Under the pieces are notes generated by a model. That model was given only the letters and a program-made list of their open reading frames with translations, was not told the DNA's origin and did not search any database. Shown here one piece after another: positions 1-64,000 of a stretch of DNA of 64,000 bases (its first letter is position 1; every line of letters begins with the position of its first letter). The translations under genes were made by a program, and so were the position numbers. Source of the stretch: Botryllus schlosseri (Eukaryota); NCBI GenBank assembly GCA_051294905.1, contig CM119371.1, positions 20,648,001 to 20,712,000 of the forward strand, written 5' to 3'.

Positions 1-1111
1 CGATACAAACTGTACTTGTATTGGTAAAGCCATCCAACTTCGAATTGTAAAATGTTGGGAGTCTTGATATCAAATTTTTGAAAGGTGCACTTTGAGAAGA
101 TTTCGGAATCTGTCAAATTATACAAAAAAAATTAGCAAATCTTTTGACATATTTCATCTATTTGGGACTCGATCAACGTAAAAGAATTGGTAATTATTTT
201 ATACAATATATTGTATTTGTAGTTGAAGTATAGTAATAATTCTTATGGTTACCGCACTTGTAACGATTCACGGCCATAACTGGAATAATTAGAATGATGT
301 AACTTTCAAATTGTCATGCATTTTGCAACAACATTGTTCTCAATTTTCAAGGTGCTGACCATTGGAGGAAGAATCACCATTAAGCCGGGAATTCGTGATC
401 CGTAAACGCGGCCGACTGTTTCTCTCCTGAAGCGGAAGCGACAGAGAAGAGGAACGAAGAAAAAAAAGGAGCAGAGCAGTTGCGGTGAAATAGGGGTGGT
501 GTCATTTGGTATCAATATTGACTATTAAAAGACCATTTGTTAGTGGTCATGGATCTGTTCGGCCAGAAGTCAGTAATTTCTGATGGTCACTTCCCGGCTT
601 CTGTTCTCTAACCCCTCATGATTGTTATTCTGCTTCTAGTAAGACTGTCGATTCAAGTCATGCGCAATGAGTCGAGTCACTAATTCTCATTTTAATGTCT
701 TGCTGGTTATCTTGCTGTCAATTCTAATAATTTGTTAATGTCTATACCAGTGCAGCCACTCAAATGTTTTGTTCTCTGTACACAATATTGTTAGGTCTTC
801 AGCTTTCCAGGCCGAGTATCATTCCACTTTCTAGACTTGAGTATATATCTCTCCAACTAGCTGCCAAATAACTGATTCATTTGGATTGTTGAATTGATAA
901 TTTTTGACAGAATGTGAAGAAATTTTAGTCAAGAATTCTTTTTTTGTTAGTGGCTGTTTTCAAAGATTGCTGAAGTAGTCATCGTTGATCAGTGGTTCTC
1001 AACCTTTTTTGATACGCGCCCCCCTTGGAGATGGTCAAAAAAATCGCGCCCCCCTAACCCCCCCCCCCCCTTGCATTTATCTTCATGTCAAAAAGAGTAC
1101 ATCATATAATA

Positions 1112-1630
1112 CAGAGGTGGGCAACGTTTTTGATAATCATGGCCGCATTTCGATTGCCTATGTAGCGTAAGGCCGCATTCCAGGGCATAGCCGCAATGAA
1201 CGATCTGGACGCAAAATTCCTATGGTAAACTGTCCATATCCATTCCCGGTGAACTCCGCACTATTCTACTTTTCACAATGGCCTATTGTACGCACCGAAA
1301 TCGCGAGTGGCAATGTTATGAATAGTTGCCGGGAGGTGCATATTGTCGCGCGGAGTGCGAAAATTTTTCAGGGCCGCGAACGAATTGTTATTTCTTGCCA
1401 ATTCCCATTCCGGCTCAGATTAAGAAGGGCGCTACTGCATTAAAATCGAAAAATGAAGTCTTGTTGAATTGCGCGGAGGGTGAAGAAAATTTCAAAATTA
1501 ATTAAAATCTCTCGAAAATCCGGGAGTGAATTCGTAATTGCAATTTGCATGTCTACGGCCGCCAACACATTGAATTAGGCGTCGACGGCCGCTCAAATTC
1601 CCTTCTACGGCCGCAGGCTGCCCACCCCTG
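1112..1630. mobile_element. hAT MITE nested in the 990-2596 element
   Basis: TIRs CAGAGGTGGGCAAC / GCTGCCCACCCCTG; TSD ATATAATA / ATCTAATA (7/8); subterminal GGCCGC repeats. Confidence 0.8.
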
Positions 1631-2149
1631 ATCTAATAGTATACATAAGGTATATCTTACGCCAATTTTGAATCTGCATTCCAGTTGTTGAGTCTTTTAC
1701 ATTGCTGACAAATTTCTCCAAACTTGTTTGAAAATAACAAAAAAAAACATTGAACAAGACATCCATTAATTAATTTCAAGGTAGGTCACCCTGCGACTAA
1801 TCCTGATGCTGGTAGTGAGTACAGAGAGCAAAGCGTCGTTCTGTCCCGCCAGGCTAAATTTGATCAGTTTTGGAAATTAATTAAATTGTGTTGATTTATA
1901 GCCTAATGGAGGGCGAAACTGGGCAAATGTTGCATTAAGTCTGTCTTAGTAGCTTTGCTACTAACAAGAGCTGCCCAGCGCGACAAGCTTTAGGCTACTG
2001 TCAAAGCTATGAAGCAATGAATGACTTACACGTGGGAATTGCTCTCTATATCTCCAAAGAATTTCAAAAATTTGCTCAAATGAAGTTGAAATCAGACTAT
2101 ACTCCGTTGAGCACGGTTGCGAGAGTTTGTATTTTGCAAGCTTTCCTGA

Positions 2150-2411
2150 ATATCGTCGCAGTGGAATCAAAGTATCTTATGTCCAGTTTTCAAATTTTGA
2201 AGCTCCCTTTTTTAAACTTGAAAGAAATAGACTTTTCGAAAATTTTTGTATTTTTTTGGTCATATCTTAGCCATCGTTATGTCTGTTTCAGTGTATCAAA
2301 GTTAATCGGGATCAATATATGGCTGAAAGAAGATGAAAACTTCACTCAAAGTTAATTTTCCCAAAATCTGTCAAATGGACATAAGATACTTTGATTCCAC
2401 TGCGACGATAT
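2150..2411. mobile_element. Small MITE with ~36-bp terminal inverted repeats
   Basis: ATATCGTCGCAGTGGAATCAAAGTATCTTATGTCCA at the left end and its reverse complement at 2376-2411. Confidence 0.75.
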
Positions 2412-3689
2412 GGAATAAATTTCATCTTCATTAATCGTCTTCTCATAATGGATGTGAAACACATGTTCAGACACGTACAATTTATACTGACTTTTGTCAA
2501 TTTCTCGCGCCCCCCCCCCCCTATACTGACTTCGTCAATTTCTCGCGCCCCCCCCCCCCTGAGAGCCTCCCGCGCCCCCCAGGTTGAGAACCCCTGTCGT
2601 TGATCTTTATAATCAAGTAGAAGTGGCGATTGAAGTCAGTTCTCTAGTCATATAATAATAAAAAATATAATAAAAAAAACTTGAGTGGAAATAGTCCAGA
2701 ATCAAATCCATTTTAGTAAGTATGGGCGAAAAAAATGCAGGAGTCATTCGTTACTCGCTACCTCTGCCATTTTCGCAGTACGAATGTCTTAGCTAATAAT
2801 CGTCATTTTCATTTTATTTCTGCAGGGTGTTGAAAAGAAAACGCCAGAGGGATATCATCATCAGACGATGAAACCTTCTGATTACTGACTGTTCTCATAG
2901 TTTCATTCATTGCTACTTGGCACTACAAGTAATTTCGTTCGTTTCATTTTCTACACCGGCATTATTTACTTGCCAATTCCGTTTTGGAATAAATTACCGC
3001 AAATGTGCTTAATATGTAGTAGATAATGTGGTGTGTGTGTTTGTGTGTACGCAGTCGTGATCAGGTTATGCCCAGTGGTAGAAAACAGGTTATTATATCA
3101 GAATATTCTTCTAAAGTAGGATCTACATTCTACTCACCATGTTTAAAGGCTGTAGCATCTACATAATATTTACATTATTGAAGGACATGGAAAAGACATT
3201 GAATTGAGTCGACACAAAATCCCCCTTTCTACTACCTGCCGAGCTCTAATATCTGCTATATCGGACTCCGCTTTCTACATCTTTGGTCTGTAATGTGTTT
3301 ACTGGGTAGTCATGGGCCGCTTAATCACATACGTCTTATTATAAAATTACCCAATGAACAACGGCGACCCAGATGAAGTCATCGATATTTACAGTACAAT
3401 TCCTACCTTTCGGTTACTTGCAACTAGTATGTACACTGTAAAAAATAAAGGTGGGTTTTCGGCTAAAATTGAGGTGGAAACGACAATTCCTCCTTTCACG
3501 AGAGGTAGGAACATGCTATACACCTCTGAAGAAGGTGAAGTACGTCTTCCCACCTCCGACAATAGATCTTCCACCTCCCAAAACCCTCCTATAAAGTGAT
3601 ATGCGATACATCACTTTATAAGGAGGGTTTTGGGAGGTGGAAGATGTATTTTCGCGCGAGATCATATACTGCGTCGTCCTCAACAAATA

Positions 3690-3785
3690 TACAAAAGCTG
3701 TCGTAACGCTGTTTTTGGTAAACCCGTGATATATTACAAAAGCTGTCGTAACGTTGTTTTTGGTAAACCCGTGATATATTACAAA
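3690..3785. repeat. 45-bp tandem duplication
   Basis: ACAAAAGCTGTCGTAACG(C/T)TGTTTTTGGTAAACCCGTGATATATT x2. Confidence 0.9.
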
Positions 3786-6700
3786 TGCTGCGGAACGAGC
3801 CCCCTATGACTTGGAACGGCAGTCCGAACACATGGCGTCAGATGACGTACGCGTAAGTTGACAAGTTCTGCTTAGCTGATTGGTCATGCAACGGAAATTT
3901 ATGTTCGGGTTGCTACATACGTCCGTAAATGTCCGGAATTTCAGTGTAATTAAATTCAATTTCCAGGTTTTTCGAAATCAGTAATTTTTTATAATTTATG
4001 AAAATCTATACAGCTCCGACAGTTATCGAACATCTTCACATTCAAATCAAAATACACACAATTTATACTGAATCAATACCATAGTCAGATCAAGATTACA
4101 GGACTACAGCCTTGACTTATCGATCTCGCCTTCAACCACATTTTTTATCACCTGATAATGAATCTGAATGCGAATGCATAATTGTAAAAGACCTCCATCT
4201 GTAGTTGATCATGATCACGCACGATTCAACAATGCTGAAGAGACTTTATTATATGTCCGTCCGCCGAAGCGGTCAGTAGCAAAATCGGAAGGGAAAGCAC
4301 GATGCGATGATACTACAACTGACGTAAGGAGCAGTATAGAACACAGCTGCTACACTATTTCGATCGAACTTGAGAATGGCCTATAGCAGCAGTCTCACAA
4401 AATACCATAAAAAATATAAAAATCATTAACAAAACCGCAAACACGGGCATGACCGCACCACATTAGCAGAACACTAGCCCCAAACTAACATCAATGAACA
4501 AATTCCCTAAACTAAAACCCTAACAACGCCGCGCCACATCACGGGGAGAATTACCAGACCGGGAGAGACACAAGCTCCATCCCTTCCACGCGCGCTTACA
4601 TCAGTTCCGCCAGTGAAACAGTTATTATGAAGTGAAGCAGCCGGTCAAGTCTTCAAACTTCTCATATTGATGCAAAACTTCTTCTTCAATCGGTTCAGAT
4701 AGCCAATGCCGTAATCGAATTTCTGCCAATCTTTCAGCATACCGTTACTGTCCAGGAATCTTGAGAATTGCAGCCAAATTAATGAAGTAACGGTTTTAAC
4801 GTGTTCGCCATTGTAAAAACCTCCGTCTATACTTGATCACACATGATTCAACAAAGCTGCAGAGACTTTACTACAAGTCCGTCCGCCAAAGAGGCCAAAA
4901 GCAAAAGAGGAAGTGAAAGCACGATGAGATGAATTACGAGATGGGCGGATTCCAGATTTGGGGAATCTGTATCCGTCCTGATCCAACAGTCAAATAGGAT
5001 TTCGGAATCCGACAGCTGAGTAACAAAATTAGGATCCGAAAAAAATCCTGCTATTGCTTTAGTGCTATTTCACATAAATATAGCCTGCAAAACAGATATG
5101 AACATTTTAATCAAAAAATTAGTATCAACAAATGTCTTACAAGGGTTTATATATACCGGTAATACATTTCAAATCAATAATCTTAGGTACTGTATATATT
5201 TTGAATATAAATGCAAGTGGTAGGAACTAGGCAGGGAAATTAGATAAAAAGACTGCGAGAACAGAGAAAGCAATATTAGTTGCTTTACGGAGAGGGTTAA
5301 CATAAGTAACCCAGGCATGCCATGATGCATTGCTGATGCCAACAACAAAATTAAATATTGTGTTACTGTGACTTGGCCAAGACCACTAGGCCTCCTACCA
5401 TAATACTCCTGAAGAATGATACTAAATTTTCACAAGAAGTAAGCAGTCACAGAACAGCCATGTATCAAACGAAATGGATGAATCAATCAAAATTATCACT
5501 TGATAAAGCAGCACAGCAATGAATAGGAAATATAAATATTATTATATAACCAGCATGATGATGTGCGCAATCAATCAGAGAGTACCGGTAGTATTTTAGT
5601 TCCAGTGTGTTTCCGAAATCTTAAACATGACCAATTGACCATGCCAGCATATATTCAATATTCATACATTACCTCACCACACAATCATTCCAAATGACAG
5701 CAGAAATTAGAACCACCAGTTACGGTACCTCTGCAACAACACCGACACCTCGCTCTTCTGTCATCCTGACAACTGATATCAAGTAACCTAATGGCTGATG
5801 AACAGGCAGTATAAGAATCAATGTCTGACGAACAACTGAATTCGAAAACAAACACTTCTGCAGCTCGCTTGCAGGAACCCGCCGTCGTCCTCGTTCAGCA
5901 TTCATCATCACATCACTGCACAGAAACTTCATTATGTTGCTTACGCATTTCAAAGACGTGACTGGTATCAGCGGTTTCAACGTTGTCATATATTCATGGA
6001 ACCAGCCTGGGCTTGATCCATAGCAATGAATGCATTTAACTAAGAAAATAATATCGAATAATATATACTAAATTAATGCAACGCATCAGTTACTTGCACG
6101 GCGATTCCGTGAAGTCAGCTGAGTTTCCTCGGGAACCACATTCTCAAGGGAAACCCCGTTCAACCACCGAGTTTCAGAAACACCAATTTGCTTATGGTTC
6201 AACTTACATCTTACTATCCTATTCAGTCAATATATAGTCTGTACTCAATAATGATAGTTATAATATTTATTTAGTGTACTAAGTAGTAAGTCGAACACAA
6301 AAAGCGAAGATTCCAATATCTCATGCTGACTGATCAGCCATGTCGGTTACGCTTTAATTAATCTTTAATTAATTAACCTCGAAGCAGACAGATCGAAGAG
6401 ACCGCGTTGGCGGCGCATGTCTTCTCCTCTTGAAGTTCATTATGAAGCGAATTTTTATGAGTTGTGCTTATTCTGACTACACAGGCAATAGTTGTGCGTT
6501 TTTAAATATGAACCGCTTCTTCCTGTTAAGGAATGTGGTATGAACGCATTCTGTTCTCGCTAGCATAAACCCGTATATAGTTGCTCAACTGTTGCTGTCG
6601 TTGTCGGCTGTCTGGCGATCGGCCGCCATATTGGAGAATGGAGTTTACATTAAGCCACGTGAAGAAATGGAAGGTGAGACGATAATGGACTAATGAATGA

Positions 6701-7122
6701 ATTTTCATGCTTCAAACTTGCCTTTTCAAATTAACATGCTTAAGTCAGAGTGAGCTTTGTTTCAGTTCAGTTGAAATAATTGTTTGAAAATTTTAGAAGT
6801 AACTGTAATTTATGGTCATTTTCTAATATGAAACCATGCTATATAGTAAATCCAGTAGGGAATTGGTGTTCGCAGCACAATTAGGCGACTGGCAGGCTGA
6901 CTATCACTTGTAGCTGGGGATGGGCACAATGATTCGAGTACCCAAACCTGAATCTAGTAGCAATTCTTATGATTCGAGTCGAGTAGTAAAATACGATATT
7001 TTCGAGTACGGGTACTGATATTACGCTTCTCTCTATTGAAAGTTAATTTATACCCGAGAATTATAGTTACGATACTAATTTTCACAGTTGAAGCCTTGAA
7101 CCTTGATTGGCGGTATCGTAGC

Positions 7123-7638
7123 TAGGGCTGGGCACAATGATTCGAGTACTCGAATCTGAATCGAGTAATAATTTTAAGGATTCGAGTCGAGTAGTAAAAG
7201 ACGACTTTTTCGAGTACTGGAATTATGCGCTTCTCGCCACTGAAGGTTAATTTGTCAACGAGAATTATAGTTTCGATACAAATTTTCACTGTTTAAGCCT
7301 TGAAACCTTGTTTGGTGGTATCGTAGCATACAAAACATATAGTACAAAGCTACGAGGTTACTTGACGTAGCACATTTCCGGAGTCATGATTATCCCACAG
7401 CATTGTCACCAAGTGGAATGAAATGAATATGGTCACAAAAATATTAAAGTATCAGTTATGAGATGGATAACAGGCATTATATTCTTTGTGGTGGCATTAG
7501 CGATACATATTTGGACTTTGACGTATTACATTCTGCTATGACGTCATTATGGGTGATACTCGATTACTCGACTCGACTCGAAGCATATTACGTGATTCAG
7601 AATCGAATCACTCAAGTACTCGATTTTGCCCAGCCCTA
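7123..7638. mobile_element. TAGGGCTGGG-family hAT MITE inserted into a copy of its own family
   Basis: TIR TAGGGCTGGGCA / TGCCCAGCCCTA; perfect TSD ATCGTAGC (7115-7122, 7639-7646). Confidence 0.9.
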
Positions 7639-7794
7639 ATCGTAGCATACGAAACCTGTAGTACAAAAGCTACCAAGGTTACTGGACGTAGCATATTTCC
7701 GAAGTCATGATCATCCAACAGCATTGTCACCAAGTCGAATGAAATAGGTGAAGTCGAAAAATACCAAAGCATTTTATATGTGATGGATAAAAGG

Positions 7795-8251
7795 TAGGGC
7801 TCTTCAAAAATGACTTTTTTTCTCAAATCCTACTGGCTACTTGATAAAATTGTTAGGTTACCTAATTTGAGCCTACACACCTAATTTGGTTCAATTCCGA
7901 CCACTAGCCACATTGCTAGTTGTTTATTTATTGCCGTTGTGCTCACCGTAAATACTATTTTATTCAGATCAAAATTTATCGACGGCATTCTCCGCTTCCA
8001 CTGGTTGGAATTGAACCAAATTTGTTGAACATTGTTTCTATAGTCAACCTAACACTTTATGGGGTGAACAGAAAATTTTCAATTTTTTTATTATTCAATT
8101 TTATATAATAAATCGAAACTTTCTTCTCCTGTAGCAATGCGGCTAGTGGTTGGAATTGAACCAAATTTGGTTGTAGGCTTAAATTAGGTAACCTAACAAT
8201 TTTATCAAGTAGCCAGTAGGATTTGAGAAAAAAACATTTTTGAAGACCCTA
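7795..8251. mobile_element. hATm-like MITE with ~120-bp TIRs
   Basis: TAGGGCTCTTCAAAAATG... / ...CATTTTTGAAGACCCTA; long inverted arms; perfect TSD ATAAAAGG. Confidence 0.9.
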
Positions 8252-10112
8252 ATAAAAGGCATTAAATTCTTGGTGGTGGCATAAACGGTACATATTTCAA
8301 CTTTGACATCTTACATTCTGTTATGACGTCATAATGAGTGATACTTGATTACTTGACCCGACTCGAAGCATAGGCCTATTACGTGATTCAGAATTGAATC
8401 ACTCAGGTACTCGATTTTGCCCAGCCCTACTAGTAGCATGAAAAGTTCGACTGGCTCACCAAGGCAAAGTAAAGCCTATAAATTCACCTGTTGAAAAAAT
8501 GATTTGAGGTTCGGTTTCACAAATTTATTCTCCTAATGAAATTTTTATTCTGTTTCACTGCATATTTCAAATTTCGACTGCTTTGCAGAAAACGGTTTCG
8601 TCATCTGTCCCTGAAGACTCGAGCATGATTTCCCCTCAACGCCGAATTGGTTGAAAATATGATTGATAGGATGAATGAAGCGCAGAAGCTGACATCGATG
8701 TCCCGAAGACAAAATGATGGATTGTGATTGGTATGTTTTTCTCTTTCTGCTATTATATCTATTACCTTTGTTGTAATAAAGCTGTTGTGTTTGACATATG
8801 CATTGATCTCTTCAAATATTTGTATTGAGTAGGTAATTTCCATCTATTAATTGCCTCTCATGATATAGGCCTATGAAGCGTTCTTCAGTCATGTTGCAAT
8901 TGCACGGCATCAATTTTCGCACTGTTTTTAATCTATAGTCATCTGTCATTAGGACGTGACGCGTTGACGCACTCCACTCTGCTGTATTGTAATGAGTTGA
9001 TGTTGACCTGTATGTATTCAGTGATCAACTTGGACTTATAATATATTTTGTTTTACAGCATCTCAAAATCTAGACCGGATTGTTTCTATACCTACAATTT
9101 TTCATGAAGGATGTAGCAATTTCTTCCAGGTTCAACAGGTACGGATTTTTATAAATATTATAAGTACCTGTTTGCTTAAAATTTGGGATGGGAAAAACTA
9201 TTCCACTACCGGCACAAATCGAGCTTAAACTGTAGTCGAGTCGTGGAGATTCGGAGACGATTTTAAATACTGAAAATTACGTTTTATAATATCAATTATT
9301 GAATTATAGTATCAATACATTTCTCTCAATGTGGTGTATTCAACCTTTTTTATTGAGGAGCAAACCTAAAACCGGTGTTACAAGCCCATGCTCCCTTTTC
9401 AGCTCGGTCCCACAACCCACAGTTCTAACTCTGGGTCCGTGAAGCACATCTTTATGGTGTTTGCAGACCTCTAAATTTTTAACCTGAATGATAATATAAT
9501 TTGTGATTTTTTTAGCTCGGGGAAAGCATCACTTCGGATATTTCTAGGTTAGTACAGTGTAGAAGTAGTGATTTCAAATCCATGTCAAAGCTATTTCAAG
9601 TGGAAGTAGGAAATGAATGGCTGCAAAGTACTCAAGTAGTTTCAAAAAGTAGATATCAGCAGTTATCCGAGGTTGCTACTTCAAACTCGCCAAGATGTAC
9701 CTTTGCAACTTGCAAAAAAAAGGACTATTGACAAGAGGTGGATGGCGGTTGCACTATTATTGAGCGTGATTTGAACTAAAACTTTAGGGGTGTCTGCACG
9801 GATGCCTTGCCTTGATGGTTAAGAAAAGGGGTCCGCACCGACAAAAAATTGAGAGCCACTCTACTAAAGGTTACTGTTCACATTAGCTGATGACTCAGAA
9901 TGGTCATCACTTCCACCTGGCCAAGTCCGCATATACACATTGGCCTATTTGCTATTTGATATCATATGTTGACTGAAAATAGGATCCGCAGTGCCCTGCT
10001 GCCGGTATATTTCATAGGCTGATTACTGAAATAACATCAATGTGTGTGTGTGTGTGTGTTAAGTGTATGTTTGACCTGATGCTTCTTTCACATAATAATA
10101 TATTTCTTTAAG

Positions 10113-10358
10113 ACACCCACATCCGCGTGTCCTACAATTTGCTACGATACAATGAAGAAAGAGTGGACAGTCTGGTTTGATGTTGAAAATGTGAAGAATA
10201 TCGAGAGCTTCCATGAGGCATTTGCAGTGATGCTAGAAATTCATCGGATCTTCGAAATGCAGTTTCTGACTGTTATGTCAGTTTTTCTGGCGCGTTTGCC
10301 AGGTGTAAAAGACATCAGTACTGCAGCTTATGCCAAACTGGATCACATTCGTGAATAA
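10113..10358 (+). pseudogene. Putative terminal exon of a CACTA accessory (SAMD3-like C-terminal domain) gene
   Basis: Pyrimidine tract plus AG acceptor at 10111-10112; open phase-0 frame TPTSACPTICY...SFHEAFAVMLEIHRIFEMQF; AATAAA at 10365; similarity recalled from motif pattern only. Confidence 0.45.
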
Positions 10359-10612
10359 TTTGCAAATAAAGGCATTGGAATGAAGGTGATTTAGTGTTTT
10401 GTGAAGGCTTAAAGTGCGGTTATATGCTGTGCCTCGAGGATATCCGGGTAGGATGAAGCGGAATCCGGATAGGGCAAGGTGGAAAGTTGCCCACCTTATG
10501 ATGAGGTGGGAAAATAACCACCAGGTTAAATAAGGTAGAAAATTTCCCTCCTCTTTTGAAGGTTTTTTTTTGGAACACCTTAAAAGGTGGGCCCAGTTTT
10601 TAGAGTGTAGAC

Positions 10613-11228
10613 CAGTGGTTCCCAACCGTTTTCGACTCATCGCCCCCCTTTGAAGCTCCACCCCGACCATCGCCCCCAAATATCGGGAACCGAAAAATGG
10701 GTATACAAACTGGGATCGCCGGCGATTTGACTAACAAAAAAAAGGTCAACTTTTTAGCTTGACCTTGAAATTACACTTTTACTTTTACACCTAAACGCGC
10801 AAAGCGCGATTAATATATAAAATGCATGTTTGAATCGGTCAATATGGTCGGGAATTGCATAAATATTGGTATCAATTTTTAATCCTCTCTCTGCTCACGT
10901 AATCAGATTTACCGGTAGAGCTGAGTGTGGTGTGTTGGAAAAGGTAGGACCCGTAAATAATAACGAAACATCTTCGGGCGGGCCCGTTGTTGTATTGACT
11001 TCGTTGCATGATGCTTATTCGTGACCTCCTATATCTGCTATGTCAAAATACATGGAAATCGGCAAAACGTACCACATTCGTATTTCTTAACTGGCAAATA
11101 TTGCTTCTCTGCGAGATGGCATTTGTCCTGTGCGCCATTATCCCCTATCGCCCCCTTCGTCGATTTTCGCCCCCTAGACCACCAAATCCCCCACTGGGGG
11201 ACGATATCGCCCCCGTTGTGAACCACTG
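10613..11228. mobile_element. hAT MITE (CAGTGGTTCCCAAC family)
   Basis: TIRs CAGTGGTTCCCAAC / GTTGTGAACCACTG; TSD GTGTAGAC / ATGTAGAC; ATCGCCCC subterminal repeats. Confidence 0.85.
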
Positions 11229-11488
11229 ATGTAGACACATGTTGAAGGTGAACATGGTGACTTTGCCTTGGTTGTCGTTGTTTATTGCGTAGGTTACTTA
11301 TAGGTTGCATATACCTGCTAACTTGAAATGCAAGCCACTGTTCAGTGACTTCAGTTGTAAGCAACCTTCATTATTCTAACACTAGCATACGTATTTTTTA
11401 ATCTGCGTCACTGAACAGCGGCATAACACTACAGCTAAGGGCTCATTGCCATCACTTCATAGCCTTTGAAACTGATAAACACCTCAAC

Positions 11489-11780
11489 TAGGGTTATACT
11501 TAAAACAAAAAATCAATTTAAAACAAACATGTTTAAAACAAGGCCCTTTTTATTGTTTTTTATTCAAGGCCATGACGTCACGAATATTCACTTGTGACTT
11601 CCTGGTGGATTGACATTGGCGGTTATATCGGGTGGAAATTGTCAGTAGGCTCATACAACATGATTTTTGAAAGCATTTACACAATTATGGCATGATTTTG
11701 CAAATTGAAAAAAAGGCCATTTGTTTGAAATACTGTTTAAAAGATGTTTTAAATCCCCGTTTGTTTTAAATGCAACCCTA
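11489..11780. mobile_element. TAGGGTT-terminated MITE
   Basis: TAGGGTTATACTTAAAACAA / TTGTTTTAAATGCAACCCTA; TTTAAAACA subterminal repeats; TSD imperfect. Confidence 0.6.
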
Positions 11781-12614
11781 AACCTCCACTATGGTCATAA
11801 AAGCCTTCTGTCTATGACAACCTGATTTGTAAACAAAATTGATTCCGTTGATTCAATAATTGGCTCAATGTCTGGCACACAGCATTCGGTTGTTCATCGG
11901 GCTCCAATTATGATTAATTTCCCGAGTTCATAGAGTACGCGGGCGTCATGACTGTTCGCATTCAAGTCAAAATTCCTTCAGGTAGCAAGCTGCTAATAAT
12001 CAATTCTTCAGAGAGTTAAAAAAGACAAAAACTACAATTTCGATTCAAATATCAAATAAGACTCACATGGCAGTTAGTCCTGTGAATAGATTGAATCACG
12101 AAAATAAAGCTACTGGTAGCATGAAGCGCTATCATGTGATGAATAGAGATAACCTCAACAGCTATTACCAAGCGTTTCGGAAAAAGAACATTCGCTTTTC
12201 AAAACATTCAGTTAGCGCCGCCGTAACGGCCATCCATCTTCCGTCGCACGTATAGCTTTTCTCCAACACGAGTTCGATGCTGAGACCGACGTCAATGCAT
12301 TTTCTACGATCCTGCAGGAGACCAATTTATTTAAACCACGATCTATCATTTCTTGATATCAATATATATACGCCCACTAGTCAGACCGTTTCCTCGGATG
12401 TAAGTTTAATTTTCTGATAGCGATAATGGTTTCTGCTCCTGAAGATCGTGTCTTGGAATTGTTCCGAGGATTCGGATGATCCTGATTCTGTCTGTTTCAT
12501 GAATTCCCAAATGTAGTACTAGAAAGGGCTTTTCAGCAAAGATTTATAAAAATATAGTGCAACATCACCCTGTAACATTCACGTGAATCTTGATGTGTTT
12601 TCTCATACTTTATT

Positions 12615-13508
12615 TTACATTGAATGCTTTCCACATATTTCACAACGGTAATTCACTGCCGCATGGACGGAATAGTGTTGTTTCAGATGAGACTTCCTCA
12701 TAAAGCGTTTCCCGCATATACCGCATTCATACCTGCTCTCTTTTAAGTGGATCATCTTCGTGTGTACCTTAACGTACGACTTCGAGCGAAATCTTTTACC
12801 GCAAATGTCGCACTGATGCTGCTTTTCTCCGGTGTGAATCTGACAGTGATATGTTAGATGGGATTTTTGACCGAAACCTTTTCCGCATATATCACAGACG
12901 TATGCTTTTACTCCAGAATGAATTAAATAATGTGTTTTTAAATGACTTTTAGTAGTGAAGTCTTTTCCGCATATATGACACACATATTGTTTCGCTCTGG
13001 TGTGAATCATATAATGCATTTTCAGTTCACTGTTCTGTCCAAACCCCTTTCCGCATATACTGCAGTCATAATATTTCATTCCGGTATGAAGCAGATAATG
13101 GGTCTTCAAATGGGTGTTTGTAACGAAAGCCTTACCACATACATCGCATTTATAGTTTTTGATTCCCATGTGTGTAGCATAATGATTTGTAAGTTGAAAC
13201 TTTCGCGAAAAGGTTTTCGCGCATACCTTGCACTCAAACTCTTTCAGTACGGCGTGGATTTTCATGTGCGTTCTCATGTCAGATTTCTTGATGAAAGGTT
13301 TTCCGCATATGTCGCACTCAAATTCTTTAATTCCGGTATGAATTTTCAAATGGACTTTCATGGCATGCTTCCGGGAGAATGCTTTTCCGCAAACGTCACA
13401 AATATTCTCACTGTCCTCGTCACGATGTCGCGAATTGACATTGTCATTCCTCACTATGCGAGGAGACTTTGATTCTATGACTTCCATCTGATTCAATACG
13501 CCGGCCAT
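12615..13508 (-). CDS. Tandem C2H2 zinc-finger protein (9 complete fingers plus a broken 10th)
   Basis: Repeated CxxCGKxFx5Lx2Hx3H with linkers such as TGIKEFE, TGMKYYD, TGEKQHQ; 297-aa ORF; upstream exons cannot be excluded. Confidence 0.92.
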   Translation of the reverse strand: MAGVLNQMEVIESKSPRIVRNDNVNSRHRDEDSENICDVCGKAFSRKHAMKVHLKIHTGIKEFECDICGKPFIKKSDMRTHMKIHAVLKEFECKVCAKTFSRKFQLTNHYATHMGIKNYKCDVCGKAFVTNTHLKTHYLLHTGMKYYDCSICGKGFGQNSELKMHYMIHTRAKQYVCHICGKDFTTKSHLKTHYLIHSGVKAYVCDICGKGFGQKSHLTYHCQIHTGEKQHQCDICGKRFRSKSYVKVHTKMIHLKESRYECGICGKRFMRKSHLKQHYSVHAAVNYRCEICGKHSM

Positions 13509-13897
13509 TCTTTGAATATCTTCGCAATTACTTGTGCTCTTAATATAGTTCAGTACTGCATTCTCAAAAGATTAGCAGAAGATTACAACTTTCCATATCA
13601 CAGAGGATCGCAATATAATATATTACACAGTCATGGAAGGTAGAATTTGCTATATTGGGCTGAATTATAGGTAGATTTATTTCAATACGTTCCTGGTCAA
13701 TTCCATGTGTAATTTTACGAGTAGGTCAAAACCAAGTGAATTGGACTTGAAGTAGACTCGAAGTAGTATGTGAAGTAGTCTTGAGAAGTATTCAAGTATT
13801 ACGATCAGGAATATACATGCTAGAGACTAGCAAAGAATGACTAAAATCAATTCATGTCAATTTCGCTGCCAAATATTGTGATGCTGGTCATATACAC

Positions 13898-14281
13898 CAG
13901 TGGTTTCCAACGTTTTTCTACTCATCGCCCTCCTTCAATCTCGAGACAAGTTTTAACCCCTCTCTATCTACGTATCCCGAAAATAGGACATACAAACGGG
14001 AAATTTATGAACTCAACTCTGATCGCTAGTGAATTTACTAAAAAACGGTCATTTTCCCGAGGTGCATGTGCTCGGAAAACCGGCTTCCGCATCTGCTATC
14101 CGTTGAGTTGACCTATTTTTGCATCATAATCAGAATGAGCCGCCTTCGCGAGATTTTTTAGGCCTTGTTTTTCAATATATCCCACTCGACGTCCTAGCAT
14201 TGTCGCCCCAATCGCCCCTACGTCACCCCCTTTGGTATTTTCACCCCTGGTTCTCAATATCGCCCACGTTGGGAACCACTG
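13898..14281. mobile_element. hAT MITE
   Basis: TIRs CAGTGGTTTCCAAC / GTTGGGAACCACTG; perfect TSD ATATACAC. Confidence 0.9.
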
Positions 14282-17200
14282 ATATACACAGTATATATGT
14301 CGCACATATAATTGCATGCGATTTTGCTCATGACGGGGAACGAGATATATTTCATTGCCACTTTCGACTTGGCGAAATCTACAAAGCGAAAGAAAACTGG
14401 AAGAAGTCATGTAGACTAATAAGAGTGAAGGAGAAGTGCAAAAATTAGATTGTATTCGTCAAGATTTAAAAAAGGGATTTCCTGAACCATTCGTTCTCAA
14501 AATCGCGGTATACCAGCACAAAAATATTGGACTGTGCATAATCCGAATTTCATATTTGCAAAGTGTCTGAACACCCCTAGCACATTCAATGCCACCAAGC
14601 AATGCGTTGGGATTGTGAACATTCTGCACAATGGTTGCGTATTTTCAATATCTTATTTTGATATGATGAGAAGGGGTGCAAATATTTTGACCATGATCAA
14701 GCGGATTCGTCGAAAAAAGTTTGAGAATCGCTATCCTAAACGGTGCCTTGATAACTGTATAATAAAAAAGGAACTCATGTTCGAGTTCTCTAAATTCCAC
14801 TGCAACTATAGAGAGGTCTCCACTTTCACTTTTGTCTAAGCCCAAGAATGATACGTTCATTTTCTGGCGCTCCCTCTCCCACACTCATTACACGATCCGA
14901 AGCGGATCATAGTGAATTATTGCAAAACATGTAGCCTTAAAATGCGACTAATTCTCCTTTCAATGCAATTGCTGGTTGTATTATTGTTGTAAGTAGACCG
15001 GGTTTATGTAGACAGAGATGCATTGTAGACGATACTCACTTATCAGTGTTTGAATAATAAATATAGCTCAATTATCCATTAAATGCTACATGTCAAGTGC
15101 GACTATTAAACCTACATAAATAACAATGCCGACCTCTCAAAAGTTTCATGCAAAGGTATTAGTTAATTCCATAGCAATCAGATAATGGTCCGTCATTGGT
15201 AGCTTTGTTCCGAATACAAATGAATATGATAATAATTCCTCTCTAGTACATTTCCTAATAATTGGGTCATATGCATGTGGCAAACCCACTATATTAAACA
15301 TCGTCATTTGTTGTATATTGACTACCCCATGATATTTTAAACAGTAAACACTAGATCACAAATTCGCCGTCGCTATAACTCGTAATTACTGTAAGCGGTA
15401 CGTTTCGAAATGACCTGTAGGCGTATTATCAACTTGATCGCATACGTAATTATAACGAAAGAAATCTATAGTTTGATTTTAATTATAGTCTGTTACTTTA
15501 TAAGTGAATCTCAACGGAAGTCGACATTTTTGATGCTCCTGTGCATACTAATTTGTCAGCCCTGCAATAATAAATGGAGGGAAATACAAACGAGTCGAAG
15601 CAGATTCTTCGTTGTCGGAAATTCCACCATGGCACGATGCTCTGTATCGTAATCATCCCCTCGAAATTGGAGATATTTTGAGCGAAAACGAATTTTAGAT
15701 GATCATCAGCTGTTCTGAAGAGAATTGCCTCCGAAGTTGAAGTGAGACAAACAACGGCAAACGTCTTAATTTTGAAAACTAGTTACAACTTATCAGAAAT
15801 TTCTTCATTCTCTGTTTTCGAAATGAAACAAAGTAAACAGATTTATAAAACGACAATAATATTGAGTCTCTATGCAGCAATCACGAAAAGCGGCTTGCAA
15901 TAATGAGCAGAAGATGTGCCATTTATCAGCAGCTTTTCCTAGTTTTTCTCAGTTTACTTATGATTAGACAACAATCGTGGGCATATCTGGTGGTTGCTAT
16001 TAACTTGTGTCGAGACAGCAACAACTGGTTTAGCACAGACAGCGAACCAAATATTCCGTTAACCTTTCACATTCATTGCGTAATAAATCAAATTAAACTT
16101 AAGTAACCGGCCCATATTGATAAGGAATAAGAATGGCTAGCATTAGAATTTGATAATGTCCGACGGAAAAAATAGAATATTCCCACTAACCTACTTATGC
16201 TGCCCTTTGAGCGAAGGTGTTCACGGCTAACAAAAGAACACTATCGTCTAAATTACAGCTATGGTGCAACACAAATCTGAACTAATTCTTTTCACAATGT
16301 GAAATCAAAACTACAAAGCTAATGCGCACCATTCTAACATACGAAGACAACGACATACATCTCGAAAAAACTGGTCGTGCGTCAACTTCTCAACTAGGTT
16401 TGTTTTAAACTAGATGCACACCAGTAATGCTGGGCGACTCACGCGCATCTCGAATAGCGAACTAAGGGACTTCTCATTTACGTTGAAATGAAGCCATAGG
16501 AATACTAATAATGACGGGCGACTCACGCGCTTTCACTGAAGGAGAGCGACACGTAGTTTGCGAGAAAATGGCAAAGCTGCGGCCTTTTTTATTACTCTCA
16601 TCTTTGCTACAACAGTGGTGGTCACAACATGAGCTCGATATTAACTGATGCCGCCAAGACACCACACTCGATTTTCCATGGGAACTATTTACCAGTGTTT
16701 GGATGACTCAAGGCCTGACTTGACAGGAATCAGACTCCAGACAAGTTTTTTGTATGACTCCAGTTGACTCGAGTCTCTTTGCAAAAATGATTTGACTTGA
16801 CTCTGCACCTCACAACTGCGGATTGACTCGTGACCCGAAGCAACATTTACAGGTCAATTTCAAGTCATTTAGTAAGTGGTGTCGAATGAATCACCCTATC
16901 TTATGTATTCCCAAATTGTCCGCGATCGTCTGTGATACTTGTCAGAGCAACGAGTCATTCACTGATTGTATATTACACTGATCCTCCATGGTTACATCAC
17001 AAATCAATCGACCGCAAACGAAAGGATCACAACTTACGTTGTTGTAGTAGAAGTAAATTATTCTAATAACAACGTTTCTTTGTTTCGTATGCGGCTCACC
17101 TCCTACATTACGCTGTGCTCACCTTTAACAACACTCACGCACAGATTCGATTGCTACCGTCGTTATTACGGCGGCAAACGAGGCCTAGAAAAGAGACCCG

Positions 17201-17773
17201 TCAAAGAAATAAAAACAAATAGCTTCCAACAAAGGACCGAAGAAAAGCAATGAAATCGGAGAAGGTTAGTAGTTCAGGCATCCCCAATCATGTGTCGGGA
17301 ACCTTTTTTGATACAAATAAGTCAAGATTGACCCCGTACGCCTGCTAGATTTTTTGCATCAGACAACGGTATCAATTTCATTGTTTGGTTGAATAAGTAT
17401 CATTCGCTGACTAATACATGTACTGTATTTCGCTCTTGATGTTGTGTGATTGCGGGTCAAGCTCACAGCAGAGAGTCACTAAATATTCACAAACGGAAAG
17501 CTGGATATTTCGAGCAAACGCTTGTAACAAAACAAGTAAAATTTTTGAGATTGTCAAGATGCATGCTCGTTTAGTGTTCATATTGTTTATGCTGCCATGG
17601 CCATTCATTGAGTGGCCTGCAGTTGAAATGAAGGAAATTTCAACCAAATATGTTAAAATGACGTGAAAATTATAATACATGAAAAATATTCACAGTGCAG
17701 AACCCAAGGTTCGTTTGTGAACGTGAACCTCTAAATTTCTCAGGTTCACTCACAGAACGCGAACGTGAACCTC

Positions 17774-19327
17774 ACGTTCACACCATCCCTAGTAATTAAT
17801 CATTGAGTGATCAATATCAATTCAGACTACATAGTGGCCCAATATATTCAAACTTAGTTTTAATGTATCAAGATTTCCAACTTGTTGAATGGATTTGGGG
17901 TCACATTGTTGCTTGTGTTGTTACGAGTACAAATACAACGGCGCCTAGAAGTAAGGAACCTTTAAAAATTGCCCGAAACCTGAAATGGTACCGTTAAAAT
18001 TGATAGATCTAGCACGGGAGTTGCCAACCTTTTCAGCTAAAGGCCACACGATATTTACGAACCACTGCGTGGAAAACTTGACCGTTGATGACTTTTTGTA
18101 ATCGTCCGATAAAGCGAACCAAATTAGGTAACGTTGAAAACAATACTCTATTATTATACACATTAAAAGTAATAACGTATATGTTGATGTCGTGAATGGG
18201 CCAAGCACGAAATTTAAATCAAAGTTAATGAATGAATTCGATCCATAATAATATTTCTTAAATATATTGCTGGCCGCCTCATTATAACACTGTACTGTAA
18301 TCATTGTGCAAGGACAGGATTATTGGACGCTAAGAAATATCAATAAGGAAGATTTCGGCAAACCTTTGTCTATCATTTTCTACAATGATTTCATCCGTGA
18401 CGATCTTACTTACTGCGAGCACACACATGAATTTGCATGTTGGGAGACAAGTTCTCTAGTTGTGAGTATAGTTAGACTCAATTCAGTAAATTATACGTAT
18501 TTTAAATTTTCAGGGGACTCCAATACTAAAAGCGAGGAATAGGGTGGCAATAATTGCGCGAAATTATAAGAAACATTTCAAGTCGAATAAATCTGCTGCA
18601 AAATATTCTACGTTATGGGCTATTGGTCATATTCGAACATCTACGAAAACTGTGGTTGGCCCCTTGCTACGCCAATGCGTCGGAACTGATGTTTCAGTTG
18701 TCAGCATCCGAAATTTCGAGATCAGGGTAATCAAATTTGGGTAGGCCTTGCAATTTTATCTGGGTAATTATTTGTTTTGATGCTATAACTGTAATTTCGA
18801 GAATGACCTCGCGGGCCAGACAAAACGATCTCGCGGGGTAAAGGTTGGCCGCCCCTGATATAACATGATGTTATTGTGGTAATTCGTTGAGATCATCTAC
18901 TGTCCTATTTTGCTCACTGCATGTGTCAAACTCGTAACCGAAAATATCAGCGCATATCAGTACATACCCTTAATCCTTTGTGAGGAAATATGCAATCTGC
19001 TATCTTTGAAGGTGGGATGGAAGCACTAACCGAGTGTATAATCAAAATCAGATTTTACTGAAGAAAAAATATCAATTTTTTCGCACAATCACTATATGAA
19101 CTATATCGATGCCCAAATATCCTTATAATTACTGAAAGAAAGGTCTTCAACCCCAAATTACATTTAAAAAGTAATCATCATCCATCTAAAACAGTGTTTT
19201 CCAACGTGGGCGAATTTGAGAACAGGGGGTGAAAATATCAAATGGGGTGCGACTGGGGGGGCGATACGGAAAGAAAATATTGGAACTTCTAGTGAGATTT
19301 ATTTATTCAACACGGCCAAAATGCGCG
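17774..19327 (+). repeat. Duplicated segment A, copy 1 (copy 2 at 50302-51869)
   Basis: Colinear near-identity from CACGTTCACACCATCCCTAGTAATTAA to AAAATGCGCG, including a shared hAT MITE (18015-18857). Confidence 0.9.
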
Positions 19328-20220
19328 TGAAAGCGGATTATTCTGCATGTGACGCGAAGAAAGGTCAACTCAACGGGAAGTATGCGCGGAAATCGGTTTT
19401 CCGAAAAGCTACTCGAATAAATTACATTCTTGAGTCAAGTAACCGTCGGAGATTTAGATCAATAAATGACCAGCTTTTATACCCTCTTTTACGGAATTCG
19501 CAATAAGAGGTGGGGTGAAAATTTGTGTCAAACTTGATAATTGGGAGACGAGTCGAAAAAAGTCAGGATTCTAAAACATCGACATTCTGTTATTCCAATA
19601 TTCGTATTTGTGTGTTGTATGGATGAAACCAATATATTGTGAGTGTATTTCAGAGTTGCTTCAACTGAGTTCAAAAATAGTCGGTGCGCTTGAATCTCAT
19701 TTCATTGAATGAAATTTCGTTTTGTTGACCCTGTACGCGTTCAACGTACGACGTCAAATGCATTTCCATCGTGCCTAGCACGCCAATTCACTGTAAATCA
19801 GAGTATGTCAACACGCAGCCCAATGACCACACGAGATCTGCGATCTAATTTCAACTTTCAGATGAACGCTAAGTACAGCATTTTGAAATCCGGAAATTAA
19901 TTTCAGTTTCAAAATATTGTTGTTGTTGTTTCAAGCTATACTCATGTACTTAATGTAACTAATCCCTTAAGCCGGAAACGGCTTCGGGGATGGCAGCAGC
20001 ATTCTGAGCAAAATCAGCGGATAAGAATGGGCAATGGGCATATTACCTTGATGTGCAATTGCCAAGACACTGTTAAAACTGAGACGCTCAGAAAGCAGCT
20101 TGGGACATCACCACAGGATTACGCTTTTCGGGTGGGGTAGTTTTTCAGGTAGTACCGTGTCTCGTGAGCGCTAATATCGATTGCTTAGTTGCCGAAAATC
20201 GTTGTTAGGTATCGTGGCAG

Positions 20221-21392
20221 CAGTGACGTGCGGTGAGGTTTTGGCTGGTGAGGCACGCCACCCCCCCCCCCACACACACACACACACGCACATAAACACG
20301 CACGCACTCACGTAACAATAGCAGCAGGGATAGAGAACGTTTTCTTTGCACACTGACAGCCGTTGCAATTCCATATTCTACGATACATGTAGGACTGCTC
20401 GCTATTGTGCTGAATGGGCAAGTTTAGACGGGTAGTAATTTCTATCTCGTCAAGTACCGGTATAAATTACTCGAAGCACACGAGAATAGCATCCTGTTAC
20501 AATTTTTTTCCGTAAAAAACACTAGATTTGCCGAATTTCGAAAAAAAATGCACTATAGGACACTATAGGCCAAGTCACCATACACTAGTTCAGTGTAAAA
20601 ACACTATGAGTGTCGCCACTGACCACAAACAACGACAACGCAGGCTATGTAAGAATAGCTATGACATACCCAATTACGGGGTTCTGGATATTGCAGCCGA
20701 ACACAGCATAGAGTACACAAACAACGACAATGCAGCAAGTAGCTATCACATACCACAATTCGTAGCTATGAAAGGAAAATGCATAACCACTACATAAGTA
20801 AGGGCATGTATTGACTCCACATTACGTATTGGCCGTCGCTACTAAAGAATTCCTACAAAACTGTTGAATTCCGAAATCGATAGCGCGTTTCACTGCGCTT
20901 CGATTGTCCCATTGTTAGCGAATGGTCTATGAGGCAGATTCGTTCTGCCACACCTGGCTATTGTTTCTCTGCGACGGCATTGTCTGTAATAAAGCCGAAT
21001 GTCACCTTCATTGGCGATTTTGAGGGGGTTCTGGTGCTCTGACACTGGTAATATTTGGATTTTCAGAGTCAGTGTGACGATAGCAATTGATTGATACCAG
21101 TTTTTATGAATTCCGATCTATTTATGATCAATTGCATTGTCGCAGGTGAGGCACGACCCGTCCGTGCCTCACCTGTGCCTTACCTCTCCTTTCGCGCTGT
21201 ATTTTTGAATAATAATTATGTAAATTGATGATGTTGGGTGAAAAAAGGGTTCAAATTTAGTTTTATTATGAACCTCGATGTATACAACATCAATAATCAT
21301 CGACTCATCGATGGTTTTCACGATTTTCACTTACTCACCCAGACGACAGGTGAGGCACTGCCTCACCTGCCTCATTGAGCCGCAGGTCACTG
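20221..21392. mobile_element. Non-autonomous hAT-like element
   Basis: TIRs CAGTGACGTGCGG / CCGCAGGTCACTG; GGTGAGGCA/TGCCTCACC subterminal repeats; TSD degenerate. Confidence 0.7.
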
Positions 21393-22007
21393 GTGCGCAG
21401 CCCGTAATAGTTCAAAATAAAATAAAATTGATGATCATGATATTTTTTGTCGAATTGCATTTCATTATTAAAATAATACTTTTTCTGGTAACTATTCCCG
21501 CCTCTCATGAGAGAACAGCGTTTCACTGACGTAAAGATTTAAAATCGTGGTTGCGAGAAGTGTGGCATATTGTTTTGTGTCTCGATAGCTTGATTCGTGC
21601 AGCCCGCGGTCTCTACGAAATTGCAAACGTGACCCGCAACCCGCTTTGAGTTGACGACCCCTACAGTAAATGCATTTTCCTCAAACCTTTCGCACGCCAA
21701 TTCTTTGTTAACACATTGTGACCAGTCATGTAGAAGTTGTATTGATAAAAACATTTCCTCGAATTATGTGAAAGACACACTTTCCAATAGCGACGATAAT
21801 TTAAAGTACGAGATCCATCTCAACTGAATTTTTCAGTAAATTGTCGCCACCTTATTTTTGTCATTACTCGACACAGGTGAATGTTTTTCAACGAAATTCT
21901 TCACACGTATATATATCGCACTCATACTCTTTCACTTCATCATGACTCTTGCTTTGTCTTGGATTCGGCATTGAATGCTGTCGCACGTACCTCACACATC
22001 CGCATGC

Positions 22008-23069
22008 CTACTGTCGGTATTTCATTTTCGTATGGGCGGAATAGTGTCTTATAAGGGTAGACTTTTTCGTGAAGCCCATTCCGCATATCTCGCACTCATA
22101 TTCATTTGTTTTCAGGTGTACCATCTCCATGTGTGATTTAATGTACGATCTCAAACGATATGCTTTACCGCAAATTTCACACCTATGTTCCTTCACACCG
22201 GTGTGAACCGAATAGTGGGCTTTGAGTAGGTAATGATTACTGAAACATTTTCCGCAGACATGACACACAAAATCTTTCGCGCCAGTGTGGGTCAAATGAT
22301 GTTTTTTCAAATCGACCTTTGCTGCGAAATATTTCCCGCAGATATGGCAATAGTAATCCTTCGTCCCGGCGTGATTCAAACAATGACGTTCAAGGTGAGC
22401 ATTTTGTCGAAAACGTCTTCCGCATATATGGCACTCATGATTTTTGGCTAGTGCATGAATCAACGAGTGTGTTTTCAAATTACCCTTTAAAACGAAACCT
22501 CTCCCGCATATCGAACATATGTGACTTTTTACACCGGTGTGAATCACATAATGGTGGTTCAATTGATATTTTCGTCTGAAACCTTTCCCGCATACATCAC
22601 ACTCGTAATCCGTTGATCCGACATGCGTAAAATAATGTGCTATCAAATACCCCTTTGCTATGAAACCTTTACCACATATATCGCACTTGAACTCTGTAAA
22701 TCTGCCATGACGCTTCATGTGGTTTTTCATCCCGTATATAGTGGTGAATCGTTTCGCGCATACATCACACTCGAACTCCTTCAATCCGAGGTGAATTTTC
22801 ACGTGTCTTTTCAAATTTGATTTCGATATAAATAGCTTCCCACATATCTTGCACTCGTGGTTTTTCATTTCCTTGTGGCATGAATAATGAGATAATTGGG
22901 CAGAACTTCTCACAAATCTTTTTCCGCATATGTCACACTCAAACTCTTTAACTCCGGTGTGAATTTTCATATGGACTCTCATGTAAGACTTGCTCTTGAT
23001 GCATTTCCCACAGACCTCACTAACATTGCCATTGCATCCTTGACGATGCTGAAAATGGGGCTCCATCAT
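22008..23069 (-). CDS. Tandem C2H2 zinc-finger protein (11 complete fingers plus a degenerate first finger)
   Basis: 353-aa ORF of CxxCx12Hx3-4H repeats; first finger reads SEVC (first Cys lost); paralog of 12615-13508. Confidence 0.92.
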   Translation of the reverse strand: MMEPHFQHRQGCNGNVSEVCGKCIKSKSYMRVHMKIHTGVKEFECDICGKRFVRSSAQLSHYSCHKEMKNHECKICGKLFISKSNLKRHVKIHLGLKEFECDVCAKRFTTIYGMKNHMKRHGRFTEFKCDICGKGFIAKGYLIAHYFTHVGSTDYECDVCGKGFRRKYQLNHHYVIHTGVKSHICSICGRGFVLKGNLKTHSLIHALAKNHECHICGRRFRQNAHLERHCLNHAGTKDYYCHICGKYFAAKVDLKKHHLTHTGAKDFVCHVCGKCFSNHYLLKAHYSVHTGVKEHRCEICGKAYRLRSYIKSHMEMVHLKTNEYECEICGMGFTKKSTLIRHYSAHTKMKYRQ

Positions 23070-23854
23070 TTTTAACTTGGTAGGAATACTTTTTCGAACG
23101 GACGCTCATGCGATTCAATGCTGAACCTCTCCTTCAATGTACACAACTAATATCGCGAATAATATGGTTTTATACTGCGTGTTAAAATCTAAAAAAAATA
23201 ACTGCATGGAATGCGGCACTTCTAGTCTCAGAATATTACTGCCTTGCACAAAACATGACCAGAACAGGTTACAATAGTCATGACGTCATACAGAGTCTAA
23301 CATCGCTTGTTCAGCATAGCATGCACATCTTCTCGCGTGAAAGATGCGGATTTATTTAAATGCTATCTTCAACTTGGGGACATCACAAGTAAGTGAACTT
23401 CTAAAAGGTGCGAAACGAAAGTGGAAGTAATCTATCAACGGGGCTATCCGAGGGCTGTTTACTCGAAGCATTGCAAGCGCCGCGAAAGAGTTGGCTGCGT
23501 AAGAGGGGCATTGCTGCGTATTGTATCAAATACAGTCGCCAGGATTCGATTACCAACGCCTAGCTAGTATATAAATTCACGTATACTTCGTTCGTATCAG
23601 TATGTATTGGATGATGTCACATAAAACAGAGCGATGTAATACTACGCAGTGTTGTGGTGTTTTGACTTGATTAAAATAGTAATAAGCTGATACTGATACT
23701 GACGTAATAAACACAAAGTTATTGAATAGTTACGAAGTCGTCTGAGTATATTTGCTACCAGATTGTCGTTTGATAAGCTTTTTGGCGCTGTGCAAGACCT
23801 CTAACCGCCATAACAAAACATAGGACCATTTGGAGAATGTACACTGTAGAGGAC

Positions 23855-25520
23855 CAGCACCGTAACTGCCGCACCCCAAACCCCCCAATTGGGGGGGGCG
23901 AGCTCGAAGGGGGCCCAAAATTATTTCGTGAATTAGCATAAATTATCGAGTATTTTTCCAAAATTTATGCAACGTTTTTCAAAAATTTTTCGCGCTGGGC
24001 GCGATGTCAAGCTGCCAGTCATCTTGAATATTTGTACTCTTCCTCCAAGACAAAACACGCAAGATTTATAGAAATAGACATATCGGCGTTGGCCATTACC
24101 GCGCCGCGACGCACCAAGACATATAAAGATTTAGGACATATTACATGCATCTCCAAGAAGTGTGCCGGAACGATCGGCAGCGCGAAAACTTGGGCCGAAA
24201 AGGACTGCCCACACGCTGTCCGAAAACTTCGCTATATATACAAAATACAGATAGGTTTAATTGTCAATAGGAGCCTAAATGACTGGCGCCGAATGTTCCT
24301 GTCTTGGCAATCTGAACCTGAGAAGACAAATACCATCCCGCAGGGAAAACTAATTGCCAGTGAGGAAATACCAATTTGAAATCGTCTGTGTCTTTTAGTT
24401 TAGTACGTTTGGGCTATTCTATATTTTTTGATATAGCAGACAGGAGGTCACGTCACGTCACATCACGTAACAAAGTCATACCAACGGGTCCGCCCGCCCG
24501 AAGATGTTTAATTATTATTTACGGGCCCTACCGTTTCCGGTAAATCTGATAACGTGAGCAGAGAGGACAAGAAATTGATAGCAATATATATGCAATTCCC
24601 GATCTTATTGGCCGCTTTTATCATGAATAGGGCTGGGTACAATGATTCAAGTACTCGAATCAGAATTGAGTATAAATTTTAATGATTCGAGTCGAGTAGC
24701 AAAGGACGATTTTTTCGAGTACTGAAATTGTACGCTTCTCGCATCGCCATCACTGAATGTTAATCTATCAACGAGAATTATAGTTTCGATACTGATTTTC
24801 TAGCCTTGGAACCTTGATTGGCTGTATCGCAGCACACGAAACATATGGTACAAAGCTACGAAGGTTACTGGATGTAGCACAGTTCCGAAGTCATGATTAT
24901 CCCACAACATCATCACCAAGTGAAATGAAATCGGATAACAGGTATTAAATTATTTGTGGTGACATAAGATTTAGATATTTGAGGTTTGACTTATTATATT
25001 ATGTCATGGCGTCATAATGGGTGATACTCGATTACTCGACTCAAAGCATATTACGTGATACAGCATCGAATCACTCAGGTACTCGATTTTGCCCAGCCCT
25101 AATCATGAATTATCGAAAATTTTCGCGCTTAGCGCTGGCTGACTAGACAGTACGACTAATTTCGTGACAAAAGCGAACAACGTGATGGGGGGGGGGGGCG
25201 GTTTATCACCCTATGGGAGCCAAATACTCAATTTTTTTGGGGGGGATGAAGTGCGGTTTCATTCCTGCCAACGGGTGTACGCCTGATAATATTGACCGAT
25301 TCAATCATGAATTATTTAATTTTTTCGCTCTTCGCGCGATCCAGGAATATCTGAGTCAGTAAACGGAGACTTAATGTAGATGACAAGTAGCGGCAAAGAT
25401 CGGATTGCGAAAGGGGGTTCTGGGGGGCTTCGCCCCCCAGAAGTTCATTTATCACCGTATGGGGGGGGGGCAAGACCAACGTTTGGGGGGGGGGGCTGAC
25501 GAAGTGCTGTTACGGCCCTG
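23855..25520. mobile_element. Non-autonomous hAT element (CAGGGCCGTAAC-type)
   Basis: TIRs CAGCACCGTAAC / GTTACGGCCCTG; TSD TAGAGGAC / TACAGGAC; related fragments near 29130-29479 and 49439. Confidence 0.75.
24628..25101. mobile_element. TAGGGCTGGG-family hAT MITE (third copy)
   Basis: TIRs TAGGGCTGGG / CCCAGCCCTA; perfect TSD ATCATGAA; colinear with 7123-7638. Confidence 0.9.
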
Positions 25521-26487
25521 TACAGGACGATGTTCTATCGGGCTACTCCCGCAGCCATCATCTACAGTACCGCAAACTCGAATCTTCAGCATCTTGTGAT
25601 TCAATATTTTGTTAATAAGGGCTACCAAATCCAATTTCGGTTGCGGGATGGAAAAGCGAGAATGAATATTGAATTCATTTTGACCACGTACTATTATAGG
25701 CGACTAGGTTTTTTGAATTGGTGCCAATCCTACGTACGCTGCAGGCGACTTAACGTTTATCTATATTAATGTTTATCTATCCCATATACGACTTTGATGC
25801 TGTGACCGAAAATTCTGCAACACACCAAAATGAATTGTTGCCACGATGTTATATCGCAAGGGTTGGCAGATATGCTTCATGCGCGAGCCGCATATCTAAA
25901 ATCTCAGTTTTAACCTAGCCGAAACACAACACTTTAAAAATGAGAATTCATTCCGTCACAATGAAATGTAGGCTATCAAATAAAGTTTTTATAACTGTGT
26001 CGTGACACTGTGCGTCTTCGCTTAGGCTGCAAGGTGTTTATAGTCAGGCTGGCATGAAATCAACGCAGTGCGGAGCAGCTCCGTAATATTATTGCTCTCT
26101 AAATCCGTCTCCGGTGGGTAACTCGTGGCAAAGTTTTAGTGTTACGATTAGTAGCTTTTTAAATAATGAAATGATCTTGACAGATATGGACAGAGGCATA
26201 AATCCACTATAACTGAATGAAAACTCTTCTCATATTCTGCTTTAAATGTTCTATTTTCCTGTTCATTCTATCCTATCCTATCCTATCCTTCAATCATCGA
26301 TCAACGGCATTATCTTGGCCAAATTCGACAGTTATTGCTAGCCTTTACAATACAAATGGGAGAGCTGTACTCACTACCAGCCAGGCAATAATAGTGGCCT
26401 GCGCTTCCGTGATTACTTAATTATCAGGCACATTGTTAAACGCCGTGATTTATCATTGATAGATGACTAATGACCATGTACCATACA

Positions 26488-28160
26488 CAATACACATGTT
26501 GATAAGACGAGATGACACGCGTAAATTTATAATCAGGTTGCACCTCTCCAGGAAAATAGTGAAACGCATGTGCAAGCAGTAAAGAGCTGCAATCAAAGAC
26601 TCGAATATCCGTATTATCGCCATATGTCTGAACGTGCAAACGATAGCTGGTTACTAATCCTCACTGACACAGTCAAAATTACATTATATTCGTAGGTACG
26701 ATGGAATCGCTACACTAGTAAAGTGTTACATAATGAACAGACCGTGAATTTCGTGCTTCAGCGCAAACTCGTGAAAATATGAATTAATAGCACATAGCAT
26801 GTGGCTAATTACTGATAAGTTTTCAAACTGCAACTGCGAATCGTCTCTGATACCGCATAGAAACTCTTGATATCAAAATACGAACAAATAAATCTTCTCA
26901 TGCCTCAATAATCATAGTAGTATAGTAATATAATATATACTACTAGCTCAACATCATTGTTGCTTATTGCGATGTTATATAAAAAAGGGATATATTCAAT
27001 ATGATACAAAATATATCTTTAGGATGATCATAAATGAAACCAAATTAACTTACAGTAAATCGTGGCTTGGTATAATACATGAAGCCTTATTTGGCATGTG
27101 GTGCTGACACACGTTCTTTGCGTCATGGTGACATGCTGCGTCTACATTTAAAATGCAACGATGGCGACATGCAAATCTCAACTTATGCATGGCAGAAAGA
27201 TCAATGCATAATTTGACGAGGCTGCTAATTTTCCCCGCATACAACGATAACGGCACATCCCCCTGATCACCCTATCAACTAAGTATTGTTAGAAGAGACC
27301 AATCATTTTGATAACAGTAGCTATCGGAATTTATAGCGTATTGAGACTGCGTAATCGTAGTCGGCAACACGTCAGTCTAGGGGCGATGTTAATGACTACA
27401 ATAATCGAATCTAATTGACGAATTATTGTAATCACGCTCGCAAATTACTTCTATTGTTGGTTGTAATATCATTTTTATCAAAGCTCCAGTGCGAGCCCAG
27501 TCTAGTCATTTAGGACAAAAAGCGAATTAATTCAAATTCAAAGTCTCTTACTCGTGGCTCATGCGAGTCCACCACACACTGATGAATATTAATTGCTTGA
27601 GTTTATATTTTTTACATTAGATAGCCTTCATTCATTTTTTGATATCGTCTCCTTTACTTGTGAGCAGCAATAATTTTCCATCGTGAATCATGAATGAATA
27701 TACAGTTCGTCCCAATGTCGTTTTGAGAGAGTGAAGAAACTTTTGTGGTATTTTAGCATCTCGTTGCTTTGGGATAGGTATGCGGATGTACGTGAATTTA
27801 CAAGCTTGCATGTAATCTGATTTACAAGGACAACATGTAGGGTTGTATGTAGGCCTACTAGGTAGGCTGTAAAATTACTGTGTCGGGCCTAAATGGACAA
27901 GAGAAAATGTAGATTTAATGTACCAGAGGTGACTGTAACATTACGGTCTGGCGTGTAAAGCTAGATTGCCGGGCGGGTGTCAGGTTAATTTACATTGAAA
28001 CACTGCCCAGTGTTATCCATCTACTAAAGCAGTGCTTTTCAACCTTTTTGAGCTCCATTCGCACTTTATTTGTGTGATAAATTTCATTCGCACAGGCTAA
28101 TCGAAAATTGTTATACACTAAGAAGATGAAGATACTTAACAACATTTTGTTCAGATGTTA
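26488..28160 (+). repeat. Duplicated segment B, copy 1 (copy 2 at 43878-49078, interrupted by insertions)
   Basis: Colinear near-identity starting CAATACACATGTTGA; contains the empty hATm target TTATCCAT at 28013-28020. Confidence 0.9.
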
Positions 28161-28902
28161 AACAAGTTGGCTTCTACGTAGATTAAGCTATCAAGTGTCT
28201 CATTAAAAAGGCAACTTTTTCGCTCGTTTTGATTTTGACTATATTACTAAAACCCTTCCCGGCCAAACAAGTTGTTTGGATTTGTACAAGAACGTCTACC
28301 AGTGCTTGGATGGCAGGTCTGAAAAACTGTTCTGCGATACTATACAAAACACAGCGTATTTTTCGCGAGCGAAAATGCTTGCTGGCAGAAATTGATTTTG
28401 AGAGGTGACGCAAAGGTCACGGAGGCTCCAGGTTGTCGAAAGGGTGAAAAGCCCATATGTTTGTGTTGAGGCTTTTGCTTTATGTCTTGGAACATAAGGT
28501 GCAAAACGACCAAGGAGAGTATAGGCACATTAGAGCTCGCTACCTTATGATACGTTGCTCCAACTTCTGTCTCGCGGGTATATGAACCTCATTATGCTGT
28601 GTGTTATGCTATTTATCTCAATCTAATTTGAGAATTCATATATCGGTTCAATGCCGGTAAAGTAGCTTTTAAACTTCCACCAAAATCTGGTTTTTTGTGG
28701 CATCGCGACCCGAGCCTTCCCAATAAAAACGAATTCATTTTTAATATTACAGTTGTTTGCTACGATTTTAAGGACACAATTCTACCCAACACCACAATTC
28801 TACCCAACACAGCTCTATACAAAACATGTCTGACGCACGCGATTTCAAATCAAGGCAAATTAAACTCATCTGCGTGCCATAGTTGTACTACTGCGTCTAT
28901 AC
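28030..28902 (-). mobile_element. Truncated copy of the CAGTGCTTTTCAACCT hAT family
   Basis: Reverse-complement match to ~55720-56627; continues ~35 bp beyond the nested MITE (29657-29692). Confidence 0.8.
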
Positions 28903-29656
28903 CAGTGGTTCCCAACCTTTTCCGACTGATCGCCCACTTTTTAAGCTCATCACCGATCATCGCCCTCCAAATATTGGGAACCGAAAAATGGGCATACAAA
29001 CTGAGATCACCGGCGAGTGGAATAATAAGAAAAAAGGTCAACTTTTCGGCTTGACCTCGAAATTACGCTTTTAAAGCTAAATTTCCGTGATTTGACTAAA
29101 AAAAAGGCCATTACTCTGACTTCACTCCAATCATATATGTTTAATCGTCCATAGGCGCTGCTGATCGTCCTGGCACACTTCTTGGAGTCGCATGTTACAT
29201 CGCCTATACCTCCATATGTCCTGGTGCGTCGTGGCGCAGTAATAGCCGACGCCGAAGTCTCTGTTCCCATAAATCATGCGTATTTTTGTTGGTGGAAGGG
29301 TATCCCCAAATCAAGATATATGACAATATGATATCGCGACCAGCGCGAAAATTTTTTGAAAAGTTGAATGAATTTCTAAAAAATTACTCTATAATTTATG
29401 TTAATTCACGAAATAATTTCAGGCCAGATTCGAGTTCGGCCCAGAATTGGAGGTTTGGGGTGCAGCAGTTAGGGTCCTGACTCCAATATAGCTATTTTAA
29501 CGCACTATCGCCCCCTATCGCTCCTTCATTATTTTCGCCCCCTATCGCCCCTTTCGTCCGCTTTCCGCCCCCCTATCGCCCCTTTCGATATTTCCGACCC
29601 CCTAGACCGATAAATCGCCCCCTGGGGTGCGATATCGCCCACGTTGGGACCAACTG
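28903..29656. mobile_element. hAT MITE (same family as 10613-11228)
   Basis: TIRs CAGTGGTTCCCAAC / GTTGGGACCAACTG; TSD GTCTATAC / GTCTATGC. Confidence 0.85.
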
Positions 29657-29692
29657 GTCTATGCTCAGATTGCAAGCACGGGACTCTTCCGT

Positions 29693-31110
29693 GATGATGA
29701 TGCGAAGAATTTGTGTGTCATCAACACGCAATTCCGTCTTTTCCGTTATCAACGCATGTGTTTCGGAGTCGCATCTAGTCCCGCAAATTTTCAACGCTGT
29801 ATCTATGCCATGATCACCGGCCTACCCGGTGTTGCTAGTTTCGTCGATGACATAATCGTTACTGGCACTGATGAACGCGATCATTTTCGCAACTTATCGC
29901 TACTCTTTGAGCGCCTCGCCGAATACGGTTTCACCGTCAACTTCGATAAATGTGAATTTTTTAAAAGTAGTATCGAGTATCTTGGTCACATAATTGACAA
30001 GGACGGCAAAAGCCCGTCAAACAAACCCGTTGAAACAATCAAACAGTTGCCTGAACCTCAGGATGTTCGCCATCTACAGGAATTCCTGGGCAAAGTTAAT
30101 TATAATCGTGCGTTTATTCCTAATTTCACGAGTAAAGCCGCGGCCTTGTACCGTCTTTTTCAAAAAGACGCGAATTCATTTGGAATACCGACTGTGATGC
30201 AGCTTTTCGCATTCTGAAACACGACGTAATCGACGCTACGCAGTTAGCTCATTATGATGTGAACAAGCATCTCATTTTGTCAACGGATGCTTCTCAATTC
30301 GGAATCGGCGCTGTCCTCTCAATCAGACACAATGCCGAAGAGAGACCGATCGCGCACGCATCGAAAACGCTTTCCAATTCGCAAAAATCCCACTCTCAAA
30401 TAGAGAAGGAAGCTCTGTCAATCATTTACGGAGTCACTAAATTTCGTCAATTCCTGTATGGTAGGAAAGTTACGCTCGTTACGGACTAAAAACCGCTTTT
30501 AGCTATTTTCTCGCCGGACGTTAAAATTACCGTGATTACAGCGCAACGCTTACAGGGATGTGCACTAACGCTCATGGCTTACCAATATGACATTCGCTAT
30601 AAACCGACCAAGCAGCACGGAAACGCCGACGGTTTATCTCGCCTACCAAAGGGTCCAGACCCTGAGTTTGACGAACTGGAAATTCGTGAAAACGCGGAGA
30701 TCGTTCACGCTATCAATATGGCATTCGGTGGCTTGCCGTTGACTCGCAATGAAATTCGCGACGCGACGCTGAAAGACAAAACCATGAAACTAGTAAAATT
30801 ATCTAGCTGTCACTCATGGTAACTGGAATCCAAAGACGCACGTTGATGATTTTTCATGGTTTTCGACTCGCAAACATTCGCTTTCTCTGCACGAAGACAT
30901 AGTCATGCTCAATATTAATGGTTTTCAGCGCGTAGTTAGTTATTCCGCAGTCACTTCGCTCGCGAGCCTTATCATTGTTGCACAAAGGACAATGGGTTAT
31001 CGCGAAAATGAAGCAGATGGCTCGACGTTACATCGCATGGCCTTACATTAATCACGACATTGTAAATCTCGTCAAGAGTTGCGATGCTTGCCGTAAAATA
31101 TTGAAAGCGC
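29693..31110 (+). pseudogene. pol: Decayed Ty3/Gypsy pol fragment (RT, RNase H, integrase zinc-binding region)
   Basis: RT: FGVASSPANFQR, FVDDIIVTG, IEYLGH; RNase H: TDASQFGIGAVL, QIEKEALSII, VTD*KPL, NADGLSRLP; integrase: LHKGQW...KMKQMARR...CDAC; frameshifts near 30170 and 30800-30950 and a stop at 30487. Confidence 0.9.
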
Positions 31111-34100
31111 CGATAGGGATAATCGAAACTACGAATTTTAATGACGAATTTTATTCGGTACTCTGAAAAAAGGTTTTGCGCCCCGCGCGTCATGGATCGA
31201 TTCATAACTTGACCCCTCGCGATTTCAGTGCGTAAAGTAAGCCGATATAAAGAAATAAATGAATATGAAGATCACCGTAAATGGACATTGGCAGTTCAAA
31301 ATTGGTATTTGGGGTCCAGATTGATCATTTCGATCCAGGCCTTGGAATGCGGCCGTGAATAGCAAAAAGCTTGGCAACCCCTGATCTGGTTCAATCCGCA
31401 CATATGCACAATATTCCTCATCCGTTCAGCTCGCTATTGAAAAGTCGGTACATGGTACAAGCATTGTTAGACTTGGAACAGTCATCGTGCAAAAGACCTC
31501 AGTTTACCAAGAAGCACGCCCTCCTCGTTTGCATACAGAGATACATTGAACCTTTGCAGTCGTTCCATGGCCCGAACTCTCTGCTTTTCTGATGCCGCGA
31601 CTCATATTACTACTTGAAAATATCACACGACCCTACATGGTCAACACCTTCACACTGACCTACTCACGGCGCATGTGGAACACTTGCGACTATGCGCGTA
31701 CTATTAGCAATTATGCAATTATTGACTCGTCAACCTTTGCCAGACAATACGATAGCAATGTATATAGGTATCTTACAACGATTTCTATCTATATAAAATC
31801 GAAGTGGTCATGTACTGCTACGTGGAATTCTGCGTGACGCGAAATAGTAATTACGATAAGGTATTCAGCTATGCCGAGCGTGTATCTTCCTGGAAGAATT
31901 ATTATAATCTCTTCGTTTTAATATTCATAGTGGTAGCAAGACATCAACCTTATGTATAGTAATTGGCGCTTTCAAATGATGTTGCGACCGATCTGATATA
32001 TGATCACTCAGGGGTCCTTTTTTCCATATAGAAAAATGAATTAAAATTTCCAGAAATAACCTACCAATAGCTTACGCATAATTGGCATTCTTGCAAATGA
32101 CATTGATATTTAGTTAATTTTGTATTACGTCTCCGCGACCCTAGAGAGTAGGCAAACGACGCAACTGGGAACCACATGATCTAGGGTAAAGCAGTTGCGT
32201 TCATGTGTATTCCATATTCTCTGATACCATAAGAAGTTCTAACCAAATCCTGCTAACATTTTCTCGTGCTCATACATTATATCAAGTCTATTTACTAACC
32301 TCCCAGCAGACGAGACAATAGAATTCTGCGCCATCGAATCATACGTAAGAACTTGACGGTTCCAACCGTATCCGAGAGATGTGTTTATCAAACTATTGCG
32401 CATGACACCGGCAACTTATCGTTCGGTTTTAATGAAACGCATTGGGATCGCCACTTTGTCCTTGATACTTGTCAATATATATCTGTTAGTTTTCGTTTTC
32501 ACGAAAGGTTCGTTTCTGAATATGGGATGTACGTTGCTATACCACCGTTACGTTGATCTGTCTTTGACTAGAAATCAAAGCGAAGTATACTTCGGAGTCG
32601 TTCGAATTAGCTTCACCCCTCTCTAAAATTTAAAATGAAAAGGGAGCGCGATATTCCTATCAGACATGGGGTAATCGCGATTAGTAATCGTAATCGATTA
32701 CGACGATTACAGCATTTTCAAGTAATCGTAATCGCAATCGATTACATTCGAAAAAATACCGAAGTAATCGCAATCGTAATCGACTACTTCACATATCTAA
32801 TCGATTTTTTTGTGCATGAACGATTACTTTATATTCGCACAATGACTATGACATAATCTAAACATTCGTGAACAAGGAGATATTATACCAGGTTTATTGA
32901 CAGCACAAATGTCAGATTTTTAAACGCCGCCGCTCATTATTACGTCAGAAGTATTAGGTTTGCTCGTCATTGCGTAAGACAGTGGTTCCAAACCTTTTTC
33001 GTCTCGTGCCTCCCTTGGCCGAAATTTGAGCCAAAATTCCCCCCCTAGGAGAAATCTGCCCGATGATTAAAAAAGGTAATTTTTACCGCGCAAACACCTA
33101 TTGACCAAGAGAATAAGACGGGCGGGTACCGAGTGTTTGTTTCTAGCAGGGCTGTAACAACACTTTTTAGACCTCCAAAAACAATGGTCTCGGTCCCAAT
33201 CAAACAAATTCTGGGAGACTTGTCTCAACATACCCCCACACTTCCATTTGTGTTTCGGCTTATACCAGTGGTTCTCAACCTTTTTGGCTTCGCGGACCCC
33301 TTTTAACCGTCACGGACCCTCGCGGAGCCCCTCAAGTTTTAATTCAATTTTAGCTCTATTTTGGTGCAACCTTCATCTGTCTTGTGCAAATATGAACTGT
33401 AGGCTTGTGATAAACAGCAAAATAATGATTTTTCTTGATGATAACATCATACTATTTATGTAGAAATTGGTGAACTTTTATTATTTCAAAGCTAATTTTG
33501 CTGCTGTATTTCTTGAAGTACGTGGTCGTGTCTCGAAAATCCGCGTCTTCGTTTTGATATGAACGAGGAGTGCCGAAAACCATTTCAGCGAAGATAGGTG
33601 GACGCTAATGCAATATTAACACATAACGCTTCCGACGATACTTTTGGTGTGATCGCAACATTTATGACACCAAAATGAAGAAACACATATTTTATGAACA
33701 TATCACGTCCAGCATCTACCGCAGGGACGGGCAACATACGGACCGCTGGCGGAATCCGGCCCGCGACGGCATTTTGATCGGTCCGCAGAGAGTTTCTACC
33801 GTCAAAGTGAAGTCCTAATCTAAAAGTATAGACACATTTTATGCTCCAAAGAACGGATCCAAGTTTTCCAACAAGAGAAAGACTGTCATGAAACGACTTG
33901 TTCTGTTCTGGTTCACATATACACTGTAAAAAATAAACCGTGTATTTAACGTGTTTTTTGCATGTTTTTTCCAATAACACGTTAAACGACGGAAAACGCC
34001 GACGTGTTTTTGAAATAAACAAGTTTAAAACCGAAAACGCGACGTGTTTTCCAATTAATCAAGTTCAAAACTGAAACGTAACATGTTATGTAAAAAACAT

Positions 34101-34129
34101 GTTGCGTTTCAGATTGGAATAACGTTGCT

Positions 34130-34790
34130 CTGATTTGAAAGCTACTGTCGCACTGATTCCGAAAATATGCATTAAAATCTAATCAGGGCAATGGAACGCC
34201 TTCGAAATACACCCAAAAGTATGAAATTCGGCATTGTTCCGAACCACGCGTTATAGGGCTGCGTCGCTGCGATTGTTTGGAATAATGCTGATTTTCAGAT
34301 TTTGAAGGCTACTTCGGGGTAATTCCATTGCCCTATTGAAATTTTAATGTATATTTTCAGACGGACACGGAAATAGTGTCAGGGACAGGGATTCTGCGCA
34401 ATGTTGATACAGTGGGACCAGATTCGGATTTTATTGCACCATTTGGAACGCAACATAATTGCTAATCCTATCGCTGACGATCCGAGCACTCAAATTAAAA
34501 AAAGTTGAGCTTATTTATAGGCTACTGTCGCATTGATTCCGAAATATACATTAAAATCTTATCGGGGCAATGGAACCCCCTCGAAATGCACCCCAAAAGT
34601 CTGCAAATCGGCATTGTTCTGAACGATCGCAACAACGCAAAGGCCGTTGTTATGGTGATTGTGCTGCATCGCTGCACGATGCCGATTTTCAGATTTTTAG
34701 GCTATTTCGGGTTAGTTCCATTGTCCTAATGAAATTTTAATGTATTATTTTCAGAATCAGCGTGACGGTAGCTTTCAAATAAGATCAACT
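34130..34790. repeat. Two tandem foldback units of ~230-270 bp
   Basis: GCTACTGTCGCA.TGATTCCGAAA..CATTAAAAT..GGGCAATGGAAC at 34141 and 34521, each followed by its imperfect reverse complement. Confidence 0.75.
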
Positions 34791-35936
34791 TTATTTAATT
34801 TGAGGGTTCGGGTCTTCAGCTATTGATAACCGATCATGCTGCGTTCAGATTGCTGAGCACTTCAGTAGTCAATTCCTCACGACGAGCAAGGGTGATGATG
34901 GGTGGTGCGAATCTATGCGTAGGTTAGTTATCTATAAAAAAGAAAGACATTTGAGTATTGGTCTTGATTGGTTGAAAAACTGAGGTATAATTTCAGTTCA
35001 CAGCTCACACGATTTCCGAATCCGTGGTTGGAAAACAGGAAATTTTACTTCACGGTCCTCGATTTCAGTCTCCGTCGTGATTGGTTGCAGAACGACGGTA
35101 AAATTTCAGTTCACCACTCACACTATTTCACGATCCGACGTGATTGGTTAAAAAAACGGAAGTTCTACTTCACTGCTCACGTGATTGCCGTATGCGTTAC
35201 GATTGGTTTGAAAAACTTTCAGTGCCGGGAAGCCACTTCCATCGGCGATCACTACGCGGCCAGCAAAGTTGGCGAAACTGAGTGTAGAGTTTATTACCGG
35301 CTGACGGTTATTGATCGTATTTGTCCAGTTAGTAGAGGATGCATTTCACATCAGTTTTCATCGGGGAAAGTGTTTCCGATTCATATGCGCGCCTACGGGG
35401 TGTGCATAGTTGGTGTGCTGCATTTAACTGCAGTACGGTAACGTGTGGCGTGTGGAGGCAGCATATCGTTTAGCACTTACCATATATAGCTTCAGAGTGC
35501 ATACGGTAACCAGTCGATTACAGTATATCATGTTGGGGAATGTCTTAGCTTAACTATGTAAATAATGAACCTAAGAAAGTTGAGCCAGTTGATATATTAG
35601 GAGGATGTGTATACCATGCCAATATGTTGCATTTTGTCGAATGCAAGATATGGAGGGACAAGTTTGCTCTGTAAAATTATGTGACAAATACGGCAAAAAA
35701 GAATTCATGTTGTCAATCAGGATCAAGATGGTAAAATATTTTTCTATGAAGATTTTGACGGGCACTGTCACATTTGTGGTATCCTCAAGTCAGGCTTTGG
35801 GCGATATTTACACTGTTATTCCTGTGAGGCTATGACAGAAACCGGTTTCCTTTGTGTTTTACAACCTGGTGAAATATTTTACCAGAGACTCCATAATTTA
35901 CCGGTATACTGTATTGGTAAGTTACAGTATGGTGAG

Positions 35937-36110
35937 CAATGTTCCCTCTAATTTTTGACGAGTCTGCGCACACTCACGAACTCACTGCGCAGACCCTTGG
36001 ACAACAGTGCGTAAAGACTAAAAAAAAGGTCATCATATCGGATTTTTTGTGCGCAGAGACCGTGTTAGCACTGCGCATTTGTGCATGTGCGCAGCTTAGA
36101 GGGAACATTG
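35937..36110. mobile_element. 174-bp hAT MITE
   Basis: TIR CAATGTTCCCTCTAA / TTAGAGGGAACATTG; perfect TSD ATGGTGAG. Confidence 0.92.
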
Positions 36111-36735
36111 ATGGTGAGATCGCTACATTAGACTGCATCATAGAATATGTTTCGAAGTTTAATAGTGAACTATATGCCGATAGAGAAAAGTACCGGTAAT
36201 TAAAATTGTGTAATTTTGAACATGACGTTTTATTTTTCAGATTCATCAGACTGGTTAGCGATTTATTACTCTTGTGCTATTAAATATGAAAATGCTGATC
36301 ATCCATGGTAATATTAGAAAGGTGATCACAGTTGATCACCTATCTGAGATTTATGATGTTGTGAGATGTGCAGTTCGTAGTACCATCTAGGACAGAAAAT
36401 TCACTACGGAATATTACGACAAGTCGCTTGAATTGAACGGCGATTTCTATGAATTGTCTGCCAAAGATATGGGACAATATGACTGGTTTGACGATGGAAG
36501 TGAGTAATTCTATTCTATGCATGTCAACAGAATTATCGTCATAAAGCGATGATCATGGTAATCATACTGTACTAAAATTATCTTGTCTTGTTCGATATCT
36601 GTAATAAAAACGAATATAGATTTTTAGCCAAAATCACGCCGTGTTATGCAGGGCTTTAGAGCAGCCGCAAATTTAAACTGCTCCTGCTCTAGCTGCTGCT
36701 CCGGCTCTGAAATGATCGCATTGGCCTGTCTATAT

Positions 36736-37383
36736 CAGGGGTGACCAACCCGTGGGCCAAATATGGCCAGCGAGAGGGTTTTGCGTGACCCGTGAGCTAA
36801 TTTCCTATTATATTATCAAAAATGAATTGCTCAGATTGTGAACTTGAAATGCCAACAAAAAATTACAATTCTTGCTGCGACACTTGGGATGTTGATGACT
36901 AAAATATCAGTTCCGACGCATTGGCAGATCCAGGGTCCAGTCACTTTTTCAGTAAGTCGTCGTACATTACAATAAAGTAAAATAGCAGCGAAATTTTTCT
37001 TCACGCTTTGCGTGTTTAATTTTCGCACGATTTCTTGCTTGGTAGCCTTCCCCCTACTGAAAACGAAAAAAACGCCTATTTTATCCGATTGAGTCTAACT
37101 GTATTCGCAATTACGGGAGAAAGTCTTTTCGCGTTTGCGCTCGCATAAAGATCGTCAATGGTGAAATGGCGATATCGATGTGGCCAGACGCCAAATAGTC
37201 GTGTCCTTGCAAACTGAGTCTAGCGGGCGGTATACAATAGACCCGCAATACTCGAGTAATAATATTATTGACCTTGTTTATTTATAAATTTCGAAAATTT
37301 TATCTGCTTGGGGTGGCTAGTGGACCGCGAACTCGTTCGTCAATTGCATGTGGCTCTTCAGCCGAAATGGTTGGCCATTCCTG
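36736..37383. mobile_element. hAT MITE (related, inverted, to 18015-18857)
   Basis: TIRs CAGGGGTGACCAACC / GGTTGGCCATTCCTG; TSD GTCTATAT / GCCTATAT. Confidence 0.8.
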
Positions 37384-37798
37384 GCCTATATAGATTACTA
37401 ATCTACCATAGGTTAGTACTTTTTTGTTTCCCGAATAGAATATGTTGGAATATGTTGATATGAACTTCTTCAACGAATATGTGATGTTCTCCTAGGGTGA
37501 TTTTATTTTTATCTAAAAAGTTTTTGACCGATAAAATCTGACATTCTGTCAATTTTGACATTTTTAACCCTAAAAATCTTAATTTTGATGAAATTGTGAT
37601 CTCGTATATGTAAATTGCCTGTTTTCCCCCATTACCTTAGAATTTTAGGCTACTGCTTATCTTCATTTCTGGTCGGAACTGTCTGTTCTTACGAAATAGT
37701 TAGGCCTAAAAAAACTTTTGCTCTTTCTGCAATAAATTGACTCGCTATTACCGGCAAGCTGATAATTTGCTGGGCTTTAATGAAGATATTTATTACAG

Positions 37799-38877
37799 AG
37801 TCAACCTGCATCGGTATATTCTCCAGAAGACGAGCGCAGCATCGAGGTACAGCAAAAAGCAATAAGTGTCAAGTGGACGAAAAGACTACGTGACAAGAAA
37901 AGATTCAGGTTAGGATGAAAAGAACATTTGAATCGTGTCATGAGGCCATTTTGAATGGGATATCAACACAAAGTCTGTTCGAGATTTAGCCGATGTTGAT
38001 CGATGCGCATTGGGCAGGTATAAAGCAGTGTTGGGATCAAGTCACTGATAATGACATCACCTTACCACGTTCATGCAATAGGCTAGTCCTACAACGTATG
38101 CAATGCATGCACCAATTATTGACGATTATTATCAATGTGTAATATCATACAGCAGGGGCGGCAATTTTTCAATGTTGGTGACACGCATCTCAGAAGTTTG
38201 TCCAAACTTAATCCAAACCTTTCTTCAACTATGCCACATTGCAGGGATCATGGAAAGACAAGCTCTGCAACAAGTTGAGGGAATGGAGAAGACACCATGA
38301 AAAAGAAGTTCTCGTCTTAAACTTGGAATAGCAGAAGCATGGACGCTACGGCAAACGGAAATCTCAGCAGCTTGTGGAAAAATCTAGTCAACGCTGCAAG
38401 AATTCTCGAGTCACAACATCCAATGTGAGCATTTTAGTATCTTGCTTTCTTGATCTAGATATCTTCAATATGAATATTTTGATATGATACTGATAACGCC
38501 AACAGACAATGTTACGTCTAATTTTTCTCGTGTCTGTGCGCATGCGAGCAGCTTAGAAGGAACATTGGCAAGAAGTAGCACCTTGCACCGATAACCGGTC
38601 ATGTTTTGATTAGGATCTATTTTGTCCTACAGAGTCAACATGTATACTCTCCACAGACGAAGAGCGCAGCATCGAGATACATCAAAACGCAATAAGAGGC
38701 AAGTGGAGAATACCTCACAAGGAAACGATTCTGGATAGGATGAAAAGAACATTCGAATCGCGTCGCGAGGCCATTCTGAATGGGATGTCAACACAGTCTG
38801 CTGGAGATTTACCCGATCTTGATCGATGCGCATTGGGTACCGTAGGTATAAAGCAGTGTTATGATCAAGTCACTGAC
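37799..38877 (+). pseudogene. Tandemly duplicated, decayed exon of a CACTA accessory gene
   Basis: ~250-bp copies at 37799-38048 and 38633-38877, each starting at a CAG acceptor; encode MKRTFESRREAILNG. Confidence 0.5.
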
Positions 38878-38950
38878 GGCACAATCCCTCGGCATTTGTG
38901 GCATGCGCAATCATTTTTCATGACACAACAAATGACATATATATTATAAC

Positions 38951-39469
38951 TAGGGCCATTTTTATATGACCTTAGAAAATCAATAATATGACTTTATTTT
39001 TTGGAAAATATGAATTTATGTGAAAATGGTGTATTTTTACATGCAAATATCGGCACTGACGGAACTAAAGAGTAAAACCTATGCAACAACAGTTATACAC
39101 GTCCATTTTTTATTCTAAATCACTGTTGCAGTACAGTAGTAGTGTGAAATGTTAAAGTCTTTGAAGTTACGATTCGGACGTAAAATGACTTTGGTAAGGA
39201 AAGTGAGAGCTCCACAGGCGCTGATGGTGGTTGCCACTTCTGCAGGGGTGCATAAAGCGCTGGTGAAATGTCTTGTATTTGCAGCTCCATTATTTGTTAA
39301 ACCTCGTTTTTGTCCAATCGCTTCTTAATGTAAATTTTGAGCTTTATGACCTAATCAGGAAAATGTGACTTCATAGCTTTAATATAGCTCAAAGGGATAC
39401 GGTTTTGTGTTGAAATTGATTTCACGACTTGCTGATGCATAGAACAAAATATGGCTTTGAATGGCCCTA
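38951..39469. mobile_element. TAGGGCCATT-terminated hAT MITE
   Basis: TAGGGCCATT / AATGGCCCTA; TSD ATTATAAC / ATTATTAC. Confidence 0.75.
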
Positions 39470-41339
39470 ATTATTACCATGGGTTAGCAAAAAGTGAAGT
39501 CAGTTTTCAAAATGTATAAAACTCGTCGGTGACCTAAAGATACTTTTTAAATTAACATACATTGTTCTTTTTGGGCAGATTTTAGTTTTCTTGAATTTTT
39601 TAATCGCACATACTTCCAGACGTAGACATTTCTTCCTTAGATATAAGGCCGACCAACCCTCGGGCTGCAAGGCGATTCTAGAAATTGATTATAATATTTA
39701 TTAGTACTCGCAGAAATATTGTCAGCGGTGAAACCTTTGCACAACGCGATGTACGCAGCCTCGCCGCAACCTTGATATTCATATGTCCAAGCTTGGAATA
39801 ATCCTTGTCAAATGAGCCCAGAGGTATACAATAATCCTTGTCATATGAGCCCAGAGGTATACAAAGGCGACCTGCAACTCCTTGCAGGACATGACTGCAC
39901 ACTTGGTTGTCGTAACATAATTGTCATCGAATTTGCTGCGTAGTAATATATGTCATGTTTTCACCCTTGCCCAACCGTGTTACCTCCTGTCGGATGACTG
40001 AAAATCTTTATCAACATTAGAGGGGCCCGCGCAAGGTTTCAAAGCCGCTGATTTACTTTACGACGTCGCAGTCGCGTCAAAACATACATTGAGTTGATTT
40101 CTGACACTTCTCGTTCAGGTCGTCAAAAACTGGGGTGGATGGTCGGGATCCCAATGATCTTCAATTCTTCAATGACAACTATGGCAGCTTCCTGTTTGTT
40201 GACAAAGTAAGTTGTTTGGTGTATGTGTAAGCATTATGTCACTGTGTTGTGGACACAAGCAAATCGTATGGCTCACTGCCATCAGGCTACATCATTCACA
40301 CCATACAAAAAAGGCAATTTATGGCACTATTAACACTGTATTGCTGTATTAACACTGTATTTGATAAAAATTGGTATCTCGACAGGTCACTGTAAATCGA
40401 AAGAATGATGTAATCCAATATCAGTGAGTAACGAGATTTTCCCGTGTCCATGCTACTGTAGGACACTATGGTGAAATTGTCACTAGTATATGGCGTCCAA
40501 TCAAAGAAGATGATGTGAAACCAATATTGGCCCCTCCTATTTCACTTAGAAAGTTGCAGTGTTACGACTGATGCTAAAATCATTCCACTCTGGGTACCAT
40601 TATGCTCGCTCGATATCCTTGAAAGCACCATCACGTACGATCGTTTTCTTACCTCTTTGCATGACCCCGACTCGTGCGGTAATGACTTATTAGGTAGGCT
40701 TACCATATTTTGGAAATCTAAAAAGATGACACTTTTTCAGAAATTTGAGACTTGCAAAACCAGAGAAGAATTTTCAAAAATCGGTGAATTTTGCCCACTT
40801 TGTGACCGGTTGACTGGAAAATTTTTAAAAAAGGTCAACTTTTCGCTCAGAGCTCCAATCACCGTTTTTCACTCCGAAATACCCGCAATAGAGTCACTTC
40901 TGTGCTAATTTACGGCATATCACTCGCATTTCGCTCTAAATGTGACCTAAATTTTCAAAAAAGAGGACAAAATCTCAAAAAAGAGGACAAAAGGGCGTCC
41001 TCCGAGGACACTTTTAAAAAAGTCAAGAAAGAGGACAAATCCTATTGAAAGAGGACGCATGGTAACCTCATACTCAACTCAATTCTTAATCTCAGACCAC
41101 ATCGATAGTACTAAGCTAATATCATTTTTATTTATCAGGAGCCAAAGAATTATATCCGACGATCAAGTACAATACGATCCTGAATGAATGGAAAGTTCTC
41201 TTCTATGGCAAAGTTATCAAAGGGGTCAGAAGCTTCCATCATGCTATGGCCATAATACTGGCAATATACCGGCTGTTCAACATCAAGTTCGCTCCATCAG
41301 CCTCTAATTCATGGTCCGTCGTCACGAACTCTCCTTCGA

Positions 41340-43345
41340 AACTTCCGAACGTTAAGTACACTGCGGCTGTCTCGAAACTTTGTAACGTTGGGTAGACTTT
41401 GGCTGTTCGTAGTAAATTAATTTGAATAATTCACCAAGGACAGGTCAATATTTTTAGCCGTTATAATTCTTGTGTCATTGCATTAGGTACTCGGCGACTT
41501 TCACTGTGACAATTTGTAATAACTTAATTAATCGAGGACCGGTCAATGTTTCAAGCCGGTATATTAATTCTTGTTTCATTACATACGTTTCGAAACTTTC
41601 TAACGTTAGGTGTGGCTGACTGTGGCTGTTCATTGTAATTTAATTTGATTAATTTATTGAGGACGGGTCAATGATTTTAGCCGTTATTATAATTCTGGTT
41701 TCATTACATATGTCCAAAACTTCAAAACATTAGGTACTAGGCGGCTTACACTGTGGCTTTTTGTAGTAAATTAATTCATTGATGACGGGTCAATATTTTT
41801 AGCTGTTGTTGTAACAATTCTTCTTTCATTGTATAAATTCCAAAACTTCTTAACGTTAGGCTCTCTGCGGCTTACACTGTGGCTTTTTGTAGTAAATTAA
41901 TTAATTTATGAGGGGCCAATATTTTTAGCCGTTGTTGTAAGAATTTTTCTTTCATTGCATAAGTTCCAAAACTTCTTAACGTTAGGTACTCTGTGGCCTG
42001 CTCTGTGGCTTCTTGTAGTAAATTAATTCATTGATGACGGGCCAATGTTTTTAGCCGTTGTTGTAATAATTCTTCATTCATTGCATAAGTTTCAAAACTT
42101 CTTAACGTTAGGCACTCTGCGGCTTACACTGTGGCTTTTTGTAGTAAATTAATTCATTGATGACGGGCATATATTTTTAGCCATTGTTGGAATAATTCTG
42201 GTTTCATTACATATGTCCAAAACATTACGTACTATAGGCGGCTTTCACTGTGGCTTTTTGTAGTGAATTAATTCATTGATGACGGGTCAATATTTTTAGC
42301 TGTTGTTGTAATAATTCTTCATTCATTGCATAACTTCCAAAACTTCTTAATGTTAGGCACTCTTCGGCTCACACTGTGACTTTTTGTAGTAAATTAATTC
42401 ATTGATGACGGGCCAATATTTTTAGCCATTGTTGTATATAACTCTTCTTTCATTGCATAAGTTCCAAAACTTCTTAACGTTCGGTACTCTTCGACTTACA
42501 CTGTGGATGTTAGTAGTAAATTAATTGCGCCATGACATGTCAATATTTTTAGCCGTTATAGTAGGCTTCTGGTTTCATTACATATATCCAAAACTTCAAA
42601 ACATTAGGTACTAGGCGGCTTTCACTGTGGCTTTTTGTAGTAAATTAATTCATTGATGACGGGTCAATATTTTTAGCTGTTGTTGTAATAATTCTTCATT
42701 CATTGCATAAGTTCCAAAACTTCTTAACGTTAGGCACTCTGCGGCTTACACTGTGGCTTTTTGTAGTAAATTAATTCATTGATGACGGGCCAATATTTTT
42801 AGCCGTTGTTGTAATAATTCTTCATTCATTGCATAAGTTTCAAAACTTCTTAACGTTAGGCACTCTGCGGCTTACACTGTGGCTTTTTGTAGTAAATTAA
42901 TTCATTGATGACGGGCATATATTTTTAGCCATTGTTGGAATAATTCTGGTTTCATTACATATGTCCAAAACATTACGTACTATAGGCGGCTTTCACTGTG
43001 GCTTTTTGTAGTAAATTAATTCATTGATGACGGGTCAATATTTTTAGCTGTTGTTGTAATAATTCTTCATTCATTGCATAACTTCCAAAACTTCTTAATG
43101 TTAGGCACTCTGCGGCTCACACTGTGACTTTTTGTAGTAAATTAATTCATTGATGACGGGCCAATATTTTTAGCCATTGTTGTATATAACTCTTCTTTCA
43201 TTGCATAAGTTCCAAAACTTCTTAACGTTCGGTACTCTTCGACTTACACTGTGGCTGTTAGTAGTAAATTAATTGCGCCATGACATGTCAATATTTTTAG
43301 CCGTTATAGTAATTCTTATTTCATTACGTATTATCCGAAACTCTC
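41340..43345. repeat. Minisatellite, ~125-bp unit, about 16 copies
   Basis: Unit AAAACTTCTTAACGTTAGGCACTCTGCGGCTTACACTGTGGCTTTTTGTAGTAAATTAATTCATTGATGACGGG... recurs every ~125 bp and degenerates towards the left edge. Confidence 0.95.
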
Positions 43346-45721
43346 GCCATTTCAGAATTTTTCTTGTTTTGATGCATTTGTTCTCAATATACCATCATTT
43401 GATCCAACACTGAATTGCTTGTTTTAATTCATATCCTGGCTACAGATTTTGTGCCAGTCGGTCCAAGGTGAAAGGTCAATTGAAGTCTCAGGTCAGACGT
43501 GTTTTCGAGATTACATGACGGGCAGAAACATGTTAGGCAACAGGTGGAACTAAACCTGTCGTATGGTTTTACATGACGGACATGTATTAGGAGGTACCAG
43601 GTGTAAACATGTCTATGGACACCTTTATTTTTTACAGTGTATGACAATGCTGTTCTCAAATTCACATTGTCTTCGTCATTATCGCGAGAAATTGCTTTGA
43701 AGTTACATTGCTGTCGTTAAAATACATTCATTAAATACGATTTATTCCTTGTATATCTGGATAAATGGGCGAATAACGTTTCGATTCAGCAATCCGGCCC
43801 GTCAAGTATTCAATTTTCCTATATCCGGCCCGCCAACTGGAGAAGTTGCCCGCCCCTGCCATAAGGAAAGAAACAAAACAATACACATGTTGACAAGACG
43901 AGATGAAACGCGTCAATTCCTAATCAGGTTGCACCTCTCTAGCAAAATTGTGAAGCGCATGTGCATTGTGCAATCAACAAGAGCTGCAATCAAAGACTTG
44001 AAGAACCATATTATCGCCATATGTCTGAACGTGGAGACGATAGCTGGTTACCAATCCTCACTAACACAGTCAACATTACTTTATATTCGTAGTTACGATG
44101 GAATCGCTAGACTAGTAAATTGTTATCATTCATAATGAACAGACCGTGAATTTCGTGCTTCAGTGCAATTGCAAACTCGTGATAATATGAATGAACAGCC
44201 CATAGCATTTGCCTAATTACTGATAAGTTTTCGAACTGCAACTGCGAATCGTCTGTGGATACCGCATAGAAACCTATGATATCAAAATACGAACAAATAA
44301 ATCCTTTCATGCCTCATTAATCATAGTAGTATACTAATATAGTATATACTACTAGCTCTACGTCATGATTGCTTGTTGGATGTTATCTAAAAAGGGATGT
44401 ATTGAATATGATACAAAATATATCTTTAGGATTATCATAAATGAAACCAAATTAACTTACAGTAAATCGTGGCTTGGTATAATACATGCAGCCTTATTTG
44501 GCATGTGGTGCTCAAACACGTTCTTTGCGTCATGGTGACATGCTGCGTCTACATTTAAGACGCAATAATGGCGACTTGCAAATCTCAACTTATACATGGC
44601 AGAAAGATCAATGCATGATTTGACGAAGCCGCTAATTTTACTCGCATACAACGGGAACGGCACACCTCTCTGATCACCCTATCAACTAAGTATTGTAAGA
44701 AAAGACCAATCATTTTGATAACAGTAGCTATCAGATTTTATAGTGTATTGAGACTGCGTAATCGTAGTCGGCAACACGTCAGTCTAGGGGCGATGTTTAT
44801 GGCTACAATAATCGTATCCAATCGACGAAGTATTGTAATCACGCTAGCAAATTACTTTTCTTGTTGGTTGTAATATCATTTTTATCCCGGCTCCAGTGCG
44901 AGCCCACTCTAGACATTTAGGATAAAAAAAACGAGTTAATTCAAATTCAAAGTCTCTTACTCGTGGCTCATGCGAGTCCACCAAACACTAATGAATAATA
45001 ATTGTTTGAGTTTATATTTTTTACATTATAGATAGCCTTCATTCATTTTCTGACATCGACTTCGTTAAGTTGTGAGTCAGAAAATGAGAAATTATTAACA
45101 CACAGCATGTAGCAGCGTAGAGCGTAGCGTATCGTGAGGGGGCGAGCTTATGTAACAACTCCCCTTTGATACTTATGAAGCTTATTTTAAGCTATCAGGC
45201 AAAATCGCCAAAACCAAGCGGGGTACGCACTCCTTCGATGAATGGGAACTCCTAGAGCTCATCCTGGTCCGGACCGTATATCGGACTGGTGAAACAAATA
45301 AATGAATCATCCTGGGACCACTCGTGCTACTTGCATGCCTCCTAAAGAGGAATTAGACTTCCAGCAGCAATACATTTTCATCGTGAATTATGAATGAAAA
45401 TGCAGCTTGTCCCAATGTCGTTTTGAGAGCGCGAAGAAACTTTTGCGGTATTTTAGCATCGCGTTACTTTGGGATAGGTAGCGGATGTACATGAATTTAC
45501 AAGCTGACATGTAGTCTGATTTACAAGGACAACATGTAGGGTTGCAGGTATAGGCCTACTAGGTAGGCTGTAAAATTACTGTCTCGGGACTAAATGGACA
45601 GGAGAAAATGTAGATTTAATGCACCAGAGGTGACTGTAACATTACGGTTTGGCGTGTAAGGCTAGATTATCGGGCGGGTGTAAGGTTAATTTACATTGAG
45701 ATATTGCCCAGTGTTATCCAT

Positions 45722-48700
45722 TAGGGTGGAGTGAAAATGACTTTTTTTTTCAAATCCAAAAAAGGCCTTCCTCAATCCTGACAAATGCCCTAAAACTTCA
45801 GGAAAAAGTGACTTCAGGGGATTACCCCAATTTTCCAGCCGGCAACCCCCCAATTTCTGTGCGTGGGGGGGGGGGGGTAAAATGGCCCATCTCGGCAACC
45901 GCTGGTCATAGAGTCATGATATATAGCTCAAAATCTGCGGAAACATCATGTTTCTATCTGTCTTAAGAGGAAAGTTTTCTCTATTGTGAACACAAAATGA
46001 GTTATAACCAAAAAACAATATATCAGCACATTTTTGTTGAAATTCAGCATTTATTTTGATGAATTCTGATCCGTCATCAGTTTTTTTGAAAAGAAAAGTA
46101 ATACACTGACATCTGACAATACCGAATATTGGGCCCATAACAAAAATATATTCACAACACAGTTTTTTTTTTTAAATCGGTTCCAAACATCATAACGAAA
46201 CATTCACAATTTCACATTTAACGACATATTAAAAATTCATTTTTGTTTCAAATTTTTTCATTAGTTTACGGGATTTGATTTTTTGGCGAATGAGGCCATC
46301 TCGTCTTTCAAATCCGGAGACTTGTGCTGACGCTTCTGTCACCAGCTTCACATGTCGTTCCACTATTTGGTTGTGACATGGATGAAGCAAAATCAGGGGC
46401 TTCTCGCGGCATTCTTCCAACTCTGCATCAGTCAAATGCTTAATCGCTGGAGGAAGTTGTTGATATGCTTCAATATTAACCAACTCGTGGTATGCCTTTG
46501 CTTCCAAGTTCAACTCAGGGACTTGGAATAAACGAATAGGACCGCAGATGGAACTGTTCTGACTTTCAATGTACATAAGTGAATTTTGTTCAGCGGCATG
46601 TTTTCGCATCGCAAGCACCTTGGTCACACCCTGATTTCGTATGTCTGCATTATCATCTGCCAGCATTGCAATCATAATATTTTCGGGGTGTGCGAAATAA
46701 CCGTTTCTTATCACGACATTCAAAGCAATTTTCCGAACGTTTTGGTCAGAGAAATTCAAAACCCGTTGAATCAAGTTGAAGAAGTTTCTGGATCCATGTG
46801 TTATATGTTTGTTTAGCTTGATCTCAAACCAAGTCGGGAAATATACTTCAAGGCAAAAACGAGCCAGAATCTGCAGGTTCAAAGACGGTTCATCAACTGT
46901 CACATAATACCGTAAAACTCTGCATCCCAAAGTTAGCCATCTTGAATGCACAACTGGTCCAACCTCCAAATAAGCGAGATCATCATCAACGTTTCCTTGA
47001 ATAATTGCCCAGCACATTTTATAAGCATATAACTGGTCCGTACTTAAGTCATTCACAACTTCGGGTGGGAGCTTTGGAAAGGCCAAAAGTGGTGGCGAGA
47101 GCTTTTTGAATTGAGTAACTGGCCAACAAGATAGACTTCCATGTAGTTTTTTTCCAATTGGACCGGCAAATGTATCTGGGCCACTTGTAACACCGTCGAG
47201 ACTTGCAAACACGTGCCGCAAAGGCAATTCATTAGCATGAAGCAGACATACTATCCATTGAAGTGGCTTATTCAGCAACTCTTCCAGGCTTCTAATGCAT
47301 CCATTATGTTTTCCTGTCATGGATGCAGTACCTTCTGTACCGACAACTGCCAGTTTATCTTGCAATTCCGTATCTTTTATTGCATTGAATAGATGCTGAG
47401 CTATGGTTATGCCCTTTCCATCTTCAGGAGAAAGGTGGGTGAGGTAATAACTCCCTGGCTCACCAACTACACTATAGTGTTCTTCCAATTGAAGAGATCT
47501 GTAGTACTTCTCGTTTGGACCGTGCATAACCATATGTGTGGCATCTTTACGACCATCAAAGTACACACCATCCACCATACTAAAGTTTTGTTGCTCTTCT
47601 TGCCGTAGTGCCTCTCTGCATCTGTCACGTTCTCTTCGTAACTTGCTTCGGTCAATCACCAATTTTTTATCATGATCGGTAACCAATCCAACATCTACCA
47701 AAACGCTGTTAGCAACTGCAGCTGCAGCTCGGTCCGATATTTGAAATCTTTCACACATTCTGGCAAGATTCGGCCATTTTTTTCGGTTCTGGGTTGGGAA
47801 TTCAGTTGATTGGGATGAAGAGCTGGAAATATTGGAAAGGTGACTGTGAATTGTGGAAGAATCTGTGCTTGTTGATTCAAACTCTGAGGCATGCCCAGCA
47901 TACAGATCGACCTCCATTTCACTTTGGGCTGCGGGTGCGGAAGTTCTGGTGTTCAGTTGTGATGTTAACTGGCGTGTAAACATTTGGTCGGATGAATCCA
48001 AAGGCACGATACTATCCAGACATCTTTCAGCACGTGGCCCCTTTTGATCATTGTAAAATTTCCAATCCTCCTCAGCCATTCGCAACTTATGCTGTTTTTC
48101 CAACTCTTTTCGTTGATCCTCATCTGTACAGAAGATGTCATACAATTCATCTACATTGGATAAAAAATTGCTTGCTTTTCCAAGTACGATTTAGTACGTT
48201 TGTTTTTTGGCCACCGGTCGAGTTTACTAAAATCTATGACCAGCGATTGAATCCTTCGGGTTATGGAACGTTGGTGCAAAGGATAAACATTGCAAAACAC
48301 CCATATGTCATAGATTTCTTTCGCAACTTCTGACGCAGTTTTTTGAGTGCGAAAGTTCTTAAAGTGGAGCATTCTCTCTATCACTTGCCGTTTTGTGGGC
48401 AGTAAACCAGGTGGAAACTTTTCACAACCAGTAAACTTTTCGCCACCATGCCAAATCTTGATATGTTCTCCACTTCGTCTAGTTCCCACCATAATTGTGA
48501 TCATAAATCCAATAAATCCTACGATAGGCTACTTTGTTAAGTATCTAGGTGTAGCGTAACAATCTGTAAAAACAAAACATGGCTTATTAAGAGTAAATAA
48601 CTGCACTGTGCAACGTCAAAATTTGGAAAAATGGCGATTTCACTGTTTTTTGGCTATAAATCGCTTTGTGTTCACTATAGAGAAAACTTTCCTCTTAAGA

Positions 48701-48933
48701 CAGATAGAAACATGATGTTTCCGCAGATTTTGAGCTATATATCATGACTCTCCGACCAGCGGTTGCCGAGATGGGCCATTTTACCCCCCCCACGCACAGA
48801 AATTGGGGGGTTGCTGGCTGGAAAATGGGGGTAATCCCCGGAAGTCACTTTTTCCTGAAGTTTTAGGGCATTTGTCAGGATTGAGGAAGGCCTTTTTTTG
48901 ATTTGAAAAAAAATTCATTTTCACTCCACCCTA
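45722..48933 (-). mobile_element. Full-length hAT (hATm-like) DNA transposon, 3212 bp
   Basis: Termini TAGGGTGGAGTGAAAATGA / TCATTTTCACTCCACCCTA; ~300-bp TIRs; perfect TSD TTATCCAT (45714-45721, 48934-48941); transposase inside. Confidence 0.93.
46229..48504 (-). CDS. hATm-like transposase (~758 aa if one frameshift is repaired)
   Basis: YFDGRKD (D1), VGTEGT (D2 position reads E), CLLH (CxxH), HSRW, PCHNQIVER (E); ORF 48151-48504 joins ORF 46229-48145 if one base is added to the A6 run at 48162-48167. Confidence 0.85.
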
Positions 48934-49112
48934 TTATCCATCTACTAAAGCAGTGCTTTTCAACCTTTTTTAGCTCCATTCGCACTTTATTTGTGAAATA
49001 AATTTCATTCGCACAAACTAATCGAAAATTGCTATACAAAAAGAAGATGAAGATACTTAACAACATTTTGTTCAGATGGTTCATTACATCGCGTTGTGTG
49101 TATTTTATATAG

Positions 49113-50265
49113 CAGTGGTTCTCAACCGCCGGTCCGCGGACCGGTGCCGGTCCGCGACGACATTCCTATCGGTCCGCGAGGTTTATTACAATTTTATACT
49201 TAAATTTCAAGATGCAATGTTGAAGGTTTGTCCTTTGATAAAATGAATAAAGCATGTAATTTTAAACTGATTCAAAACTTCGTGAGGTACCATTAGGGTT
49301 GGAAACATGTTCGATTTGACTTAAAGTTCAAGACGTTTCATTTGACGACATGCATGCGACAAATACAGAACAGATACGAGCTCACTCATCGCTAAACAGC
49401 GCAGTTTGATCATCGATTTTCGACTCGTTTATTTTGTGCAGGACCGTAACTGGGGCAACCCAAACCGCCCAATTGGAGAGGGGCCGAGCTTGAAAAGGGC
49501 CCACCATTATTTCGCAAATGAATATAAATCATAGCGTTTTATTTGAAACTTTTTCCAACATTTTTCTATTTCTTTTCGGGCATTGCACGATTTAGTGTCC
49601 CTAAATGTCTTGCTTATTAGGTGTCCTTCTCCGAGAAATACGAATAATTTATAGGCATTTCGGCGTCAGCCATTACCGCACCACGACGTATCCACCCATA
49701 ATGATGTTTAGGTTAACTTATGGGACTCCGAAATTTGGACTTACGAAGTGCTTTTTCGGTCCGGATTTGCGGATGGCCGGTATAGCTGCTGTCATGTGTT
49801 TTCTTGCGGCATGCATTTTATTCGTAGTTGCCAGAGTAGCCTGCGTCTGGTGGCAGTGGGCAATGAGCAAGGCAGCACGACAAGGTGCTTGGTTCGACTC
49901 CGATACGCTTCTTCTCTTGATACTGTCAAAGAGAAGAATATTATTGGAGTTGGCGTGGGCGTTTAAAACCACGGCCTTCGGCGCGAAAGACTGTAAACGA
50001 CTCTCGTCGGTAGCACGTTTATCTGAACAAGGCAAGTTTACCTCGACTCGGCAGACTCACTATCATAAAATCACGTGGAGGCCATCATGAATATAATTAA
50101 ATGTGATCAAAACCCTCCAAATGTCACTCTCTAGCATCATATAATTGCGAAAAACGGTTGCATACTGTACATTTTAGCTTCATTTCAATTTTGACAGTTC
50201 ACCGGTCCGCCAGACATATTTTGAAATTTTACCGGTCCGCGAGGCGAAAAGATTGAGAACCACTG
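49113..50265. mobile_element. Non-autonomous hAT element
   Basis: TIRs CAGTGGTTCTCAAC / ATTGAGAACCACTG; TSD TTATATAG / CTATATAG; CCGGTCCGC subterminal repeats. Confidence 0.85.
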
Positions 50266-51869
50266 CTATATAGCATTGTACATTGTGTGTCTGTCTTGGC
50301 ACACGTTCACACCATCCCTAGTAATTAACCATTGGGTGATCAATATCAATTCAAACTATATAGTGGCCCAATATTTTCAAACGTAGCTTTAATGCATCAA
50401 GATTTTCAACTTGTTGAATGGATTTGGAGTCTCATTGTTGCTTGTGTTGTTACGAGAACAAATCCAACGGCGCCTAGAAGTAAGGAAGCTTTAAAAAATG
50501 CCTGGAACCTGAGATGATACCGTTAACATTGAAAGATCTAGCACGGGAGTTGCCAACCTTTTCAGCTAAAGGACCACACGAGATTTACGAACCACTGCGT
50601 GGAAAACTTGACCGTTGATGACTTTTTGTAATCGTCCGATAAAGCGAACCAAATTAGGTAACGTTGAAAACAATACTGTATTACTATACACATTAAAAGT
50701 AATAACGTATATGTTGATGTCGTGAACGGGCCAAGCACGAAATTTAAATCAAATTTAATGAATGAATTCGATCAATAATAATATTTCTTAAATATATTGC
50801 TGGTCGCCTCATTATGACACTGTACTGTAATCATAGGGCAAGGACAGGATTATTGGACGCTAAGAAATATCAATAACGAAGATTTCGGCGAACCTTTGTC
50901 TACCATTTTCTACAATGATTTCATCCGTGACGATCTTACTTACTGCGAGCACACACATGAATTTGCATGTTGGGAGACAAGTTCTCTAGTTGTGAGTATA
51001 GTTAGACTCAATTCAGTAAATTATGCGTATTTTTAATTTTCAGGGGACTCCAATACTAAAAGCGAGGAATAGGGTGGCAATAATTGCGCGAAATGCCAAG
51101 AAACATTTCAAGTCCAATAAATATGCCTTAAAATATTCTATATTATGGTCAATTGGTCATATACGAACATCTACGAAAACTGTGGCTGGCCCCTTGCTAC
51201 GCCAATGCGTCGGAACTGATGTTTCAGTCGGTCCTCAACATCCGAAATTTCGATGTCAGTCTAATCAAATTTGGGTAGGCCTTGCAATTTTACCTGGGTA
51301 ATTAATTGTTTTGATGCAATTACTGTAATTTCGGGAATTACCTCGCGGCCCACACAAAACGTTCTCGCGGGGTAAGGGTTGGCCGCCGCTGATCTAGCAT
51401 GATGTTATTGTGGTAATTCGTTGAGATCATCTACTGTCCTATTTTGCTCCCTGCATGTAACCGAAAATATCTGCGCATATCTGTACATACCCCTAATCCC
51501 TTGTGAGGAAATGCGCAAGCTGCTATCTTCAAAGATCGGATGGAAGCACTAACCGTGTGCATAATCATAATCAAATTTTACTGAAGAAAAAATATCAATT
51601 TTTTTCGCACAATCACTATGTGAACTATAATGATGCCCAAATATCCCCATAATAACTGAAAGGAAGGTCTTCACCCCCAAGTTACATTTGAAAAGTTATC
51701 ATCATCCATCTAAAACAGTGTTTTCCAACGTGGGCGATATTGCCCTTTCGTGGGCGATTTTGAGAACAGCGGGTGAAAATACCAAATGGGGCGACTCGGG
51801 GGTGATACGGGAAGAAAATATTGGAACGTCCAGTGAGATTTATTTATTCAGCACGGACAAAAATGCGCG

Positions 51870-51995
51870 GCCAACAAGGCCGTACGGCGTTGTTACGCCG
51901 GTCGTCGAACGAAAGAAGAACACGCAGCGAATTGTAAACGCAACCGTCTTGGAGTCAGATATACAATTATACAACTACAAACATTCGCTCTGCGT
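51870..51995 (+). repeat. 5' LTR remnant
   Basis: Matches 59564-59673 of the 3' LTR (GCCAACAAGGCCG...ACATTCGCTCTGCGT). Confidence 0.85.
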
Positions 51996-54631
51996 CCCTC
52001 AATGTTATCCGTTGCCAAATATTGCATCGATGCGAACGCAAATGGCAGGGGCCAAAGTCTTTTCCACTCTTGATATAGCGAGCGCGTATCATAACATTGA
52101 AGTGGCGGAGTCAGACTGTCATTTGACCGCGTTTTATGCGAAAGAAATCGGTAAATTTCAGTACAATGTGTGTCCCTTCGGTTTCCGGTCCAGTGGAGAT
52201 CAATGGTGTAAATTGGCTTACGAGTTGCTTGGTGACATTCCTAACACTTTTCTGTATTGTGATGATATTGTTGTAGCAACACCGGACGAGAAGTCGCATT
52301 TGGAGACGTTGCGGGTAATTTTTGAGAAATTGAAGAGTGAGTCCCTTTCGTTGTCTACTGAGAAGTGTAAGTTCGGAGCAGAGTCAGTTCGATTTTTGGG
52401 GTTTTTGATTGACAAGGATGGCATCAGACCAGATCCCAGACGAGTTGAGGCGATTGTGAAGTTTCCAGTGCCAAAGACTATTCGCGAGGTGAGGCGTAGG
52501 ATCGGCATGGATAGTTATTATTCGAGAAACATCAAGAATTGCTCAGCGATTATGCAGCCGCTCTGCGATTTATTGAAAGGAACAAGTGCTCGAAGTAAGC
52601 TTAAATGGTCCAATGCGGCGCCGAAGGCATTTGAGCAGATCAAGACAGCTTTGGTAGAGACAGTGAGCTTGGCTTTTCCGACATTTCATGGGCCTATGCA
52701 GCTTGTGACGGACGCGAGTCAGGTTGCAGTGGGTGCGGTTATCAACGAGTACCAGAACGGCAGGTATGTGCCCCTGGCTTTCTTCAGCAAGAGTTTAACT
52801 GCGTCTCAGCGAAAGTGGTCAGCGGTGAAGAGAGAGACGTATGCTGTATTCATGGCTCTGCAGCAGTTTCGAGATTTTTGCATGGGCAGGTCAGTGAGTT
52901 TGGTCACAGACTGTCAGGTGTTGGCCAAGATGATTATCAACCCAAAGGAGTGTGCTGATCCAGCCATGTTTCGGTTTCTTGAATACATTAATTACTTTGT
53001 AAATAAATCTACATGTATTCGCGGTATTTTCAATTCTGTTTCCGATTGTTTGTCTCGTGTCGAGATTAATGAATTTGTTGTGTCAGAGGGCTTGAAACCT
53101 GATTTTATAAAGCGTATTGCAGTGGCACAGAGGCAAGATAAGGAATTGGCAGAATTTCGTGAGCGTACTTTGAGTGAGACTGGTTTGAAGTTGAGAGAGT
53201 TGAAGTTGGTCGGGTGTGAGATGGGCGTGATTTGTCACGTCCCAGATGTAAGCTCTAAATCACAGAAGTCGTCTGTAATTCCAAGAGTGTGGGTTCCACG
53301 TCATATGAGGCGTGAGTTGTTTGAACATGTGCATTCGTTGTCGCATCCCGGTATTCGTGCGACGTTGGCATTCGCTAAACGACTTTACGTGTTCCCTGAC
53401 ATGGATCGTTGGTTACGAGAATCTGTGCGGGCGTGTCCGATGTGTAGCAAAAGCAAAATAATTCGTCATGTGCGTTCCGCTTTAAAACATGTGCCGCGCC
53501 GTAGTGACGGTAATGCCGACATTTCAATTGACATCGCTGGTCCGCTTCGTGAAACAGAGGATGGTAATCGATATTTTCTTATCATTGTTGATCGTGTCAC
53601 AAATTATACTAATGCAGTCCCCATGAAAAGACAAGATACCGACACGGTTATCCGTGCTTTGATTGATGGTTTTGTAAAGGATCGTGGAGCACCTATGGTT
53701 ATAAGGTCAGACCGGGGCTCAGTGTTTACTTCGTATGAATGGGAAAAGTTCATGTCGGTCCTTGAATGTACACATTCATTTTCGTTGGCACTTTCACCAC
53801 AGCAGAATTCGATCTCCGAGACGGGGATTCGACGAATCAAACGCGGTTTGCGGTGCGCTAATAATCCTGCGGCATGGGATCGGTTATTACTTTTTGTGAT
53901 TTTGTCATTGAATGCCTCGGTGCGCGAGGGGTATGATTATTCCGCGGCGGAAATGACGTATGGGGAAAATGTGCGGTTACCTGGAACCTATTTTGAATAT
54001 GACCCGAATATGTTCAAGAATAGTCAAGCAGAGGTGCTTTGTGATGTGCGCGAATTTTTCGAAAACTTGAATTTCAATAAGTCCAACATCCGGACAAATG
54101 TCAATGCATATGTACCGCCGGATCTCATGGTTTGTTCACATGTTTATGTAAAAAACGAGAGGGGTAAAAAGACCTCTTTTGATTTCTGGTATGTGGGTCC
54201 TTACAAGGTAATCGAAAGATCGAAATCGGGGAAGTCCTTCACTTTGTTGGTTAAGGGGAAAGAGAAAATCGTGTCGATTGACAGACTGAAAGTGTGTTAC
54301 TTTCCGCCATTTGATGTAGATAACGACGCGTTCGATGATTTCGTTCAGCAATTTCCGCCTGTTGATGTGGACAAATCGGTACTAAACTCCGCGGATAATC
54401 TGGTTGACGCAGGTGTAATTTTGTCCGGTGGTGATGACAGCGAGAGCGACTGTCCGGGTAGTGTTAGTGAGCGTGTATCTGATTGCTTACCTGTTGATGT
54501 TGATCGCGTAATTCGTAGGCGTGAATCCCGCCGCATGAGCGATAATGCTAAGACCCAAATATCTCGTGATTGCAGAAATATAACCGAGTCAAGTCCAAGA
54601 TATACGTCCAGAGGGAGACGATTCATTAGAC
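51996..54631 (+). CDS. pol: Gypsy pol: RT, RNase H, integrase (5'-truncated; true C-terminus at 56636-56661)
   Basis: YPLPNI, FSTLDIASAYH, PFGFRSS, YCDD, FLGF; TDASQVAVGAV, PLAFFSKSL, SDCLSR; HSLSHPG..CPMC, ISIDIAGP, RSDRGSVF, ISE; GPYKVI; no stop in ~880 codons. Confidence 0.95.
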
Positions 54632-56627
54632 CAGTGCTTTTCAACCTGTGTGACGGTTCGCACTGGTGCGAATGAAAAAAAGTTCAGTGCGAATGACCAA
54701 GGTAGTGCGAATAGTGCGAATGAAAATCTGGATCAAGTGCGAATGAAAATCGTGATTAATTGTTAACTTTTTTAACGTGGAATAATTCGAATAAACGTAA
54801 TCGAATATGTAAGATCAGTGTAACAGTTGCAGTTGCGACGCAATTGTAAAAACTTAATACGACCCACGACTAATCGTAGCTCTCATAAGCCGCAGTGAAT
54901 TAATATTCATGCACTATAATTATTACGTAACCAAAAGCCGGGTCTGGTAGCTGGTGTCGTGGCAGTATAGAGATCTCTACCATCTCTATAGTGGCAGACA
55001 TACAGTATATCAGCCCGTCTCATCCTGCGACAGGCTGGAAAAATGAAATTCAAATTGACTTTCTGCTTTCTTTCGCTAAACAATCATCATATTTTCGTAA
55101 TAACTGTTCGATTAGCGCGAGGCACGAGGATAGTAGTAAATCCTATCATTGCAGACTCACATTTGCAAGTTACTGTAACAACGCAAATATAACCCTTCAA
55201 GGGTTATTAAAGTATGGACCGCAAAGGGTATAATTTTGGGTCGACACGGTACCAGAGCTATCTGTTATATGTATGTAAAATTTATTGAATTTATTGCAAA
55301 AAATCCTGCGCTCGTTTTTACATATCCAAGATCACTTTGTTGGGTACTGCAGCCAATAAGCGAGACAAGCAATAAATATGGCTTTATCATGAGAATTCAT
55401 GATAAGATTTGTCTGACTGTTTTTTCTTGAAAACATGGTCGAAGACCGTTGAGATGAAATAGTGTATGGGTGTGCAACGAGCGAGATCAGGCCTATGAGA
55501 CTCATCCATTTCGAGGCCAACCCCTTTTGCGTCGGGGCACATGACGATGTAAAGTTTTTGCGAACAAACCGCTGATAAAATGCGGCGCCAAAAACATAAG
55601 CGGCGACAAAACCTCGGTCTAAAAATGACCCATGCTGGATGGCGAAACCTTTCGAGATGGATTGGATATGATGCTCCGTTGTCGGCACGGAAAGTCCCGT
55701 TCTTGCAATCTGAATAGACAGTAGTACAACCGCGATACGCGGAGGAATTTAATTCGCCCTAATTTAGAATAGCGTGCGTCATACATGTTTTGTAGAGCTG
55801 TGTTGGGTAGAATTGTGGTGTGCGCGTTCTGTATGTCATACATGCCCGTAAAATCGTAGCATACAACTGTAACATTAAAAATAAATTCCTTTTTTATGGG
55901 TGAGGCTCGGGTCGCAAGATGCCACAAAAACCCAGATTTTGGTGGTAGTCTAAAAGCTGCTTTACCGGTATTAAACTGTCATGAATTCTCAAGTCAGATA
56001 GAGTAGATAGAGTATAGTAGAACACAAAGTGTCGTGAGTTATTTGCTTTTTTCATTAACTTGCGAGACAGAAGTTGGAGCAACGTATCATCAGATAGCGA
56101 GCGCTAATGTGCCTGCTCTCCTTGATCGTTTTACACCCTATGTTTCATAGGCATAAGGCAAAATCCTCAACACAAACGTGTGTGCTTTTCATTCTTTCGA
56201 CAAACTACAAACTGGAGCCTCGCGGGACCTTCGTGTCAGCTCTCATAAACGATTTCTGCCAACAAGCATTTTTCACTCGCGAAAAATACGCTATATTTTG
56301 GATAGTAGTGCAAAACAGATTTTAAGACCTGGCCATCCAAGCACTAGTAGACGTCCTTGTGCAAATTCCCAACAACATTGTTTGGCCGAGAAGGCTTTAA
56401 GTGAAATAATTGAAAGCAAAACGAGCAAAAAAAGCTGCCTTTTTAATGAGACACTTGATAGCTTAAGCTACATAGTAGCCAATTTTGATGCACATCTGAA
56501 CGACATATTGTTAAGTAGGCCTATCTTCATCTTCGTTTTGTATAACAATTTTCGACTAGTTTGTGCGAATGAAATTTATTTTACAAAAAAAAGTGCGAAC
56601 GGAGCTCAAAAAGGTTGAAAAGCACTG
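54632..56627. mobile_element. 1996-bp non-autonomous hAT inserted in the last codons of pol
   Basis: TIR CAGTGCTTTTCAACCT / AGGTTGAAAAGCACTG; perfect TSD CATTAGAC (54624-54631, 56628-56635); GTGCGAATGA subterminal repeats. Confidence 0.95.
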
Positions 56628-56683
56628 CATTAGACCAAGACATTTGAAAGACTTTGTCTGAATAACTGCGCGTTCAAGAAAAG

Positions 56684-58584
56684 ATGTGGGTGACGTTGTT
56701 TACGCTGTTTACATTGGCGTTGTATCTAAATGCAGGTTTGCTGCCTCCTCTTCCTCCCGTGATAAAAGGGAAGGTGTGTTTGCCTAAACTCGCTGCAGAC
56801 GTATATGATATCACTAGTGTTAAATGCAAACATCATCCGGTTGAAAATATTCGCCACTGTGCGAGTGGAGTGTATCATCAAAATCGTCATAAGACCAAGC
56901 TTAATGCAGTTGCATGTCATGTTATGTTGATTGAAACTGAGACTTTTCGTTATGTGTTCGGGTCCACGGAGGCAACTTGTCAGTCTCGCGTGGGACCGCC
57001 CATTTCTGCATGTGATTGCGCCGCATATGTGAAAAATGGGGACGGTAAATTCGGTCCGTTGATTGCTATCAGCCCTCTGTTGTTGCGTACGAACAACACG
57101 GCTAGGTACAGTTATGCGTACTTGCGGACGTGTCAAACTACCGCGACAAATGTTTTCGTGATAAAAACCGGTATAATGTATGATCATGAAAAGGATGTTT
57201 TTTCTTCGCCTTTATCTTTTACTAACGGATGTCGCGTAACGCAAGGTTCATGTGAAACGGAAACGTATACGTTTGTATGGGATACGAATGAAAGACTAGT
57301 GTGTCCTAACCTTGAAATAGAGTCTAATACCTCAATGATAATGTATTTAGACGGGGACAAGAAAGTAACTCGGATCCAACTCCCTTTCTTGGGCATGTCC
57401 TTTCACGAGTGGTACGAATGTGGTAAAGTAGATTCGGATTGTTTTAGGAATCATGATTTGATTTGCACGTATAATGGTTTGGTGTTCAAAAATGTTAAAT
57501 GCACTGACTATGATGTTAGTGATGTGTTGGCTAGGAATATGACCCATCCTAGGATAGGGGGCGTTTTGTCGGCGATATTGCAAGACATGGAGGATAGGGC
57601 TGCCGCCAATATTAAAGGCACGCAGAGTGCGTTGAATGAAATTCATTGTCAGATGGAAAAGATTGTGGCGTCAAATTTGAGAATTTTAGCGAATTCCCAC
57701 CCTAGTGCCGTGTTGTCCACTATGATGAATCGTCCCGTTCGGGCGATCAAAGTTGGCGATGCGTTCGTGGTCATGCACTGTACGGACGTAAATGCGACTT
57801 TGTTGGAAAGTTTAGTATATGAAGGGGTTGTGTCAGCTAGACCTCTGGTTATGTTTACGGACTACGAGGGAAAAAATAGAATTAGTCAGATATATTACGG
57901 CGATACAATCCAGAAGGGAATCCATGATGTAGATACCACAAATCCCAAACGTAATTCACACTTGGTAGAGTTGTTCAAAATTAATGGGATGTTCTTTAAA
58001 TTCTACAACAATTCGTTGATATCGGTAAATGTAACTGTGCGCCGGCTTGTTACAAATATTCACGATATTGAAGTCCCGCATGAAGAGGTAGACTATTTGG
58101 CTGTCATGACTGAGTTGTTTGCGGGCGAGGATGTTGAAGCCGGTGCCGACGTTGAATCGGTAATGTTTAAAACCACATCTGACTTCGTTAGGCATGCTCG
58201 GGCAGTGCGTCGTCTGGCCAGGGACGTAACTGGTTCGGTGGTGGTTAGCGAGGGGTCGTTTCGGTATTGGGAAAAATTGGTAGTTGGTTCAAGAATTCCT
58301 TTCTGGGGGTGCTGGGAATGATTACTGGTCCCGCGGGTCGGGTTATTTCAGTAATGGTGGTGGCCTTCGTAGTAATTGTTGCTTGTGGAGTATGTGGGAA
58401 GTTTGCACGGTACGGGGTGAGACGCTCTAAGAAATTGCGGATGTCGCGCGCGAATCGGGAGGATATAAATGATCGAATTAAAATTAGGAAATTGTTGCAA
58501 AGATATAGAGATAAAAGGGAAGCCGAAATTAATACAGATGTTACTTCTGGGGGTAAAGTAGTAGAAGTAAATGACAGTGAATAG
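56684..58584 (+). CDS. env: Envelope glycoprotein, class III (gB-like) fusogen; one frameshift before the transmembrane helix (~633 aa repaired)
   Basis: Signal peptide MWVTLFTLFTLALYLNAG; Cys-rich ectodomain; six N-x-S/T sequons; gB-like segments HCQ...HPSAVLSTMMNRPVRAIKVGDAFVVMHC and SARPLVMF; TM VISVMVVAFVVIVACGV and basic tail in ORF 58267-58584. Confidence 0.85.
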
Positions 58585-59220
58585 CATGTTCTGTGGGTTT
58601 TGATGCATGATTATCGATATATATGGTTCGGACCTTGCGTACACGTTGATGGCATTCGTCAGTGCACATAGACTTTGTTTTTCTGTCTATGAATTGTATT
58701 GTCGTTACTTTAGTTGCTGATCTTTATTATTCATTTTCATTATTTTGTGGTTTTGCATGTACTTTTGTGCTGTTGATATTTTAGTTCTGCATTTGTGTTT
58801 AATGATGATATGTTATTGCAAGCAATGAGATCGTGATTGTCTCTATGGTATCGCTTTTGGGCTAATGATTATGTTCTTTTATTGTATTGATGATATCATG
58901 TTATTACTGCATGCGAAGTGACCTTTATTGTCGCTGATCGTACCGCTTTTGTGCTAGTTAATGTATTTTATTTCTTTAGTTGGATTTGAACGCTAATGGC
59001 GTAATGGTGTGTTTTAGTGTCATCCCGAGATGGTTATGTGAAATAGGGTTTCCGAATGCCACGCTTGGATGGTATTTCGTTTCATTAGTTTACTTTTACC
59101 CCTGCATATAAAATCTTTTCCTGTCTCCAGTCCATATGATTAGCCCCAGTCCATATGTTGTATGACCCTAGGTTTGAGATATTGACCAATATACTCGTTT
59201 TTTTTACACCAAGTTATTTT

Positions 59221-59235
59221 GGTGGGAAGGGGGAA
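59221..59235 (+). promoter_or_regulatory. Polypurine tract
   Basis: GGTGGGAAGGGGGAA just upstream of the 3' LTR. Confidence 0.75.
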
Positions 59236-59237
59236 CT

Positions 59238-59762
59238 TTTAACGGAGTATATTGGTATAACGCCATTTTAATAATATTCGATAAGGAGTTGGTAAACCTT
59301 ACGTAATTCCTTGAACTGAAACCCGATAACACCTTTGTGAGTCGTACATTTTGTCGTGTGAACGTAGATAACGATTTGGCATGTACTCTCTCGTGGCCAT
59401 GAGAGACATTCATTCAATTCATGATTTTTCGCTGATTCGGAAGTCCGTTTCTTTGTCGTACGTAATTTCAATAAAGTTACAAGTCGTGGAGACGGAAACA
59501 AAATATATTCGTCAGTGTGATTCATCGAATACGTGTGAAATAGAGAGGCATCGTGGTACGTCAGCCAACAAGGCCGGTCCGTCGAACGAAAGAAGAAACA
59601 CGCAGCGAATTGTAAACGCAACCTTCTTGGAGTCAGATATACAAATATACAACTACAAACATTCGCTCTGCGTTAAAGTGTTGACCCCGACGTTCGATCT
59701 CTGCGTGACTGCTGGAGCGTGATGCATATGTGGAAATTCCAATACATTACAGCTCCGTTATA
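59238..59762 (+). repeat. 3' LTR (~525 bp)
   Basis: Follows the PPT; inverted termini TTTAACGGAG / CTCCGTTATA (degenerate TGTAACGGAG / CTCCGTTACA); AATAAA at 59470; internal match to 51870-51995. Confidence 0.75.
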
Positions 59763-59941
59763 CGGTGGCGTTCTGAAGGTAACGGCTGCGGCCAAAATTT
59801 TTCTTTCGTTTTGCCCTTCAATTTGAGACCGCATCATTTTTAGAGTGCATTGCCCCTTTAATGCAATATGTTCGTGAAAATTATAGCAAATTACACCATG
59901 GCATCATATTCTTTCAGTAGTGATGATTCAACCCTATTTTC

Positions 59942-60744
59942 CAGTGTTGGGATGACTCGAGTCATGACTTGACTTGACTTGACTCGAGTCTCTTTTCTAA
60001 TATGACTTGACTTGACTTGACTCGGAGTATCAGAAATGTGGATTGACTCGTGACTCGGAGAACAATTCGGGAGTGAATTCCAAGTCATCAAGTAATCAGC
60101 GTCTATACAAATCACTGTATCTTGTGTACGTTCGGATTGTTCGCGAAACACTGGGGTAACCCGTGACAGCAAACAATCATTCAATGAACGTGCGTTTTAC
60201 TGAGCCTCCATTGTTCTCCCATAACATAAATTGACCGCAGACGAAGTGATCCAAGCGTACAGCCAGCGTACAGGTAATCTAGTATAGTAAAGTAATTTAA
60301 TAGCGAAATGTCTATAACTGTTCTTTATTCTTACTTTAACCTAACCATTTGTTTTATTGAAATTGAATTCGAATGTAGTTTATATAGTCCTCAAGCAGCA
60401 TTGGCGCAGGCTCTAATTGTATCATATCAATTAGTTAATGGGTAATATATTTCATCTTATCAATTCGTTTTCTATTCTCTATTTGGACTGGTAACTATAT
60501 ACAGGCTCTACAATTACTTACAATGAAGTATTCATGCCTGATACTTCGAAAAGGCAACTTGTCTTGAATTCTGATTTAACTCGTGACTTGACTCGACTTG
60601 ACCCGAGTCCCTTCCAAAAATCGAGTGACTTGACTTGACTCGAGTCACCTTCGAAAATCGATTGACTTGACTTGACTCGAGTCAAAATGTGCAATGACTC
60701 GAAATGACTCGTGGCTCGAAGGTAGTGACCTGATGCAAACACTG
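59942..60744. mobile_element. hAT MITE with GACTT/GACTC subterminal arrays
   Basis: CAGTGTTGGGAT / ATGCAAACACTG; TSD CTATTTTC / CTATTTAC; partial copy starts at 16693. Confidence 0.85.
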
Positions 60745-62530
60745 CTATTTACTGGAAGAAAATGTACCAGCATAAAACTATTCCAGGCTGATTTCCAATA
60801 CATAGACATAGCGTAGACTTCATACAGGTGGTTAGATCCCTCAACCCTTGATACGTACTAACAAAACCTGGTAAGAATTATAGACGATCAGTTATGAAAA
60901 TTCGCTCTTATATATATATTCCATATAGTGATCACATACGTTTCCCTGCACTGATTTACCACAGTATCATCGCAATGCCGATAAACATCCACGTTTAAGT
61001 TCCGCTGTCCATAGCATATTTTGTGTTGCAATGCCAGTGTTGTAAGTGATTATACGGGTCCTGTAACAATGGTCGGGCTGATGGTATCTTCATAATACTT
61101 GACGATGAACTACGGTTGGCGTGGGGGACAGGCCCCGATATGAGGGCCTTTTAATCAATTAATTCGTCATGCGATGGCGGCCGTGAGTCGATAGCCACAT
61201 GCGAGAATGGGTAGCTTCTGATGTCAACACAAGCCGTCGCCTACGAGTCTGACCAATGCACTTAGGGCATATAGGGCACATAGGGCATTGCGAGAGATTG
61301 TCCGGATACGTTGTTGACTAATCAGACTCGTCCCTACTATTATCATATCCGCCCTCTATAGCCCCATCCCATAAAAACACTCAACACATAGGCTGACATA
61401 AACCTAAATTGGTTGAGGCAGAAAATATAAGATATTACGTTCGCTACATAAACAACTCGTCGTTATTACCTGCGGGCGGCTTAAGATTTTTGAAGACAAA
61501 TATTTAAAATCATAAAGAATGTTATCTAACAGCCCTGGTGTAACAACTCAACACGAGAATACTGGCAGCGTTATTGTTTATTACCTACGTTGCAGTGGAA
61601 CTGTATTGAATGAAATTTAGGTGTCGATTAAGCAACGACACTTTCGATATTGTCGTGTCAACGTAACGCTCGCAAAATCATATAGTTCGTTGAAACTTAT
61701 CTGTTATGGAGCATGTAATACGATATATAATTTCAAAATTTCCGCCATACAGTATAGTGAATTATTTTCCTGTCAGCTCACGAATTTTATCATTAAATAT
61801 GTGATTCCGATATATTAGATTAATTGAAACTTCATTGTCAAAATTTCTTCGCGATGCCATTCCCTGAATATGTTGGTTAGATCTGCATTTAGCTATTACC
61901 CGAGTAATGCGACAAAGCCTAAAACGTTATTCGTACCAATTTGATGACGACTTCAAGTACCTTTGCGACGCTATGCATGATTCAGATGTATAATTTAAAT
62001 ATTCTAATCACATACACAATTAGTGATTTTGTTCAAACGAAAAAACTTGCTGATTGTGCACGGATTAAAGGGAATTTTGACGAACTGTTGGTTAAAGGAG
62101 AAGACACTCCCATTATCACGAGATAGTAATAATCGCTGGAATAAACACTTAGTAAAAAGTTACGCAAGGTTTATAACTTAGCTTTACATGCCCGCGACAG
62201 TAATTTTTCAATACTTGACACTAGCAGAAAGTATGCCATGTAAATCGCTACGACACTGCTTATCAGTACAATACCTTAGAGCAGGCGTCTCAAACATATG
62301 ACATGTCGGTCGACTTCATCCAGCCCTCGTCGCAATTCTGAGTGGATTGAAAATTTATTGCATTATTATCAGACACATTTCAGACACATATTGAGGTTTT
62401 TAATAAGATATACTTCCAGTGAATAATCTCTTAAAACAGACGGTGTCGAAAATGTTCATGCACCACATGCACCATATAACAGATCTGTTTCGGTTTTACT
62501 CTGGTAAGAACAAGTCGGTGACATTGACAC

Positions 62531-63138
62531 TATGGATGGTGCGAACCTATGAAAAGGTTCTGTGTGAACGCGAACGTGAACCTCATGACGTCATGCGACG
62601 TCATATTGATAATTTCAACGATAAATTTAAATGCAGTGATAGCACACCGATTGAGAACCACTGCAATAAACACATGAAATGAACAGTGACCCGGTACGCC
62701 TGCTGCATTTTGTACATCGGACAACGATATCAATTTCATTGATTGCTTGAATATGCATCATTCGCTGACTACATGTGGAGTATTTCGCCCTTGATACTGT
62801 GTGATTGTGGGTCAAGATCACAGCAGAGAGTCATCAAATATTCACAAACGGAAATTTGGATAATTCGAGCAAACTTTTGTAACAAAGCAAGTAAAATTTT
62901 TGAGATTGTCAAGGTGCATGATCGTTGTTTTTATGCTGCCAGCGACATGCATAGAGTGACCCGCGGTTGAAATGCAATAAATTTCAACCACAGATGTTAT
63001 AATGAAGTTGAAATTGTAATGTGTGAGAAAGGTCCACAGTGCAGCACCTACCAATGTTCGTTTGTGATCGTGAACCTCTAAATTTATGAGGTTCACACAC
63101 AGAACGCGAACGTGAACCCCACGGTCACACCATCCCTA
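62531..63138. mobile_element. TAGGGATGG-type hAT MITE
   Basis: TATGGATGGTG / CACCATCCCTA; perfect TSD ATTGACAC; related partial copy at ~17330-17791. Confidence 0.88.
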
Positions 63139-64000
63139 ATTGACACAAAATTCCGAGTAAGGTAAAGCGTGCACACAGAAAAGTCCGTCGTTTACCTTCT
63201 GACTTAAAAGATCCCCTGTGTCCAATGAACCCCGATTGCTTTTCTCATTATGAACAAAATCCTATTTAACTTCCGCTTTAATAGTGGTATGTATCTTCTG
63301 TATACTTCAAAGCGCATAAGCAAGAGTAACGCCACATTACGACTAAAACATAGGGAGCATAGGAATATGCCATCTTTTATAGTCGTTAAAGCCACTGTTT
63401 TAGCGATTTATTACTGTAATCAACCGGTCAACCACCGTAAGTTTGCGGAATCCGCTGCTTCTGAGTAAAAGTGTTTTTAGGATACCGTATCTACCTATGA
63501 TCAGTAAAGTAATGTGATATACTGTTAAATATAGGTTTGATATAAAGTATTGAAGTGGAAAACAAGAGTGTGGATTCGAAGGCAATAGTTTGGAATAATT
63601 GGACTATAGTCCGGCCCATGGCTTGCAATCAAAAAATTTGAAGCCGGCCGCAACACGAGTGGTGTTTGACACCCCTGCCTTGGAGAAAACTCTGTACTGT
63701 ACAGTCAAATATTTCCCAACTTGCCCGATACATGCTGTAAGGCAACTTCTTTTTCCGCATTTGAAATCGTGTGCGTCTTTTAGTTTCGTAGCCTACGTTA
63801 TGTCGATTCCATATTTTTATATAGCAGACGGGAGGTCACGAAATAACATAATGTTAAGGAGTCATACCAACGGGCTTTACAGTGTCCAAGACACCTCACT
63901 CAGCTCTACCGGTAAATCTGATTACGTGGGCAGAGAGGATAAGAAGTTGATAACAATATATATGCAATTCCCGATCTAATTCACCGATTTTATCACGAAT

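Follow-up and report, generated by a model that had tools for sequence, protein, structure and literature searches.

The 64,000-nt stretch of DNA analysed here (the window) holds what appears to be a decayed Ty3/gypsy element, from a family with an env gene of the gB type, and its pol would have been hit in its last codons by a Buster-like non-autonomous hAT element; this explanation, taken as a whole, has a probability of about 0.8. Its main components are almost certain: the boundaries of the insert with their target duplication, the existence of insert-free copies, the order pol, spacer, env, UTR, polypurine tract (PPT) and LTR, the class III fold of Env, and the presence of further lesions in the same copy. 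The features that compose the locus are listed below, with their coordinates in the window, their strand and the evidence on which they were placed.

51870..51995, + strand: fragment (3' part) of the upstream LTR, joined straight to mid-RT; from LTR identity
51996..54631, + strand: surviving pol, with RT, RNase H, integrase (H2C2, core, GPY/F) and a long acidic tail; from Pfam and the GPY motif at 54196
54624..54631, no strand: left copy of the 8-bp target-site duplication (TSD), CATTAGAC; exact repeat of the right copy
54632..56627, no strand: non-autonomous hAT-type insertion of 1,996 bp; from its terminal inverted repeats (TIRs), GTGCGAA subterminal repeats and very high copy
54632..54675, + strand: read-through codons of the pol frame in the hAT end, outside pol proper; read from the sequence
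56628..56635, no strand: right copy of the 8-bp TSD, CATTAGAC; exact repeat of the left copy
56636..56661, + strand: last codons of pol and its stop TGA (56659-56661), severed by the insertion; from the tail motif of relatives and insert-free copies
56662..56683, + strand: pol-env spacer of 22 nt, with an env-frame stop at 56663-56665 and ending in AG; read from the sequence
56684..58321, + strand: env main frame, 545 aa, with a hydrophobic N-terminus and a gB-type class III ectodomain, and no membrane anchor in frame
58249..58584, + strand: membrane anchor and cytoplasmic tail of Env, in another frame; from a hydropathy of 2.86
58585..59220, + strand: T-rich 3' UTR; from the sequence and a depth at the level of pol
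59221..59234, + strand: PPT; read from the sequence
59235..59679, + strand: downstream LTR of ~445 bp; bounds inferred from the PPT, the terminal inverted repeat and the primer site
59679..59690, + strand: tRNA-Trp-like primer-binding site (PBS), 11/12 match, directly after the downstream LTR; from the motif of the Clavelina element (PMC13524379)

Data and Scope

Copies of both elements elsewhere were examined through the contigs or reads of four of the 24 listed public runs, namely X1, X5, X6 and X23, with a match threshold of 85% for depth; the joints and loose ends cited from them are examples among those listed, and not counts.

The Inserted Element

The sequence-only reading had claimed a hAT insertion at 54632, and this is borne out: the insert carries perfect TIRs of 16 bp, its GTGCGAA repeats are clustered in subterminal position, the target copies on its two sides are identical, and its copies are dispersed. 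A chance origin of this signature is of no concern because an exact 8-bp repeat flanks a perfect 16-bp TIR at both ends, and because the same two ends are joined to many unrelated flanks in the contigs; the 8-mer CATTAGAC itself occurs a third time in the window, at 36126. Unrelated flanks were found before 54632 in 82 contigs of X1 and behind 56627 in 94 contigs of X6, with a flank agreement of 0.41-0.42, and the depth of the insert was 31 times that of pol in X1 and 48 times in X6, both of which are DNA-like runs. Within the window, partial copies lie at 28030-28900 (80% identity) and 48951-49078 (87%).

Regarding its classification, the 8-bp TSD, the short TIRs, the size below 4 kb and the dispersed copies with differing flanks are those of the hAT superfamily, for whose non-autonomous members TIRs of 5-27 bp and lengths below 4 kb are given (PMC3517528). 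The target of the insert has TA at positions 4-5, in agreement with nnnTAnnn, the target consensus of the Buster family (PMC3517528), and the same dinucleotide is found at these positions in nine of the ten listed flanks of CAGTG-type ends (two of which have an identical flank sequence), against a background TA frequency of 0.07. The insert is like the non-autonomous hAT elements of the Buster family (PMC3517528) in its 8-bp TSD with TA at 4-5, its 16-bp TIR, its length under 4 kb and its high copy; it is unlike them, and unlike a MITE, in that 2 kb is long for a MITE and no trace of a transposase was seen, the seven internal ORFs scanned giving no Pfam match. As non-autonomous hAT-type elements go, the insert is ordinary and, judged by target preference alone, it may be termed Buster-like.

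The Interrupted Pol

As for the gene that received the insertion, Pfam matches above cut-off were obtained for RVT_1, RT_RNaseH_2, RT_RNaseH, Integrase_H2C2 and rve; the order RT-RNase H-integrase, the gypsy-type domains and the GPY/F module are those of Ty3/gypsy elements (Metaviridae). The ORF that spans this region (51634-54675) takes its final 14 residues from the terminal inverted repeat of the hAT element, so that its apparent ending is read-through into the insert, as had been proposed from the letters.

The earlier description of the true ending as a typical Gypsy integrase tail holds as well. Of the 120 listed pol relatives (233 were found), 54 carry a motif of the form T/S-x-GR...P-x-x-hydrophobic in their final 45 residues, as opposed to 15 of 2,400 control windows, and these relatives stop 0-11 residues after it; here, the first half of such a motif runs up to the left target copy, while the second half, together with the stop, sits just right of the insert. 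The TGA at 56659-56661 is where pol had been predicted to end once the element and one target copy are removed. Measured from GPY to the break, the tail amounts to 145 codons; the whole tails of 111 relatives have a median of 93, and only two are longer.

The sequence-only reading also entailed that uninterrupted copies of the family read across this site, and contigs from X5 and X6 do cross it with no insert. A joint in X6 (depth 111) connects 54620 with 56630 through five intervening letters, the number to be expected if there is one target copy. A contig from X5 passes the left target copy into letters like those after the right copy, with a match of 14/17 that is the best place on the + strand of the window. 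Finally, an X6 contig of 972 nt aligns with 56633-56941, through the stop, the spacer and the start of env, at ~87% identity and with no continuation into the hAT end, its first 664 letters lying outside the view. Compared with the window, the insert-free natural copies show a few substitutions.

The Pol-Env Junction and the 3' End

The env ATG (56684-56686) stands 22 nt after the pol stop, at the distance that had been claimed, and two findings agree with the accompanying claim that env is part of the retroelement: env is followed by the 3' UTR, the PPT and an LTR that matches the fragment before pol, and the 972-nt contig from X6 runs from 56633 via the spacer into env. The LTR set consists of one whole LTR, with the PPT before it and the PBS after it, and of an upstream LTR of only ~125 nt, of which 51897-51995 is 96% identical to 59573-59673 over 101 columns. 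For the Trp-like primer motif, 0.19 chance occurrences are expected per window, and the evidence is its position, not its presence; there were no Rfam or tRNA matches in the 64,000 nt.

Other Lesions of the Copy

The copy is a multiply broken relic, dead beyond the hAT insertion, and a decayed rather than an intact member of an errantivirus-type family. The sequence-only reading overlooked its other lesions, namely the loss of gag, protease and most of the 5' LTR, and an env anchor that is out of frame. On the 5' side of pol, a repeat that ends at 51869 is joined to the ~125 nt of LTR, in turn joined to mid-RT, and this copy lacks the primer-binding site and the RT start in addition to gag and protease. 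The predicted env is also broken, with its membrane anchor in another frame. Intact errantiviruses have gag, pol and env with no large truncation; this copy has a 5' truncation, an insertion in pol and an env anchor out of frame. The divergence of the LTRs was rejected as a basis for dating, since only 101 columns overlap, with two substitutions and two gaps.

As for the other members of the family, most of them have probably lost env. The ratio of pol depth to env depth was 7.1 in X1, 4.6 in X5 and 9.6 in X6, and that of the 3' UTR to env was 7.3, 9.4 and 7.6, respectively, bearing in mind that contig depth is not copy number and that env could also fall short of the 85% match threshold through divergence. 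The UTR should not be better conserved than the gene, yet it is deeper than env, and therefore env-less derivatives are the simplest reading. None of the joints listed skips env. Env-defective derivatives are known to arise in gypsy, ZAM and Idefix of Drosophila (PMC12992720).

Routes to the Expression of Env

It is very probable, from the arrangement of frames, that neither read-through nor a frameshift at the pol stop could make Env: env lies in another frame, an env-frame stop occurs one base after the pol stop, and the gene has its own ATG and a hydrophobic leader. If there is no read-through, env has to be translated from a subgenomic mRNA of its own. Left of the insert, ATG occurs for the last time at 54545, and none is present in 54546-54631 or in 56628-56683; hence, any mRNA with its 5' end downstream of 54545 makes the AUG of env the first one.

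The RNA run X23 (raw, bulk) was read to ~6%, and 659 reads were placed, 653 of them only in part. Of the six env bins, five had a depth of zero and one a depth of 0.9; with env barely covered, there was no pile-up of starts and no splice joint among the joints listed. X23 lends support to no route of env expression. X5 was not counted as expression evidence, its nature as RNA being only guessed and its depth profile being like that of the DNA runs.

The route that we favour, tentatively and at slightly less than even odds, is an internal promoter: the env mRNA would start in the long pol tail, by analogy with Tor3b and Tor4b of Oikopleura. A TATA-like hexamer, ATATAA, is present in the tail at 54578, and it is a weak hint because one per 330 nt is expected by chance (an estimate). 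The insertion separates the pol tail from env, which would be of no consequence in a dead copy.

Cis-splicing from the LTR or leader to an acceptor in the pol tail or in the spacer, as in Drosophila errantiviruses and Tor3a, is possible, if rather doubtful. It is the usual route to env (PMC12992720; for Tor3a, PMC4402516), and AGs with no ATG downstream are available as acceptors, for instance those at 54575 (TTGCAG) and 56683. However, the AG just before the env ATG lacks a strong pyrimidine tract, as had been remarked before, with 44% pyrimidines in the 16 nt upstream, and the 21 AGs listed for the two sides of the insert reach 56% at most. Furthermore, env has its own ATG, whereas the main env exons of Drosophila are joined to upstream exons (PMC12992720); X23 gave no splice joint for it at its scant coverage, and this copy lacks the donor region.

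Trans-splicing of a host spliced leader (SL) to the AG that abuts the env ATG, as for the downstream gene of a tunicate operon, is unlikely. The 22-nt spacer is near the intercistronic length of 23-30 nt in Oikopleura, and SL trans-splicing, which uses unpaired acceptors, is common in Ciona (PMC1488885); there is also a precedent in an LTR element, the RNA of Cer1 from C. elegans being trans-spliced to SL1 (PMC3315495). Against this route, the acceptor context is A-rich, 5' RACE of Tor3b and Tor4b env in Oikopleura found no splicing (PMC4402516), and no SL-like loose end was seen at 56683 among the X23 ends listed, where there is almost no coverage. The literature search, within the parts of the sources that it covered, returned no description of SL trans-splicing for env. 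A bolder form of the idea, for an ascidian host, has pol-env treated as a tunicate operon, with the SL placed onto an unpaired AG to yield a capped env mRNA and with neither an internal promoter nor an LTR donor, and an env-bearing minority that supplies the envelope in trans to an env-less subfamily 5-10-fold larger; this too is improbable.

That Env is made from the genomic RNA, by read-through or by termination-reinitiation after pol, is very unlikely: the pol stop and the env start are just 22 nt apart, but env is in a different frame with its own stop at 56663-56665, the TGGGA core (the TURBS motif of caliciviruses) is absent from the stretches scanned on either side of the insert, PF00606 (the gB domain) was found in none of 60 longer pol relatives, which is weak evidence, and gypsy elements have few Pol ribosomes, which counts against reinitiation. 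Routes of any other kind are given just as slight a chance.

The Env Protein and Its Origin

The match of env to the Pfam family Glycoprotein_B is sub-threshold (E 2.8e-6), and a word-indexed homolog search with Env found nothing; a full HMMER scan instead gave 110 relatives at E<=0.001, the best 55 of which are 21-31% identical. Glycoprotein_B is matched by 26 of the 54 aligned members of the Env family, and a PDB search with the profile of the relatives gives herpesvirus gB (E 4e-22). The alignment-based model of Env has a pLDDT of 83 and a pTM of 0.57, as opposed to a pLDDT of 32 for the single-sequence fold, and the best Foldseek matches of the model are herpesvirus gB structures (E ~1e-21, TM ~0.5). 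An atlas search gave a Monjiviricetes fusion cluster at 0.92, a lead only, given its low recognition (1350). As modelled, Env is a class III fusogen of the herpesvirus gB type.

Ten cysteines of Env, counted by eye, are spaced 19/34/71/7/17/39/7/8/12; in this comparison of spacing, they agree by eye with the published rows of the C3 configuration and are unlike those nematode and flatworm rows with which they were compared. The likeness makes an ascidian host probable. No furin site (R-x-K/R-R) occurs in the main frame, and such sites are not always conserved in errantivirus Envs (PMC13524379). A late hydrophobic segment is present in 23 of 30 full-length Env relatives, and the out-of-frame anchor segment is weakly matched (E 0.024) by the 584-position profile of the relatives, at its positions 526-575. 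Single-protein scans of viral and metagenome contigs yielded no loci of relatives.

It is barely credible that the glycoprotein gene came from an unrelated virus (chuvirus- or herpesvirus-like) and lies between pol and the LTR by chance: RNA-virus glycoproteins do appear among the structural matches and env depth is far below that of pol, but the gene has a 22-nt spacer and shares the UTR, PPT and LTR, the X6 contig that leads from the end of pol into env at ~87% identity points to further pol-env-LTR loci, and the cysteine spacing matches that of published ascidian errantivirus Envs (PMC13524379).

Comparison with Known Systems

Both elements are of known kinds, and nested insertions are routine; the pol-env junction is unsurprising too, the arrangement having already been published for ascidians. 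Elements with gag, pol and a gB-type env, and with cysteines in configuration C3, were described in Ascidiacea (Clavelina, Ascidia and Aplidium) by Chary and Hayashi (eLife 2026, PMC13524379). The window element, with an env-like fusogen ORF of the gB type (the alternative being the F type) adjoining pol, is an errantivirus in their operational sense, as a decayed copy.

The likeness to the ascidian HSV/gB-type errantiviruses includes a Ty3/gypsy pol followed by a gB-type env (PMC13524379). For Clep_errantivirus_1, the Env cysteines are spaced 19/34/72/7/17/38/7/7/12, to be compared by eye with the series given above for the window, and its primer site is Trp-like, as here (PMC13524379). Unlike these elements, the window copy has neither gag nor protease, its pol is interrupted and its env frame is broken; unlike the published C3 Envs, its Env has extra cysteines at 99, 110 and 150.

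As regards the expression of env, the main text of PMC13524379 makes no mention of splicing, an internal promoter or readthrough, and does not address it. In Oikopleura, Henriet et al. (2015, PMC4402516) placed the TSS of env, in five cases, within pol (Tor3b) or the spacer (Tor4b), and reported splicing in two Tor3a elements. Tor3a, Tor3b and Tor4b are likewise tunicate gypsy elements with env after pol (PMC4402516); however, the Oikopleura (appendicularian) elements are listed with an F-type env (PMC13524379) while the window env is of the gB type, and Tor elements serve as an analogy and not as kin. Gypsy, ZAM and Idefix of Drosophila share the gag-pol-env plan, but have an F-type env, made from a spliced RNA that unites the main exon with one lying upstream (PMC12992720).

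The route to the env mRNA in gB-type errantiviruses is the one point of some value here; the short spacer and the lack of an upstream ATG narrow the expected location of the 5' end of this mRNA. Env-less copies may dominate the family, a trait to be compared with the loss-of-infectivity pattern of Drosophila. In conclusion, the window adds one divergent family of the gB type, whose best Env relatives are 21-31% identical, to those published for ascidians.

Envelope depth and the long terminal repeats

As for the retroelement, the decayed Ty3/gypsy copy with a gB-type env, the depth over env was 5-10 times below that over pol and the 3' UTR (window 52154-59078) in the three aligned sequencing runs, X1, X5 and X6, where depth is that of the contig and not a copy number; because of this low env depth, it is probable that an env-less subfamily makes up the majority of the copies of the retroelement.

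Regarding the LTRs, the upstream one is a fragment (51870-51995) flanked by two sharp junctions: at the first, a hAT-like repeat is truncated at 51869 and abuts the LTR interior, and at the second, the LTR breaks off a few bases short of its end and abuts mid-RT. The downstream LTR (window 59221-59690, with its flanks) has a polypurine tract on its 5' side and a Trp-like primer site directly 3', the arrangement expected of an LTR that two tandem copies had in common before the second was lost. The two ends of this LTR are inverted repeats of each other and do not read TG...CA.

Other elements in the window

The element at 45722-48933 is bounded by long terminal inverted repeats of ~275 bp with 95-97% complementarity, which enclose a minus-strand frame of 653 aa (46229-48190). 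The Pfam scan of this frame gave nothing above the cut-off, and its atlas matches were clusters without names, for the most part from arthropods, at 0.97. This element probably belongs to a DNA transposon family absent from Pfam.

CAGTG-ended hAT-type elements are numerous, and some are nested within others (28903 inside 28030; 49113 inside 48951). Their positions are listed with the remaining repeats and coding fragments.

Repeats and coding fragments of the window
990, 10613, 13898-14281, 28030, 28903, 33266, 48951, 49113-50265, 62663: CAGTG-ended hAT-type elements
12615-13571, minus: C2H2 zinc-finger array, 84-nt periodicity
22008-23105, minus: C2H2 zinc-finger array, 84-nt periodicity, Pfam-confirmed
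17773-19327 and 50302-51869: dispersed repeat of 1.55 kb, two copies, 91% identity
29606-30217: separate reverse-transcriptase fragment, Pfam RVT_1
41466-43320: tandem array, period ~126 nt
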